Origin: a bacterium
Lineage (GTDB): Bacteria > CLD3 > SB21
DNA length: 64,000 nucleotides
NCBI GenBank assembly: GCA_013360215.1
Contig: JABWCP010000006.1
Coordinates: 104,470 to 168,469, forward strand
Direction of reading: 5' to 3'
The position numbers were made by a program, and so were the translations under genes. Positions 1-64,000 of this stretch are shown here, one piece after another (the stretch's first letter is position 1; every line of letters begins with the position of its first letter). The notes under the pieces are model-generated. The model was not told the origin of the DNA, did no database searches, and saw nothing but the letters and a program-made list of their open reading frames with translations.

Positions 1-1136
1 AGGGCATAAATATCTTTTTGTGCTTGCGAGTCCCACTGAATGTGCTTCTGATAATTTTTGTAAGCATAAGACATTAAAGCGGGTGTATCTTTAAAACCGT
101 CGGCTAAATGATCCAACGCATGATTAAACGAAATGGGCTTTGGTAAGCCAATTTTATTGTCGAGTGCCCGATTTAGATAGGCATCGACACGTGGCGAAAA
201 CCTAAGATCGTCGGTAGGAAAGAGCAGGTTGAGGCAAATGTATAAACGATAATTTCTCATCCGTGTTATCGTTTCTAATCCGATACGCCATTCTTCTTCA
301 TCGATCACGCTGTCTGCCGCAAAATAGCGTATGGTTTCTTTGGTGCGATCATCCTGATCGGGATTGGCAATGCCCCCCAAAGTTTGTATCAAAAATTTTT
401 TGTAGGCCGTGTTTTGAATTTTATACCGCGTGAAGACATACAACACATCATAATGCACTTTACCGCATTCGGTGTCAAATGATATTCGTACGGCTTCATC
501 AACGGCGGACTGTATCTTGGATGGCGTCGTAAGATCGTTGAGCTTTTGTTTTAACAAATCCGCATTTTGTTTGCATCGTTCCGCTTCGGATATCGCCGTG
601 GATGCGGTGGCTACATTGTGTTCTCCTGGAAATAACGAGGCCAGATCGGCCGTCATGGCGATGCTACCCGAAAAACTAAAATAAATCTCGCCGGTAATGA
701 CATCAATCAATCGGCAATTGACATCAATATAGTTTTTAAGTTTGGTATATGTGCCTGAAAATAAAACGTCTATCGGAATAAGTTCGCCGACTTTCTGTGC
801 CTGTTCGCTATTCATCAGATCGCTCATCATCAAAGCATTTTCTTTTAAAACGGCGTCCAATCGCCGGCGTTCAAAAAGCCGAAATTGTTTGGTGCTGCCT
901 AAAGCCGATATGAGCGATTCGGTAATATATTCACCAAATTCATTTTTATTTTCCGCATCGGCTTTGGTCGGTACAAAAGTAACTACAGCTAAACGCTGCG
1001 GTTTACCGGTTGTATTAGAGGACTGTATTTTGGCGGCAATCTCCTTGATGACTTTGCCGTATTCATCCGAGGTAATAGCCCAAGTTCCGGGCGCACAGAG
1101 CCACGTGAGTGCCCACAAGTAATAAATGTTTTTCAT
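1..1136 (-). CDS. Secreted protein with N-terminal CsgG/FlgO-like (TolB_N-like) domain, truncated by the window edge
   Basis: Translated by hand because it is absent from the ORF track: ATG at 1136, MKNIYYLWALTWLCAPGTWA signal-like peptide, then RLAVVTF...FGEYITESLISAL...FRLFERRRLDAVLKE...KVGELIPIDVLFSGTY...VNCRLIDVITGEI. Frame appears open to position 1. Confidence 0.75.
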   Translation of the reverse strand, partial: MKNIYYLWALTWLCAPGTWAITSDEYGKVIKEIAAKIQSSNTTGKPQRLAVVTFVPTKADAENKNEFGEYITESLISALGSTKQFRLFERRRLDAVLKENALMMSDLMNSEQAQKVGELIPIDVLFSGTYTKLKNYIDVNCRLIDVITGEIYFSFSGSIAMTADLASLFPGEHNVATASTAISEAERCKQNADLLKQKLNDLTTPSKIQSAVDEAVRISFDTECGKVHYDVLYVFTRYKIQNTAYKKFLIQTLGGIANPDQDDRTKETIRYFAADSVIDEEEWRIGLETITRMRNYRLYICLNLLFPTDDLRFSPRVDAYLNRALDNKIGLPKPISFNHALDHLADGFKDTPALMSYAYKNYQKHIQWDSQAQKDIYA

Positions 1137-1246
1137 GCAATTTTTTGTTAATAGGTACGCTATGATATAAATCAATATTAGAATCAGCGCAAAATATCGG
1201 TATTAGAAACTATTTGCAAGTTCATGCAGAAAAAAGTAGTTTTATA

Positions 1247-1271
1247 GGAATAATTGACATTTCAATACGTT
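1247..1271 (+). promoter_or_regulatory. Putative ECF (SigR/SigH-type) autoregulatory promoter GGAAT-N17-GTT
   Basis: GGAAT at 1247-1251 and GTT at 1269-1271, 17 nt before the sigma ATG at 1289. A TTGCAA-N17-TAGTTT housekeeping-like promoter lies upstream at 1214-1242. Confidence 0.7.
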
Positions 1272-1288
1272 CTATTTTTTGGCGGCTC

Positions 1289-1843
1289 ATGACGTCTAAG
1301 GATTTTGAAAAGCAAGCACTCGCACATACGGAATCGCTGTATAATACGGCGCTACGTATGACGCATAATCCGCAGGATGCTGAAGATTTGGTACAAGAGG
1401 CATTTTACAAGGCTTTTCGTTCCATACATCAGTTTGAAGAAGGTACCAATCTTCGAGCGTGGCTTTTTAAGATTTTGGTCAATACGCATATATCGCAATA
1501 CCGTAAAAATGCAAAAGATCCTGCGACGACGGGTTACGATGATGTCGAAGAGTTTTCATTGTACAGCCAAGTAAGAAGTCGTGCTGCTTTTCCGGACGAT
1601 GCGCCAACGGATATTTTAAATCAATTTTTAGATAAAGATATCCAAGCGGCGATACAGGCGTTACCTCAGCAATTTAAAGATGTGGTAATGTTGGTTGAGA
1701 TCGAAGGTTTTTCGTATCAAGAAGCGGCGAATATTTTAGATGTACCTGTCGGTACGATTATGTCACGATTATTCAGAGGGCGTAAGCTGCTGCAAAAATC
1801 TCTATGGGAATATGCAGTGGAATACGGGTATGTGAAGAAATAA
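1289..1843 (+). CDS. ECF sigma-70 factor, SigR/SigH-like
   Basis: [33 protein letters not shown] and [28 protein letters not shown] (regions 2 and 4). ATG 1289 preferred over TTG 1214. Confidence 0.92.
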
Positions 1844-1888
1844 ATAGTAAAGCGGAGTTATGAATTTCGGAGGAGTGGAGGAGAGGTT

Positions 1889-2188
1889 ATGAGTCATGTA
1901 CATCATGGCGAGGCGGATCTGCATGCGCAGAACCATCCGATCAATTGCGGTGAAATTGAACGACTTTTGTATGCTTATTTAGATGGTGAATTGCCATTGG
2001 AAGAAGTCGCGCCTTACAAAGATCATCTATCGCATTGTCCGCCTTGCAAAGCATTCGTCGAATTTGAAGAAAAAATCAGCCATCTCATCAAACAAAAATG
2101 CGGTCACAACGGTACAGATCGCGCTTGCGTGCCGACATCGCTTCATGAAAAAATACAAAAGGCGATTGCATTGTCCAAAGAAGCTTGA
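1889..2188 (+). CDS. Zinc-binding anti-sigma factor (zf-HC2/ZAS, RsrA-like)
   Basis: C...YLDGEL...HLSHCPPC (HxxxCxxC) and KQKCG; strong SD; directly follows the ECF sigma. Confidence 0.9.
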   Translation: MSHVHHGEADLHAQNHPINCGEIERLLYAYLDGELPLEEVAPYKDHLSHCPPCKAFVEFEEKISHLIKQKCGHNGTDRACVPTSLHEKIQKAIALSKEA

Positions 2189-2243
2189 TGTGCGATAGGT
2201 TGATAATAAGAGAAAAAATATAACGGCTAACGATAATACTACT

Positions 2244-3875
2244 TTACCGCCAACCTTGAGCAATAGGTAATCGCCTCCCAAAGCCGAACGACTTAGAAGT
2301 TACGCGTAAACCCGGTGCAGCCTGCCTGCGTTTATATTCATTCCGATCAATAAGCTTGAGAATTTTATGAACCGTTTCCGGGTCGTGGCCAAGCTTTATA
2401 ATCTCATCGGCCTCTAAAAGATCTTCGATATAGGCTTTCAGAATGGCATCCAGTACGTCATAAGGCGGAAGCGAATCCTGATCGGTTTGATTGGGGCGCA
2501 ATTCGGCGGAAGGCGGTTTTTCGATGGTACTTTTAGGGATAACTATTTTATCGCGATTGATCCAATTTGAAATGCGATAAACCATCGTCTTGGGCACATC
2601 ACTGATCACGGCTAAACCGCCGCACATATCACCATAGATCGTGCAGTATCCGACAGCCAGTTCGGATTTGTTGCCGGTGCTAAGTACCATGGCGTTCAAT
2701 TTATTTGAAAACGCCATCAAGATGTTGCCGCGAATCCGGGCTTGGATGTTTTCTTCCGTCGTATCCTCGGGCAAACCTTGGAAACTACCGGATAAACTCT
2801 CTAAGAAACTATGGAACATGGGTTCGATAGGAACGCTATGATACGTGATGCCGAGATTCCGAGCCAGATCGCGAGCGTCATCTTGGCTGTGATCTGAGGA
2901 ATACCGGGACGGCATGGATACGCCGATCACATTCTGCGGGCCCAAGGCACTCGCGGTGATCGCAGCAACCAACGCCGAATCAATACCGCCGGACAATCCG
3001 ATCAAGGCTTTGCGAAATCCGCATTTGTGGAGATAATCCCGTACGCCGAGCACGAGGGCATTAAAAATTTCTTCTTCGGTTGTCGGATTGGGCATAGTGA
3101 TCGTTTGCGTTGAAGGAAGGGTGAGGGAAACCTGATCTTCTTCAAACGCCTTTCCGGCCGCGATTGGTATTCCTTCCGCATTGAGCGCAAAACTACGCCC
3201 GTCAAATATCAAGCTGTCATTGCCGCCGACAAGATTGACGAAAAGTATCGGTTTACGGTATTTAATAGCGATGCTGCGAAACATTTCCAAACGCAAATGA
3301 TGTTTTTGTACATGGAAAGGTGACGCGGAAATATTGATCAGTATTTCTGCACCTTGATTGAAAAGTTCTTCGATCGGGTCATTGTGATAGATGCGCCGCT
3401 TCCAAAAATCCTTGTCATTCCAGCTGTCTTCGCAAATGGAGATGCCGAGTTTGACACCGCGAAAAGTAAATATTTTTTTATGTTTTGCCGGTTCAAAATG
3501 ACGCATTTCGTCAAATACATCATAGTTGGGCAGCAGCGTTTTGTATTGTATGCCGATAATCTGGCGGTTTTCGATCAATGCCGCTGCGTTAAATACATGA
3601 TGACCTTCCGGATCATTATTGGGCGCGACAAAGCCGCACAAAACGCCGATGCCGTCGGTGGCTTCCCTGATCAGATCCAACATTTCCTGATTTTTTCGGA
3701 CAAAAGCTTTTTTTTCAACGAGATCTTCCGGAGGATAACCCGTAATACTCAATTCAGGAAATACGATCAGATCAGCGCCTTCGGAGCGCGCCTGACTGAT
3801 ATGTTGGATAATCCGTTCCGTATTATTGGTGAGATCGCCGACGCGGGTATTGATTTGAGCTAAAATGACTTTCAT
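2244..3875 (-). CDS. nadE: Glutamine-dependent NAD+ synthetase
   Basis: Nitrilase-like domain (FPEL, ICED) fused to synthase domain (GLSGGIDS, ENIQARIRG, TGNKSE, PPSAELRPNQTD). Confidence 0.96.
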   Translation of the reverse strand: MKVILAQINTRVGDLTNNTERIIQHISQARSEGADLIVFPELSITGYPPEDLVEKKAFVRKNQEMLDLIREATDGIGVLCGFVAPNNDPEGHHVFNAAALIENRQIIGIQYKTLLPNYDVFDEMRHFEPAKHKKIFTFRGVKLGISICEDSWNDKDFWKRRIYHNDPIEELFNQGAEILINISASPFHVQKHHLRLEMFRSIAIKYRKPILFVNLVGGNDSLIFDGRSFALNAEGIPIAAGKAFEEDQVSLTLPSTQTITMPNPTTEEEIFNALVLGVRDYLHKCGFRKALIGLSGGIDSALVAAITASALGPQNVIGVSMPSRYSSDHSQDDARDLARNLGITYHSVPIEPMFHSFLESLSGSFQGLPEDTTEENIQARIRGNILMAFSNKLNAMVLSTGNKSELAVGYCTIYGDMCGGLAVISDVPKTMVYRISNWINRDKIVIPKSTIEKPPSAELRPNQTDQDSLPPYDVLDAILKAYIEDLLEADEIIKLGHDPETVHKILKLIDRNEYKRRQAAPGLRVTSKSFGFGRRLPIAQGWR

Positions 3876-3909
3876 GTATTAACTATGATCGTTTAGGCTT
3901 ATCAATAAA

Positions 3910-4032
3910 AAAGGTCACTCGAAAATGCGTCCAGCTTGTCTGAAAAATAAGAATCTGTGTGGGTAATCTAAAATCGGCACAACAGATGCGTGATTCAGTA
4001 TGCTACAGATGACGCTTTTTGGAGCAACCTTT
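3910..4032 (-). ncRNA. Candidate structured RNA (long imperfect hairpin ending in a U-tract) upstream of nadE
   Basis: Minus-strand pairings: AAAGGUUGCUC/GAGUGACCUUU, AAAA-GCGUC/GACGC-UUUU, UAGC/GCUG, CUGAA/UUCAG, AUCUGU/ACAGAU, GUG/CAC. The G-U wobbles work only on the minus strand. Confidence 0.45.
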
Positions 4033-4054
4033 GTGTGAATTTCTTAATAGGTTA

Positions 4055-4468
4055 TCAATGGCGCAAAACTTCGAGAACTTTGCCGCCGACACGAAAAGAT
4101 TGATATTGCGGATCAACTTCGATCGGCGAAAGTTCGGCATTGGCCGGTTGTAAAATAATTTTACTTCCGCGTTTGTAAATACGTTTTACCGTAGCCTCTT
4201 CATTGACGTAGGCAATAACGATGTCACCATTGATAAATTCGTTAGTCTGACGGCATACGATGTAGTTTCCGTTAAAAATACCGTCTTCGATCATCGAGTC
4301 TCCAACAATCTGGAGTGCAAAAAGTTTTTTATCCTCCGGCGAATAACGGGAAGAAACAACATGGCCGAGTGAAACCTCCTCACTAAAGCGCGGTGTTCCG
4401 GCAGCTACTTTACCGACGACGGGAATGCCCGGGTTTTGCTGATTATCGTAAATAATCTTCGGCTCCAT
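4055..4468 (-). CDS. Stand-alone LexA-type S24 autopeptidase domain with no DNA-binding domain
   Basis: IPVVGKVAAGTP (Ala-Gly cleavage site), GDSM (catalytic Ser), ATVKR (catalytic Lys), LQPAN; 137 aa; SD GGGAG lies in the 3' end of glnE. Confidence 0.85.
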   Translation of the reverse strand: MEPKIIYDNQQNPGIPVVGKVAAGTPRFSEEVSLGHVVSSRYSPEDKKLFALQIVGDSMIEDGIFNGNYIVCRQTNEFINGDIVIAYVNEEATVKRIYKRGSKIILQPANAELSPIEVDPQYQSFRVGGKVLEVLRH

Positions 4469-4470
4469 AT

Positions 4471-7377
4471 TTATACTCCCAGATAATGGAGAAATAAACG
4501 ATGATTGGATTCTTTGATTTGTTCAAGCCGCATTAGAAATGCGCCTCTAGTTTCAAATTCGAGAAAATTGGCGATAAAGGCAAGCTGTTTTTCATCGGAA
4601 GGCAGGCGCGAAGACTTGCGTTCGAAGAGTAAAAAAGCCGCTTCTTCGATGCGCCGTAAAAGATAATAGTTGGTTGTAAGTATAGACGCATCGTCAGCCA
4701 GAAGCAGGCCTGTCGATGTGAAGCTGTTGATGGCCTGTACGGTGCTGTGTACCGGTGATTGTGGCAAACGATCACCGTGAAGTAATTGTAATCCTTGTAC
4801 GAGGTATTCGATGTCCAGCAACCCGCCGCGGCATGTTTTGATTTCATACACCGCATCGGCCGGAGATTTGATTTTTTCGCGTATTTGACGTTCACGCATA
4901 CTGGTTATTTCTTGACGAATATTCCATTTTTTTGATGCCGCCCTTAGTTGCTCATAACGCCACGATTCGAATTGAGAGTGGAGATCAGACGAACCGGCAA
5001 TACAACGCGCCTTAATCAACGACTGGACCTCCCAAAACATGGCACGGCTTGAAAAATATTCCTTATATCGTGACAGCGTAACGACAAGCGGCGCTTGGGC
5101 ACCTTCCGGGCGCAAACGGGCATCCATATCATAAATTTTCCCCTCGGACGCGTGGTCGGTGATGCGCTGATGAACGCGGCGAGCTTGAGAAATAAAATGA
5201 TCCACATCCGCGTCATCCGAACAAACCCAAACGACATCCAAATCGGATCGGTAGCTCAGTTCACTTCCGCCCAACTTTCCCATACCTAAGAGAATAATTG
5301 GATCCTCCATCAAGAGCACTTCACTGAAGGCGGTTTGTAAAATGTGGTCCGCGAGCTTCGAAAGATACAAATAGGGCTCTGACGGCGAAGTCGGTTGGTT
5401 GCGGTTTGTGAGGGCGCATTGAACCCAACCAAGACGGCGAATGTGCTGAAGATTTTTTGTCAAACGGTAAATGGCTTGCCCGTCCTGATGGGGCGTTGAT
5501 AACCATGTCGGGAGCTGTATCTGCAGCCAATCCAAATAGGAAGGTCTTTCACAAAAAATCTGTGTCAATCCCGGTGCTAACGAACAAAGATAAACAAGGT
5601 GTTTTCGATATTCGGCATTTTGCGACAACGAGCGATATAGCATATCGGCAAAAGGTTGCGCCGCGACGATGCGTTCAAGATGTGCCAGCGTCGAATCCGG
5701 ATCGTGCGTCTGACCAACATCAGTCAGTAAGATTTCCAGCAGTTCCGCAAGGCATTCACGAACTGAGTTGCCGTATAATTTGGGAAACTGTCCCATAGCC
5801 AAAAGGCGAATCGTACGATGCGTTCGATCCGGATCGGTGAAATGATGTTCCTGCAAAAAACGAATTCCCTCTTCAGAACACACCTCTGAAATCAATCCCG
5901 AAAATACTGAGGTTGCACGGTTATCAATTTCAAATACAGATAGATAAATCGCGCGAACAGATTTCAAATTTTCATTTAAAACTGATTCTAAAGTCGAACC
6001 GTTCGTATAACCTAGTAGAATCGCGATTTTTGTGAATTCATCGGTTGTCCCGCTCAGGGTGTGCTTCTGGGTGTCTTTTTCGATCTGAAGTATATGCTCG
6101 ATTTTTCGATAAAAAATATACGCGGAGCTCAGCGTTTGAAATTCGTTGGGCGAAAGCAGTTTTTGTGAAAAAAGCTGTTTGAGTCCTTTGAGTGTGTTTC
6201 CGGTTCGAATTTCCGTCATTTGTCCGCCGTGGATAAGCTGAAGTGCTTGTACGATAAATTCGATATCGCGGATTCCGCCGGGGCATATTTTGATGTTTAG
6301 GTGATCGGAGGATTTTTGCTCTTCGATGCGCCACTTCATGGCGGCGACTTCGTGCAAGGGCGATTGGAAAAAAGTTTTAGGATACACAAAAGGTTCCAAC
6401 CGTTTGATAAAACGAGCACCGAATTCCAAATCGCCGGCCACGGGTCTGGCCTTGATAAGCATTTGCCGCTCCCACGTTTGACCGCGCGCTTCGTAATAAT
6501 ATAAAAAACTGGAAACACACCGCGCAAGCGGACCGGCATCGCCGTCAGGACGGAGCCGCGCGTCCACACGGTAAAGCTGACCCTCGGATGTATTTTTGGC
6601 AATGTGTGCGATCAGGCCGGACGCTAAGCGATTAAAATATTCATGATGAGTCAGGCGATGCTCGTTCACGATGTATTCGTTTTCTTCTTCATAGACAAAC
6701 ATCACATCAATATCGGAGCTGTAATTCAGCTCACCCCCGCCAAATTTTCCAAGAGCGATTACACAAAACGGTGTCTCCGGATTTCCCCAACGTGGCGCCA
6801 TATCCCGGCGTTGCGCATCCAACGCACCTTGCAGTACACATTCGGCTAAGTCGCTCACGGATGCGACGGTTTTTTCGAGCGGATCCTGTAGTATATAATC
6901 CCGAATACCCAGTTTCAGCATTTCACGGCGTTTAATTTTCCGCAAAGCATCCATGACTTTGTTGAGCGACGGCGTTTGATTATGAAAAAGGCGGAGGATA
7001 TGCTGCTGGACCTCAAGTTTGTCAAAAGGACGGCAATCGTACTCGGGGCGAACGAGAAAATAAGCGTATTGGAAATCACGGATCATTAGTTCCGCGATAA
7101 AAGGACTGGATGCAAAGAGCCGCACCAGACGTGCAGTTGTAGGCGGCGTATCACTGAGCATTTTAAAAAAAGCGATGCGATCAATCACCGCACGGCTAAG
7201 GCGTTCAAATAAATTGAATATATCGTCGCAATTCGGATAAGGGCGTAATTCGTCCAATAACCGTTTGAGAAAGCGGATATCGTGCGGTTGGGTTTGGTTT
7301 GTAATGCTTTTCAGATTGGTTTCGGCCTGCGCTGTATTACGAAAAAAACTCAGGTCGTGTGAAAAAGATTCTGGCAT
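4471..7377 (-). CDS. glnE: Bifunctional glutamine synthetase adenylyltransferase/adenylyl-removing enzyme
   Basis: Two nucleotidyltransferase halves: LGKFGGGELNYSSDID...VDARLRPDG and MGKLGGSELSYRSDLD...MDARLRPEG; also GGIRDIEF and GGLLDIEY. Confidence 0.93.
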   Translation of the reverse strand: MPESFSHDLSFFRNTAQAETNLKSITNQTQPHDIRFLKRLLDELRPYPNCDDIFNLFERLSRAVIDRIAFFKMLSDTPPTTARLVRLFASSPFIAELMIRDFQYAYFLVRPEYDCRPFDKLEVQQHILRLFHNQTPSLNKVMDALRKIKRREMLKLGIRDYILQDPLEKTVASVSDLAECVLQGALDAQRRDMAPRWGNPETPFCVIALGKFGGGELNYSSDIDVMFVYEEENEYIVNEHRLTHHEYFNRLASGLIAHIAKNTSEGQLYRVDARLRPDGDAGPLARCVSSFLYYYEARGQTWERQMLIKARPVAGDLEFGARFIKRLEPFVYPKTFFQSPLHEVAAMKWRIEEQKSSDHLNIKICPGGIRDIEFIVQALQLIHGGQMTEIRTGNTLKGLKQLFSQKLLSPNEFQTLSSAYIFYRKIEHILQIEKDTQKHTLSGTTDEFTKIAILLGYTNGSTLESVLNENLKSVRAIYLSVFEIDNRATSVFSGLISEVCSEEGIRFLQEHHFTDPDRTHRTIRLLAMGQFPKLYGNSVRECLAELLEILLTDVGQTHDPDSTLAHLERIVAAQPFADMLYRSLSQNAEYRKHLVYLCSLAPGLTQIFCERPSYLDWLQIQLPTWLSTPHQDGQAIYRLTKNLQHIRRLGWVQCALTNRNQPTSPSEPYLYLSKLADHILQTAFSEVLLMEDPIILLGMGKLGGSELSYRSDLDVVWVCSDDADVDHFISQARRVHQRITDHASEGKIYDMDARLRPEGAQAPLVVTLSRYKEYFSSRAMFWEVQSLIKARCIAGSSDLHSQFESWRYEQLRAASKKWNIRQEITSMRERQIREKIKSPADAVYEIKTCRGGLLDIEYLVQGLQLLHGDRLPQSPVHSTVQAINSFTSTGLLLADDASILTTNYYLLRRIEEAAFLLFERKSSRLPSDEKQLAFIANFLEFETRGAFLMRLEQIKESNHRLFLHYLGV

Positions 7378-7478
7378 GTTTTAGTTTGAAAAAGAAAAGG
7401 CGATTCCGTAAGTTTTAATGGATATGAATTTACTTCTAAAAATAACAATTCCAATCATAAATACTCCGGAGCCTCTAT

Positions 7479-9026
7479 ATGTCTGATAAACGCGTAGAAG
7501 AACTCCATCGCCTTAAAGCAGAGGCCTTGCTGGGCGGTGGACAGAAGCGCATCGATGCGCAACATAAAAAAGGTAAACTTACGGCACGGGAACGAATCGC
7601 TGTTCTTTTAGATGAAGGTAGTTTTGAAGAATTGGATATGCTCGCACGCCATCGTTCGCACGACTTTGGTTTGGATAAGGAAAGGCCGCTCGGTGACGGC
7701 GTAGTCACGGGGTATGGTACTATTGACGGCCGTTTGGTGTATGTCTTCAGTCAGGATTTCACGGTATTCGGCGGCAGTTTGTCGGAAGTGCATGCCGAAA
7801 AAATCATAAAAATTATGAATCTCGCTATGAAAGTCGGAGCGCCGGTGATCGGTCTCAACGATTCGGGCGGTGCGCGAATTCAGGAAGGCGTCGTAAGTCT
7901 CGGCGGTTACGCGGATATTTTTCTTTTGAATACACTGGCTTCAGGAGTAGTGCCTCAAATTTCGGCGATTATGGGACCGTGTGCCGGTGGCGCGGTATAT
8001 TCTCCGGCGATTACCGACTTCATTCTGATGGTCAAAAATACCAGCTATATGTTTGTCACCGGCCCCAATGTGGTCAAAACGGTTACGCATGAAGATGTGA
8101 GTTCTGAAGATCTCGGCGGCGCTATGACCCATGCAAGCAAAAGCGGTGTCGCACACGTTGCGGCGGAAAACGAATTGGACTGTCTGATGAAAATCAGAAA
8201 ATTGTACAGTTATATGCCATCCAACAATATGGAAGATCCGCCGGTGATACCCTGCGATGATCCGGCTGATCGTTGTGAAGAGGCGCTCAAAACCATCATT
8301 CCGGACAATCCCAATAAACCATACGATATCAAAGATGTGATCAAACTTATCGTGGACAACGGTGATTTTTTTGAAATACACGAAGAATACGCCGGAAATA
8401 TCGTTGTCGGATTTGCACGACTCGGCGGGCGCTCCGTAGGTATCGTCGCCAACCAACCGGCGGTACTCGCAGGTGTGCTGGACATTGACTCTTCGATTAA
8501 AGGCGCACGGTTTGTTCGTTTTTGCGATTGTTTCAATATACCGCTTGTAGTTTTTGAAGATGTCCCCGGATTCTTGCCCGGTACGGATCAGGAATGGCGC
8601 GGCATTATCAAACATGGTGCAAAATTACTCTATGCGTTTTGTGAAGCGACGGTGCCCAAAGTCACGGTCATCACACGCAAAGCTTATGGCGGTGCGTACG
8701 ACGTGATGAATTCCAAACACGTGCGTGGCGATATGAATTTTGCCTGGCCGTCGGCCGAGATCGCCGTGATGGGAGCTAAAGGAGCGGTTGAGATCATCTT
8801 TAAAAAAGAAATAGACGCCTCGGCCAATCCGAAAGAGACCGAAGAGAAACTGACGGAAGAATACAAAGAAAAATTTGCCAACCCTTATAGTGCCGCCGAA
8901 CGCGGATACGTGGACGATGTCATCGAACCGCAACTGACGCGTCCCAAACTGATTCGCGCTTTAGCCATGCTGGAAAATAAAGTAGATACCAATCCGAAAA
9001 AGAAACACGGCAATATACCTTTGTAA
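7479..9026 (+). CDS. pccB: Acyl-CoA (propionyl-CoA) carboxylase carboxyltransferase subunit
   Basis: [39 protein letters not shown] and C-terminal KKHGNIPL. Confidence 0.92.
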
Positions 9027-9061
9027 AATCACGCTACGGAACGTTACAGGTAATTAAAAAA

Positions 9062-9940
9062 ATGCCCAAAGTAATTTGTGTGGCCAACCCCAAAGGCGGC
9101 GTTGGGAAAACAACGACTTCTATCAATTTGGCGGCGTCGTTGGCCAAGTTTGGTAAACGTACGTTGCTTATTGACCTTGATCCGAGCGGCGCAGCGAGTG
9201 TCGGCGTCGGTTTTACGCGTGAAAATGCAACGTTTGGCGTGTACGATCTGTATAAACATCCCGAAAGTTTGGATGAAGCGATTGTAAGAAAGGCGATATA
9301 CGCCAGCGGTACCGAGCGTCTGGATGTGATGCCGTCCAATGTATGGACGAGCGAAGAAGAAAATGAACTTTTGAAACTCTCCGCAAAACTCACGCGGCTT
9401 CGCATTATGATTAATTTTGTCCGTAATGATTATGATTATTTTATCATCGATTGCCCACCTTTTCTCAGTAATCTGACATTGGGTGCATTTACGGCTTCGG
9501 ATTCGACCATCGTACCGGTTCAATGCGGTTTTTTTGCGTTGCATGCTTTGGAACGATTGATGAAGTTTTACCGTAAAGTGCGCGAATCCATTAATCCGTA
9601 TCTCAAGATCGAAGGCATTTTGATCACGATGTATGAAAAAGGGACGAATGTCAGCGTAAAAACCGTACGCGATGCACGAGCCGTTTTTGAAGATTTGGTT
9701 TTTGGAGTGATTATCCCTAAGAACGTAAAAATAGGGGACGCTGCATTTCAGAAAAAACCGGTTGTTACTTATGATTCTTCATCAGCCGGTGCGAAAGCGT
9801 ATATCCAACTTGCGGAGGTTATTTTACATAGAGATGACCCTCAATGGGATATTCAAGCGCATGTACAAACTCCGAATGAACCCCGTCAGGAACCCCAGAC
9901 GATCACGGACGCCGTATCATCCAGTGAAGAAAAGGCTTGA
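9062..9940 (+). CDS. Orphan ParA/Soj-family ATPase
   Basis: Deviant Walker A KGGVGKTT, IDLDP, IDCPP, IPKNVK; no parB adjacent. Confidence 0.9.
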   Translation: MPKVICVANPKGGVGKTTTSINLAASLAKFGKRTLLIDLDPSGAASVGVGFTRENATFGVYDLYKHPESLDEAIVRKAIYASGTERLDVMPSNVWTSEEENELLKLSAKLTRLRIMINFVRNDYDYFIIDCPPFLSNLTLGAFTASDSTIVPVQCGFFALHALERLMKFYRKVRESINPYLKIEGILITMYEKGTNVSVKTVRDARAVFEDLVFGVIIPKNVKIGDAAFQKKPVVTYDSSSAGAKAYIQLAEVILHRDDPQWDIQAHVQTPNEPRQEPQTITDAVSSSEEKA

Positions 9941-10041
9941 CTTAGGAAGCCAAAAAAGGCTTGTAACTTCCTGAAAAAACAAATACATTGCACTAGCTGT
10001 ACACGTCGAAGATTCATACCCAAATTCTTATTCGGTTTATT

Positions 10042-10641
10042 GTGATAGACACATTTTTGCCACGTGTTTTAGGAAAGATTATTTTAGCATCCGCTTCGCC
10101 GCGACGGGCACAGATATTAAAACAAGTCGGTTTTGATTTTGATGTGATGCCGAGTGCCATTGAAGAAGTTTCTGAACACCACGAACCGGTCGAGTATGCG
10201 CGCGAAATTGCTCAAAAAAAGGCCTTGGATATTGCTCAAAAATATCCCGAGCGAATTGTTATCGCGGCGGATACGATCGTGTGTTTGGACGGGCATATTT
10301 TAGGAAAACCGTCCGACGAGAAAGACGCATGGCGTATGCTGCGTTTTTTGAGCGGGCGTAATCATCAGGTATATACGGCATTTGCCATATCTCACCGGTC
10401 ACGCAATGTGAATAAGGTGGAACACGAATTAACACAGGTGCACTTTCGCCGGTTGCGGGATGAAGAAATCGCCATGTACATTGCCACCGGAGCGCCGTTT
10501 GATAAAGCCGGGGCTTACGGCATACAGGATGCCAGCGCTATTTTTGTAGATCGTATTGATGGTGATTTTTACAATGTGGTGGGATTACCTGTGACAAGGT
10601 TGTATCAGGTTTTGACGGACACGTATTTGGAAAAACGATGA
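10042..10641 (+). CDS. maf: Maf-family nucleoside triphosphate pyrophosphatase
   Basis: ILASASPRR, ADTIV, LGKP, DKAGAYGIQ, NVVGLP. Confidence 0.95.
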   Translation: MIDTFLPRVLGKIILASASPRRAQILKQVGFDFDVMPSAIEEVSEHHEPVEYAREIAQKKALDIAQKYPERIVIAADTIVCLDGHILGKPSDEKDAWRMLRFLSGRNHQVYTAFAISHRSRNVNKVEHELTQVHFRRLRDEEIAMYIATGAPFDKAGAYGIQDASAIFVDRIDGDFYNVVGLPVTRLYQVLTDTYLEKR

Positions 10642-11420
10642 GTAATGCATATTACAAAGAACTTTCCGGATGGTTGCGTCAGGCGCGTGCGGATCAGCAC
10701 ATAACGGCGGCGGCGGTTGCCTTGCGAACCCGAATGCCGTTAGAAACGATCGAAAAAATCGAAGCCGGCGATTTGGATTTTGCTACACCGGTATTCATAC
10801 AGGGATATCTTAAAAATTATGCGGACGCGATCGGCCTTGATTCGGCGGCTGTCGTGCGGGAATATAAAGTAATTCGTACTAAAATAGCGTATGTGACGTC
10901 GGACCGCGGGCAAGTAGTGGCACGTGCTACGGCGCAACACAGCGGAAATCCGGATGATCTTTCGTCTGAAATCATACCGTTTGATCCCGACTCCCATGCA
11001 TTTGCGCCGCACTCGGAGTTGGATCAGGCCGTTCGAAAAAAAATTTCAACTGAAAAATGGACGAATATCATCATGATGAGCTCTGCGGCTTGTATGGTGA
11101 TTCTTAGTTTGTACTGGGTCGTCTCTGATGATCATTCGCAGGACGAAGAGACAGCGGCCAATTTGGCCAAATACGAACGGAAAGCGGAAACATTTAAACA
11201 AGCTAAAATCGAACCGCGTAAAAGGTTGTCTTTTTACTTTTCCGAACCGATTCTAACGGACGAAGAAATCAACAGGAAATTGGAAGTCCGCGAACGAGAA
11301 CAACAGGACAGTATGCGTTTAGCGATATATCAAAAAAATCAAAAATGGCCGAGCGGCCAAAAAGTGCGTGCCATCACAGTACAAGAAGCCGCCTTGGATT
11401 ATGCTCAATCAATGAAATAA
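10638..11420 (+). CDS. RodZ-like HTH membrane protein
   Basis: N-terminal LRQAR...IEKIEAG...FIQGYLKNYADAIGLD (HTH_25-like) and one TM helix; ATGA overlap with maf. Confidence 0.7.
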   Translation: MSNAYYKELSGWLRQARADQHITAAAVALRTRMPLETIEKIEAGDLDFATPVFIQGYLKNYADAIGLDSAAVVREYKVIRTKIAYVTSDRGQVVARATAQHSGNPDDLSSEIIPFDPDSHAFAPHSELDQAVRKKISTEKWTNIIMMSSAACMVILSLYWVVSDDHSQDEETAANLAKYERKAETFKQAKIEPRKRLSFYFSEPILTDEEINRKLEVREREQQDSMRLAIYQKNQKWPSGQKVRAITVQEAALDYAQSMK

Positions 11421-11458
11421 ATTTTAAGACGAAGATAGCGTTTTCGGGAGATGAAATT

Positions 11459-13063
11459 ATGCTAAAGAAACTCAATGACATGAAACTACGAGCCAAACTC
11501 ATGGCGGGGTTCGGCGTTTTTTCAGCCATTTTTATAACTACCGTAACGATCGTTTTTACCGTCAAACTGCATACCACGGCGGTAAATCATCAGTCGCTGA
11601 TACTGCGCAGTTTTGCCGAATTGACTGCCAAAAACATCAGCGCGGGATTGGATTTTGGCGATAAGGGTTCCGTGGTCAGTGCGTTTGATGCGCTCAGAAC
11701 TCATGCCGAATTTATCATGGTGCACGACGTAAGCGGCGAAAACTTTGCTACCTTTTATCGCGATCCTAAGATAGAAGATCGGATTGATCCCGTGGTCAAC
11801 GAACAAATCGGTCGCTGGCGTGAAGCTAAAAAAAGCGATTGGACGTTTGATGCATTGGATATGAATTGTATCGTCGTGCCGGTATTTAACAGCGCCGGTA
11901 ATGAAATCGGGAATCTCTCATTGGGTATGTCAACGAAGTCCATTAATGATGAATTGCAATCCAATATTATTTTCAGTTTTATACTTCTTATAGTGACTGT
12001 CGGTGTGGGAATAGGTGTCGTGTATTGGATTAGCGGACTTTTGGTAAGGCCGTTGATGAATATTGTAGATCGGTTTAAGGACATCGCCGAAGGAGAAGGC
12101 GATTTAACGCGCCGGATACATATTGATGCCAAAGATGAAGTCGGTGAGTTGGCTGCCGCGTTTAACCAATTTTTGAATAAGTTAGAAGAAATCATGCGTC
12201 AAGTAGCGCGCACATCCGAGCAGATTTCGGCCTCGGTGGAGTCGATCAGCAAGGCCAGTTCCGACGTCGCCGGCGGTGCGGAACAACAATCCAATCAAGC
12301 CACGTTGGTGGCGGTTGCTGCCGAAGAGATGTCTGCTACGATCGTACAGACAACGGCCAATACCGGTGATGCGGTGCGACTATCCCAGCAGGCTGAAGAA
12401 GCTACCGACCGCGGAAAAATGGTTGTTGAGGATACGGTCAACGGGTTACAAAATATTTCTTCGGTGGTCAGTGAGTCGGCTCAGACATTACTGGAATTGG
12501 GTAAAACCGTCGCTCAGATCGGTACCGTGATCGAAGTTATCAACGACATTGCCGACCAAATCAACCTATTGTCACTCAATGCTTCGATCGAAGCCGCGAC
12601 AGCCGGTGATGCAGGAAAAGGTTTTGCCGTTGTCGCCAATGAAGTGAAAAACCTGGCGGAGGATACGACCCGTTCTACGACGGAAATATCTCAGATGATC
12701 GAAAAAATCCAACACGCTATGGCTAACGCGATTCGTGCGATGGAGCGCGGAACGATGGAAGTAGAAAAAGGACGTGCCTTGGGGCATAAAACGGCCGAGG
12801 CTTTTGACGAAATTTTGAAAGCCAGCGAACATGTTCGCGAAATGATAACGAATATTTCCGTTTCATCCCAGCAGCAGAGCCATTCGGCAGAAGAAATTTC
12901 CAGAAACATTGAAACCATTGCCGGTATTACACGCAACACGGCCCAAGGCGTGCGTCAAATAGATGGTACCACGGATGCTTTGGTCAACCATACGTCCGCA
13001 CTAAAGACCCTTGTCGGACGATTTAAACTGAATGAGCAAGATCGTGCACAAAATTACAACTAA
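11459..13063 (+). CDS. Methyl-accepting chemotaxis protein (two TM, periplasmic sensor, HAMP)
   Basis: GDLTRRI...DEVGEL HAMP; IADQINLLSLNASIEAATAGDAGKGFAVVANEVK. ATG 11459 follows SD GGGAG. Confidence 0.95.
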   Translation: MLKKLNDMKLRAKLMAGFGVFSAIFITTVTIVFTVKLHTTAVNHQSLILRSFAELTAKNISAGLDFGDKGSVVSAFDALRTHAEFIMVHDVSGENFATFYRDPKIEDRIDPVVNEQIGRWREAKKSDWTFDALDMNCIVVPVFNSAGNEIGNLSLGMSTKSINDELQSNIIFSFILLIVTVGVGIGVVYWISGLLVRPLMNIVDRFKDIAEGEGDLTRRIHIDAKDEVGELAAAFNQFLNKLEEIMRQVARTSEQISASVESISKASSDVAGGAEQQSNQATLVAVAAEEMSATIVQTTANTGDAVRLSQQAEEATDRGKMVVEDTVNGLQNISSVVSESAQTLLELGKTVAQIGTVIEVINDIADQINLLSLNASIEAATAGDAGKGFAVVANEVKNLAEDTTRSTTEISQMIEKIQHAMANAIRAMERGTMEVEKGRALGHKTAEAFDEILKASEHVREMITNISVSSQQQSHSAEEISRNIETIAGITRNTAQGVRQIDGTTDALVNHTSALKTLVGRFKLNEQDRAQNYN

Positions 13064-13841
13064 TACTCCGCGGAAAACGGTTTATGCAGACCTCATGCAG
13101 GTTTGCGAACAGCGCGGTTCGGGCTATTTTGTACTCATTGATCCCGACAAAAAAACGGAAGCGGAGACGTTGCAGACCGTGTCCCATTGCGCCGAAGCGG
13201 GTGTGGACGCGATTTTGATCGGGAGCAGCCTTATGCTTAGCAGCCGATTTGGCAGTACGATCCAGGCAATAAAAAAAGAATTTTCTTTGCCCGTTATTAT
13301 TTTTCCGGGTAGCACGATTCAGCTTTCCGAATACGCGGATGCGTTATTATTTTTATCCCTTATCAGCAGCCGCAATCCGGAGTTTTTGATAACCACTCAG
13401 GTGCTTGGGGCGCCGATTGTTCGCAAGATGGGATTGGAAGCCATTTCGACGGGATACATGCTTATCGAATCCGGTAAAGTAACGTCCGCTGAATTCATGA
13501 GTAATTCCAAACCCATACCACGAGACAAAAATGACATTGCTGTTGCTCATGCTTTAGCCGGCGAATACCTCGGCATGAAAACAATTTATCTCGAAGCCGG
13601 AAGCGGAGCGTTGCATTCTGTGCCGGCAGAAATGGTTTCTGCGGTCAGTGAGTATGTGAATATACCGGTGATCGTTGGCGGGGGTATTCGTACGCCCGAA
13701 GACGCCCTTCAAAAAGTAGAGGCCGGCGCTTCGTTTGTTGTGACCGGTAATGTGCTGGAACACTCCGGAAGCTTGTCATTGATTCGTGAATTTGCGAATG
13801 CAATACACTGGAAAACTCCGGCGGCTCAAAAACATGCGTGA
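13032..13841 (+). CDS. Geranylgeranylglyceryl phosphate synthase, group II
   Basis: VLIDPDK, DAILIGSS, LPVIIFPG, ADALLFLSLISSRNP, YLEAGSGA, VGGGIRT, VTGN. Confidence 0.92.
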   Translation: MSKIVHKITTNTPRKTVYADLMQVCEQRGSGYFVLIDPDKKTEAETLQTVSHCAEAGVDAILIGSSLMLSSRFGSTIQAIKKEFSLPVIIFPGSTIQLSEYADALLFLSLISSRNPEFLITTQVLGAPIVRKMGLEAISTGYMLIESGKVTSAEFMSNSKPIPRDKNDIAVAHALAGEYLGMKTIYLEAGSGALHSVPAEMVSAVSEYVNIPVIVGGGIRTPEDALQKVEAGASFVVTGNVLEHSGSLSLIREFANAIHWKTPAAQKHA

Positions 13842-14563
13842 GTAGTGTGGGCATACGACGGCGTGCATTGTTGGTGTTTGCCAAGTTACCCGAACCGGGT
13901 CAAGTAAAAACCCGATTGATACCAGCGCTTGGAAAAGACGGGGCCTGCAGTTTATATCAGGCTTTTTTGAAAGACAGCATTATTCAATATACCAGGCTTT
14001 CTTTAGAAGTGGGTTATACACCGTATTTATTTGTTACACCGTCGGAAGCGGTTCCGTTTTTTGAAAAATTTTGTGATACGCTAACTTCGGAAATTGGGAC
14101 GAACAACGCATGGCAAGTGCGATTGCAATCACAAGGGGATTTGGGCGCCCGTATGAAAGAAGCGTTCGCCGGGCTTTTTGCTCAAAACTATGATGCATGC
14201 TGGATTATCGGCACCGATCACCCGACGCTGCCGGACGCTTATGTGGTGGATGCGTTTCGTTACTTGGATCAATATGATGCCGTCATCGGCCCTGCCGACG
14301 ATGGCGGTTATTATGGTTTGGGATTGCAGCGAAGAATGGATTTTTTATTTGAAGATATACCTTGGAGCACGGAAGAAGTTTTGTCCACTACTCAACTACG
14401 GATGCAGAACAATGGGGTGAATTATTATCCGATCAAGCCGTGGTATGATGTGGATGAGCCGGCGGATATGTATCACCTCAAACGTGATTTAGACAAGGCC
14501 GGGATGCGATGTAATTATACGAAGCAATGGTTTGAACAACATGGGATGACATATGGCCGATAA
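13838..14563 (+). CDS. DUF2064/TIGR04282-type glycosyltransferase (usually rSAM/arsenosugar-associated)
   Basis: FAKLPEPGQVKTRL, QGDLGARM, IGTDHPTL, GPADDGGYY, WYDVD. Confidence 0.9.
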   Translation: MSSVGIRRRALLVFAKLPEPGQVKTRLIPALGKDGACSLYQAFLKDSIIQYTRLSLEVGYTPYLFVTPSEAVPFFEKFCDTLTSEIGTNNAWQVRLQSQGDLGARMKEAFAGLFAQNYDACWIIGTDHPTLPDAYVVDAFRYLDQYDAVIGPADDGGYYGLGLQRRMDFLFEDIPWSTEEVLSTTQLRMQNNGVNYYPIKPWYDVDEPADMYHLKRDLDKAGMRCNYTKQWFEQHGMTYGR

Positions 14564-15026
14564 ACAAAAAAATCTGAAATTCCTTCACTTTCGATCCGGC
14601 AACAGCGACTATGCCGTTGAACTGGAATACGTGAAAGAAATTATACGCAGCGTTGCCGTTTCTCCGATGAGCGAGCTGCCCCCGTTTGCGCCGGGCGTCA
14701 TCAATCTTCGAGGAGAAATCATACCAATTATTGATTTCCTTTTGCGTTCGGGTGCCGGTGCGACGACGTTGCGTCTGAAATCGCGCATCATCATTATGCG
14801 GATTCATGATATTACGGCCGGGCTGCTTGTCGATGACGTTTTGGAAACCCTTGAAGTCGAACCATCGGATATTACACGTAATTTGCACGCCGATGTCCTC
14901 ATTGACGTCAAATATATTCAGGGTACATTTTTGTCTGGCGGTACGACGATCGTTTGTGTGGATTTGAATAAATTGATGACGGACAAAGAATACGCTGTTT
15001 TACGTCACGAAGTCAAACATGCTTAA
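14553..15026 (+). CDS. cheW: Chemotaxis coupling protein
   Basis: VKEII...P...GVINLRGEIIPIID...GLLVDDV. Confidence 0.93.
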   Translation: MADKQKNLKFLHFRSGNSDYAVELEYVKEIIRSVAVSPMSELPPFAPGVINLRGEIIPIIDFLLRSGAGATTLRLKSRIIIMRIHDITAGLLVDDVLETLEVEPSDITRNLHADVLIDVKYIQGTFLSGGTTIVCVDLNKLMTDKEYAVLRHEVKHA

Positions 15027-16722
15027 TTACCACGAAGTACATCCGATGGGCACCGGGCATGGCGTTATTGCCAAAGAAGCCGATTTTACAGATCAGGATT
15101 TTATCCGGTTTCGTAATCTGATTCGCGCCCGCAGCGGTATTTATTTCAACGACCGCAAACGTGCCGATCTCAAAAGCGGAGTATTGAAAGCGTTTCACTA
15201 TTCCGGCGTTTCCGGTTTGGATAAGTATTTTGACTTGCTGGCGTCGGATCCGACACAGTCCGCGCAATTTAAGACGCTTGTTTCTTTTCTTACCGTCGGA
15301 GAAACGTATTTTTTCAGACATTTTGATGTAATTGAAAAAGTCGTTTTACCGAGCCTTATCAAAGCACATCATCACGATAAAACAATTCGTATATGGAGTG
15401 CCGGATGTTCTACCGGGGAAGAGCCGTATACCGTTGCGATGGTATTGCATAATCTGCTACCGGATATTCGGGACTGGAAAATTTCCATCGTAGGTACGGA
15501 TATCAATGTGAATTCCGTTGAATACGCCAAAGAGGGTGTTTACAGACCGTGGTCGTTGCGTTCGATCAACGATTTTTATAAAAATTTTTATTTCGATAAA
15601 AAAGACGGATTGTACTACATCAAAGATTTTATCCGAAACATGGTTCGCTTCGACTATCTCAATCTGGTGGACGACGGTTATCCGCGGGATGAAAACGGTA
15701 CCAAAGATTTAGATTTGATTTTTTGTCGTAATGTGACCATTTATTTTGAAGCCGAGACCACCATCAAAGTGGTTAACCGTTTTTATGATTGTTTGAAGGA
15801 GAAATCGTTTTTGGCCGTCGGTCATGCGGAGCCCAGTTCGTTAGTCTATGATAAGTATATTTCCGAAATATATCCCGATGCAGTGATTTACAGAAAAGAC
15901 ACGGCCTCAAAAAAGGAGCAGCAATACAAAACAGGTATTCGTACGCGTCGCGATATTTTTAAGGAATTCAAAGATCAAACCTCGGTCGTAAAAAATCAGG
16001 GTATCATAAATAATCTAGATACACTGCAACAGAGAATTACCAAACTCGATATTACCGATACTGTTAAAAAGGAAAACCCTGTTCTCAAATCAGAGCCCAA
16101 ACCAAAAGAACCACTCTTCAAAGCGGATAATCTCACAATTACGACCATGCGTGCACCGCTGAAACCGCAACCCGGCGCGAAACCGAATGATCGTGATGCG
16201 GTGATCGAAGAAAAACGGCGTGCCGAGCTCAACGAAGCGGAACTGTTTACAATGGCACTGGAAGAATTTTATAAAAAAGATTTTCGTGAAGCCGAAAAGC
16301 ACTTTACCGCACTGATCGAAAAAAATCCCGCGAACGGTAGAGCGCTGTATATGATCGCGCACATCAATGCCAATCTCGATAATGTCAGTAAAGCCAAAGA
16401 TTTTTGCCACATGGCGATCGCCGAAGATTCCCTGATGCTGGAAGCGTATTACCTGTTGGGATTGATTTACAAAGAAGAAAATCTTTTTGACGAATCGGTG
16501 CGCATGCTTAAGAAGACGATCTATATTGATTCTGATTTTGCGATCGGGTATTACGAGTTGGCGGTCAATTATTTTAAACTCGGTGACGGCGTGCAAGCGC
16601 GAAAATATTTAAAACAAACCGAGCGTATTTTAAAAAATAAATCGGACGACGAGCGCGTAGGGATTTTGGATGACTTGAAAGTCAAAGAACTGCGCATGAT
16701 GGTTAATATGTGGGATAATTAG
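15019..16722 (+). CDS. cheR: Chemotaxis methyltransferase with C-terminal TPR domain
   Basis: GETYFFR, WSAGCSTGEEPY, GTDIN, IFCRNVTIYF, GHAE; C-terminal TPR helices. Confidence 0.95.
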   Translation: MLNYHEVHPMGTGHGVIAKEADFTDQDFIRFRNLIRARSGIYFNDRKRADLKSGVLKAFHYSGVSGLDKYFDLLASDPTQSAQFKTLVSFLTVGETYFFRHFDVIEKVVLPSLIKAHHHDKTIRIWSAGCSTGEEPYTVAMVLHNLLPDIRDWKISIVGTDINVNSVEYAKEGVYRPWSLRSINDFYKNFYFDKKDGLYYIKDFIRNMVRFDYLNLVDDGYPRDENGTKDLDLIFCRNVTIYFEAETTIKVVNRFYDCLKEKSFLAVGHAEPSSLVYDKYISEIYPDAVIYRKDTASKKEQQYKTGIRTRRDIFKEFKDQTSVVKNQGIINNLDTLQQRITKLDITDTVKKENPVLKSEPKPKEPLFKADNLTITTMRAPLKPQPGAKPNDRDAVIEEKRRAELNEAELFTMALEEFYKKDFREAEKHFTALIEKNPANGRALYMIAHINANLDNVSKAKDFCHMAIAEDSLMLEAYYLLGLIYKEENLFDESVRMLKKTIYIDSDFAIGYYELAVNYFKLGDGVQARKYLKQTERILKNKSDDERVGILDDLKVKELRMMVNMWDN

Positions 16723-16732
16723 AGATAAACGT

Positions 16733-17335
16733 ATGGCGGAACCAATGAAGCAACAAGATGTATTTGACGAAGTACACAAGCTGATGGCGGAACTTTTGTC
16801 GTCACGCTTGACGCCGGAGGCTGAAGCTAAAATTTTGGCCGGCCGTGCCGAAAAACTAAAACGTGCACATACCATCGAAGAAACGGGCGAACAGATTAGT
16901 GTGCTTATTTTCCAGTTATCGTCTGAATTTTTTGCTTTAGAAACGCAGTATGTATCTGAAGTAAGGGTACTCAGCGAAGTGACGCCGGTTCCCTGTACGC
17001 CGGATTTTGTGCTCGGAATAACTAATATTCGCGGTGCCGTATTTTCGGTGATTGATATTCGCGGTTCATTCAATTTGGAAGACCGGCCTGTCACGGATCG
17101 ATCTATGTTTTTGATGATTCAGTGGAAAGGAATTGAGCTGTGCCTATTAGCCGACGCCGTGATTGAAAAAATCAATTTACCCCGTTCGGAAGTCAAGACG
17201 ATGACCGGCGGCAATAGAGAACACATGTCGTCATTTGTGAGCGGTTTTTTTATTCGCAATGATAATAAAATTACGTTGATCAGTTGGGATAACTATGTTT
17301 CACATTCGAATATAATTGTCAACGAAGAAGTCTAA
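16733..17335 (+). CDS. cheW: Chemotaxis coupling protein (WspD-like)
   Basis: ILAGRAEKL N-terminal extension; VTPVPCTPDFVLGITNIRG. Confidence 0.92.
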   Translation: MAEPMKQQDVFDEVHKLMAELLSSRLTPEAEAKILAGRAEKLKRAHTIEETGEQISVLIFQLSSEFFALETQYVSEVRVLSEVTPVPCTPDFVLGITNIRGAVFSVIDIRGSFNLEDRPVTDRSMFLMIQWKGIELCLLADAVIEKINLPRSEVKTMTGGNREHMSSFVSGFFIRNDNKITLISWDNYVSHSNIIVNEEV

Positions 17336-17353
17336 ACTCCGGAGAATCCATAT

Positions 17354-18580
17354 ATGATTTTTTTGTTTTTTTTACTCATGGCGATACCTGCTGCAGCCAT
17401 AGGCACTTTCGTTGTTTATATGGTTTACGGAAGAAAAAAATTTATCCTTAGCGTTTTGATACGCACCGTACCTTGGTTGGTGCTCATCGTATGTGCGTCC
17501 TTTTTCATCGGTATATATTCGATGCACTGGTGGGGCTGGGTTATTGGTCTGGGCGCGGCTGTAATTTTTGGCGTTATTTATTATCTGGTGCTATTCCGCA
17601 GTACTTTTACAGTTACAATGGATATCGTGGATGTCGTAACGCGTATCGCGGATAAAGATTATTCCAAACGTTTGACATTCAAGGCCGATGGGGAATTGAA
17701 TACCATGCGTGAAAGTCTCAACTCGGTCATCGATAATTTGGAGAATACGGAAAAAACTTTGGGCGATGCCGTATCGCGTTTGTCATCGGTTGTCAGTGAG
17801 CTTAACTCGACGATGGATCAACAGGTTGTGGGGATGAATGAGCAATCTACATCGCTCAATCAGACGACAACCACGACACAAGAATTGGCCGCCACTTCGC
17901 ATCAGACAACGGAAAAAGCTCAGTTTGTCGTAGAGAGTACCGAGCGCAGTATGGATATTACGTCCAAAGGCAAAGATGCGGTAGACAATACCGTGGATGA
18001 AATGAATGAAATCAAAAAGCGTGTTGAACGTATCGCGGAGCAAATCCTTGATCTCAGCGAAAAAACGCAACAGATCGGCGTTATCACCACCACCGTCAAT
18101 GATATTGCCGAACAAACCAATATGCTTGCGTTGAACGCGGCTATCGAAGCGAGTAAGGCCGGCGAATTCGGCAAAGGTTTCGGTGTGGTGGCTTTTGAAG
18201 TCCGGAAGCTAGCCGAAAAAAGCAAAGAGGCTTCTCTGCGCATACGTGATCTGATCACCCAGATACAAAATGCAACGAATTCGACGGTTATGGCTACGGA
18301 AGAAGGCTCAAAACGCGTTGATATCGGTGTTGAAAAAATACGAGAAGCCGGAAAATATATGGATGAATCCATCCAAAGTTTGGAAGAAAGCGTAGGTTAT
18401 GCCCAACAGATTTTGGTTGGCAGCAAACAACAGACGATCGGTATCGAACAGATCACGCTGGCCATGGCCAATATCAACGAAGTCGTCAAACAAGTTGCCA
18501 AAGGAACCGCGCAAACACAAGGCGCTGTGGATTCCGTGTTAGGTTTGACCAAAGAAATGGATAGTTTAGTCAAAAAATAA
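17354..18580 (+). CDS. Methyl-accepting chemotaxis protein with three N-terminal TM helices and no periplasmic domain
   Basis: [38 protein letters not shown]; hydrophobic segments confined to the first ~80 aa. Confidence 0.94.
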
Positions 18581-18619
18581 TCATTCATCATCCGGGCCAC
18601 ATATTTTACGGATTTGCCT

Positions 18620-21076
18620 ATGGATTTGTCTAAAGACGAACTCAAAGAAATGATGTCCATCTTCAAGGTGGAGAGCGAAGAGCATCTGAAAAACCTTAAT
18701 AAAGGTTTGCTCAAACTTGAAGAAACCCCCAATTCCCGAGAGCTGATAGATGAGCTTTTTCGTACGGCGCACAGCATCAAGGGTTCGGCGCGTATGATGG
18801 GTTTTCAGAAGATCGAAGGTGTATCGCACAAAATCGAAGATATTTTCGGTTTAGTACGCCGCGCGGAAATCAAAGTATCACCCGAAAATTTTGATGTCAT
18901 TTATGAAGGGGTTGATATTATTTCTCAAATTATCGAATTGATATCCAACGAAGGATCGGACGATTCAATCGATATTTCAGTTATTGTAAAAAAATTAGAA
19001 GCTATTTATAACCCGCAAGAAGCGCCGGCTTCCGTAGCCGAGCCAAAGGAAGAATCTAAACCTGATGTGGAACCGGTGTTGGACGTTGTGTCTAAAGCCG
19101 AACCGGTACCCGTGACGGAAGCGAAAACTCCTGAGCCGGAGGAGACCGAATTTAAACCGACGACCGATCTATCCAAGTCGGAGATGATCGTTGATAAAAC
19201 CGACGCTTCCAAAGGTAATGTTTCCGAAGATGCGTTTATACGTGTGCCGACGCGGCGTTTGGACGATCTGATGAATCAGGTGAGTGAACTTGTCACAACG
19301 CGCATCAAATCCCAGCAACGATTGGCGGACATCCGCAAAATGCTGGATTTTACCGAGGAGTGGGCACAACAAACGGAACGCATTCGATTACTGTTAGATC
19401 GTACTTTATCACGTATCGTCAACGAAGACGTCGAGAGACCAAGTGACGTAAAAAGCGAACTGATTACTTCATACGATCTGCGTTCCGTCGTTACTTCGTA
19501 TCTTTCATCCATTGAGAAAATAGGTTCGATTGCCGAATCTATTAGCATTTTGTATGACAAACAGAGTGAAGAAAATCTGCGGATGTCTGTCATCACAGGG
19601 GATATTCAAGACAATTTGCGCATTATTCGCCTTTTGCCGATTTCGACTATTTTCGATTTGTATCCGCGCATGATTCGTGATATTGCCAAATTACAAAGCA
19701 AAAAAGTGAAATTTGAAGTCTTCGGTGGAGATACGCGCGTTGATAAAAAAGTTTTAGAGGAGTTGAAAGATCCTCTGATTCACTTATTGCGTAATTCTAT
19801 TGATCATGGTATAGAAGCGCCGGCCGATCGCGAAGCCACTGGGAAAGCACAAGAAGGCACGATACAAGTTCGTGCCGGATACGTCGGCAATATGGTGCAG
19901 ATCGAAGTCCAGGATGATGGCCGTGGAATTGATACCGACAGGATTTTGCAGATCGCGATCAAAAAAGGTTATATCAAGGAACATCAAGCCTCCGAAGTCA
20001 GTAAAAATGATTTGGTCGGGCTTATTTTCCATTCCGGATTTTCTACGGCAAAAATTATCACCGATCTTTCCGGGCGCGGTGTGGGGCTTGACATCGTCAA
20101 ATCTAATATCGAAAAAATCAAAGGCACGATCGAAACGGTTTCTGAAAAAGGAAAAGGTACACGCTTTACGATCAAAATTCCGCTCACGCTCGCGACTACG
20201 CACGTGCTTATCGTGGATGTCGGCGGCGATCACTATTCGCTCCCGATTGATTTCATAGATCGTACGGTGCGATTAACGGAAGAAGAACTGTGGACGGGCG
20301 GGCAAAATCCTTTTGTCCTGGTGGATAATACGCCGGTGCCATTGTATAAAATGGAAGAGGTGTTGGGCAATGCCAAACAACGCCTCAAAAATAAAGGCTT
20401 GCTCAAGTCATCCGCTGCGCCCAAAATCGGGCAGCATCTTACAAAAATAGAGACGAATAAATTTCCCGCGGTTATTTTTGTTTCCGGAGGCCGGCGGGTA
20501 GCGTTTTTAGTGGATAAACTTTTAGACGAGCAGGAAGTTGTCGTTAAAAGCCTCGGTCATCAACTCAAACGCGTAAAAAATGTTGCGGGTTCAACCGTGC
20601 TTGGTGACGGACGGATTTCGATTATTTTAGATCCCAATGACTTGATCAAATCCGTTCAAGGTTCCGGTACGAAATTCGCTTTCCGGGATCGCCGTCAGCG
20701 CGATTTGGTCAAAAAGCGCGTATTGGTAGTGGACGATTCGATCACGACACGTACATTAGAAAAAAATATTCTTGAGTCCGCCGGTTATCACGTGACTATT
20801 GCGACTAACGGCTTGGAAGGTTATCAGAAACTGCATGAAATCGGTAATTTTGATATTGTCGTGAGCGATGTGGAAATGCCGTTTATGACGGGATTTGAAT
20901 TTGCTCACAAAGTGCGAACCGAGTCCAAATTTCCGGATATTCCGTTTGTATTGTGTACGTCACTGGAGTCGGATAAGGATAAACGCCGCGGGATCGAGGT
21001 CGGCGCTAATGCCTACATTGTCAAAGGTGGATTTGATCAGACCAATCTGCTTGAAACCATTGAAAAGTTGTTATAG
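18620..21076 (+). CDS. cheA: Hybrid CheA (Hpt-dimer-HATPase-CheW-REC)
   Basis: RTAHSIKGSA, HLLRNSIDHG, DDGRGID, SGRGVGLD; C-terminal REC VVDDS...SDVEMP. Confidence 0.96.
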   Translation: MDLSKDELKEMMSIFKVESEEHLKNLNKGLLKLEETPNSRELIDELFRTAHSIKGSARMMGFQKIEGVSHKIEDIFGLVRRAEIKVSPENFDVIYEGVDIISQIIELISNEGSDDSIDISVIVKKLEAIYNPQEAPASVAEPKEESKPDVEPVLDVVSKAEPVPVTEAKTPEPEETEFKPTTDLSKSEMIVDKTDASKGNVSEDAFIRVPTRRLDDLMNQVSELVTTRIKSQQRLADIRKMLDFTEEWAQQTERIRLLLDRTLSRIVNEDVERPSDVKSELITSYDLRSVVTSYLSSIEKIGSIAESISILYDKQSEENLRMSVITGDIQDNLRIIRLLPISTIFDLYPRMIRDIAKLQSKKVKFEVFGGDTRVDKKVLEELKDPLIHLLRNSIDHGIEAPADREATGKAQEGTIQVRAGYVGNMVQIEVQDDGRGIDTDRILQIAIKKGYIKEHQASEVSKNDLVGLIFHSGFSTAKIITDLSGRGVGLDIVKSNIEKIKGTIETVSEKGKGTRFTIKIPLTLATTHVLIVDVGGDHYSLPIDFIDRTVRLTEEELWTGGQNPFVLVDNTPVPLYKMEEVLGNAKQRLKNKGLLKSSAAPKIGQHLTKIETNKFPAVIFVSGGRRVAFLVDKLLDEQEVVVKSLGHQLKRVKNVAGSTVLGDGRISIILDPNDLIKSVQGSGTKFAFRDRRQRDLVKKRVLVVDDSITTRTLEKNILESAGYHVTIATNGLEGYQKLHEIGNFDIVVSDVEMPFMTGFEFAHKVRTESKFPDIPFVLCTSLESDKDKRRGIEVGANAYIVKGGFDQTNLLETIEKLL

Positions 21077-21082
21077 GAATCA

Positions 21083-22255
21083 ATGCCCAAGATACTCATC
21101 GCTGAAGATTCGCCGACCGTCACGATGATTCTTCAGAAAATTTTTGCGACGGATGATGATTGCCAAGTGATCGGTGTGGCTAAAAACGGCCGGGAAGCGG
21201 TTGAAAAAGTCCAGATTCTCAGGCCGGATATAGTGACGATGGATATTCGTATGCCGGTTATGGACGGATTTGAAGCGACGAAACAGATCATGCAGACCGC
21301 GCCAACCCCAATTTTGGTGATTAGTGCATCTGTGGGTAAAGATGATCTCAATATTGCGTTTAATGCTATTCGTGCCGGAGCACTGGACATCGTCGAAAAA
21401 CCCAAAGGTAATCTGGCGATGGATTACGAATACATCGGGCGCGATTTGATCAAAAAAGTTAAGATCCTTTCCGGAGTCAAAGTATTTCATCATATCGGCG
21501 GCGCAAAAAACAAATCGTCGGACGCGAAATCTAGTGATAAAACCGACACATCATCTGTTCGCCAGCCGCGCGTGCCTGCCCCGGCTGCGGAAGTGCCGTC
21601 AGTCAAAGAAACACTCTGGCGCGAACCTTTAACGCCCAAGAGCGTATATCCGAAACTATTGAGTCCCGTAAAAACACCCGAGGTGATAGCTATCGCTTCA
21701 TCGACGGGCGGGCCATCGGCGTTACTCAAATTGCTCAAAACCCTCCCGGCAGGGTTTCCGGTTCCTGTAGTTATTGTCCAGCATATCTGTGAAGGATTCG
21801 GGCAAGGATTTGTCGAATGGCTCAATAAAGAGTGCGGTATGAATGTAAAAACGGCGGATCGCGGTGAAGAATTACAACCGGGAACGATTTATGTTGCCCC
21901 GGACGGATACCACCTTTTTATTGATTCAGGCAAAATCGTTCGTCTCAGCAAATCCATGCCAGTGAACGGTCTCCGCCCCAATGCAACCCTGATGATGGAA
22001 TCGGTTGCTAAAGTTTTTGGTGCAGCTTCGATCGGTATCGTTCTGACTGGCATGGGACGTGATGGCGCCGATGGAGCCAAAGCCATCAAAGAAGCCGGAG
22101 GTTTTACCATGGCACAAAATGCCGAATCTTGTGTTGTATTTGGTATGCCCAAAGAAACGATTGAGTTGGGTGTTGTAGATAAAATTTTACCCCCTGAAAA
22201 AATGACAGCCGAGCTGATGGCTTTTTTCAAATTATATCAAACGGCTAACGCGTAA
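21083..22255 (+). CDS. cheB: Chemotaxis methylesterase (REC-CheB)
   Basis: MDIRMP REC domain; ASSTGGP, VQHI, LTGMGRDGA catalytic triad. Confidence 0.96.
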   Translation: MPKILIAEDSPTVTMILQKIFATDDDCQVIGVAKNGREAVEKVQILRPDIVTMDIRMPVMDGFEATKQIMQTAPTPILVISASVGKDDLNIAFNAIRAGALDIVEKPKGNLAMDYEYIGRDLIKKVKILSGVKVFHHIGGAKNKSSDAKSSDKTDTSSVRQPRVPAPAAEVPSVKETLWREPLTPKSVYPKLLSPVKTPEVIAIASSTGGPSALLKLLKTLPAGFPVPVVIVQHICEGFGQGFVEWLNKECGMNVKTADRGEELQPGTIYVAPDGYHLFIDSGKIVRLSKSMPVNGLRPNATLMMESVAKVFGAASIGIVLTGMGRDGADGAKAIKEAGGFTMAQNAESCVVFGMPKETIELGVVDKILPPEKMTAELMAFFKLYQTANA

Positions 22256-22264
22256 GAGGTAGTT

Positions 22265-23953
22265 GTGGCTAAAGAAAAAATATTGGTTGTAGATGACAGC
22301 GCGACGCAGCTCATCATGTATAAAATGGCGCTGAGCAAAGCGGGATATCTCGTCATCTCCGCCAAAAACGGCGTCGAAGGCATGCACATGGTGGAGACGG
22401 AAAATCCCGATCTGATCGTGAGTGACATCATCATGCCGGAACTCAACGGATATCAATTCTGCCGATTGGTCAAAGACGATCCTTCCCGTGCGCACATTCC
22501 GATTATTTTGCTCACAAGTCTCGGTCAGCAGCAGGATCGCTTCTGGGGTATTGAAGCCGGCGCCAACGCGTTTGTTACCAAAGCAACGGATACGACAGCG
22601 CTGCTGCAAGCGGTAGAGGAATTAATCAAAACGATCGCAAAGCCTTCAACCATAGATTATGCGGACAAAGAAGATGAAAAATATTCGATTCAATCGCCGG
22701 AGAACCCGGAAGAGAGTATCAAATCCAAACTGAATCGCATCTTAGAGAAACTTCTTTATGAGACGACGGTATCTAACCGAATGCGCGACTTGTCGCGGTA
22801 TGCTTACAATCGTCAGGAAATGATTACGCGCTGTTTTGATCTCTTTCGACAGATCGTCGAATATCATGCATCTGCACTCACGCTTTTTGAGAAAGACACG
22901 CTGCATTTGACGATTGATATTCAAAAAGACATCGCCGATAATTTTTTGGATAAAGCCATCGCATCGGTATTGCAGCAAGATTTTAATCCCAACGAAGTGC
23001 GTATGGGGCTTATCAAAAATACCCAGAAAGACATTTTTGGTGAAACCCACCTTAAGCCGGAAGGCGCACAAGACGTCCAATCCGTGCTGGTTGTGCCTTT
23101 ACGGGATGAAACGGATGTAGTCGGTTCCTTGGCTGTTTTTACATCGGATACTTTTGCGTACAACAAAGATATTTACCGACTCATTCAGCTGATCGCGCGT
23201 GAACTGACATTGACGATCAAATATATTTGGAAATTGGAAGAACTCGAAAATATCAAACGTAATTTTACATCGACGATCGTCAATGATCTGCGAAGCCCGA
23301 TCATCGCCAATCAGAGCTTTGCCGAAGCGCTGTTTAACGAATACGTCGATCCGATCACCGAAGATCAGAGAGAAATCCTGTCCAACGTCATTGCGAATAA
23401 TAAAAAATTACTGACGTTCATCAACGACATCATTGACATTTCGAAAATTGAATCCGGCAAACTGGAAATTTTCCCGGAACACAATAATGTGCATACGATC
23501 ATCGAAGACGCCATAAAAAACATGTCTGTTTTGGCTTCCCAAAAAGAAATTTTACTTATCAATGAATTTGAAAATACGGATTACAAGGCGTATTTTGACG
23601 GCGAAAAAATATTACAGGTATTCAATAACCTGATTTCCAATGCTATCAAATTTACCTCCACCGGCGGAGCAGTAATGATCGGAGCACAACCGGTGCCTGA
23701 TGGCGTACAGTTTATGGTTAAAGATACAGGAATCGGCATCCCTGAAGAAGACTTGCCGCATATCTTTGAAAAATACAAACGAACCGGCGGTGTGTTTTCC
23801 AGCGATGATCATGCCGGCGGCGGCGGTATCGGGTTGGGACTTGCCATTTGTAAATCCATCATCGAAGCGCATAAGGGCCGCATTTGGGCCGAAAGTGCGG
23901 TCGGTGAAGGTACCACATTTTATTTCACCGTATTAACACCGGAACAATCATAA
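22265..23953 (+). CDS. REC-GAF-like-HisKA-HATPase hybrid; phosphoacceptor His replaced by Asn (pseudokinase)
   Basis: REC intact (VDDS, SDIIMP, LTS, K). H-box reads IVNDLRSP. N, G1, F and G2 boxes intact (NLISNAIKF, DTGIGI, IFEKY, GLGLAI). Confidence 0.88.
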   Translation: MAKEKILVVDDSATQLIMYKMALSKAGYLVISAKNGVEGMHMVETENPDLIVSDIIMPELNGYQFCRLVKDDPSRAHIPIILLTSLGQQQDRFWGIEAGANAFVTKATDTTALLQAVEELIKTIAKPSTIDYADKEDEKYSIQSPENPEESIKSKLNRILEKLLYETTVSNRMRDLSRYAYNRQEMITRCFDLFRQIVEYHASALTLFEKDTLHLTIDIQKDIADNFLDKAIASVLQQDFNPNEVRMGLIKNTQKDIFGETHLKPEGAQDVQSVLVVPLRDETDVVGSLAVFTSDTFAYNKDIYRLIQLIARELTLTIKYIWKLEELENIKRNFTSTIVNDLRSPIIANQSFAEALFNEYVDPITEDQREILSNVIANNKKLLTFINDIIDISKIESGKLEIFPEHNNVHTIIEDAIKNMSVLASQKEILLINEFENTDYKAYFDGEKILQVFNNLISNAIKFTSTGGAVMIGAQPVPDGVQFMVKDTGIGIPEEDLPHIFEKYKRTGGVFSSDDHAGGGGIGLGLAICKSIIEAHKGRIWAESAVGEGTTFYFTVLTPEQS

Positions 23954-23956
23954 CGT

Positions 23957-24715
23957 ATGCTCGACGATATTTTTACACCGTCCGACGAACAAGACGTCAC
24001 GTTGACCGATGAGGAACGCGTCCGCATTGAGGGGATATTATCCAAACTGGTGACGGAAAGCGCGCAGCAAGGCGTGAGTATCGTGGCGTTGAAAAATCAC
24101 AAAATATCTAAACCTATTTTGTTTAAACTGGCTAAAGACGGTAATAGTAATGCCAGCTATGTTTTATCAGAACTCAATTTGCGCGGCATTCTGGAGGAAG
24201 CCAAAAATCCCGATACGCGCGAAGAAGTGGCTACGGAAATGCTGGCGCGGCTTGTCGTTTGCCCGGTGCCGTCCATTCGCCGGCGGGCCATTCATCTTTT
24301 ATTGAAAATCAATCCTGAAAAGTTTTCCGAAGTCATCAATGAACGCAATCTGTCACCCAATCTGAAAAATGAAATTTTTTCGGATGTGATTGCGGATGAA
24401 GAAGCCGGATTGCGCATCATGCTTCGTATGCTCAAAAATCCCGGAACGCCTCAGGACATCAAAGATAAAGTGATTGCTAAAATCGGTCGTATACGAAAAA
24501 TGATCGAAGAAAACAGCGCACAGATCATTGACTGGAATCATCGTATCGAAGATCTTGAAAAAAGAAAACGTATCAAATTTCACATGGTCGAAAAATATTA
24601 CGCCGAAGTTCAGCAATCTCTGGACGAATTCAAAAATCTTCCCAATTTTGTCATGGATCTCAAGTTTGATGTGGATTTGGCTTTTGAAAATCTTAAACAC
24701 ACGATCAAGGAATGA
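23957..24715 (+). CDS. Hypothetical alpha-helical protein (HEAT-like plus coiled coil)
   Basis: 252-aa ORF starting 3 nt after the kinase; helical, charged composition. Confidence 0.65.
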   Translation: MLDDIFTPSDEQDVTLTDEERVRIEGILSKLVTESAQQGVSIVALKNHKISKPILFKLAKDGNSNASYVLSELNLRGILEEAKNPDTREEVATEMLARLVVCPVPSIRRRAIHLLLKINPEKFSEVINERNLSPNLKNEIFSDVIADEEAGLRIMLRMLKNPGTPQDIKDKVIAKIGRIRKMIEENSAQIIDWNHRIEDLEKRKRIKFHMVEKYYAEVQQSLDEFKNLPNFVMDLKFDVDLAFENLKHTIKE

Positions 24716-25179
24716 AATCGGTCGTATCATCCGAGGGGCAACCGTCACTATCTTTTGTTGAAGAGTCATCCGTTTTTTCCGTTTGGCCGCATGCGACATA
24801 TCTTCTGATTTATTTTATGGTGGCTTTTTTAGGTATTGCTTTGGAGCCCAGTCGTGAGGGTGTCGGCACGCACCGCCAATTGGGGTTACCGCCATGCGGA
24901 TTTCTAACTATTACCGGTTATCCTTGCCCTTCGTGCGGGTTGACTACGTCTGTAAGTTTGGGCATGCACGGGCATTGGTTGGATGCGCTTCGTGTACAAC
25001 CATTTGGCGTTTATTTATTCGTTTTGATGTCTTTGGTGGCCATTCTGTCTCTCGTAGGTATTTTGAAAAAGATTCCTTTTTCAAAATACATTCAATCCCA
25101 TACCGGGGAAAAACTGCAAATAATCACGGCTTTTGTTTTTTTGATAAGCTGGGTTTATAAAATTTTGATTATGAACTAA
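24712..25179 (+). CDS. DUF2752-family membrane protein
   Basis: LPPCGFLTITGYPCPSCGLTTS motif plus TM helices. Confidence 0.85.
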   Translation: MKSVVSSEGQPSLSFVEESSVFSVWPHATYLLIYFMVAFLGIALEPSREGVGTHRQLGLPPCGFLTITGYPCPSCGLTTSVSLGMHGHWLDALRVQPFGVYLFVLMSLVAILSLVGILKKIPFSKYIQSHTGEKLQIITAFVFLISWVYKILIMN

Positions 25180-25194
25180 TAGAAAGACTTGAAG

Positions 25195-26481
25195 ATGAAA
25201 CTTCACACCAAAATCATGACCGGACTTGGTATCGGGTTACTTGCAGGAATTATTACCAATCAGATCATCGGACCTGAAGCCGCCAATCATCCCGACTTGC
25301 AATGGTTTATCACCAATATCACCGATCCGGTCGGGCAAATATTTTTACGTCTTCTTTTTATGGTGGTGGTGCCGTTGGTATTTGCATCACTGGCTTTGGG
25401 AGTAGCCAACCTCGGTAATTTGGAAACATTGGGGCGAATCGGTGTTCGGACAATTTTGTATTTTATGTTATTGACAGCCGCCGCTGCCGTGGTTGGTCTT
25501 TTGCTTGTTCAGATTTTTCATCCGGGTAAAAGTTTTGATCCAGAGATGCAAAAAACGTTGATGGCGCAATACGGTTCATCGACCAGTGAGGTTATCGGCA
25601 AAAGCAAAGACATTAGTTTTTCGGTGATGACGTTTGTGGATATGCTATTGCCGCGTAATATGATGCAAGCCGTGGTGACGATGCAAATGTTGCCGATTAT
25701 CGTATTGGCGCTGCTTTTTGGTGTGATGATGACGCGAATGAAAAACAATCACATGGATTCTGTAAAAAATATTCTCGAGGCTGTCAACGAATTTGCCGTC
25801 GGTGTGGTTGATTTAGCCATGCGGTTTGCTCCGATTGCCGTGCCATGCCTTGTGTTTAGCGTTTCAGCACGATTCGGTGTGAGCGTCCTCAAACCGTTGG
25901 GTTTTTATGTTATACTCGTATTTGCCGGATATATCCTGCATTTATTTGGAGTCTATTCGTTGGTGCTTCGCCTGATGGCAGGGATCAATCCTTTACGTTT
26001 TTTTCAAGCAGTAAAACCCGTGATGGTCACGGCATTTTCGACCAGCTCAAGCAATGCGACATTACCTACCACCATTCGCGTAACGGAAGAAGAACTTAAA
26101 ATTTCGCCCAATATTTGCGGTTTTGTATTACCATTGGGCGCAACCACTAATATGAACGGTACCGCGTTGTATGAAGGGCTGACGGTTTTGTTTTTAGCGG
26201 AAATTTTCGGCGTGGATCTGACGCTCGGACAACAAGCCTTCGTTGTTGTGATGACGGTTCTTACCGCGATAGGTACCGCGGGTATTCCCGGCGGCTCACT
26301 GCCGATGATTGTTTTAGTTTTACAATCGGTCAATGTCCCTGCGGAAGGTATCGGTATTATTCTCGGAGTTGATCGTATATTGGATATGGGACGGACAGTG
26401 CTCAATGTAACCGGCGACATTACGGCGGCAGCATATATTGCCAAAACACAAGGCGAACCCGCGCAATTTAACGAAGCTTAA
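25195..26481 (+). CDS. Dicarboxylate/amino acid:cation symporter (GltP family)
   Basis: AFSTSSSNATLP, LPLGATTNMNGTALY, GVDRILDMGRTVLNVTGD. Confidence 0.95.
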   Translation: MKLHTKIMTGLGIGLLAGIITNQIIGPEAANHPDLQWFITNITDPVGQIFLRLLFMVVVPLVFASLALGVANLGNLETLGRIGVRTILYFMLLTAAAAVVGLLLVQIFHPGKSFDPEMQKTLMAQYGSSTSEVIGKSKDISFSVMTFVDMLLPRNMMQAVVTMQMLPIIVLALLFGVMMTRMKNNHMDSVKNILEAVNEFAVGVVDLAMRFAPIAVPCLVFSVSARFGVSVLKPLGFYVILVFAGYILHLFGVYSLVLRLMAGINPLRFFQAVKPVMVTAFSTSSSNATLPTTIRVTEEELKISPNICGFVLPLGATTNMNGTALYEGLTVLFLAEIFGVDLTLGQQAFVVVMTVLTAIGTAGIPGGSLPMIVLVLQSVNVPAEGIGIILGVDRILDMGRTVLNVTGDITAAAYIAKTQGEPAQFNEA

Positions 26482-26547
26482 GTTGCTTTTTTGAAGAAGA
26501 TGAAGTATTATACTGATGTAACGAATCCGTACACAGAAAGGTTTTAT

Positions 26548-26958
26548 ATGAATAAAAATATCAAAATCATCGCCGGTGTTTTACTGGTCGGCGGGACGCT
26601 GGTTTTTCTGGCGGTCTCGGGCTTCGATGAAGGAAAATCGTATTATAAGTTTGTGGATGAAGTTCAAGCAATGGGCGAAGATGCCTATACTAAAAAGCTG
26701 AAAGTTCACGGCAATGTCGTGGATGGCAGTATTCGCAAAAATGGTTCGCAACTCGAATTTGTCATTACTCGCAATGGCGCAACGATGCCGGTCAAATATA
26801 TCGGAAAAGATCCTGTTCCGGATACTTTCAAGGACGGATGCGAAGCCGTGATTGACGGACGCTACAAAAAAGACGGCACGTTCGAAGGAACACAGATACA
26901 AGCTAAATGCGCTTCAAAATACGAAACGGATTACAACGATCTCAAAAAGGGAAGTTAA
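26548..26958 (+). CDS. ccmE: Cytochrome c maturation heme chaperone, CxxxY variant
   Basis: N-terminal TM anchor, G.VV.GSI, PDTFKDG, QAKCASKY. Confidence 0.88.
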   Translation: MNKNIKIIAGVLLVGGTLVFLAVSGFDEGKSYYKFVDEVQAMGEDAYTKKLKVHGNVVDGSIRKNGSQLEFVITRNGATMPVKYIGKDPVPDTFKDGCEAVIDGRYKKDGTFEGTQIQAKCASKYETDYNDLKKGS

Positions 26959-26979
26959 TTCCTCAAAGCGTTTTTCAAC

Positions 26980-27011
26980 AAAAGATCATTCATCGCGAAT
27001 GATCTTTTTTT
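26980..27011 (+). terminator. Rho-independent terminator
   Basis: AAAAGATCATTC-ATCGC-GAATGATCTTTT followed by a T-run, just after ccmE. Confidence 0.8.
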
Positions 27012-27027
27012 ATTTCAAGGATATGGG

Positions 27028-28320
27028 ATGACCAAATCAGTGTACACGGGGTTATTGATTTTGATTCTGTTTGTGATGGCCGTGTCATGGGACGGGCGTC
27101 GCGAAAAGATGGCGCCGTTGTCCAAATCGGCGGCGCTCAGTATTAAACGTGTAAGTACAGGTTTGGCCACGGTTGGTGCGGATTCAGCCAATATCGGCGC
27201 ATGGGTTGAACACCGTTTGGAAGGTAGTACGAATGCGAATGCATTGTATCAGGGGTTTATCGCGTTTCACTTTGACGAAATGGACACGATGCTGACCGTC
27301 CACAGTCCTGCAGGCCGGACCAATGCCGGTATATTTTCAGGGGATAAATCTACCTTTAGCAAAACAGGTTATACGGCATCTTTGCAAACGGGCCTTTCGG
27401 AAGAACGTTATACGGTGTCAACACAACCCATTACCAATTTTTCTAAAATAAAACTTACGCAAATCCTCACCGCGCCCAAAAATAACGAACGCATCGTTTA
27501 TCTCGATTTTATTTTTGAATTTGCACCCAAAGATTCACTAACCGATCCGCGTCAATATTCTAATTTTCGTTTTCTAATGGGATATGATGGCGATATCGGT
27601 ACGACCACCGGCGGTATGAATAATGATAGCACAGGTTATTATGGCGGTAATCAAACCGGTTTGGCGTATATCTACGATGCCGTGCTTTCTTTGTACAGCG
27701 GGGTTGCTCTGCACGAAAAAAGTGTATCCGATAGCGCAGGCAATTTTGGTTTATGGCACCAGACGGTTAATGCAAATGAATTTTCTACAGTCAAGCTCGA
27801 TACATTGATGCATGAAATGATGATGCATCCGTCGTGGAATTCGACCGTTCAAAATACCGATGCGATGGTGTACTGGACATTGAACCGAGGAACGATCGTG
27901 CCGGATGACTTCGTGCCATATACAGATACGATACGTTTTACGTTGGTCAACGGGTTATCTAAAAACACCGTCATAGAAGCTTCCAAAGGAATTCATGTGC
28001 CGGATGTATTGCCTCCGGGCGAGCCGTCATCACCCTTACCGACTACTTTTGTATTGTTCAATAATTCGCCGAATCCCTTTAATCCCTCGACAACGATACG
28101 ATTTTATATTCCTGAACCGATGTTTGTAAGGCTCACGGTTTATAATTTATTAGGTCAAAAAGTGCGCACGCTCATAGCCCGTGCAGTCGAATCCGGTATA
28201 GGCCAAGTTGTATGGGACGCCCGTAATGATGTTGGGCAAACTGTCGCCGCCGGTGTATATCTGTATAGAATGGAAACGCCGCAAGGAATTATTACCCGTC
28301 GCATGCTGCTGCTGAAATAA
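27028..28320 (+). CDS. Secreted protein with C-terminal FlgD-Ig/T9SS-like sorting domain
   Basis: Signal-like N-terminus; C-terminus NSPNPFNPSTTIRF...VYNLLGQKVRTL...GVYLYRM...RRMLLLK. Confidence 0.85.
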   Translation: MTKSVYTGLLILILFVMAVSWDGRREKMAPLSKSAALSIKRVSTGLATVGADSANIGAWVEHRLEGSTNANALYQGFIAFHFDEMDTMLTVHSPAGRTNAGIFSGDKSTFSKTGYTASLQTGLSEERYTVSTQPITNFSKIKLTQILTAPKNNERIVYLDFIFEFAPKDSLTDPRQYSNFRFLMGYDGDIGTTTGGMNNDSTGYYGGNQTGLAYIYDAVLSLYSGVALHEKSVSDSAGNFGLWHQTVNANEFSTVKLDTLMHEMMMHPSWNSTVQNTDAMVYWTLNRGTIVPDDFVPYTDTIRFTLVNGLSKNTVIEASKGIHVPDVLPPGEPSSPLPTTFVLFNNSPNPFNPSTTIRFYIPEPMFVRLTVYNLLGQKVRTLIARAVESGIGQVVWDARNDVGQTVAAGVYLYRMETPQGIITRRMLLLK

Positions 28321-28330
28321 ATTTCCTAGC

Positions 28331-30742
28331 ATGAAAATCCAAACCAAATTATCGGTTTTGCTTGCCGCCGTATTGATTTTTTTAGTCAGTGCAGTGGCTG
28401 TTTTTCAGTACGTGGATGGTCAGCGCATCGAACAACTCTATCGTCGCGAAATAACAGAGCGAAGCATCGTTTTTGATCAAATCGTTTCGCTCAATAATAA
28501 ATCACTGGAACTTTTCGTGTCGGATTATTCCAATTGGGATGATATGATCACGTTTATTCATAAACCGGATTCCGTGTGGGCCGAAAGTAATATTGATGCG
28601 GTTTTAAGTAAATTTAATGTTCAACTCTCCTGGTTGTGCGATCGTTCGTTTAACGTCGTTTACACGACGCACATAAATTATACCGAAAATAATGAGCTGA
28701 TACGTACGGTGACACGTGATTTTCAAAAATCAGCCAACTCCGGTTTGTTCAAACATTTTTATGTTTTGATAGATGATACGATATTGGAAATCCGTACGGC
28801 GCCGGTACAACCGAGCATGGATGTACATCGCACCACGGAACCAGCGGGGTACTTATTTGTAGGACGGGTATGGAACGATCGCTATGTGAAAGAATTGGCC
28901 GATGCGACACAAAGTGATATGTATATAAGTATATCCGAATCCTCTCTTTTAAATGATCGTGTGCTCCCGAGAGATACGATCGTCGTAACGCGCGCATTTA
29001 AGAATTTATCGGAAAAAACTATCGGATGGGTGAGTTCCATACAAAAAGCGGAGGAATTTACCGAGCTGGACCGCCAGGCCAATTTGCAGTTTATACTGCT
29101 TGTCGTATTCAGTACGGTTTTATTTCTGCCTCTTTTTTTGCTGTTAACCGTATGGGTAGGCCGTCCTTTAAAAATAATTTCTGACGGTCTGACGGATGAA
29201 AATGCGGATAAGCTGCACGCTTTGAAAGACGAATCATCAGAGTTTGGCACTATCACGCGGCTTATTTTGCGGGCGAATGAACAAAAAATATTGTTGGTAA
29301 AAGAAGTGCAGACTCGTACGGAAGCGGAGCAGGCGCTGCGTAGATCGGAACGCGATTATCGTGAGCTCTTTGAAAATGCGCATGATGCCATACTCATTAT
29401 TGATCCGGTTCAGTTTGATGTATTACAGGCCAATCGTGAAGCGGCGCGGTTATACGGTTACGCGCAAGACGAATTTATGAGTTTGCCTTTGATAAAACTA
29501 TGGCCGTCATGTTCTCCGGAGCTTGTGGAAGATATCATGCAAGGGCGGTTCCCGTCGTATTATGAGACAAAACATCTTCGACGTGATCAATCCGAACTGG
29601 TTGTAGAGATCAATGCGGGCATTGCTCAATACCGTAATCAAAAAGTGGTTGTAGCGATTAGTCGCGACGTAACCGTAAAAAAACTTTTTGAAGAAGTGAG
29701 CATGTCGCACCAGATCCTCAACCGCATCGGTAATATGATCATCGTGTTCAATAATAAAGGGGAATGTATTTATGCGAATGCAGCGACCAAGCATGTATTA
29801 GAATATGAACCGGTAGAATTACTTGGTGACGGATGGTGGCAGATAACCCGAAAAGATGCGGAAGAAAGAATACAAGCTAAAGCGCTCAAAGCACGCAAGG
29901 CGAGCGGGGATATTCTGGTCAATGAAACGCCGTATTTGGAAACGTATTACAAAAAAAACGGTTCTATGGTGTGGATCGAATGGCACGATACCTGGGATCC
30001 GGGTCAAATGTTTATTCGTATAGCCTATGATGTTACAGACAGAGTTCGAGCTGACCATGCACAAAATCAGGTCGAAATGCAACGGGTACGCATGGCCACC
30101 GTGGTCGAGACACAGGAGGAAGAACGCAAACGCATTTCGCGAGAACTGCATGACAGTGTGGGTCAGCAACTTTCGGCGATCAAACGTAATATAGAAATAA
30201 TTAAGCAACGGTTTACGGCATCCACGGAGAATGCCTTGTCCTGCGATCACTTGCTGTCAATGGTGGATACAAGCTTACGGGAAATCAAACTGATTTCCTA
30301 TAATCTGTTACCGCGCGTACTGGACGAATTAGGTTTGATTTCTGCATTAGATACATTGTGTCGCACTCAGTTTGGTGCGCAGGGTATTCATGTCTATTTT
30401 CAAACATTCGATGTAGATCAGCGTCTTCCGCAGGACATAGAGCTACCGATATATCGTGTCGTGCAGGAGGCGTTTCAAAATATTACAAAACATGCTAAGG
30501 CCACACAGGTCACCCTCCAATTGATCGGATACGATGATCATGTTGTTGTTACGATCGAGGATAACGGAATAGGGTTCGACCTTGCTTCAATGAATGAAAT
30601 AAAAAAAGCGCCGTTTGGCATGGGTTTACCGGGAATGCGCGAGCGTATTGAATTTTTGAGCGGAAAAATAGATATTGATTCGTCACCGGGTAACGGTACA
30701 TCCGTCGTTATTGAGGTGCCATTTAAAAAAAATGAAGTGTAA
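28331..30742 (+). CDS. Sensor histidine kinase (CHASE4-PAS-PAS-HisKA_3-HATPase)
   Basis: DYSNWDD CHASE4 motif; two PAS-like segments; EEERKRISRELHDSVGQ; DNGIGFD; GMGLPGMRER. Confidence 0.92.
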   Translation: MKIQTKLSVLLAAVLIFLVSAVAVFQYVDGQRIEQLYRREITERSIVFDQIVSLNNKSLELFVSDYSNWDDMITFIHKPDSVWAESNIDAVLSKFNVQLSWLCDRSFNVVYTTHINYTENNELIRTVTRDFQKSANSGLFKHFYVLIDDTILEIRTAPVQPSMDVHRTTEPAGYLFVGRVWNDRYVKELADATQSDMYISISESSLLNDRVLPRDTIVVTRAFKNLSEKTIGWVSSIQKAEEFTELDRQANLQFILLVVFSTVLFLPLFLLLTVWVGRPLKIISDGLTDENADKLHALKDESSEFGTITRLILRANEQKILLVKEVQTRTEAEQALRRSERDYRELFENAHDAILIIDPVQFDVLQANREAARLYGYAQDEFMSLPLIKLWPSCSPELVEDIMQGRFPSYYETKHLRRDQSELVVEINAGIAQYRNQKVVVAISRDVTVKKLFEEVSMSHQILNRIGNMIIVFNNKGECIYANAATKHVLEYEPVELLGDGWWQITRKDAEERIQAKALKARKASGDILVNETPYLETYYKKNGSMVWIEWHDTWDPGQMFIRIAYDVTDRVRADHAQNQVEMQRVRMATVVETQEEERKRISRELHDSVGQQLSAIKRNIEIIKQRFTASTENALSCDHLLSMVDTSLREIKLISYNLLPRVLDELGLISALDTLCRTQFGAQGIHVYFQTFDVDQRLPQDIELPIYRVVQEAFQNITKHAKATQVTLQLIGYDDHVVVTIEDNGIGFDLASMNEIKKAPFGMGLPGMRERIEFLSGKIDIDSSPGNGTSVVIEVPFKKNEV

Positions 30743-30751
30743 TAGTGTCAT

Positions 30752-31423
30752 ATGGAAAAAACGGACGTATTGATTGCCGATGATCATCCGATGGTGCGCG
30801 AAGGGTTGCGTTCATTGCTTGAAACTGAAAAAGGTTTTAATGTTGTGGCCGAAGCCGGAGACGGAGAAGAGGCGCTGAAGTATATGGAGCGCCATAAGCC
30901 GATGATGGCCATTTTGGATATTTCAATGCCCAAATTAAATGGTATTGATACGGCCCGTCAGATATTAAAACGATGGCCGAAAACCCGCGTGGTAATGTTG
31001 ACCATGCATCATGACGAAGCGTTTCTTGTAAAGGTGATGGAAATAGGTGTTCAAGGGTATTTGCTCAAAGATGCAGCCGGCGATGAAATACTACGGGCTC
31101 TCAAGCGGATCGCGGAAGGGGAAAAGTATTTTAGTCAAAGTGCTATGGAAGCGATAGGCCGTCATATTTCAAAAAAGAATGACCCTAATGTTTTGGCTGA
31201 TAAAGAAGCCGCAGAACGCTTAACAAAGCGTGAGTTGCAAATTCTGAGCTTTATTGCTGAGGGTATGAGTACGCCGGAGATTGCCAAAAAATTATACCTC
31301 AGCCCGCGAACTGTGGATACACATCGTGCCAATATAATGCACAAACTAAATATTCATCAAGCTACAGGATTAGTTCGGTTTGCATTAGAAAACAGACTTT
31401 TTGCAAGCGATAAAACTAAGTAA
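30752..31423 (+). CDS. NarL/LuxR-family response regulator
   Basis: IADDHPMVREG, LDISMP, LTKRELQIL...SPRTVDTHRANIMHKL. Confidence 0.96.
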   Translation: MEKTDVLIADDHPMVREGLRSLLETEKGFNVVAEAGDGEEALKYMERHKPMMAILDISMPKLNGIDTARQILKRWPKTRVVMLTMHHDEAFLVKVMEIGVQGYLLKDAAGDEILRALKRIAEGEKYFSQSAMEAIGRHISKKNDPNVLADKEAAERLTKRELQILSFIAEGMSTPEIAKKLYLSPRTVDTHRANIMHKLNIHQATGLVRFALENRLFASDKTK

Positions 31424-31468
31424 AATCACCTAAGTCAAAACTCTACATAAATTACTTCTCTCTACGTA
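31417..31468. promoter_or_regulatory. Putative tandem NarL/LuxR-type operator boxes
   Basis: Imperfect 16-bp palindromes TAAGT-N6-ACCTA (31417-31432) and TACTT-N6-ACGTA (31453-31468), plus half-site ACATA (31445-31449), upstream of the giant surface protein. Confidence 0.45.
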
Positions 31469-31532
31469 TTGTTAAAGCCACCCATTCTATAGTATATAGC
31501 GCCTGATATATTACAAGTTGTAAACTATTTGG

Positions 31533-34500
31533 ATGGAGTGTAAGTTGGATCGCAATTATAAAAATCTGATTTTTGTCATTTTATTCTTTTTGCTGTTTCA
31601 GACGAAAACCGGTTTTGCAAATGTTACAGTAAATTCTGCAAGTGTTACCCCTACAGGTTCCAATCAAAACGGGCAATATACGATAGCCTTTGCTACAGGC
31701 AATGGCACGACAAACTTGATCGCGGGTACAAGTCAGATCATCATTACTTTTAACGCATCAACCTATGTACCGGCCTCCATATCGGCCTCGTTAGTTACGG
31801 TCAATAGCACACAAGCGACGAATGTCACCGTTTCCGGCCAAGTCGTTACGATTACGACACCGGTAGCTATTGCCAAAAATGGCGGTACGGGTACGGTTGT
31901 TATTTCCTCTTCTGCTGGTATACTTAATCCTGCTACGGCGGGTTCCTATACGGTTACGGTACACACATCCGCTGAAACCACACCGGTAACCTCACCGTCT
32001 TATTCGATCACGGCCTCATCTTCTACGGTTACTTCCGGTTCTGTTACACCTAACCCTTCTGTTGAAAATGTCGCTGCAGCTTATACAATTGCTTTTAGCG
32101 TAGGTTCAGGAGGGCGATTAACTACAAGTTCGACCGTAAGTATTAAATTTCCCGTCGGAACGATAGTTCCTGCCGGTTCGATTTCAGGCGTTACATTAAA
32201 CAATACCTCAGCCACCGCCAGCGGTTCAGGCCAAGTCGTAACGATCAATGTACCTCTGGAAGTTTCCAATAGCGGCGCGGTAAGCGTTTATTTCTCAAGC
32301 GGATCGGGTCTTGTAAACCCCAATGCAGGTACGTATGAAGATTCGATAAAAACATCCTCAGAAAACACCTACGTCGCAACGGCATCGTATGGTACAACAT
32401 CTTCGGCGGGTTTGTCCATCTCAGCGGTGACATTGGGAAATAATATCGCTAACGCAACATCCGCCTACACCATAGATTTTGTATTGAGCGCAACGGGTGC
32501 GCTTTCGACTTCAGATAGCGTGGTAATGGTTTTCGATTCATCAACAGTTTTTCCAAGCTCTATAGCCAATAATGCAATCACGATTTCCGCAGGAGGGTTC
32601 AGCGATTTTGTAACGGGAAGTACGGTCAGTAAACAAACGGCATCCGGTCAAACGCGCTTGGCTATGCGTATGCCGGTTTCCGCAGCTAATTCAGCCTCAG
32701 TTAGTGTTCAGATCGCTTTATCAACGAATATTCAAAATCCGGCCGTATCCGGCAATTATCAACTATCCGTTAAAACGCTCAATAGTGGTGGCGCTACGAT
32801 TGATAATGCGCAGGCTTCGAATTCGTATAACATTGCTGCCGCAACGACATCGGTATCTTCATCATCGGTTTCGTTAAGTAATACGACGGCGGCACAGACG
32901 AATGTGTCATACACGCTTGGATTTACTCTTGGTAGTTATGGCCGCATGTTATCGGGCTCAAGTGTATTTAATGTAAAATTTCCATCAGGAACCGGATACG
33001 GCACGTTAACGGGGACAGTGAATGGTACATCCGCATTTACTCCCACGCGAAGCGGTGATACGGTGAGTGTTATTTTGCCTTCAACTGTTTCTCTTAGCAA
33101 TAGTGCTTCCGTTACATTGGTTATCGGGGGTATAACCAATCCGGCTAATGGTTCATATACGGTTTCGCTTGCTACGGCCGTAGAAGCATCGTACGTCGTT
33201 TCACAATCTTTTACGATCGGCGGTACGGCCGTCACGATATCATCCGTGACATTAGGAAACAGTGGTGTGAATCAAACATCGGCTTATACGATTAACTGTA
33301 CCGGTGTAAGTAATCTTAACACCGGTGACATTGTTCGCGTGACTTTTCCGGAAGGCACAACCGTTCCTTCGTCCATAGCTGCAGCTAATGTTACTTTTAC
33401 CGGCGGCACAGGTCAGACCGTTACGTCGGTTGCGACCAATACCGCATCACGATTTGTGGATATTACAGTAGGATCTAATAATAAATCGTTCGCGGCGATA
33501 GTATTTGCATCCGGCGCCGGTTTAGTCAATCCTTCTGTGCCGTCAGCTACCTTTTATAAAGTCAATGTCGTAACGACCACTAATACGCAACCGGCCACCT
33601 CGCCGGCATATACCGTTTCGTCCAATACTACCAGCGTCACGGCCGATACTGTGATCGTAACGTCGAATGTGGTCAGTCAGGCCAATGCGATCTATGAAGT
33701 TTATTTTACGACGGGAGCTTTCGGAAAATTAGCGGGTGGAACAAGCGCCGGATCCGACTCGATTCGAATTCGATTTACTTCCGGAGGCGTTGTAGTTCCT
33801 TCGTCTATTACAGCCGCTAATGTTACCATTAACGGCGTCAGTTCAACCGGTGTACGTGTTGTTACTTCAGGAGCCAATGGGGAAGTAAAAATCGAGATGC
33901 CTAGCGGCGCATCGGTTCCTGCAAGCACTCAATCGAAAGTTACGTTTAGCGCTTCCGCAGGACTTACCAATGGTGGTTCGGCAGGGTCATATCAGGTTCA
34001 GGTTGCAACCGATGCAGAAAATACGCTTTCGACTAAAACATCCAATATGGTTTTTGCTGCTAGTTCGGCATTGGCCGTTACACAGGTGACACCTTCACCT
34101 TCCACGATCAACGCCACGGCGGCTTATACGATCAAGTTTACGACGGGTTCATCCGGTGCATTGGCCGTCAACGATTCGATTCTGATTACATTTCCGTCCA
34201 ATACATATCTGCCGGGTACTATTTCATCTTCGCTTATTACAGTTAATGGTAATCAATTAGCCGTCTCGGCGGTAGGTTCCAATAACGTGTTAAGAATTCG
34301 CAACCCTGTAACGATCAATAATGTAGCTAATGTCACTATTGCTATAAGTTCAAGTGCCGGCATTCTCAATCCGACCGGGGTTTCGACATCATATTCGTTG
34401 ACGGTTACAACAAAAACCTCCGGTGGTACGGTGGTTGAAGGCCCCACAACTTCACCACAATATACCACGACGGCCACTTCCACTACGATCACCACGCCAT

Positions 34501-36326
34501 CGGTTACGTTGAGTTCAAGTACACCATCGGCATCATCAAATTATACAATCGCATTCAATACAGGTACTAACGGACGCCTTCGTTCTACGACGGACTCTGT
34601 TTCGATAGTTTTTCCCTCGGGAAGTACCGTCCCTGCATCTCCGACAGTAACTATCAATACAGTAAGTGCCTCGGCTTATGGCGTGGGTTTAAAAGTGACT
34701 GCAGCTATACCGGCTTCCGTTTCGATCGGAAACTCCGGTTCGGCTAGCGTTGTGATCAACGGGATTACAAATCCTACGGCGGGAAACTACACGTTGTCAG
34801 CTTATACTACAGTAGAAAGCGGCTCTATCACCAGTCCGTCATACACGATCAATAATGCTCCGCTATTGACCGGTGTTTCGTTAGCTTTTACACCCAATAC
34901 GGATACGGTCAATATGGCCGGAGGGGACTCGATTTATTTTACTACAGGGACGGGAGGTGCGCTTACGAGCGGGTCGAGCACAATAACCGTTGTATTTCCA
35001 AACAATACAGTCATACCGGCTTCGATCACGGCTTCTAATGTGACGGTCAACGGCGTTGCAGCTTCGATCGTTACGACGAATAGTGGTACGCGTACGGTAA
35101 CAGTGACATCGCCGACCAATGTTAATGCGAGCACCAATGTTACCTTGTTTTTTGCAACGGCTTGCGGCATTATCAATCCCTCAGTAGCAGGTACGTATGC
35201 CGTGCAAGTGTCCACGACGCCGCAACCCAATTTGACGACAAGTTCCAATTATACGGTTAAAGCGGCGACAACGACCGTAACCAATTTTACGATGACATTG
35301 TCCCAATCCGGAACATCCGATGGACCCAATGAGTTTGGTCGTTATAATTATACTTTTAAAACCGGTTTACGGGGTAAACTATTATCCGGGACGAGTACGA
35401 TATCGCTGCTTTTGCCTTACGATGCGACGTTTACTACGGGTACACCTACTGTAAGTACGGTTACGGTCAATGGTACCGCGGCAGCGGCTCTGCGTTTGGG
35501 TCTATCAACACTCAATGAAGATACTCTGGAGGTAACGGTACCGGCGTCAGTCACGATTGGGAACCAAACGTCAGTAACGGTGATTATTGATTCGACATCC
35601 GGCTTACGTAATGCATCAACAGCGAGCGCACTTACATACAAAGTGTTTACGAGTGTCGAAACGGGAGTTGTCGGCGGAGATGCAACATTGCCGGTTGAGT
35701 TGGCCTTTTTTGATGTGGTACAAAATGGTAACAAGGCTGTATTGAAATGGCGTACTGAAAGTGAAATCAATAACGCTTATTGGCTTGTTGAACGCGCCGA
35801 ATGGAATTTTATTGAAAACGACGGCGATCTACCGGGCAAGACGTCTCATTTACAATATACGAGAGTGGCGGAAATAACGGGGCAGGGTACTAAAAATACC
35901 AGTACGGATTATATATTAAACGATGACAAGGTTGAAACTGGTAAAACATATGTGTATCGTTTGATGGATGTGTCTTACGATGGAGTTTTATCTATCCATC
36001 AGGAGAAAAAAATCATAATCGAAACACCCCAAGTGTTCGATGTGTTCCCCAACTATCCGAATCCGTTTAACCCGAGTACATTGATTCGCTTTCAAATCCC
36101 ATCAGAGTCGCATGTCGTGGTGACTATTTATAATTTACTTGGACAAGAGGTGAAAGAACTGGTTAACAAGGATCTTCCGGCAGGAATGCATACAATGCAG
36201 TGGAATGGTACCAACAGTCGAAATAGTCTGGTGGCATCGGGCATATACTTATACCGCGTAACGGCAACAAGTTTGCAGAATAAATCCAAGTATTCGCGAA
36301 CGCATCGCATGACACTATTAAAATAA
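31533..36326 (+). CDS. Large Ser/Thr-rich secreted repeat protein (~10 beta-rich repeats) with C-terminal sorting domain
   Basis: Signal peptide; recurring YTI.F.TG..G.L, FP.GT.VP, VT.NG and NP..G.Y motifs; then LPVELAFF and NYPNPFNPST...RMTLLK. Confidence 0.9.
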   Translation: MECKLDRNYKNLIFVILFFLLFQTKTGFANVTVNSASVTPTGSNQNGQYTIAFATGNGTTNLIAGTSQIIITFNASTYVPASISASLVTVNSTQATNVTVSGQVVTITTPVAIAKNGGTGTVVISSSAGILNPATAGSYTVTVHTSAETTPVTSPSYSITASSSTVTSGSVTPNPSVENVAAAYTIAFSVGSGGRLTTSSTVSIKFPVGTIVPAGSISGVTLNNTSATASGSGQVVTINVPLEVSNSGAVSVYFSSGSGLVNPNAGTYEDSIKTSSENTYVATASYGTTSSAGLSISAVTLGNNIANATSAYTIDFVLSATGALSTSDSVVMVFDSSTVFPSSIANNAITISAGGFSDFVTGSTVSKQTASGQTRLAMRMPVSAANSASVSVQIALSTNIQNPAVSGNYQLSVKTLNSGGATIDNAQASNSYNIAAATTSVSSSSVSLSNTTAAQTNVSYTLGFTLGSYGRMLSGSSVFNVKFPSGTGYGTLTGTVNGTSAFTPTRSGDTVSVILPSTVSLSNSASVTLVIGGITNPANGSYTVSLATAVEASYVVSQSFTIGGTAVTISSVTLGNSGVNQTSAYTINCTGVSNLNTGDIVRVTFPEGTTVPSSIAAANVTFTGGTGQTVTSVATNTASRFVDITVGSNNKSFAAIVFASGAGLVNPSVPSATFYKVNVVTTTNTQPATSPAYTVSSNTTSVTADTVIVTSNVVSQANAIYEVYFTTGAFGKLAGGTSAGSDSIRIRFTSGGVVVPSSITAANVTINGVSSTGVRVVTSGANGEVKIEMPSGASVPASTQSKVTFSASAGLTNGGSAGSYQVQVATDAENTLSTKTSNMVFAASSALAVTQVTPSPSTINATAAYTIKFTTGSSGALAVNDSILITFPSNTYLPGTISSSLITVNGNQLAVSAVGSNNVLRIRNPVTINNVANVTIAISSSAGILNPTGVSTSYSLTVTTKTSGGTVVEGPTTSPQYTTTATSTTITTPSVTLSSSTPSASSNYTIAFNTGTNGRLRSTTDSVSIVFPSGSTVPASPTVTINTVSASAYGVGLKVTAAIPASVSIGNSGSASVVINGITNPTAGNYTLSAYTTVESGSITSPSYTINNAPLLTGVSLAFTPNTDTVNMAGGDSIYFTTGTGGALTSGSSTITVVFPNNTVIPASITASNVTVNGVAASIVTTNSGTRTVTVTSPTNVNASTNVTLFFATACGIINPSVAGTYAVQVSTTPQPNLTTSSNYTVKAATTTVTNFTMTLSQSGTSDGPNEFGRYNYTFKTGLRGKLLSGTSTISLLLPYDATFTTGTPTVSTVTVNGTAAAALRLGLSTLNEDTLEVTVPASVTIGNQTSVTVIIDSTSGLRNASTASALTYKVFTSVETGVVGGDATLPVELAFFDVVQNGNKAVLKWRTESEINNAYWLVERAEWNFIENDGDLPGKTSHLQYTRVAEITGQGTKNTSTDYILNDDKVETGKTYVYRLMDVSYDGVLSIHQEKKIIIETPQVFDVFPNYPNPFNPSTLIRFQIPSESHVVVTIYNLLGQEVKELVNKDLPAGMHTMQWNGTNSRNSLVASGIYLYRVTATSLQNKSKYSRTHRMTLLK

Positions 36327-36331
36327 AACGT

Positions 36332-36360
36332 AAAAACCGATGTACTACATCGGTTTTTTT
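36332..36360. terminator. Bidirectional intrinsic terminator
   Basis: AAAAACCGATGTA-C-TACATCGGTTTTT between convergent genes. Confidence 0.8.
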
Positions 36361-36368
36361 ATTTAAAG

Positions 36369-36905
36369 TTATTTTACTTTTACGCGATCCGGATGAGCTT
36401 TTATATAAGCTTTCCAGCTTGAAACGGAAGCGCGTGGAGCTTTGATTCGTTGAGCACGGCAAATAGCCAAACCTAGGGCATCGGATTCATCAAAACTCAT
36501 TTCTTTAGTAATGCCCAGTACCATTTTAACCATGTATTGGACTTGTTCTTTAGAAGCGTTGCCGTTTCCGACGACGGCCATTTTCATATCTTTGGGGGAG
36601 TACTCGCTGATATGAACTGCTTTATGCAACGCGCCAAGCATGGCGGCAGCCCGCGCATGGCCTAGTTTTAATGCGGATTTTACATTTTTACTGTAAAACA
36701 CGTTTTCTATGGCGCATTCGTTTGGCTTATAAGTATGCGCCAAATCAACGACATGGTCGTATATCAATTCAAGCTTACGAGCTAATGTCTCTTTCTCGGG
36801 AAGTTCAATCGTACCGCTTGCAACCCAATTGACTTTGTTACGCTCCCAGGTGATGATTCCAAACCCGGTGGTGTTGGTACCGGGATCAATGCCAAGTATG
36901 GTCAT
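36369..36905 (-). CDS. ruvC: Holliday junction resolvase
   Basis: ILGIDPG, AIENVFY, LGHAR, GNGNASKEQV, DESDALGLA. Confidence 0.96.
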   Translation of the reverse strand: MTILGIDPGTNTTGFGIITWERNKVNWVASGTIELPEKETLARKLELIYDHVVDLAHTYKPNECAIENVFYSKNVKSALKLGHARAAAMLGALHKAVHISEYSPKDMKMAVVGNGNASKEQVQYMVKMVLGITKEMSFDESDALGLAICRAQRIKAPRASVSSWKAYIKAHPDRVKVK

Positions 36906-37309
36906 GATGTTTTTAAATAAACTTGCCGAATTTTGCCGAATGATCTGTTAATATCTATTACAAGCTTGGAGTGCGTTAGTTCAACGATAAAATTTGAGCC
37001 TATCTGATTGCCAATACCATCGTTAGTAATTTCGAAATAAATGATTGTGTTGTCCTCTACAACAAAACGAAACATCGAATCAAAATTTGCCGTTGTATCG
37101 GTCGGGTCTTCAAACATTACTCGAACGGTTAAATCGTCATTAAAAACAAATTTGGTTGATCCCGGTGCAGCAGGATTCTGAAATGTTAAGTTCCAATGAC
37201 CAATTAATTCACGTTCCAATTTAGCATCCTGAGAGTCGACTAAATTCTCGCGACATGCTGTAGCAAATAAAACAATAAAGCATAAATATAAAATAAAACG
37301 ATTAGCCAT
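36902..37309 (-). CDS. Hypothetical lipoprotein (lipocalin-like beta fold possible)
   Basis: ATG 37309, MANRFILYLCFIVLFATA-C lipobox, ELIGHWNL; overlaps both neighbours. Confidence 0.7.
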   Translation of the reverse strand: MANRFILYLCFIVLFATACRENLVDSQDAKLERELIGHWNLTFQNPAAPGSTKFVFNDDLTVRVMFEDPTDTTANFDSMFRFVVEDNTIIYFEITNDGIGNQIGSNFIVELTHSKLVIDINRSFGKIRQVYLKTS

Positions 37310-38168
37310 GTTTTCCCCTTTGGCGTTTTTCGGATAAAGCGACACAGTATGAAGTAAGCGCAGTATATATTTTAAGAATATCTTTGGAATGTTTTTGAAT
37401 CGCTTTTTTGTGAAGACGAATGGTTTGTTTGTCACCGCGCATGGCCGGGCCAGTTAACGCAGCCGCTGCTCCATATTTGCTTATATTGGCTAACGTCTGT
37501 TGTTGAATAGGTAAAATAATTTTTTCTAAACCATTTGATTGAGGATAGATTTGCCGGAGAAGTTCGGTGGATGCATGTGATAAAGCAACTAAAAAGTTGG
37601 ATGCGATGACGGCCGAGGCGTGATACGTTGCGCGATCTTTATCGGATATCATAATGGACTTTCCACCCAGTATTTGTACTATATGTTTGACGATATTCAC
37701 CGGTTTGTTTTTTCCGTCGAGTGCAAAATATGTTTTAAATATTTCAGGCGATGCATCTATTCGTGCTACAAACGTTTGTAATGGATGCATTGCGGCTGTC
37801 CAAAACTTTACTTCTTTATTTTCAGAAGTTCGCTGATTCCAAATAGTTGCGCCATACATGCCGGACGTGTGGATAAGTAACACGGAATTATGGGTAAATC
37901 GAATCTGCATAACACGCTTTGCTGTCGCTTTAAGCTGCCGGTCGGGTACGGAAACTATAATGATATTACAAGTACGTAAATCTTCGATTTTATTACTGAA
38001 TATTTTACAATTTATTTTTTTGGCCAAAACAGAAGCACTATGAGATGTAGCCGATACAACGCTTGATACCGGGATTTTATTCCCCGACAAAGCCAATGCA
38101 ATAGATGAACCCACACGCCCGGCTCCTAAAATGCCGACGCGCCAGTTGTTTTTTTGCGATAGGTTCAT
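37302..38168 (-). CDS. Rossmann-like/DUF2520 oxidoreductase (PanG-like)
   Basis: GILGAGRVG, VPDR, HTSG, MHPLQTF, YHASAVIASN, LTGPAMRGD. Confidence 0.9.
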   Translation of the reverse strand: MNLSQKNNWRVGILGAGRVGSSIALALSGNKIPVSSVVSATSHSASVLAKKINCKIFSNKIEDLRTCNIIIVSVPDRQLKATAKRVMQIRFTHNSVLLIHTSGMYGATIWNQRTSENKEVKFWTAAMHPLQTFVARIDASPEIFKTYFALDGKNKPVNIVKHIVQILGGKSIMISDKDRATYHASAVIASNFLVALSHASTELLRQIYPQSNGLEKIILPIQQQTLANISKYGAAAALTGPAMRGDKQTIRLHKKAIQKHSKDILKIYTALTSYCVALSEKRQRGKHG

Positions 38169-38260
38169 TGAGGAAATTAGTGAGCATTATATAAAAAAAC
38201 AATCTTGATTTACGAACAGGCATGGTTTACATTCGCATCATTCATCGGAGGCGTTTATTT

Positions 38261-38491
38261 ATGTTCGATACCTATTCTTCGAAAGTTGAATTGGCTCAAA
38301 GTGATTTTAATGAAATTGCAGAACAGTATTTTCAGAACTATTTATCGTCATGGTGTGATCATAATAAAATAGACGACGCATCACGCAAGGCTATGGTAAC
38401 CGTACTGTCGGATTATTCTAATTTCTTTTTTGATGCGTTAATGCAATCCACCATAGAGCAACATGCCGATAGGACCGAATTGAAAAATTAA
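38261..38491 (+). CDS. Small hypothetical protein
   Basis: ATG 38261 after SD GGAGG; ends 1 nt before the next gene. Confidence 0.6.
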   Translation: MFDTYSSKVELAQSDFNEIAEQYFQNYLSSWCDHNKIDDASRKAMVTVLSDYSNFFFDALMQSTIEQHADRTELKN

Positions 38492-38492
38492 T

Positions 38493-38891
38493 ATGTCCGG
38501 AAGCGTTATACATAATAAACACTATTCCCCGGAGGAAGCGCGAATCCTCTTACACGATATACGCGTCAAAATTAATACACTCGTTGCGCTCAAAAAGCAT
38601 CTGGATGGGATCAATTATAATATCTACAAACATGAATATTTTGGGGGATTGGGTCCTAATGGGTCCAAGTTTCATCCGGAAGAACTCATGACGTTGGTTG
38701 ACATACTACGATCGCTTGAAAAGCAGGGTATCATCATTAAGAGTATCGATGAAGGGCTTATTGATTTTCCTGCAATCCGAGCCAGTGGGGAAGAAGTGTA
38801 TTTGTGCTGGAAATTAGGTGAAGAAGATATTTTTTATTGGCATACGATCCGCGATGGTTTTCAAGGGCGACGCCCGTTATCTGCTTTTTAA
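38493..38891 (+). CDS. DUF2203-family protein
   Basis: YSPEEA, IKSIDEGLIDFPA...VYLCWKLGE...WH...GFQGRRPL. Confidence 0.9.
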   Translation: MSGSVIHNKHYSPEEARILLHDIRVKINTLVALKKHLDGINYNIYKHEYFGGLGPNGSKFHPEELMTLVDILRSLEKQGIIIKSIDEGLIDFPAIRASGEEVYLCWKLGEEDIFYWHTIRDGFQGRRPLSAF

Positions 38892-38960
38892 TTTAACAAG
38901 TTTATCGCATCTACAAATTTACCCGTTCCTTTTGCCTTCGGGTCTAATCAAAGGTTTGGT

Positions 38961-39623
38961 ATGGCGCGTGCCGGTTCGATAATACGCTCGTCCTCCGGAA
39001 AAGATATTTTTACGCGGCGAGATAAAGATTTTTTCGAATTTTTTGGGCAACTCGAATCGGTAGAAAATAAGTTTAACACCTATCTCACGCGGTTCAAATA
39101 TCCCAAGCGTGAAAAATATCTTATTCGCAAAGCCTACGACTTTTCATCACTGGCTCACAAAGGACAATTGCGCAACGACGGGGCGCCCTATATCATCCAT
39201 CCGATTCGTGTGGCGTCCATCCTTTTGCATGAATTGTCAGTTACTTCGGCGGACATGATTTGCTCTGCGCTTTTGCACGATGTGATCGAAGATTGTGGCA
39301 TCACAGAAAATGAGATAAAAAATAATTTTAATGAGTCGGTAGCCTCGATGGTACGCACACTTACCAAAAATCCGAATCTCAGTAATGCTAAGCGCGTATA
39401 TTTTGAAGCGATCATGCAGGCTGAAGATCACATACGCCTCGTAAAGCTTTGTGACCGCTTAGATAACCTTCGTTCACTACGGTTAATACGCAATAAAGCC
39501 AAAACAACCCGCTACATTAAAGAAACCGAAGGGCAATATCTGCCCATAGCGGCGGAGATCAGCCCGTATCTTTTTCGTGAATTACGATTTGAAATACAAT
39601 ATCAACGAACACGTTACCGATAA
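38961..39623 (+). CDS. Stand-alone RelA/SpoT-type HD hydrolase (small alarmone hydrolase-like)
   Basis: AHKGQLR...PYIIHPIRVA, ALLHDVIED, VKLCDRLDNLR; no synthetase domain. Confidence 0.88.
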   Translation: MARAGSIIRSSSGKDIFTRRDKDFFEFFGQLESVENKFNTYLTRFKYPKREKYLIRKAYDFSSLAHKGQLRNDGAPYIIHPIRVASILLHELSVTSADMICSALLHDVIEDCGITENEIKNNFNESVASMVRTLTKNPNLSNAKRVYFEAIMQAEDHIRLVKLCDRLDNLRSLRLIRNKAKTTRYIKETEGQYLPIAAEISPYLFRELRFEIQYQRTRYR

Positions 39624-39662
39624 ATACTCATATAAACGAATTTCACTAAATATGGAGTTGCA

Positions 39663-40187
39663 ATGAAAGAACGCGCAGGACATCTCAGCATCAAAGGAAA
39701 ACCTCTTACATGGTTAGGCGAAGAAATCAAAGCCGGGCAAAAGGCACCCGATTATAGAGTGCGTACGGGGTTTGGCCCCGAAGCAACCGTTACGTTAGCT
39801 GATTCCAAAGGTAAAATCCGAATTATCTCGGTCGCGCCTTCACTGGATACCGGTGTATGTGAAATGCAAGCCATTCGGTTTAACCAAGAAGTGGAAAAAT
39901 TAGGCGCCGATATCGAAGTGCATCAGATCACGGTTGATTTGCCGCCGGCCATGACTCGCTTTTGTAATACCAAATTAAACGGCAACGTGAAGATCAAAAC
40001 TTTTTCGGACTATGCGGAACGTTCGTTCGGTCAGGCGTATGGTTTTTTGATCAAAGAATGGCAAACGTTAGGGCGTGGTATCGTCATCATAGATAAAAAC
40101 GATACCGTCGCGTATGTGGAGTATTGTCCAAAAATCGAAGAGTTGCCCAACTTTGATGCGGCGTTATCAGCGTTAAAAGGATTGTAA
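39663..40187 (+). CDS. tpx: Thiol peroxidase
   Basis: GQKAPD, PSLDTGVC, DLPPAMTRFC, FGQAYG. Confidence 0.93.
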   Translation: MKERAGHLSIKGKPLTWLGEEIKAGQKAPDYRVRTGFGPEATVTLADSKGKIRIISVAPSLDTGVCEMQAIRFNQEVEKLGADIEVHQITVDLPPAMTRFCNTKLNGNVKIKTFSDYAERSFGQAYGFLIKEWQTLGRGIVIIDKNDTVAYVEYCPKIEELPNFDAALSALKGL

Positions 40188-40204
40188 TCATCTGTTAACA
40201 TCAT

Positions 40205-40236
40205 AAAAAAACCTCCGCTACAACGGAGGTTTTTTT
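40205..40236. terminator. Bidirectional intrinsic terminator
   Basis: A-run, ACCTCCG-CTACAA-CGGAGGT, T-run; lies between tpx and the convergent operon. Confidence 0.85.
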
Positions 40237-40261
40237 ATAGCCCTAATCACGCTTCAAATAA

Positions 40262-40690
40262 TTAATTTTTAAATAAACCGTTAATAAACTCTTCGATAGT
40301 CCGTGGACGGGCGGGCGCTTCTTCTTGGATCAAAGGGGAAGATGTGGGGTTTGCTTTTGTTTCTACCATATCAATAGAAATAACCTCGTCGGGAATCCAC
40401 TCCGGTTCTGTTTTCACAGGAGTACTGCGAAATGCACGACGTGTACTGAGCGATGAATTGAAAAACGATTCGATGGTATGGCTCGGTGGTGTTGCCGTCG
40501 TAGCGACGATATCCGTACCTAAAGGCTGCAAAAAATCCAGCATAGTAAGAATATCTTTACTGAAAAAGTCATTCGCCAAAGCCGGTGCGGTTTGTACTGA
40601 CTTTTTAGTCGTACGTCGCATGGATGTAAATTGACTGAGGAGATGGGCTGCTATGCCGGTCTCTTCAAACGGTTTTGGTTTAGTATTCAT
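40262..40690 (-). CDS. Hypothetical Pro/Thr/Ser-rich, likely disordered protein
   Basis: ATG 40690 is 5 nt after the V4R stop; repeated TIExFxN motif; followed by the terminator. Confidence 0.65.
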   Translation of the reverse strand: MNTKPKPFEETGIAAHLLSQFTSMRRTTKKSVQTAPALANDFFSKDILTMLDFLQPLGTDIVATTATPPSHTIESFFNSSLSTRRAFRSTPVKTEPEWIPDEVISIDMVETKANPTSSPLIQEEAPARPRTIEEFINGLFKN

Positions 40691-40695
40691 TCCGT

Positions 40696-41349
40696 TCAAC
40701 CTTCGAATTCTTTTTTGACTTTTTCAAACGCGTCCAACGGTGTCGTTTTACCTGAAATGCGCGCTTTGACCATCGCGATGGTTTCCTCATTATCGAGCAA
40801 AAAGGAGCAATGTTCGTAACCTTCGTTTTTACAGGTAATCTCAATGCAAGCCAGGGGCATATTGGATATGCGGGAAAAAATACCGGCAAAAAAACCGGCG
40901 TATAATGCGCACGACGTGTGAGGCTTTGAATCATGTGTTTGCGATTGCAACATTTCCACCCATAACGAATGGTATAAATCAACAAATAGAAAATCATCGC
41001 GACGTTTAAGTTCAAAATTGCCCCAGCCCAACGCTGCAAGGTGATTGGTAAAAAGGCGATGAAAATCCGGCATGGGGATTTCACGAATGGATTTCGCATC
41101 AGGGTGCATGGTCAACGCCAGCGTTTCAATTTTGGCGTAAACCGAGTTGCCCCATTGTACGCCGGTACGGTAGAGGGCATCCTGATCGTGCGCTGCATAC
41201 AGGCGCGCGAAAGACTGTTGTAATGCCTTGAGGAAAACGGTATCAACGGCAAAACTCCGATTTGTGTTTTGAACGAAAATTTCAGCGCTCACGGGGGAAA
41301 AAGCCGTATAATTTTCCGGTAATGCAAATTCGTACGATGTAGTTTCCAT
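40696..41349 (-). CDS. V4R-domain protein (Cys/Glu metal ligands intact)
   Basis: LYRTGVQWG, ALGWGNFEL, SCALYAGFFAGIFS...CIEITC...EHCSFLL. Confidence 0.88.
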   Translation of the reverse strand: METTSYEFALPENYTAFSPVSAEIFVQNTNRSFAVDTVFLKALQQSFARLYAAHDQDALYRTGVQWGNSVYAKIETLALTMHPDAKSIREIPMPDFHRLFTNHLAALGWGNFELKRRDDFLFVDLYHSLWVEMLQSQTHDSKPHTSCALYAGFFAGIFSRISNMPLACIEITCKNEGYEHCSFLLDNEETIAMVKARISGKTTPLDAFEKVKKEFEG

Positions 41350-41371
41350 AATTTCCGTTTGGTTACAGCAG

Positions 41372-42205
41372 TTAATTGGATACCGAGTTTAACCGCAATG
41401 GGGTTTCAGAAAATTGAATGGCGATTTCCGATGCTAAGCCTTGATAGGCCTGAAAAGCGGCGGATTGCGCTTCGATTTCCGTCAATACCGAAGTAATATT
41501 TTCGTGACCTGCAAAAAGCAAATTGATGACAGGGTCGCGCGGTATGGCCTGTTTAAAAACGATATCCTCTTCAAAAAAATCTCGTATTTGTTGTGCGACC
41601 ATTTCGGAAGCCGGACTTTGATGATCATACATAGTCAGCAGGATACCCGCCATAGCAAGATCGGGATTATGTTCCTTTTTGATCGCGATGAGCTGACGCA
41701 GTAGCTGGGGTAAGGTACGCAGGCTGAGGGGTTCGCTCTGGACCGGTATGATGACATAGTCCGAAGCGGCGAGTGCGCCTGCGGAGACAAGGCCGATACC
41801 CGGAGGGCAATCAATAAGCACCGTATCGTAGTGCTGAGCGGCTTGTATGACCGCTTCGCGGAATAAACCGGTAGCCCGCGTAGCATCCTCGTAAAGTTCG
41901 ATGTCGGAGCTGCGTGCAGAAATGCCGCAATCAATGACAGAAAGATTTTCGATCATAGAAGGTTGAGCTGCTTCGGCGATATCCATAGCGCCGCAGAAGA
42001 CCTGATACAATCCGTTTCGCCCCTGATCCTGATCGCGACGCATATCGTAGTAGCGATCCAGACAAAACGAGATACCGCCTTGCGGATCCGCATCAATGAT
42101 CAGTGTTTTTTTGTTTAACCGTGAAAAAGCTATGCCGAGGCTCAAGGCTGTCGTGGTTTTGCCGACACCACCTTTTTGACTGGCTATGCTGAAAATCTGG
42201 CCCAT
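41372..42205 (-). CDS. ParA-family ATPase
   Basis: QKGGVGKTT, IDADPQG, LIDCPP, IIPVQSEP, LLTMYD. Confidence 0.92.
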   Translation of the reverse strand: MGQIFSIASQKGGVGKTTTALSLGIAFSRLNKKTLIIDADPQGGISFCLDRYYDMRRDQDQGRNGLYQVFCGAMDIAEAAQPSMIENLSVIDCGISARSSDIELYEDATRATGLFREAVIQAAQHYDTVLIDCPPGIGLVSAGALAASDYVIIPVQSEPLSLRTLPQLLRQLIAIKKEHNPDLAMAGILLTMYDHQSPASEMVAQQIRDFFEEDIVFKQAIPRDPVINLLFAGHENITSVLTEIEAQSAAFQAYQGLASEIAIQFSETPLRLNSVSN

Positions 42206-42212
42206 GTATAGA

Positions 42213-42857
42213 TCAGAGGAGATGTTGATTGTGATACTGCGTTAATATATCGGCTTCAGTAAGACCGGCATTGATCTGCGTGCGAATATCTTCGATCACT
42301 TCGGTTGTACTGAGGGCAAACCGCCAGTGTTCAGGTGTATTGGATAAAAATGTGCTGCTGAGCGCGCGACCGGCGATACCTGAAAAAAGGGTTGAAAAAA
42401 AACCGGCAAAACTCGTCGAGGCATATATTTGTTTGTGTTCGTCCGACGGGCGCCATGGGTTTTTCAGATCAATGATGTAAAATTTATTCCCTTCCAGTAT
42501 ACGAAACTGGCCAACGCCCAAATAACTGAAATTAGAATTGAGATGCTCGACAAATTCGTCTTTTAGCAGCGCTTGAGGCTCTGATGCATGCTCACCGCCG
42601 GCCTGTGCCAATTGAGTTTTCAACCGTTCCAAAAAAGAATTGCCCCAATCAGCGCCAAACTGATAAAAGCGTTCACGTGTTTGATCAGGCGTTGAATTTT
42701 CAGAAAAAACGGAAAATAGAGCTTCAAAAAAATCATGATCGGCGATACCGATCCGTCGTGCCGTCGGCGTAAAAAAGTCCGAAAGAGCAATGGAGCCGGT
42801 AGCATGATCTATCTGCATGTGATTTCGTATGGCCGCTTCAATGGGATTCGTAGGCAT
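42213..42857 (-). CDS. Degenerate V4R-like protein (no Cys ligands)
   Basis: FYQFGADWGNSF, YLGVGQFRI, IDLKNPW and AGFFSTLFS parallel the motifs of the 40696-41349 protein. Confidence 0.7.
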   Translation of the reverse strand: MPTNPIEAAIRNHMQIDHATGSIALSDFFTPTARRIGIADHDFFEALFSVFSENSTPDQTRERFYQFGADWGNSFLERLKTQLAQAGGEHASEPQALLKDEFVEHLNSNFSYLGVGQFRILEGNKFYIIDLKNPWRPSDEHKQIYASTSFAGFFSTLFSGIAGRALSSTFLSNTPEHWRFALSTTEVIEDIRTQINAGLTEADILTQYHNQHLL

Positions 42858-42989
42858 GAGTTCGATTTATTACCCGATAATGTAAAACGCGTTAATGCGG
42901 CAAACTAATTGATTTTTCGATGGAAAGCAACGCGAAAATCTTTTGTATTTTTGAGTAAAATTAATATTTTAGAAAAAAGAAATCAATAC

Positions 42990-44339
42990 ATGCAAGACCT
43001 GTCAAACGAAAAAACTGTTCAAATGGTGAAGCGTGTGGCCAGTGTTGTGGTAACCGTCGTTATCATGATAGCTTTGCGCTATTCTACATTGATAACAGAA
43101 TCGGATCCGGCCGTTTTTTCGGTGACATTGTTGGGTCTAATGCTCGTACTTTCATTTAATATCGGCAAATTACTTTCCAGACTTAACCTTCCGACATTAA
43201 CCATTTACCTGATAACCGGGATCTTGTGCGGTCCGTTTGTGCTTGGATTCTTGAGTTCTGCTACTATTGATAACCTGAAGTTTATAGATACACTAGCGCT
43301 TGGATTGATTGCTTTTATCGCTGGGGGAGAACTCCGTGTTAAAGAGTTATTGAGATTAAAAAAAGTGCTTGTCAGTATTTCGTTAATGGAAACGTTGGTG
43401 GTCTTTATATTTTGTGCAGTTGGTTTTATCACAATTACCCCATTATTGCCTTTTACCCAATCTCAGACTTTTTTTTTGAATAGCCTCATTGCATTGATCA
43501 TGGCCGCATTACTTGTGGCCAATTCCCCGGCTGTAACGATAGGAATCATCGGCGAATATAAAAGCAATGGAGTTTTGACGGAGACCATATTAGGTTCGGT
43601 TATTTTTAAAGATATTATTGTTATTGTCTTGTTTGCAACCGTTACAACCTTTGTAATGATTTCGCTCGATTCGACCGCGGAGTGGAGCATGATGGTTTTC
43701 ATAAAGACGATAGGTTATGAAATCGGGATGTCAATCGTGGCCGGATTGGGTGTTGGATTTCTTGTGTATTTGTACATACGATTTATCGGAGAACAACCCG
43801 TTTTATTTGTAATCGGCGCGGCATTTATGTCTTACGAAATAGCGCGCCAATTTCATTTAGAAGTACTTTTGGTCGGTGTGAGTGCAGGTTTTGCGGTTCA
43901 AAATTTTACCAAACAAGGGGAAGCATTAGTCGAGCATGTGGAGGAAAGCCTCCCAATCGTTTATCCGATTTTTTTTGCCATCGCAGGAGCGAAGATTAAT
44001 TTGCCGTTAATGCTTGAATTGTGGTATCTTGCATTGTTTTTGACCGTGATCCGAGTTTTGGGAATTTATGTTGGCGTACGAAAAGGTGCACGCCTGGCAT
44101 CAGCTCCCGAATCGGTTCAAAAATACGCATGGATGGGTTTTGTTTCACAGGCAGGTGTGGCCTTAGGATTAGCGACAATAGTTAATAACAAATTTCCGGA
44201 GTGGGGAGGTTATTTGCAGACAATTCTGTTGTCGGTTATTGGAATAAATCAACTGGTAGGCCCGATCTTACTACAAAGAGCGCTTGATAAAGCCGGAGAA
44301 ATAAGTAAACCAATTCCTCAAAGCTCTATTTTAAATTAA
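42990..44339 (+). CDS. Cation:proton antiporter (CPA2-like)
   Basis: Many TM helices; GILCGP, IAFIAGGEL, SPAVT, FFAIAGA, QAGVALGLA. Confidence 0.88.
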   Translation: MQDLSNEKTVQMVKRVASVVVTVVIMIALRYSTLITESDPAVFSVTLLGLMLVLSFNIGKLLSRLNLPTLTIYLITGILCGPFVLGFLSSATIDNLKFIDTLALGLIAFIAGGELRVKELLRLKKVLVSISLMETLVVFIFCAVGFITITPLLPFTQSQTFFLNSLIALIMAALLVANSPAVTIGIIGEYKSNGVLTETILGSVIFKDIIVIVLFATVTTFVMISLDSTAEWSMMVFIKTIGYEIGMSIVAGLGVGFLVYLYIRFIGEQPVLFVIGAAFMSYEIARQFHLEVLLVGVSAGFAVQNFTKQGEALVEHVEESLPIVYPIFFAIAGAKINLPLMLELWYLALFLTVIRVLGIYVGVRKGARLASAPESVQKYAWMGFVSQAGVALGLATIVNNKFPEWGGYLQTILLSVIGINQLVGPILLQRALDKAGEISKPIPQSSILN

Positions 44340-44366
44340 TAGAAGTAAAGATCGTTATAAATTATT

Positions 44367-44891
44367 ATGGCTAAATTTGTCGTTCATATCGCTAAAGAAT
44401 ATTTGAAATTCAGCGCTGCACATTTTACTATTTTCAGTGACCATGCGTTGGAGATGCTTCACGGGCATAATTACTATGTAAGCCTGGATGTTGAATTTCG
44501 GGACAGCGCTAACGGAATCACAATAGATTTTAAACATCTTAAGAAAATCATGGAAGCCTTATGTGACGAATTAGATGAAAAGGTTCTATTGCCATCGGAA
44601 TCGCCGTATCTAAAGATTGAAAAAAGAACTGACAATTTTTATGTTGTTTTTCACGGTGAAGGATTTAGAAAAGAGTATCAATTTCCGTGCGAAGATGTAG
44701 AAATTCTGCCGGTGAATAATATCAGCTCTGAAATGCTTGCAAAACAATTGTGTGAATCGTTTTGTGAAAAACTAATGCAAACATGGCATCAACTTAAACC
44801 CGGTCGTGAAATCCCTGAGACATTAATCGCAATACATGTCGGTGTCGAAGAAACACGAGGCCAAGCCGTCAAATACATTTGGGAGTATTGA
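44367..44891 (+). CDS. 6-pyruvoyl-tetrahydropterin synthase family protein, PTPS-III-type active site
   Basis: FSAAHF, EMLHGHNY, IDFKHLK, SSEMLA, VEET. Confidence 0.85.
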   Translation: MAKFVVHIAKEYLKFSAAHFTIFSDHALEMLHGHNYYVSLDVEFRDSANGITIDFKHLKKIMEALCDELDEKVLLPSESPYLKIEKRTDNFYVVFHGEGFRKEYQFPCEDVEILPVNNISSEMLAKQLCESFCEKLMQTWHQLKPGREIPETLIAIHVGVEETRGQAVKYIWEY

Positions 44892-44897
44892 TTGTTA

Positions 44898-46433
44898 ATG
44901 GGAAAATTGGATCTTAGAGAATTTGAAAAGACCATATCCGTTCGAACGCTTACGCTTGAGGATTTCGATAAAGTTACCGAATTACAGTTGCGCTGTTTTC
45001 CGGGAATGAAACCTTGGTCCTTGGATCAATTTGAAAGTCAAATTCGTATTTTTTCAGATGGTCAGATATGCGTAGAATATCGTGGCGTATTGGTGGCCTC
45101 TTCATCGAGCCTCATACTTGATTTTGATCCATACAAGAACTGGCACAGCTGGAAAGAAATTTCAGACAACGGTTATATTCGAAATCATATGATGACCGGC
45201 AACACTCTGTATGGCATCGAGATTATGGTCGATCCGGAATATCGCGGACTTCGCCTTGCGCGTCGGTTGTATGAGGCGCGAAAAGCGATCGCACGAAAGT
45301 ACAACTTAAGAAGCATTATTCTCGGAGGTAGAATTCCCGGTTATGATAAATATGCTGACCAGATGGATGCCAAGACGTATGTAGAAAAAGTCACGAATAA
45401 GGTACTTGTAGATCCGGTTTTGACCACCCAAATTGCAAACGGATTTGTTATAAAACGCATCATTCCTAACTACTTAATGGCGGACACCGAATCCAGAGGT
45501 TATGCTACGTTTCTAGAATGGGTCAATCTTGACTATAAACCCGATTTTACATTTGATGCGAAAAAGGAAATTGTTCGTATATCGGCAGTGCAATATCAAA
45601 TGCGAAATATTAACGATTTTGATGATTTTGCCAAACAATGCGAATATTTTGTTGATGTTGCATCGGATTACCGGTCCGACTTCATTTTGTTTCCTGAAAT
45701 GTTCACAATGCAATTACTTACATTTTTGCCCAATCTTCGTCCTGGGCTAGCCGTTAGAAAGTTGGCTGAGTATACTCCTAAGTACCTTGAGTTATTTAAT
45801 CATCTATCCGTCAAATATAACATAAATATTATTGCAGGTTCTCACTTCACCGTCGAAAATGAAGATTTGTTTAATATCGCTTATTTATTCCGACGTGACG
45901 GTACCATCGGTAAGCAATATAAGCTCCATATTACGCCTAATGAGCGAAAATGGTGGGGTGTCAAACCAGGGAATGTACTTGAAGTTTTCGATACCGATTG
46001 CGGCAAAATTTCTATACAAATATGTTATGATATTGAGTTTCCTGAATTAACACGAATAGCTGTTGAAAAAGGAGCTCAGATTGTTTTAGTACCGTTTTGT
46101 ACCGATGAAAGATATGCATATTTACGTGTGCGTTATTGCGCCCAAGCAAGATGTGTCGAAAATCAGATATATGCCGTTATTGCAGGTAGCGTGGGTAATC
46201 TGCCGCATGTAGAAAATCTGGATATCCACTATGCCCAGTCGGCTATTTTTACTCCGTCGGACATTCCATTTACGCGCGACGCGATACAAGCCGAAGCTAC
46301 CCCAAATATTGAGACAGTCATAATTGATGAGATAAATTTAGCCACGTTGCAGAAAAACAGACAATCGGGAAGCGTTTTGAATTGGAATGATCGTCGCACG
46401 GACTTGTTCAATGTGAGTTATCAAGGGGCTTAG
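44898..46433 (+). CDS. GNAT acetyltransferase/carbon-nitrogen hydrolase fusion
   Basis: [15 protein letters not shown] (GNAT); [19 protein letters not shown] (nitrilase triad). Confidence 0.92.
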
Positions 46434-46490
46434 AATTTTAAAAAATTATACTTATATTTAAATTAACTATGCAGTAACATAGAGGAATTC

Positions 46491-47558
46491 ATGAAATCCA
46501 AGTCGGTCAAGAAAAACAAACCCACGGTAAAAAGGAATAGTGTAAAATCACAGCCAAAGATGAACGAATCAAAGAGCTCTCTATCCTATCGCGCGCTGGG
46601 CTTGACGCCCGACGATTTGCTGCGCATGTACCGGTTGATGAAACTGACACGCCAGTTTGATCAGGGCATCATACGTCTGTACCGTCAGAATAAAATGATC
46701 GGCGGTGCTTATAGCGGATGGGGTAATGAAGCGACGGCCGTAGGTAGTGCGTATCCGCTTTTGCCGCACGATTATTTGTATCCGATGCATCGCGATATCG
46801 GTGCGCATTTTACCAAAGGTCAGTCAGCCAAAGTTTTGATGCTCAACCATCTTGCCCGTGCGGAAGGCCCGACACGCGGTGTGGACGGTACGGGACATTA
46901 TTATGATAAAAATCTTCGAATCGTCGGTAATATCAGCCATTTGGCAGCAATGATACCTCAAGCCGTGGGTACGGCATTGGCGTCCGTAAAGAAAAAAGAA
47001 AATGCGGTCGTGATCAATTATGTCGGTGACGGCGGTATGAACGTCGGTGAATTTCACGAAGGCCTCAATATGGCCGCGGTATGGAAATTACCCTTTATCC
47101 TGATCATCGAAAACAATCAGTACGCGTATTCCACACCCAATACGTTACAGTTTGCTTGCGAAAGTCCAGTGGATCGTGCATTAGGGTATGGCATACCCGG
47201 CGTCAAAGTGGATGGTACGGATATTTTGGAAGTGTACCGTGTTTGTAAAGAAGCGTTTGAACGGGCGCGTCGCGGTGAAGGGCCGACGTTGATCGAATCG
47301 GTTACGATGCGTATGCGCGGACATGCCGAACACGACGGCCATGAATATTATCCTCCGGGGATCTTGGAAAAATGGGAGAAGAAAGACCCGATCATGCAGT
47401 TTGAGAAATTTCTTAAATCGGAGAAATTACTCACCGATAAAATGATCGAAGACATTGATACGTCAACCAAACAAGAAATTGATGAAGCGATCGAATATGC
47501 CGACAAAGCGCCGTGGCCAGAACCTTCGCAGGCGGCGACGTGGGTGTACGCGGAATAA
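46491..47558 (+). CDS. 2-oxoacid dehydrogenase E1 alpha subunit (copy 1)
   Basis: TPP motif GDGG...ENNQYAYS; RMRGHAEHD. Confidence 0.93.
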   Translation: MKSKSVKKNKPTVKRNSVKSQPKMNESKSSLSYRALGLTPDDLLRMYRLMKLTRQFDQGIIRLYRQNKMIGGAYSGWGNEATAVGSAYPLLPHDYLYPMHRDIGAHFTKGQSAKVLMLNHLARAEGPTRGVDGTGHYYDKNLRIVGNISHLAAMIPQAVGTALASVKKKENAVVINYVGDGGMNVGEFHEGLNMAAVWKLPFILIIENNQYAYSTPNTLQFACESPVDRALGYGIPGVKVDGTDILEVYRVCKEAFERARRGEGPTLIESVTMRMRGHAEHDGHEYYPPGILEKWEKKDPIMQFEKFLKSEKLLTDKMIEDIDTSTKQEIDEAIEYADKAPWPEPSQAATWVYAE

Positions 47559-47597
47559 TTAAATCCTAATATTAACATTGGTAAAAAATACTTACGC

Positions 47598-48626
47598 ATG
47601 ACCGGTCAAAGTAAAACAACGACAAAACCATACGCTCATTCGACGGAACTGGATCTGAAAAAATACGAGCCGACCAAAGAGCAGATGAAAGAAATGTACT
47701 ATTTTATCATGCTCAATCGCGCGTTCGATGATCGCATCGCCAAACTTTACCGCCAAGGTAAAATCATCGGAGCCGCTTACGGCAGCCGCGGGCAGGAAGC
47801 CACCAGCGTGGGTTCGACGTATGCGTTGGGTCCGGATGATATCGTCGGGCCGATTATTCGAAATGCGGGCTCCATCATCGTGCGCGGGCTACCGGTTAAA
47901 AATTTCTTATCTAATTTTGTCGGTCGTTCGACCACTCCGACGCGCGGTCGCGATGGCAATTCGCACTTAGGTGATTTGAATATGGGCGTCTTCGCTCCGA
48001 TTTCACATTTGGGGAGTCTGATCAGCAATATCGCCGGTTGTGCACTGGCATTCAAAATGAAAAACGAACCGCGTGTGGCGCTGACCTATATCGGGGACGG
48101 AGGTACGTCCACAGCCGAGTTTCACGAAGGTATGAATATGGCCGCCGTGATGAAATTACCTTTTATTTGTATTATCGAAAATAATAATTGGGCGTATTCG
48201 ACACCGACGCGAACTCAAGCGATGATCAAAGATTTTGCTATCAAAGGCAAAGCTTACGGCATGGAGGCCATCGTCGTGGACGGCAATGATGTTTTCGAGG
48301 TGTTTCGTACGACACGGTACGCGGCCGAACGCTGTCGAAAAGGTATGGGGCCTATTTTGATCGAAGCGAAAACCATGCGCATGAAAGGTCATGCGGAGCA
48401 CGATGATGCGTTTTATGTTCCCAAAGAACAATTTACAGAATGGCAGAAAAAAGACCCGATCGCGCGTGCAGAAACGTATCTTTTGGATAAAAAATACATG
48501 ACCGCAACTGAAAATGAGGCCTTAAAACAACGTGTGGCGAAAGATATGGAAGAAGCGGAAGAATTTGCACTTAATGCGCCGTTTCCAGCCATGGAAGAAG
48601 CGGTGACCGGAGTATACGCTGATTAA
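47598..48626 (+). CDS. 2-oxoacid dehydrogenase E1 alpha subunit (copy 2)
   Basis: TPP motif GDGGTS...ENNNWAYS; RMKGHAEHD. Confidence 0.93.
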   Translation: MTGQSKTTTKPYAHSTELDLKKYEPTKEQMKEMYYFIMLNRAFDDRIAKLYRQGKIIGAAYGSRGQEATSVGSTYALGPDDIVGPIIRNAGSIIVRGLPVKNFLSNFVGRSTTPTRGRDGNSHLGDLNMGVFAPISHLGSLISNIAGCALAFKMKNEPRVALTYIGDGGTSTAEFHEGMNMAAVMKLPFICIIENNNWAYSTPTRTQAMIKDFAIKGKAYGMEAIVVDGNDVFEVFRTTRYAAERCRKGMGPILIEAKTMRMKGHAEHDDAFYVPKEQFTEWQKKDPIARAETYLLDKKYMTATENEALKQRVAKDMEEAEEFALNAPFPAMEEAVTGVYAD

Positions 48627-48638
48627 GGAGGAGAGACG

Positions 48639-49964
48639 ATGAAAAAATTAATTCTATTATTTGTTTTGTTCGTTCATTCGACATTTGCTCAAACATCATT
48701 TGCCATTATCCCTTTCACGGGAACCGCCGATGTAGGTGTTAATGATCGCGAAGCTTTTGTTAGCGGGCTTTATCAAGGGATGACGAATAGCGGGCGTTAC
48801 CGTATCGTCGATCGCAACCTGATCGAACAAGTATTGAAAGAACAAAATTTTCAACTGAGTGACTTAACGGAACAGAAAAAAGTTATCGAATTCGGAAAAA
48901 TTGCCGGGGCTGAAAAAATTATAACCGGTAAAATGTTCAGATATTCGTCGACACAACCGGCAATTACATTTTCCGTGATTGATGTTTCAACCAGTCAGGT
49001 TGAGTTTTCCAAAGAAATCACATATAACAATTATACGTTTTCTAACCTAAGCAGTTTTTTGGTATCGCAGTTAATTGATAAGTATCCGCTGGTCGGTAAA
49101 GTGCTTGGTAAATCCGGAGATGTCTATATCATCAACATCGGACTCAATCAGAATATCAAAAACGGAACGCGCATTTTTGTGGCTAGAAATAATGTCCTCA
49201 AAGGTGATGACGGTGAAATTTTGATGGAAGAGTATAAGCGCGTCGGTATTTTAGAGGTGACATTAGCCGACAAAGCGCGTTCGCAATGCAAGCTACGCAG
49301 TTTGGTTGAAAGCAATGTTATCATTCAAAAAGACGATATGATTTCTCCGGATCCGATACCGGAGCGACCGGCACTTGTTTCGGATAAGCCTTTTTGGACT
49401 GGTTATTCAAAAGGCGAGCTGCTTTTAGATGATGATATGAGTAAAAAGCAGTATCTATCTGTAACGAGCGCTATGGGCGAAACCTACAAAGATGGACGGC
49501 TTTTTATCAATACGACACATTTGAATTCCGGTCATGGGTACTGCTATTATCCGGCACCTTTTGACGCCGTGGGAGATTTTGTATGCGAAGCAGAAATTAC
49601 GTTTGAAAAAAACACTGAAAAGTATAATAGGGTAACTTTTATATTTAGAAATGTCGGTGCGTACGGCGAAGGAAACGGTTATTCGTTATACTTTACTAAT
49701 GACGGTTCTTACCAAATGGATTATATGCGTAACGGGTTTTTGTTCCCGATTATCAAATTTACTTCAACCCCTACATTGAAACGTGGCACGTCAAAAAATA
49801 TATTGCGCGTCGTAGCCAAAGGCTCAAAATTTGATCTTTATTTCAATGATCAGTTTTTAGCTGCATTTGAGCATGAGGCAATAGAAAAAGGCGGTTTTGG
49901 AATTTGGTCCGGGCAGGGAAGTCACGTATCCGTGGACAATATCAAAATCTGGAATATTAAATAA
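48639..49964 (+). CDS. Secreted protein: CsgG/TolB_N-like, FlgT_C-like and DUF1080-like beta-sandwich domains
   Basis: Signal peptide; YRIVDRNLIEQVLKEQ...GKIAGA; VYIINIG; C-terminal LYFNDQ...KGGFGIW...VDNIKIW. Confidence 0.7.
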   Translation: MKKLILLFVLFVHSTFAQTSFAIIPFTGTADVGVNDREAFVSGLYQGMTNSGRYRIVDRNLIEQVLKEQNFQLSDLTEQKKVIEFGKIAGAEKIITGKMFRYSSTQPAITFSVIDVSTSQVEFSKEITYNNYTFSNLSSFLVSQLIDKYPLVGKVLGKSGDVYIINIGLNQNIKNGTRIFVARNNVLKGDDGEILMEEYKRVGILEVTLADKARSQCKLRSLVESNVIIQKDDMISPDPIPERPALVSDKPFWTGYSKGELLLDDDMSKKQYLSVTSAMGETYKDGRLFINTTHLNSGHGYCYYPAPFDAVGDFVCEAEITFEKNTEKYNRVTFIFRNVGAYGEGNGYSLYFTNDGSYQMDYMRNGFLFPIIKFTSTPTLKRGTSKNILRVVAKGSKFDLYFNDQFLAAFEHEAIEKGGFGIWSGQGSHVSVDNIKIWNIK

Positions 49965-49985
49965 AACTCCTTATTTAATACAAGA

Positions 49986-51161
49986 TCAGCAGCAGCCATC
50001 CGGCCCACAACAGGCTTCGCTCAGAATAGTTTCATTGTAATCCATACCTTTAGTTTCGCGCGCGTGACGGCGAGCATTCTTATTGCAATTAAAGAATTTT
50101 GCCGATTCTAAAGAAATAATCTCTTTAGGACTTACCGCAAAAATATCATTGGCGTACGGCCCTTTTTCCCGCGTATAAATGCCAAATGTTTTATCACACA
50201 CGGCCATACGCTCCCCACGAAAAAGTGTATGTCCGTCATCATCTATAACGGCTTTCCAAGGACCTTTATAGATCACGGCTTGTTGGCGTTCAAGGCAAGG
50301 ACCTTCTTTTCCTTTGTAACCGATCACGGTGACCGAACGGTATTCGATACCTTCCACCACTTGCCATGGTGAGGTTTCCCATTTGTCTAAACTAATACCG
50401 TAGAACCCCGCTTTTTCAAAAGCTTTCAAAAATTCATCCTCACGAAATGCACCGGAGATACAGCCGCTCCAGAGTTCTGGGTTATTTTTCTGATGAAGCG
50501 GTATGTCTTCATCAGAGACTATATCCGATATAGCAAAGCGGCCGCCTGGTTTCAAAACGCGATATATTTCGGCGATGAGATTTTGACGGTCTTCTTCCCG
50601 GACAAGATTGAGTACACAATTGGACAAAACGACATCCACGGAATTGTCGTGAATCATCGGCCGTTGGTTGCGAAGTTCTTCTGTAAATAATTCCAAACGT
50701 TGCAAATCATCACCGTGTTGGATAGGGTTTTGACGCACATAAGCATCGAGCGCATCCCAATCCAATTTCAAATCCTGTATTTTTCCTCGATGAAATGTAA
50801 CATTGGTATAACCCAGTTTTTGTCCGATAGGATCTTTGTACTTGCGGGCTAAAGCTAACATTTCGGAGTTCATATCGACGCCGAGTACACGCCCTTCGGA
50901 ACCTACGATTTGCGCGGCGATATAACAGATTTTTCCACCGCCGCTGCCCAAGTCCAATACCGTTTCTCCGGGGCGCACATAACGCGAGGGGTCGCCGCAA
51001 CCGTAGTCACGATCAAGGATTTCCTGAGGTAAAATTTGAAGATATTTTGAATCGTATGAAACAGGACAACATAAAGAGGCAACGGTCGTGCGTGCGCCTT
51101 CGGTATATCGTTCGGTTACCGCTTTTTCCACATTGAGTGCGAGTTCGTCGTTAGCAGACAT
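49986..51161 (-). CDS. arsM: Arsenite S-adenosylmethionine methyltransferase-like protein with Cys-rich C-terminal extension
   Basis: LCCP, YGCGDP, LDLGSGGG, SNCVLNL, WSGCISGA, C-terminal CCGPDGCC. ATG 51161 follows SD GGGAG. Confidence 0.82.
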   Translation of the reverse strand: MSANDELALNVEKAVTERYTEGARTTVASLCCPVSYDSKYLQILPQEILDRDYGCGDPSRYVRPGETVLDLGSGGGKICYIAAQIVGSEGRVLGVDMNSEMLALARKYKDPIGQKLGYTNVTFHRGKIQDLKLDWDALDAYVRQNPIQHGDDLQRLELFTEELRNQRPMIHDNSVDVVLSNCVLNLVREEDRQNLIAEIYRVLKPGGRFAISDIVSDEDIPLHQKNNPELWSGCISGAFREDEFLKAFEKAGFYGISLDKWETSPWQVVEGIEYRSVTVIGYKGKEGPCLERQQAVIYKGPWKAVIDDDGHTLFRGERMAVCDKTFGIYTREKGPYANDIFAVSPKEIISLESAKFFNCNKNARRHARETKGMDYNETILSEACCGPDGCC

Positions 51162-51180
51162 GCTTAGCTCTCCCAAAAAA

Positions 51181-52296
51181 TTATTGAATCAAATAATAAA
51201 TGCAAGCTGCGATAACAGCAGCTATGGGTAGTGTTAACGCCCATGAAAGAACGACTTGCCCTATCACTTTGAAATCGGCTTGACCGGTAATAATGCCTAT
51301 TCCGGAAATAGCGCCTACGGACACATGGGTAGTGGATACAGGCAAACCCCACCGACTTGCAAAAATAACAAGAAATCCCGTGACAAGATTGGCCGTCAGT
51401 CCCTGGCCGTGGTTCATAGATGTGATTTTTTTACTCATAGTACGCGCTACTTTGCGGGCATTGAGTAAACCGCCGATGGCCATAGCTATTGCGATGGCTA
51501 CCATGGACCACTCGATGCGCATAATCTGCGCAGCAAAAACAAGCCCGACGATTTTAGGTGTATCGTTGAGACCGCGTGCAAAGCTAACCATAGCCGCGCT
51601 TAGATAATGAAGTACGTCCACCAGGCGCTGCGCTGAAATGCCCATCACGGCGCCGCCGTATCGTCTTTGGCAGGAAACTTCATCGCCAACAGTAATTTCA
51701 GGCAGGGTCACGGTCTGAAACGAAAGAGCATGCGCGGGTCGAGGGGTAGGTATGACGGTTTGGCAGGTTCCAACGCAAATGCAGTGTTCTTCTCGAATAC
51801 CAGCCCAAATCCGAATTTGACGAAATATTACATAGACAATCGCGGCAACGACTACGGAAACCAACGGACTAATTAACAGAGGTATAAAAAAGGTTGAACC
51901 TAATTTTTCTGTATTTAATTGGGAACCTACAGCGAGGAAACCTGCGCCGGTAAGCGCACCGGTTAGGCCGTGTGTCGTCGAAATGGGAAATCCGAAAAAT
52001 GAAGCGATGAGAACCGTTAAACCGGCGCCAAGAGCTACTGCGGTTAAAAATTCGGGAGTAACTGTCAATGTATCCGGCACAAGCCCTTTACCTGAAAAAT
52101 TACTCACGAGTGATTGAGCAATAAAAATCGAACATACCGAACCCGCAAAGGTAGTGACGGTCGCGAGCCCAATCGAGGCTTTATATCCTAGTGCTTTACT
52201 GCCGTAGAGCGTTGCAACACCTTTAAAATTATCATTTGCACCGTTGCTGTACGCGACAAAAAGCGCTCCGGCAAAAAGCAGTACGATCATCGCCAT
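51181..52296 (-). CDS. PiT-family inorganic phosphate/anion transporter
   Basis: GANDNFK, PISTTH, GLNDTPK, PVSTTH; internal CxC. Confidence 0.9.
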   Translation of the reverse strand: MAMIVLLFAGALFVAYSNGANDNFKGVATLYGSKALGYKASIGLATVTTFAGSVCSIFIAQSLVSNFSGKGLVPDTLTVTPEFLTAVALGAGLTVLIASFFGFPISTTHGLTGALTGAGFLAVGSQLNTEKLGSTFFIPLLISPLVSVVVAAIVYVIFRQIRIWAGIREEHCICVGTCQTVIPTPRPAHALSFQTVTLPEITVGDEVSCQRRYGGAVMGISAQRLVDVLHYLSAAMVSFARGLNDTPKIVGLVFAAQIMRIEWSMVAIAIAMAIGGLLNARKVARTMSKKITSMNHGQGLTANLVTGFLVIFASRWGLPVSTTHVSVGAISGIGIITGQADFKVIGQVVLSWALTLPIAAVIAACIYYLIQ

Positions 52297-52334
52297 TTTT
52301 ATGCCCTAATTAATTTCAAGTTATTTATTTTGAA

Positions 52335-53351
52335 TTATGCCGTTGTCCCGCCGCAACTGCTGCCCGCCCCCGCCGTACATCCGAAACAATGCGATGCAAA
52401 AAGGATAGTGCGATTTCGTATTCTCGTCGCATCAAAATTGAAAACGCTAAGCGGTTCGTGATCATGGGATTGCATGCCGAGCATTTGGTTGAAATCGCAA
52501 TCGTAGATTTTTCCGTCATAACTCACACTGATCAGAGTTCGGCACATGATACCTTGCGCCGCGCCGGGATTAAATGCATTTATTAACTTCATCATGTATT
52601 CGTCGTATTTGCCCGTACGCTCAAGATCTTCCCGAAAGCGATGGATCGGCATATTGGTGATCGTAAATAGATTATTGAAGTGAATTCCGAATTTGTCATG
52701 CAAACTGCGTTTATAGTCCGCCTCCAACGCTCCTTGAGCAGCGGGAAGGTATGTACCGACGGGGTTGTACACTAAGTTGAGCACAAGGCCTGAACCGTCT
52801 TTTCCAAAACCCAGCGCATTGAGATTTTTTAACGCCGCGATGCTTTTATTAAAAACGCCCCGCCCGCGTTGCTTATCCGTAAAATATTCCTCATAAAAAG
52901 GTAGCGATGAAATCACTTCAATCCCGTGATCGGCGAAAAACTGCGGCAGGTGCGTCATCGGTTGTTTGGTCAGAGGATGAGGGTCCTGCGATACGGTGAG
53001 GTTATGCCGAACCATGACGTGTTTTCCCATTCGTCGCGCTTCGGTAACCAAAAACTCAAAATGCGGATTAAGTTCCGGGGCGCCGCCGGTAATATCGAGG
53101 TTTTTTATTTCGTCATGCGCCGCAAGTATCGCCAAACAGCGATCTACGGTAGGGCGATCCATTTGCTCGGTGCGCTTGGGTGAAGCATCCACGTGGCAAT
53201 GACGGCAGGCCTGATTGCACAGTTTGGTTATATTGACTTGCAACGTATGAATGCCGAGCGGCGGTAATGTCAACTCATGCTCACGCAGTTTTTCATGAAA
53301 AGAATATTTCATATCGGCCGGAGATATCGGCAATATTTGTGGCAGTTGCAT
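52335..53351 (-). CDS. arsS: Arsenosugar biosynthesis radical SAM protein (DUF3641)
   Basis: CNQACRHC, DITGGAPE, NLVYNP, YDCDFNQML, HCFGCTAGAGSSCGG. Confidence 0.9.
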   Translation of the reverse strand: MQLPQILPISPADMKYSFHEKLREHELTLPPLGIHTLQVNITKLCNQACRHCHVDASPKRTEQMDRPTVDRCLAILAAHDEIKNLDITGGAPELNPHFEFLVTEARRMGKHVMVRHNLTVSQDPHPLTKQPMTHLPQFFADHGIEVISSLPFYEEYFTDKQRGRGVFNKSIAALKNLNALGFGKDGSGLVLNLVYNPVGTYLPAAQGALEADYKRSLHDKFGIHFNNLFTITNMPIHRFREDLERTGKYDEYMMKLINAFNPGAAQGIMCRTLISVSYDGKIYDCDFNQMLGMQSHDHEPLSVFNFDATRIRNRTILFASHCFGCTAGAGSSCGGTTA

Positions 53352-53356
53352 AATTT

Positions 53357-53689
53357 TTATACGTTGAGGTTGTCTAAATTATTCAGCATTTGTACACCGT
53401 GTACGAGCGTGATGCCGGCCATCATGGCGGAGGCGACGTGTACCGCTTCGGTCATTTGGTCGGGGCTTGCACCGCATTCGAGGCTCTGCGTCGTATAGGC
53501 GTCAATACAATAAGGACAGTTTTTAGCATGGGCTACAGCCAAAGCGATCAGGGCTTTTTCCCGTTTGGTCAATGCGCCGTCTTTGCCGGTAACCTCATTG
53601 TAATACGCAAAAAATTTATCCATCAGTTCTTTGCGAAATCTCCCTACGTCGCCAAATTTTTTAAGGTCTTCACTTTCGTAGTAATTCAT
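53357..53689 (-). CDS. AhpD/CMD-like protein associated with ArsS clusters
   Basis: REKALIALAVAHAKNCPYCIDAY...LVHGVQM. ATG 53689 follows SD GGAG. Confidence 0.9.
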   Translation of the reverse strand: MNYYESEDLKKFGDVGRFRKELMDKFFAYYNEVTGKDGALTKREKALIALAVAHAKNCPYCIDAYTTQSLECGASPDQMTEAVHVASAMMAGITLVHGVQMLNNLDNLNV

Positions 53690-53758
53690 CTTGGGGCTCC
53701 CATGTTGTAAGAATACTGATGAGGAAAAAGGATTAATTTTCTGAAGACTGAATGATGT

Positions 53759-53783
53759 AACTCGGAGGTAAAACAAATATTCC
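53759..53783 (-). promoter_or_regulatory. Putative ECF promoter GGAAT-N17-GTT driving the AhpD-arsS-PiT-arsM operon
   Basis: Minus strand GGAAT (53783-53779), 17-nt spacer, GTT (53761-53759); same layout as the promoter at 1247-1271. Confidence 0.65.
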
Positions 53784-53788
53784 CATGT

Positions 53789-54955
53789 TTATTTGTTATC
53801 CACCTGCGATTCGATGACGGATTGGATTTCTGCAGGTACGCGATTGAGGAAATCATATCCGGTGGAGGTTTCGATTTGGTCCACGGATGTTCTGTACGAT
53901 TTCCATGATGTGCTGCGAATACCATCGGTATTGGGCATATCCACGGCGATCACGCGTGTCAGCGTGGTGACCTGATCGGGTGTGGTTTCCTCATGAGGAA
54001 GTACAACAATGATTTTCCATACGCGTACGGGGACGGTGACTTTACCGGAAGCTATGGTTTTGAGCGAATCATAATGCCCTGACATGATAAAAAGTTCGTT
54101 ACCTTCACCGGCCAAATCACGGCAATAACTTTCGAGTTCGACCCAAGGTCCTTGGTTATTATCCGAAGCCTGAGGAAGTATATTGGTCATGTAAAATGTA
54201 GAAACATTATCGGAAGGAACTGCATTGCGATCGCCGGAGGGGCACATGTGTCCTCGATCATAACCGCTGCCGGTATAGTCACCATCTTTCACAGCATACC
54301 AACCCGCCGGCAAAATATCTGTTTTAAAGTTATCTTGACGTGCTATCGTACCGAGCCAATTTTTATTCAAGTGCCATGCGCACCAGTTGGGGATACGGCG
54401 AACATTGTCATAAGACACAGCGTATTGGGAGCGGGCGATCAGATAGTTACGCGGCGAAGCGATATTTGTTTCGCTTTGACTCGGATTGCCGAGGGAAAGA
54501 TGCAAATTCGGCGTTTGGCCGGTATCGGCATCAGCTGCGGATAGTCGGTATAGTTGTGTTTCGCTGTAGGCGCCGTTTTCACTCAGGATTTTTATGAAAT
54601 AGGTGCCTACGTTTAAGTGGGGAATATCAATGGATTCTGTGACGCCATTGGCGCCGCGGGATAAACCTACAATGGAATCGTGGCTATCCATGAGATAAAG
54701 ATTATAGTCTTTATCATCCGGAACGGCTAAAGTAACTGCGACATGACGCGGCGAACTTAATACAAAACGAAAATAATCTACATCGTCGCTAACGGATACG
54801 GTGCCTTGATGAACTTGGGGAAGTCTCGGAAATAAAATCGCCGTTTCAGGTGTATCATTGCCATCAATGGAATCCAACGGCTCGATTAAATCCGCACACC
54901 CCGCTAAAAATGCAGCAATCAATACAACCGGTAACAAGATTTGGAAGGATTTCAT
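53789..54955 (-). CDS. Lipoprotein DNA/RNA non-specific endonuclease (NucA-like) with N-terminal PPC-like domain
   Basis: LAG-C lipobox; DVDYF PPC-like domain; YDRGHMCPS, FYMTNILPQ, NNQGPW..LE. Confidence 0.92.
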   Translation of the reverse strand: MKSFQILLPVVLIAAFLAGCADLIEPLDSIDGNDTPETAILFPRLPQVHQGTVSVSDDVDYFRFVLSSPRHVAVTLAVPDDKDYNLYLMDSHDSIVGLSRGANGVTESIDIPHLNVGTYFIKILSENGAYSETQLYRLSAADADTGQTPNLHLSLGNPSQSETNIASPRNYLIARSQYAVSYDNVRRIPNWCAWHLNKNWLGTIARQDNFKTDILPAGWYAVKDGDYTGSGYDRGHMCPSGDRNAVPSDNVSTFYMTNILPQASDNNQGPWVELESYCRDLAGEGNELFIMSGHYDSLKTIASGKVTVPVRVWKIIVVLPHEETTPDQVTTLTRVIAVDMPNTDGIRSTSWKSYRTSVDQIETSTGYDFLNRVPAEIQSVIESQVDNK

Positions 54956-55045
54956 ATAAAAAGATAAAAAAACTTATGATTCGTCCAAAGAATTTTTCAA
55001 AGCTTTTCTTGTTTCTTAGTTTCAAAATTATTATGATAGCCCGCC

Positions 55046-55073
55046 TTAATAATCCGCTAATATTTACATAACA
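55046..55073 (+). promoter_or_regulatory. Putative Pho-box-like direct repeats with 11-bp period
   Basis: TTAATA (55046), CTAATA (55057) and ATAACA (55068) upstream of DUF47-PiT. Confidence 0.4.
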
Positions 55074-55117
55074 AAATTTACACTTCGATAATTCAAATTT
55101 AATAACGAGGAAATACT

Positions 55118-55762
55118 ATGAGGGTAGATCGTATCATCGAGGCGTTTTTACCACGTGAAGACAAATTTTTTAAACTTTTTGAAGAAACAGCCCAGCACCT
55201 GATCACGGCATCGGATCTGATGGTCAAACTGATGAATTGTCCGGCGGAGGAGCGTTTAGCCGTGAGTCAGGAAATTCATAAATTGGAGCACTTGTGCGAC
55301 GACACAGCGCATCGGCTTTTTTCCGAGCTGAACGCCACATTTGTAACGCCGTTTGATCGCGAAGATATTATGATGCTGGCATCGGCACTGGACGACGTCA
55401 TGGATTTTTTGGACGAAAGCGCGCGACGCATTATACTATATAAAATCACTTCTATTCCGGCAAATATGAAACAATTGGCCGACGTGCTCAAAGAATCTAT
55501 CACCGAGACACATCACGGCGTGAGCCATATTCGGAATATCCATAAGACGGATGGTATTCGTAAAACACTGGAACGTATCCATGCCTGTGAAAACAAAGCG
55601 GATATGGTTTTTGAAATGGGAATAGCGGACCTTTTTGATAATGAAAAAGACCCGATTAATTTGGTCAAGCTCAAAGATATCTATACCAGTCTCGAACGCT
55701 CCACGGATAAGTGCGAAGATGTCGCCAACGTGCTCGAAGCGATCCTCATCAAGCACGCGTAA
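55118..55762 (+). CDS. DUF47 phosphate transport regulator (PhoU-like)
   Basis: FFKLF, EHLCD, TFVTPFDREDI, LDDVMD, ENKAD, DKCEDVAN. Confidence 0.93.
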   Translation: MRVDRIIEAFLPREDKFFKLFEETAQHLITASDLMVKLMNCPAEERLAVSQEIHKLEHLCDDTAHRLFSELNATFVTPFDREDIMMLASALDDVMDFLDESARRIILYKITSIPANMKQLADVLKESITETHHGVSHIRNIHKTDGIRKTLERIHACENKADMVFEMGIADLFDNEKDPINLVKLKDIYTSLERSTDKCEDVANVLEAILIKHA

Positions 55763-55777
55763 AGGGAGATATTGCTC

Positions 55778-56773
55778 ATGATGGAGCTACTTATAATTAC
55801 GATAGCCTTGGCATTAATCTTTGATTTTATCAATGGCTTTCACGATGCGGCCAATTCGATCGCAACCGTCGTTTCCACGCGCGTATTGTCGCCGTTCAAA
55901 GCGGTGATTTGGGCGGCGGCATTTAACTTTATTGCGTACTGGTTTTTTGAATTGCATGTCGCTGATACGGTCGCCAAAACAGTAAAGCCGGAGGGTTTTA
56001 CTTTGGTCGTTGTTACAGCCGGATTGATCGGTGCGATCATATGGAATTTGTTAACATGGTGGTGGGGAATTCCGTCGAGCTCCTCACACACGTTGATGGG
56101 CGGTTTCGCCGGTGCGGCTGTGGCATATGCCGGCGGTGATTTTTCTGTAGTACGCTTGGATAAAGTAACTCCGGTCGTATATTTTATCTTGCTGGCGCCG
56201 ATTCTCGGTATGTTGGTTTCATATACGATTTCAGTGATTACGATTCATATCTGCAAGCGTATGAGTCCCCATAAAGTGGACAAAGTATTTCGTCAATTGC
56301 AGTTGTTTTCTTCTGCCGCATTTAGCCTCGGTCATGGTGCCAACGATGCCCAAAAGGTTATGGGTATTATAGCCGTGGCAATGTATTCACAAAAAGTCAT
56401 TCCTAGCCTTGATCACATACCGGATTGGGTTCCTTTATCATGTCATGCAGCAATTGCGTTTGGGACCATGGCAGGCGGATGGCGTATTGTGAAAACGATG
56501 GGACAAAAAGTTACTAAACTCTCTCCGTTTGAGGGCTTTGCAGCTGAAACGGCCGGAGCAATGACACTTTTTGGAACAGGCATGACAGGTATTCCTGTCA
56601 GTACGACGCACACGATTACCGGCTCGATCATCGGCGTAGGCGTGATCAAACGCGTATCCGCCGTTCGCTGGGGCGTAACTCGCAATCTGCTGTGGGCATG
56701 GGTTTTAACCATTCCGATTTCAGGATTGTTTGGCGCGATTTGTTATTGGATTGCTTCGTTTTTTGTTTCATAA
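55778..56773 (+). CDS. PiT-family inorganic phosphate transporter
   Basis: NGFHDAANSIAT, PSSSSH, HGANDAQK, PVSTTH. Confidence 0.95.
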   Translation: MMELLIITIALALIFDFINGFHDAANSIATVVSTRVLSPFKAVIWAAAFNFIAYWFFELHVADTVAKTVKPEGFTLVVVTAGLIGAIIWNLLTWWWGIPSSSSHTLMGGFAGAAVAYAGGDFSVVRLDKVTPVVYFILLAPILGMLVSYTISVITIHICKRMSPHKVDKVFRQLQLFSSAAFSLGHGANDAQKVMGIIAVAMYSQKVIPSLDHIPDWVPLSCHAAIAFGTMAGGWRIVKTMGQKVTKLSPFEGFAAETAGAMTLFGTGMTGIPVSTTHTITGSIIGVGVIKRVSAVRWGVTRNLLWAWVLTIPISGLFGAICYWIASFFVS

Positions 56774-56802
56774 AACTTCGGATTACAATTTTTATATTCG
56801 AT

Positions 56803-56837
56803 AAAAGGCTGCTCGGAAATGAGCAGCCTTTTTTTTT
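56803..56837 (+). terminator. Rho-independent terminator
   Basis: AAAAGGCTGCTC-GGAAAT-GAGCAGCCTTTT followed by a T-run. Confidence 0.85.
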
Positions 56838-56922
56838 GGATTTCTTTGTGCTTTTCTTTTTTAAACGCGATGTGTATCATGGGTAATGAATGGATTGGGG
56901 ATTACATGAATTTGAGGTATGT

Positions 56923-58626
56923 ATGAAAAATAGAAGAAATATTTCATATCTGGCTTTGATAGGTATCATCATTTCCTTTTACGGTTGTTCATCCAAATCT
57001 CCACGAACAACTCCGCCCAAGCCGCCGCGTCTTATTGTTTTTATCGCACTAGATCAGTTTCGCTATGACTATCTGACGCGGTTTAGTACGCATTTTGGAC
57101 CGGACGGATTTAATTACCTCCTCAATGGCGGAGCAAGTTTTGCCAACTGCTTATATGAACAAGCCACGACGCACACATCGGTGGGGCACGCGACGATGAT
57201 GAGCGGTACGTTGCCGTATCGGCATGGTATCATTGCCAACTATTGGTGGAGCCGCGAATTGCATCGCTATATTTACGCACCGGAAGACACTTTGGCGCCG
57301 ATACTGGGAATTGAAAAGCAAAAAGCAACAGACGGGCGTTCGCCGCGCAATTTTAGCGGAATCAATTTTGCCGATGCCTTACGTGAAAAAACGAACGGCC
57401 GGGCTAAAGTATTTTCCGTGTCCAATAAAGACCGCTCCGCCGTATTGATGGGCGGGAAAAATCCCAATGGCGCATATTGGATGGTAAAAAACCGCGGAGG
57501 GTTTTATACCAGCACGTATTATATGAAGGACTATCCGGTGTGGGTAAAGGATTACAATGCTCAAAAACCGGCGGACAAATATTTTGGCATGTCGTGGGAC
57601 ATGCTGCTGGATAAAGAAAAATATCCGGTCATGAAACCGGAGATACTTCGCTTACTGGATTTGCCGAGTTCGGGTTTTGGGCATAGTTTCCCGCATCCAC
57701 TCAAAGGATTGACGTCGGACAGACCTGATACGATGTACTACAAAGAACTGATCCATACGCCGTTTGCCAGTGAAATGATTTTGGATTTTGCAAAGGCGAT
57801 TATTCAAAATGAAGCTTTAGGTTCGGACGAGGTTACGGATCTTCTTTGCATCAGTTTATCGGCCAATGACGAAATAGGGCACAGTTTCGGACCATCGAGT
57901 CCGGAGGTGATGGATATCACTGTACGGACCGACCGTTTGCTGGCGCAGTTTTTTAAGTATATCAATAATGCCGTCAGAGAAGAAGATGTCCTGTATGTGT
58001 TGACGTCCGATCATGGTGTTCCTTTTTTCCCGGAAGAAATGACCGACCGGGGTGTGACAGCCGCACGGGTTCATCCCCGAAAATTGGCCGCTGTGGCCGA
58101 TTCGATCATGGCTTTGAAGTACGGAAAATTGCCTCAGGGAAAACAATACGTTGATCGGATAGCGTACCCGGATTTGTATTTTGACGGCCGTGTTTTGGCG
58201 GAAAAAAAGATTGATAAAGAAGAAGCGTCCGATTATATTAGCGCGGTTTTTGAACAATCGCTGCCGATCATCTATAGAGCGTATTCGGGCACGCGGTTAA
58301 AGCGCGGTCTAGTGCCGTCCGATCCTATATCCGAAGCTGTACGTAAAAGCTTCCATTCTCGCCTGAGCGGGGATGCCGTGATAGTGCTAAAACCTTTTCA
58401 CGTATGGGATTCCAATGGCCTAGGAACCGAACATAGTCTTCCGTATGCGTATGATGCGCAGGTGCCTTTGATATTCAAAGGAAAACGTTGGATCAAAAGC
58501 GGATTGTACAAAGACGAAGTCGCACCGACCGACATAGTTCCCGTTTTGTCGGTGATCACCGGTTGCGAAGATCCGGGCGGTAGAGATGGACAAGTGCCCG
58601 ATCAGTTATTGAAATTTTCAAAATAG
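56923..58626 (+). CDS. PafA-like alkaline phosphatase family lipoprotein
   Basis: FYG-C lipobox; LDQFRYDYL, THTSVGHAT, KDRSA, DEIGH, TSDHG, GTEH. Confidence 0.9.
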   Translation: MKNRRNISYLALIGIIISFYGCSSKSPRTTPPKPPRLIVFIALDQFRYDYLTRFSTHFGPDGFNYLLNGGASFANCLYEQATTHTSVGHATMMSGTLPYRHGIIANYWWSRELHRYIYAPEDTLAPILGIEKQKATDGRSPRNFSGINFADALREKTNGRAKVFSVSNKDRSAVLMGGKNPNGAYWMVKNRGGFYTSTYYMKDYPVWVKDYNAQKPADKYFGMSWDMLLDKEKYPVMKPEILRLLDLPSSGFGHSFPHPLKGLTSDRPDTMYYKELIHTPFASEMILDFAKAIIQNEALGSDEVTDLLCISLSANDEIGHSFGPSSPEVMDITVRTDRLLAQFFKYINNAVREEDVLYVLTSDHGVPFFPEEMTDRGVTAARVHPRKLAAVADSIMALKYGKLPQGKQYVDRIAYPDLYFDGRVLAEKKIDKEEASDYISAVFEQSLPIIYRAYSGTRLKRGLVPSDPISEAVRKSFHSRLSGDAVIVLKPFHVWDSNGLGTEHSLPYAYDAQVPLIFKGKRWIKSGLYKDEVAPTDIVPVLSVITGCEDPGGRDGQVPDQLLKFSK

Positions 58627-58655
58627 TTCATACATCTAAACAGGAGTTCAGTTCA

Positions 58656-59021
58656 ATGCCGGGTTTTCTCACAACAATCAAATATGTGTGCATATACGCA
58701 TCGGATTTTGACCGTTCATTGGCATTTTATCGTGACGGCCTCGGCCTCCAGGTAACATACAAAGAAGACGGTTTTGCACAGTTTAATACCGAAGGTACGA
58801 TACTCACGCTCGAAAAAGACGGGTTTCGTTCCGATGAGCCCAAAGACTACCGCAAAGTGGGTTTCTTAATCCAATTTGAAGTGGAAGATATCGAAAAAGC
58901 GGTTACCGCACTTAAAGCCAAAAATGTGAAATTCACCCAAACGATTACAGATAAAGAATTCGGTCGTACGGCGATCATTGTTGATCCGGACGGCAATCAG
59001 ATCATGTTGCTGGAGCAGTAA
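58656..59021 (+). CDS. VOC/glyoxalase family protein
   Basis: DFDRSLAFYRDGLGL, FEVEDIE, DPDGNQI. Confidence 0.9.
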   Translation: MPGFLTTIKYVCIYASDFDRSLAFYRDGLGLQVTYKEDGFAQFNTEGTILTLEKDGFRSDEPKDYRKVGFLIQFEVEDIEKAVTALKAKNVKFTQTITDKEFGRTAIIVDPDGNQIMLLEQ

Positions 59022-59079
59022 ACGAATTGCTCGGATTCATTTTTTTTGGGTGCGAATGTAAAATTTCACAGAGGTTCTC

Positions 59080-60054
59080 ATGGCTAATATTACATATCTC
59101 GAAGCCATTTCGATGGGTTTGCGCGAAGAGATGCAGCGCGACGGCAATGTATTTCTGATCGGTGAAGACATCGGTGTCTATGGCGGCGCGTTCAAAGTAA
59201 CCAAAGGATTTATCGACGAGTTTGGCGCCGAGCGTGTTATGGATACGCCGATTTCCGAAGCCGGTATTATCGGTGTGTGTGTAGGCTCCGCGCTTATGGG
59301 GATGCGTCCCGTGGCGGAAATGCAGTTTGCCGATTTTATTTCCTGCGGATTCAATCAGCTTGTCAATCAGGCCGCTAAAATTCACTACCGATGGGGCGAG
59401 GCGGTACCGATGGTCGTTCGTTGTCCCTCGGGCGGTGGCGTGCACGGCGGTCCTTTTCACTCACAAAATCCCGAAGCATGGTTTTTTCACGTACCGGGAT
59501 TAAAAGTGGTTTCCCCGTCAACGCCCTACGATGCCAAAGGGTTGATCAAAGCGGCGATTCGTGACAATAATCCTGTATTATATTTTGAGCACAAGTTTTT
59601 GTATCGTCGTATCAAAGGGGAAGTTCCGGAAGACGACTACATCGTGCCGATCGGCAAAGGGGACATCAAGCGCGAAGGTAAAGACATGACGGTCGTGGCG
59701 TACAGTTCGGCTGTGCATTGGGCGCTCGAAGCGGCAGAGATCATCGAAAAAGAGGGCGTCAGCGTCGAAGTGCTCGATCTGCGCAGCATTTTACCGTACG
59801 ATAAGGAACTGATTCTCCAATCGGTTCGCAAAACCAATCGAGTCATCGTCGCTCACGAAGCTACGCTAACCGGCGGGGTCGGTGGCGATATTGCAGCGTT
59901 CATCACCGAACACGCTTTTGAATCGCTCGATGCGCCGGTGAAACGACTTGCGGCGATTGATACACCCGTGCCGTACAGCCCGCCACTCGAAGCATATTTC
60001 CTTCCCAACAAGGACAAAATGCTGGCGATGATGCGCGAGCTCGCGGCTTACTGA
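59080..60054 (+). CDS. 2-oxoacid dehydrogenase E1 beta subunit
   Basis: GEDIGVYGGAF, DTPISE, EMQFADF, GPFHSQ, EHKFLY. Confidence 0.95.
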   Translation: MANITYLEAISMGLREEMQRDGNVFLIGEDIGVYGGAFKVTKGFIDEFGAERVMDTPISEAGIIGVCVGSALMGMRPVAEMQFADFISCGFNQLVNQAAKIHYRWGEAVPMVVRCPSGGGVHGGPFHSQNPEAWFFHVPGLKVVSPSTPYDAKGLIKAAIRDNNPVLYFEHKFLYRRIKGEVPEDDYIVPIGKGDIKREGKDMTVVAYSSAVHWALEAAEIIEKEGVSVEVLDLRSILPYDKELILQSVRKTNRVIVAHEATLTGGVGGDIAAFITEHAFESLDAPVKRLAAIDTPVPYSPPLEAYFLPNKDKMLAMMRELAAY

Positions 60055-60063
60055 TCGAACATC

Positions 60064-60738
60064 ATGCAGAAACGTTGGTTTAATATACTTTCAATAATTT
60101 CACTGGTACTCTTTGGTGCCGGTGATTTTATTTTGAAGGCCTCGGATAAAGGCGAGGGACAGGAACTTCATGCAAACCGTTTTCTTGCGGATGCTTTGGA
60201 GGACGCCCGTCATAATTATGCAGGTCGCACCATTCCCGCATCGGCTGTCGTGAAGTTTGAAGTATATCGCGGTTTTCTTGCGGATATCAATAAAGACGGC
60301 GAATCCGAATATATCGTGGCCGGCACGATTACGGGCCTGGATATCAATTACGTCATGGTGTATCTGTGGAAGAACGAAAAATGGCTCTGTACTGTGCTCA
60401 ATAGCGGTCTCGGCGGAGGCATTGCCGACTTACAGTTGTTGGATGTGAATCAGGACGGCACAGAGGAAATATATTCGGTCATCAAAGACGAAAAACAAAA
60501 ACAACACTGCCGTATCGACGGATTTTGTAAAGACCTGAGCAGCGAATTGTCACCGATGTTTTGTTGGAATGCAGAAGATGGAATGAGCATTTCACAAAAC
60601 ATTCTGCTCATCGAAAAAAGCGGGATGCGCTGTGTGCGGGTGGACGAAATCCGGTATCCGGAATCGGAAGACGGAGATATCCAGCAACAAACGTATTATT
60701 ATGTATATGAAAACGGAAAATTTGTACGGGGACAATAG
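60064..60738 (+). CDS. Hypothetical exported protein with DxNxDG (FG-GAP-like) motifs
   Basis: Signal-like N-terminus; DINKDGESEY and DVNQDGTEEI. Confidence 0.65.
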   Translation: MQKRWFNILSIISLVLFGAGDFILKASDKGEGQELHANRFLADALEDARHNYAGRTIPASAVVKFEVYRGFLADINKDGESEYIVAGTITGLDINYVMVYLWKNEKWLCTVLNSGLGGGIADLQLLDVNQDGTEEIYSVIKDEKQKQHCRIDGFCKDLSSELSPMFCWNAEDGMSISQNILLIEKSGMRCVRVDEIRYPESEDGDIQQQTYYYVYENGKFVRGQ

Positions 60739-60747
60739 AGGTGTAAT

Positions 60748-60951
60748 ATGAAAATGTTGTGGCTTGTAAAGTTATATTGGATATGGATAGTTCTCGGCCT
60801 GATTATTTTAATTCCGGCTGTTATCCCTCCGGGACTGGACATGTTCAATGCATTCTTTGGCTTTGCGGTAGTAGTTGTCGGATTGGTTTTTCGACGTGCG
60901 ATGCAAAGCGATACGCTTCGCCAGCGCATTGATCGCAATTTGAATTCGTAA
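60748..60951 (+). CDS. Small two-TM membrane protein
   Basis: SD GAGG; 67 aa; two hydrophobic segments; fills the operon gap. Confidence 0.65.
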   Translation: MKMLWLVKLYWIWIVLGLIILIPAVIPPGLDMFNAFFGFAVVVVGLVFRRAMQSDTLRQRIDRNLNS

Positions 60952-60975
60952 CATTTTATTTATAGGAATTTATTC

Positions 60976-62463
60976 ATGGCTCAGAAATTTCAGAATTATA
61001 TCAACGGAAAATGGCAAGATGCCAAGTCCGGTGCCACCTTTGAAAATCGTAATCCCGCCAATTGGGATGAAGTGATCGGTTTATTTCCCAAATCAGGAAA
61101 AGAAGATGTGCAGGAAGCCGTGGAAGCGGCCGCGGCCGCATGGGATAAATGGCGTTTGATGCCGGCTCCCAAACGCGGCGACATATTGCGCAAAGTAGGC
61201 GATATTCTCGTTGCGCGTAAAGACGAGTTTGCCCGTGAAATGACACGGGAAATGGGCAAAGTCGTAGCGGAAACAAAAGGCGATGTACAAGAAGGTATTG
61301 ATACAGCCTATTACGCAGCGACCGAAGGGCGCCGTCTTTTCGGTCATACTGTTCCTTCGGAATTGGCCAATAAATTTGCCATGTCGGTTCGTATGCCGAT
61401 CGGTGTTGCGGGGTTGATTTGTCCGTTTAATTTTCCGTTAGCCATACCGACGTGGAAGATGTTCCCGGCGCTGCTTTGCGGGAATACTGTCGTTTTCAAA
61501 CCGGCTGAAGACACGCCGAAAACCGGAAGTATGTTGCTCGAAGTTTTGATCGAAGCGGGAATTCCGGCAGGCGTAGTTAACCTTGTGCACGGTTTCGGTG
61601 AAGATGTCGGCGCGACGATCGTAAGTCATCCGAAAATTGATCTGATCAGCTTTACCGGTTCGTCCCAAACCGGCAGTATGATCGCATCACAATGCGGTAA
61701 AGACCTTAAGCATGTTTCCCTTGAGATGGGCGGAAAAAATGCGCAAGTCGTTATGGACGATGCCAATCTCGAATTGGCTCTTGACGGCGTTTTATGGGGT
61801 GCATTCGGTACGACAGGACAACGTTGTACTGCAACGAGCCGATTGATTTTGCACGAAGCGATTCATGATAAATTTGTAGATATGCTGATCAAGGCGGCTC
61901 AGAAACTTGTCATCGGTGACGGTCTTAAGCCCGGAAATCAAGTCGGGCCGTTGATTCACGAAGAATCACTCAAAAAAGTTCAGCGTTATGTCGAGATCGG
62001 TAAGAGCGAGGGCGCAAAACTGGTGCTCGGCGGTGAACGCCATACCGACGGCGATTGTGCCAAAGGATGGTTCTTTAAACCCACGATTTTTACCGATGTC
62101 AAAGCAGGCATGCGTATCGAACAAGAAGAAATTTTCGGTCCCGTGCTTTCAGTGATCAAAGTAAAAAATATTGATGAAGCGATCACGGTGCTTAACGGTA
62201 CCAAATACGGCTTATCTTCATCGGTCTATACCAAAGATGTCAATAACAGCTTCAAAGCCATGCGCGACATCAAAACCGGTATCACGTATATCAATGCACC
62301 GACGATCGGTGCCGAAGCGCATTTGCCTTTTGGCGGTGTCAAAGCTACGGGTAACGGACACCGTGAAGGCGGTTGGCCGGTATTTGATTTTTACAGTGAA
62401 ACCAAAACAGTATACGTGGACTATAGCGATAAACTGCAACGTGCACAGATTGATAATTACTAA
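60976..62463 (+). CDS. Aldehyde dehydrogenase (possible piperideine-6-carboxylate/aminoadipate-semialdehyde dehydrogenase)
   Basis: PFNFP, FTGS, LEMGGKN, GQRCT, EEIFGP; adjacent to lat. Confidence 0.92.
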   Translation: MAQKFQNYINGKWQDAKSGATFENRNPANWDEVIGLFPKSGKEDVQEAVEAAAAAWDKWRLMPAPKRGDILRKVGDILVARKDEFAREMTREMGKVVAETKGDVQEGIDTAYYAATEGRRLFGHTVPSELANKFAMSVRMPIGVAGLICPFNFPLAIPTWKMFPALLCGNTVVFKPAEDTPKTGSMLLEVLIEAGIPAGVVNLVHGFGEDVGATIVSHPKIDLISFTGSSQTGSMIASQCGKDLKHVSLEMGGKNAQVVMDDANLELALDGVLWGAFGTTGQRCTATSRLILHEAIHDKFVDMLIKAAQKLVIGDGLKPGNQVGPLIHEESLKKVQRYVEIGKSEGAKLVLGGERHTDGDCAKGWFFKPTIFTDVKAGMRIEQEEIFGPVLSVIKVKNIDEAITVLNGTKYGLSSSVYTKDVNNSFKAMRDIKTGITYINAPTIGAEAHLPFGGVKATGNGHREGGWPVFDFYSETKTVYVDYSDKLQRAQIDNY

Positions 62464-62469
62464 AAAACC

Positions 62470-62589
62470 ATGAGTGAATTTTTCCAAAATACATCCAACG
62501 GCACAGCGCAACGTCGGGGATGGCTTCTGCAACAAGAAGCTGTCGGTGAAGTGCGTCATTGCTTGCTCAAACCGGAATGGCGCGTGTGA
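62470..62589 (+). CDS. Possible 39-aa small ORF
   Basis: MSEFFQNTSNGTAQRRGWLLQQEAVGEVRHCLLKPEWRV starts 6 nt after the ALDH stop; no clear SD. Confidence 0.25.
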   Translation: MSEFFQNTSNGTAQRRGWLLQQEAVGEVRHCLLKPEWRV

Positions 62590-62639
62590 GATCGGTTCTT
62601 TTTGTAAATAATTTTTAATTATTAAAAAAGGATACCGAC

Positions 62640-63992
62640 ATGGAAAAAATTCAAATCAAACCGCAAGAAGTTCACGAAACACTCAAAAAACACATTCTCG
62701 CCGATGGTTACGATTTTGTACTCGATACAAAAAAGAGCCACGGTTCATGGGTAGTAGATTCTAAAACCGGTAAAGAATATCTGGATTTTTATTCGTTTTT
62801 TGGATCGTCTCCGATCGGTATGAATCACCCGGCCATGATGACGCCAGAATTTCGTGAAGGGCTCATTGATGCCGCGACCAATAACCCTGCGAATGCCGAT
62901 GTATATACGGTAGCGATGGCCGAATTCGTTGCGACATTCGAAAAAACCGGTATTCCCGAATATCTTCCTCACATGTTTATGATTTCCGGCGGCGCTTTGG
63001 CCATCGAAAATGCGCTTAAAACGGCGTTTGACTGGAAGGTTCGTAAACAACACCCCAACGGGTTCAGTTCGATCGAGCAAGAAGAAGACTACGTCAATTC
63101 CATGAAAGTGATTTATTTCAAGGAAGCATTTCACGGTCGTAGCGGCTATACGATGACGATGACCAATACGCATTATCGGTATAAAGTGCAGTATTTCCCG
63201 AAATTCAACTGGATCAAAGCACCAAACCCCAAGATGGTATTTCCTTTAAATGATACCAATCTTGCCGACATCAAAAAACGGGAAGAAGAATCTTTAACAT
63301 TTATTCGCGAACAAGTTAAGCGTTATAAAAATCAAATCGCCGCGTTGATTTTAGAGCCGATTCAGGCCGAAGGCGGGGATAATCATTTCCGCGTTGAATT
63401 TCACAAAGAGCTGCGAAAAATCTGTGATGAAAACGAAATCATCATGATCTACGATGAAGTGCAGACCGGCGTCGGTCTAACCGGTAGCTTTTGGGCGCAT
63501 GAAAAAATCGGCGTTAAGCCCGATATTCTTGCGTTCGGAAAAAAAATGCAGGTATGCGGTATTCTTGCCGGTAAACGTATTGATGAAGTAAAAGATAACG
63601 TATTTCAAAAATCGGGACGAATCAATTCGACCTGGGGCGGGAATTTGGCGGATATGTACCGTGCGACGTGGTATCTTCGTATTATAGAATCAGAAAAATT
63701 GGTTGAAAATGCAGATAAAGTCGGAGCTCATTTGCTTGGCAAACTGCAAGATCTGACCAAAGATTTTAAACAAGTGACCAATGTACGCGGAGCCGGTCTG
63801 ATGATCGCATTTGATTTACCGACCGAACAACTTCGTGATGCCGTCCATAAAAAAACGCCGGAATTCGGTTTGTTGGTTTTGAAATGCGGCGAAAAAACAA
63901 TTCGGCTTCGACCGGCACTGAACCTGACGATGGCGGAAGCCGATATGGGTGTCGAACGAATTGCGAAATCTTTAAAAGAAATCTTGAAATAA
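62640..63992 (+). CDS. lat: L-lysine 6-transaminase (class III PLP aminotransferase)
   Basis: HILADG, GGALAIENALKTAFDWK, AFHGRSGY, EPIQAEGGDNH, DEVQTG, FGKK, RINSTWGGNL. Confidence 0.92.
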   Translation: MEKIQIKPQEVHETLKKHILADGYDFVLDTKKSHGSWVVDSKTGKEYLDFYSFFGSSPIGMNHPAMMTPEFREGLIDAATNNPANADVYTVAMAEFVATFEKTGIPEYLPHMFMISGGALAIENALKTAFDWKVRKQHPNGFSSIEQEEDYVNSMKVIYFKEAFHGRSGYTMTMTNTHYRYKVQYFPKFNWIKAPNPKMVFPLNDTNLADIKKREEESLTFIREQVKRYKNQIAALILEPIQAEGGDNHFRVEFHKELRKICDENEIIMIYDEVQTGVGLTGSFWAHEKIGVKPDILAFGKKMQVCGILAGKRIDEVKDNVFQKSGRINSTWGGNLADMYRATWYLRIIESEKLVENADKVGAHLLGKLQDLTKDFKQVTNVRGAGLMIAFDLPTEQLRDAVHKKTPEFGLLVLKCGEKTIRLRPALNLTMAEADMGVERIAKSLKEILK

Positions 63993-64000
63993 TAAATAAT

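Follow-up and report, generated by a model that had tools for sequence, protein, structure and literature searches.

A lone group II GGGPS gene inside a Wsp-like chemosensory operon across one bacterial order

Organisation of the locus

The window, a stretch of 64,000 nucleotides, comes from an uncultured sludge bacterium of a small FCB-related phylum known from activated-sludge metagenomes. It carries, on the + strand, a conserved block of genes that opens with a Maf nucleotide pyrophosphatase (10042..10641; PF02545, 217.7 bits), collinear in 5/5 compared genomes, and a RodZ-like HTH_25 membrane protein (10638..11420; PF13413, 57.8 bits) with one predicted transmembrane segment, which is found in 4/5 of these genomes with 28-34% identity. 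The chemosensory genes begin with MCP1, in the WspA position (11459..13063; PF00015, 156 bits; PF00672, 49 bits), composed of two predicted transmembrane segments, a roughly 125-aa periplasmic domain, a HAMP domain and the MCP signalling domain. Its identity in relatives is 52-64%, and it matches CHASE8 weakly, under the cut-off. The start is the ATG at 11459, preceded by GGGAGA, and from its residue 1 onwards the protein aligns with the relative L039; the longest ORF begins at 11345.

MCP1 is followed by a GGGPS of the PcrB family (13032..13841), identified by profile and structure-sequence matches, by a DUF2064/TIGR04282 nucleotide-diphospho-sugar-transferase-like gene (13838..14563), and by CheW1, in the WspB position (14553..15026; PF01584, 97 bits). 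The order MCP, GGGPS, DUF2064 and CheW, with every junction overlapping, had been described in the earlier note, and both the ORFs and the sequence confirm it: the overlaps amount to 32 nt (MCP1/GGGPS), 4 nt (GGGPS/DUF2064) and 11 nt (DUF2064/CheW1), all on the + strand. The families assigned to these four proteins, CheW, HAMP and MCPsignal among them, were all matched above their curated cut-offs. Further downstream lie a CheR with C-terminal TPR, in the WspC position (15019..16722; PF01739, 176 bits, plus TPR families), present in 18/20 genomes of the phylum; CheW2, in the WspD position (16733..17335; PF01584, 79 bits); and MCP2 (17354..18580; PF00015, 133.8 bits), which has 3-4 predicted N-terminal transmembrane segments and is devoid of a sizeable periplasmic domain. 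Thereafter come a CheA-REC hybrid kinase in the WspE position (18614..21076; Hpt, H-kinase_dim, HATPase_c, CheW and Response_reg domains), a CheB methylesterase with a REC domain in the WspF position (21083..22255; PF01339, 213.7 bits), and a REC-GAF-HisKA-HATPase hybrid (22265..23953), a putative output by its domain matches, which stands where WspR would. A conserved protein of 252 amino acids (23957..24715), with 62-72% identity and collinear in 5/5 genomes, gave no match in Pfam or NCBIfam, and a DUF2752 membrane protein (24712..25179; PF10825, 53.6 bits), equally collinear in 5/5, closes the block.

The system had been taken as Wsp-type, and its gene order sustains this description, whereas an output of the WspR type (REC-GGDEF) is absent from the operon, the gene after CheB being the hybrid mentioned above. 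The genome holds 7 GGDEF genes, 5 of them with REC, and none (0) lies in the che operon.

GGGPS and the rest of the ether-lipid pathway

GGGPS is the only copy detected in a search of the genome, and it scores well above the cut-offs of its family (PF01884, 160.3 bits against 23.9; NF003198, 297.7 against 247; TIGR01769, 222 against 161.55), whereas matches to the group I-type models are far weaker (TIGR04146, 42 bits; TIGR04147, 34; the HepGP synthase model NF003197, 30). Its best solved relatives belong to group II (4mm1, 197 bits; 4jej, 180 bits). In the phmmer alignment, F155 in SAEFMSNSKPIP pairs with W141 of the M. thermautotrophicus GGGPS (4mm1), and the hexamer-anchor position is occupied by F or Y in 11/11 sequences of an alignment of FCB GGGPS (A1), in which 51 columns are invariant. 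The family scores and the F155-W141 pairing bear out the earlier note, which had placed the enzyme in group II and given it an aromatic anchor residue, and by sequence this is a true group II enzyme. Its start must be either the ATG at 13032 or the GTG at 13044, because the next in-frame ATG (13095) would lose the Y..LL segment conserved in A1. No other protein of the block is as conserved (73-77% identity in the five compared genomes).

As had been stated, the window contains no DGGGPS; a DGGGPS-like UbiA is located on another contig (C28:131885-132727). Its best models, NF009521 and NF009523, reach 192 bits each, under their cut-offs of 296 and 269, and its identity with the UbiA encoded beside GGGPS in Cloacimonadota is 32%. 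Such a DGGGPS-like UbiA is present in 18/20 genomes of the phylum. The search for the other partner enzymes was negative in this genome, which is 100% complete by marker genes: G1PDH (EgsA/AraM) was not found, and neither CarS (PF01864) nor the geranylgeranyl reductase GGR (PF22578) gave any match. PF13685 gave two weak matches, of 26.7 and 21 bits, both sub-cut-off, which were rejected as G1PDH, the corresponding ORFs being AroB and a PsrA-like Fe-ADH.

Conservation of the GGGPS-che arrangement

The sample of the order comprised this genome and 17 others, and that of the phylum 20 genomes. The arrangement MCP1-GGGPS-(DUF2064)-CheW1-CheR is present in 17/17 of the other genomes of the order (18/18 with this one), which represent at least 11 genera in two families. 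Over all 18 genomes, no more than 80 nt (MCP-GGGPS), 24 nt (GGGPS-DUF2064) and 8 nt (DUF2064-CheW) lie between a stop codon and the point where the following conserved match begins. In the 5 genomes compared block-wide, flanks included, the genes from Maf to DUF2752 are collinear in 5/5; the flanks are rearranged, and past DUF2752 synteny stops in all five.

Outside the order, 79 GGGPS loci of other FCB bacteria were compared, a GGGPS ORF being callable in 75. Not one of MCP, CheW, CheR and DUF2064 occurs within 5 kb of GGGPS in any of these loci (0/79), and frequent neighbours within two ORFs are a SIS_2 gene (38/75) and alaS (32/75), in unrelated housekeeping contexts such as alaS-GGGPS-SIS and gcvPA-GGGPS. 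The two genomes of the phylum outside the order, its class-level relatives, have GGGPS and lack a CheR-TPR match. Because the linkage between GGGPS and the che genes is found in 17/17 relatives within the order and in 0/79 loci of other FCB bacteria, it is lineage-specific and, inside the order, not a product of chance, so that the juxtaposition by chance that the earlier note had contemplated does not hold. No description of a GGGPS in a chemosensory operon was found in the literature searched, and the words 'chemotaxis' and 'operon' are absent from PMC7852524.

DUF2064 and the arsenic genes

DUF2064 scores 181.2 bits with TIGR04282 (cut-off 134), 105.4 with PF09837 and 95.5 with PDB 3cgx. 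TIGR04282 is named 'arsenosugar biosynthesis glycosyltransferase' in NCBIfam, at the 'hypoth_equivalog' level, and no experiment on the transferase activity of TIGR04282/DUF2064 in arsenosugar synthesis was found in the literature searched. On the - strand, the window contains a cluster of four arsenic genes (49986..53776), the likely functional partners of DUF2064: an ArsM-like methyltransferase (49986-51176), a Pit-like transporter (51181-52296), the radical-SAM protein ArsS (52335-53351; TIGR04167, 427 bits, cut-off 300) and an AhpD-like TIGR04169 protein (53357-53776; 159.9 bits, cut-off 120). A match of this cluster to NF040538 reaches 361 bits, under its cut-off of 500. The biochemistry of ArsS is cited in PMC12159101 (its ref. 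61).

In the order, DUF2064 is present in the operon of 13/17 relatives and missing in 4/17, where GGGPS-CheW is intact and 31-75 nt separate GGGPS from the nearest candidate start codon of CheW. TIGR04282 and ArsS are above cut-off in the identical 14/18 genomes of the order, and neither is in G003, G015, G016 or G017. A check of TIGR04283 that took in five genomes of the order found it above cut-off in the ArsS-positive G008 and in none of these four ArsS-negative genomes. As for gene fusions, 94/100 longer homologues of DUF2064 are fused to a GT2 domain (PF00535) and 0/100 to PcrB (PF01884). Elsewhere, DUF2064 occurs in the absence of GGGPS in G022, G025 and G026, and it adjoins ArsS in the latter two. 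The tie between DUF2064 and ArsS is not universal, since 3/5 of the genomes outside the order with TIGR04282 above cut-off (G019, G022 and G034) have no ArsS above cut-off. Moreover, the GGGPS tree unites G003 and family f2 with this genome and G001 in a single group of six rows (SH-aLRT 85), and the co-absence of DUF2064 and ArsS within the order may reflect just one or two evolutionary events.

The clearer result is that, judged by sequence comparison, DUF2064 belongs with the ArsS/TIGR04283 arsenosugar gene set and not with GGGPS, because it co-varies with ArsS and most of its longer homologues counted above carry GT2 and none PcrB.

Interpretation of the locus

The reading that we favour, albeit with real reservations, is that of an order-specific operon architecture in which the link of GGGPS to the che genes is positional and DUF2064 is a separate passenger. 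The single GGGPS gene sits after MCP1 and ahead of the first CheW of a Wsp-like operon and is probably transcribed together with the che genes and translationally coupled to them, an association that would result from a shared promoter and operon inertia; we infer that a mechanistic link between lipid and signalling is absent. GGGPS is a normal FCB-type enzyme, with geranylgeranylglyceryl phosphate as its most likely, predicted product, which could then be extended by the DGGGPS-like UbiA of contig C28. DUF2064 would act as a facultative passenger, working with ArsS and the TIGR04283 GT2 protein in arsenosugar-type chemistry and being absent wherever the ArsS/TIGR04283 genes are absent. There are points against this positional reading. 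In the 14 genomes of the order with DUF2064, the gene is always at the GGGPS-che locus and never beside ArsS, a constancy that the reading leaves unexplained, and, barring an internal promoter, the cell would owe its only GGGPS to the che operon, a strange dependence for a housekeeping enzyme. The retention of GGGPS across the two families, while the flanks decay, could reflect selection for co-expression as well as inertia.

A coupling between ether lipid and signalling, in which the Wsp-like pathway would monitor or depend on membrane composition, perhaps through MCP2 or MCP1, and GGGPS would be kept so that production of the isoprenoid ether lipid keeps pace with the receptor array, appears rather unlikely to us. 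It would agree with the persistence of the arrangement in 18/18 genomes despite reshuffled flanks, with the overlaps and tight gaps that couple the junctions translationally, with the first rank of GGGPS in conservation within the block, and with the sensing end of MCP2, which transmembrane prediction places almost wholly in the membrane. Furthermore, the Wsp system of P. aeruginosa is reported to connect surface sensing and envelope stress (PMC9170161), and PMC7888582 states that the function of the bacterial GGGPS product, and of bacterial ether lipids, is still unknown. However, a second independent case was not found among the 79 other FCB loci, the two class-level relatives hold GGGPS without the che operon, and GGGPS lies upstream in a sensor operon, not below an identifiable output. 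In addition, since GGGPS stands in different, unrelated operons in other FCB lineages, its position probably says little about function, and the comparative data urge caution. Still more doubtful is the broader proposal that in this phylum the Wsp-like pathway and an isoprenoid ether lipid form one functional unit, in which the output of GGGPS would tune the membrane around the membrane-embedded receptors or be read by them, and DUF2064 might also decorate a GGGP-derived lipid in the ArsS-positive members.

The earlier note had proposed that GGGPS and DUF2064 act in one pathway towards an isoprenoid glycerol ether, possibly glycosylated or bearing an arsenosugar, co-regulated with the chemosensory system or sensed by it. 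The two genes do overlap by 4 nt and are adjacent wherever DUF2064 occurs in the order (14/14 genomes), the genome contains ArsS, an ArsM-like gene and TIGR04283, and arsenosugars are glycerol-linked, phytyl arsenosugar lipids having been described in algae. Nevertheless, DUF2064 can be missing while the GGGPS-che arrangement persists, tracks ArsS, exists in three genomes without GGGPS, is fused to GT2 and not to PcrB, and is found at none of the 79 other FCB GGGPS loci, all of which makes such a module highly improbable. Thus, of what the note had put forward, the gene identities, the overlaps, the group II GGGPS and its linkage to the che genes stand, whereas the GGGPS/DUF2064 module finds no support.

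It is also very unlikely that GGGPS and the che genes are driven separately, from promoters within MCP1 or DUF2064, so that their adjacency would have no regulatory meaning. Sigma-70-like matches on the + strand lie directly ahead of CheW1 (14490-14518 and 14546-14573), and the DUF2064/CheW1 junction is bridged by none among the RNA contigs listed; but promoter-like matches are rarer than in shuffled sequence (21 vs a mean of 29.2), by a sigma-70 consensus that may not fit the host phylum, and the junctions of all 18 genomes either overlap or have gaps no wider than 80 nt. RNA-library contigs, which may contain carried-over DNA, bridge 3/4 junctions examined: MCP1/GGGPS (X20, 12965-13200), GGGPS/DUF2064 (X17, 13734-13925; X20, 13703-13892) and CheW1/CheR (X18, 14947-15264).

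If the functional-unit reading were true, it would give a first physiological role for a bacterial GGGPS and would tie archaeal-type lipids to envelope signalling. That the sole GGGPS copy is tied to a Wsp-like operon throughout the order gives a concrete, testable hypothesis and a lineage in which to test it. The clearer outcome is the negative one, that DUF2064 should be read with the ArsS/TIGR04283 arsenic genes and not with GGGPS.

Comparison with known systems

The Pseudomonas Wsp system (WspA-F, WspR) has the same order and domains, namely MCP, CheW, CheR-TPR, CheW, CheA-REC and CheB. The operon described here differs from it in the two metabolic genes (GGGPS and DUF2064) inserted past the first MCP, in the extra membrane-embedded MCP2 ahead of CheA, in its REC-GAF-HisKA-HATPase output, as opposed to the REC-GGDEF of WspR, and in the two extra conserved genes past this output (the 252-aa protein and DUF2752).

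In other FCB bacteria, GGGPS usually has alaS on one side and a SIS gene on the other, and in 4/75 loci it is next to UbiA, whereas here it is inside a chemosensory operon. A further difference is that no geranylgeranyl reductase domain was found in the present genome. The Ca. Cloacimonetes MAGs of Villanueva et al. 2020 likewise have a DGGGPS-like UbiA, with G1PDH and CarS not found (PMC7852524). The GGGPS of Flavobacterium johnsoniae (PDB 4JEJ) belongs to the same family; the dimers of Flavobacteriales have Arg at the anchor position, where the enzyme of the window has Phe (PMC7888582). The hexameric archaeal group II enzyme of Methanothermobacter thermautotrophicus (PDB 4MM1) matches it over residues 32-254 and carries the aromatic anchor W141 in the place of F155, although the host here is bacterial and the hexamer is predicted from sequence.

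All three members of the 'arsenosugar' set (TIGR04282, TIGR04283 and TIGR04167, the last being the family of the ArsS of Synechocystis) are above cut-off in this genome. In other genomes these genes are adjacent or fused, whereas here they are scattered: DUF2064 lies in the che operon, ArsS follows at a distance of 38 kb, and TIGR04283 has its copies on contigs C45 and C28. In the pcrB-pcrA operon of Bacillus subtilis, a PcrB-family gene is co-transcribed with functionally unrelated genes; that PcrB is a group I heptaprenyl enzyme in another operon, whereas the GGGPS of the window belongs to group II.

A conserved gene block around GGGPS

The window corresponds to 104470-168469 of contig C36 in the genome under study, G000 (56 contigs, 3.72 Mb, marker-gene completeness 100%). 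In it, the genes from Maf to DUF2752 are closely packed on the forward strand. The block opens with Maf (10042-10641) and a RodZ-like HTH protein (10638-11420), followed by a first receptor, MCP1 (11459-13063), whose periplasmic domain has about 125 aa, a GGGPS of the PcrB family (13032-13841), a DUF2064/TIGR04282 protein (13838-14563), a first CheW, CheW1 (14553-15026), a CheR with a TPR tail (15019-16722), a second CheW (16733-17335), a second receptor, MCP2 (17354-18580), a CheA-REC hybrid (18614-21076), CheB (21083-22255) and a REC-GAF-HisKA-HATPase protein (22265-23953). The first 88 residues of MCP2 contain 3-4 TM segments and a periplasmic domain is lacking, which suggests a receptor sensing within the membrane. 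The che block is closed (23957-25179) by a 252-aa soluble protein with no family match (23957-24715) and a DUF2752 membrane protein carrying a CPSCG motif (24712-25179), both collinear in the five relatives compared. Metagenome runs on activated sludge, from nine studies, contain DNA near-identical to the window.

The gene order MCP, GGGPS, DUF2064, cheW with overlapping junctions, described in the earlier note, is borne out, the overlaps being 32 nt (MCP1/GGGPS), 4 nt (GGGPS/DUF2064) and 11 nt (DUF2064/CheW1). In a search of 40 relatives, GGGPS was present in each of the phylum's 19 other genomes, and its linkage to the che genes proved to be kept throughout the order, with MCP1 upstream and CheW1-CheR downstream in 17 of the 17 other genomes (14 of the family of G000 and 3 of a second family). 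Counted from each stop codon to where the next conserved match begins, the gaps in the order genomes are at most 80 nt (MCP1 to GGGPS), 24 nt (GGGPS to DUF2064) and 8 nt (DUF2064 to CheW1). When ±20 kb were compared in five relatives, the Maf-to-DUF2752 block was collinear in all of them, collinearity ending directly past 25179. The genes upstream of the block vary too, the second family lacking GlnE and the carboxyltransferase. No other protein of the block is as well conserved as GGGPS (73-77% identity in the five relatives; CheW1, 41-54%).

Other features of the window were also recorded. None of the five relatives has, at the corresponding place, a counterpart of the ParA/MinD-like ATPase gene at 9062-9940, which seems to have been inserted between Maf and the gene for the carboxyltransferase. 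A second small block (1214-4468), encoding an ECF-type sigma factor, a glutamine-dependent NAD synthase and an S24 (LexA-like) peptidase, is collinear in the same five genomes. A protein with a T9SS C-terminal sorting domain (TIGR04183, 32.6 bits) is encoded at 27028-28320, and an ORF of 1597 aa extends over 31533-36326.

GGGPS and the ether-lipid pathway

The GGGPS, the only PcrB match in G000, scores 297.7 bits against NF003198 (curated cut-off 247) and 222 bits against TIGR01769 (cut-off 161.55). Its closest solved structures belong to group II (M. thermautotrophicus 4mm1, 197 bits; F. johnsoniae 4jej, 180 bits), and F155 pairs in the phmmer alignment with W141 of 4mm1, a position which, according to PMC7888582, is the aromatic anchor (Trp, Phe or Tyr) that is a hallmark of hexamers. 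In an alignment of 11 FCB GGGPS sequences, with 51 invariant columns, every sequence has F or Y here. The assignment to group II with Phe at the hexamer anchor, made previously, is thus upheld by family scores, structural matches and the F155-W141 pairing; GGGPS activity and the hexameric state are predictions from sequence.

A genome search for the remaining steps, which the earlier note had suggested, returned DGGGPS-like UbiA matches under cut-off, and neither G1P dehydrogenase nor CarS was found in G000; the same holds for the catalytic domain of geranylgeranyl reductase. Two weak PF13685 matches correspond to AroB and to a PsrA-like alcohol dehydrogenase. Among six UbiA-family genes, the best match to the DGGGPS models (contig C28, 131885-132727) reaches 192 bits, under the cut-offs of 296 and 269, and shares 32% identity with a Cloacimonadota UbiA adjoining GGGPS. 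A DGGGPS-like UbiA occurs in 18 of the 20 phylum genomes, the two misses being 91% and 85% complete.

This UbiA gene lies in a block (L156, C28:129772-134512) in which rimM-trmD-rplS are followed by the UbiA, a 108-aa protein without family, an SDR and a REC-GGDEF protein, the latter highly conserved (73-82% identity in relatives). Six of seven order genomes examined retain the block; G017 does not, nor does the class-level relative G019. The REC-GGDEF protein, two genes past the UbiA, was considered as a "missing WspR" and rejected: five of the seven GGDEF proteins of G000 carry a REC domain, so the adjacency is not distinctive.

GGGPS neighbourhoods outside the order

Outside the order, the two class-level relatives have GGGPS and no CheR-TPR match. 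A che context was found in one of 80 public FCB GGGPS loci, L039, which is identical to G013 (a relative's genome) in the GGGPS tree, while none of the other 79 has MCP, CheW, CheR or DUF2064 within 5 kb. Neighbours were counted in the 75 loci with a callable GGGPS ORF (L040, L067, L068, L104 and L115 were dropped). Within two ORFs of GGGPS, a SIS_2-domain gene occurs in 38 and alaS in 32; lineage-limited neighbours are genes for geranylgeranyl reductase (7), CpsB (5), UbiA (4) and gcvPA (4), the gcvPA arrangement being present in Marinimicrobia loci. Since the neighbours vary, the position of GGGPS differs between FCB lineages, usually beside housekeeping genes. The SIS_2-domain protein (about 195-201 aa) is encoded 3' of GGGPS, its start frequently overlapping the GGGPS stop (e.g., L043, L051, L046), and alaS lies 5' of it in its 32 loci, the alaS-GGGPS-SIS arrangement being widespread; in G000 the three genes are each on a different contig.

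At E<=1e-30, CheR-TPR was not found in the relatives G018, G019, G023 and G034, and the CheR of G038 has only 320 aa and no TPR; with these relatives, and only 20 phylum genomes in the collection, a GGGPS-free ancestral che operon was not located. In the GGGPS tree (99 rows, six loci being left out because of stops within the match: L059, L063, L083, L085, L090 and L114) the order is recovered as a clade (99*), and the backbone support of 62 is too poor to separate vertical descent from transfer relative to the class-level relatives.

DUF2064 and the arsenic genes

DUF2064 is absent from the locus in four of the 17 order relatives (G003, G015, G016 and G017), where the closest candidate start codon of CheW1 is only 31-75 nt past GGGPS. 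These four genomes have no TIGR04282 match genome-wide, nor ArsS (TIGR04167) above cut-off, which is present in the remaining 14 order genomes, nor TIGR04283 above cut-off, which is found in G008. Several deletions were required for all three genes to be missing, as they sit at different loci, but as few as one or two events may lie behind the pattern. A six-row group of the GGGPS tree (SH-aLRT 85) includes G003 and the second family as well as G000 and G001.

In the window, an arsenic cluster is encoded on the reverse strand (49986-53776), comprising an ArsM-like methyltransferase (49986-51176; NF040538, 361 bits, below cut-off), a Pit-like transporter, a radical-SAM ArsS (52335-53351; TIGR04167, 427 bits) and an AhpD-like TIGR04169 protein (53357-53776). 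ArsS has been characterised, as cited (ref. 61) in PMC12159101. No NCBIfam family matches the adjoining 388-aa ORF (53789-54955). G000 also carries two TIGR04283 genes, both outside the contig of the window.

Among 100 longer DUF2064 homologues, 94 carry a GT2 domain (PF00535), several being named "rSAM/selenodomain-associated transferase 2/1", and none a PcrB domain. DUF2064 adjoins ArsS in G025 and G026, and these two genomes and G022 have DUF2064 without GGGPS. ArsS of G026, a distant relative (C18:4223-5729), directly beside a TIGR04282 gene, is split into fragments of 207.7 and 171.7 bits, the first containing a TAA, and may be disrupted. TIGR04282 without ArsS above cut-off in G019, G022 and G034 counts, however, against a strict tie. 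Taken together, these data assign DUF2064 to the arsenosugar-type set rather than to GGGPS. What it does biochemically is deduced from NCBIfam naming and gene context; no experimental work on it was found in the literature.

Transcription and interpretation

Contigs from RNA libraries of three studies partially cover the region, bridging the junctions MCP1/GGGPS (X20, 12965-13200), GGGPS/DUF2064 (X17, 13734-13925; X20, 13703-13892) and CheW1/CheR (X18, 14947-15264); among the contigs listed, none bridges DUF2064/CheW1. Given that they possibly derive from carried-over DNA, they hint only weakly that the genes are expressed and co-transcribed. In the four runs no contig covers bins 14074-14364 or most of 15529-18147, gaps which, in contig data, prove nothing. 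An "opposite strands" joint (13325/13381) in one miRNA-seq contig, X19, appears to be an artefact of the library. A consensus scan was set aside as uninformative about operon structure: promoter-like sites were rarer than in shuffles (21 vs 29.2), with a consensus that may not fit this phylum, and terminator-like sites slightly commoner (29 vs 19.7, sd 4.6), with weak stems.

The account best supported, and the probable one, is positional co-transcription of GGGPS with the che genes. In an ancestor of the order, the single GGGPS gene, of FCB type, would have come to lie inside a Wsp-like operon, after the first receptor and before CheW, where it would since have been kept, co-transcribed and translationally coupled, DUF2064 being a facultative passenger tied to arsenic metabolism. 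That GGGPS and the che genes have separate transcripts is improbable. A true link between lipid and signalling would fit the order-wide retention of GGGPS in the operon, its single copy and a membrane-embedded receptor, but independent recurrence is lacking and GGGPS neighbourhoods in other lineages are uninformative, so that this functional coupling is rather doubtful; no literature linking GGGPS to a chemotaxis operon was found, the papers listed being archaeal. The module of GGGPS with DUF2064 proposed in the earlier note is not supported, and is the least probable reading, given the absence of DUF2064 from four of 17 loci, its tracking of ArsS, and its fusions to GT2 rather than PcrB.

Comparison with known systems

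The partial lipid gene set of G000, with the UbiA on C28 as a putative DGGGPS, corresponds to that of Ca. Cloacimonetes, in which, according to Villanueva et al. (PMC7852524), GGGPS and DGGGPS are present and CarS and egsA/araM absent. The chemosensory system resembles Wsp in the order and domains of MCP, CheW, CheR-TPR, CheW, CheA-REC and CheB. Its output, however, is a REC-GAF-histidine kinase, whereas that of Wsp is REC-GGDEF; thus, with this one defining feature failing, the system is Wsp-like in architecture.
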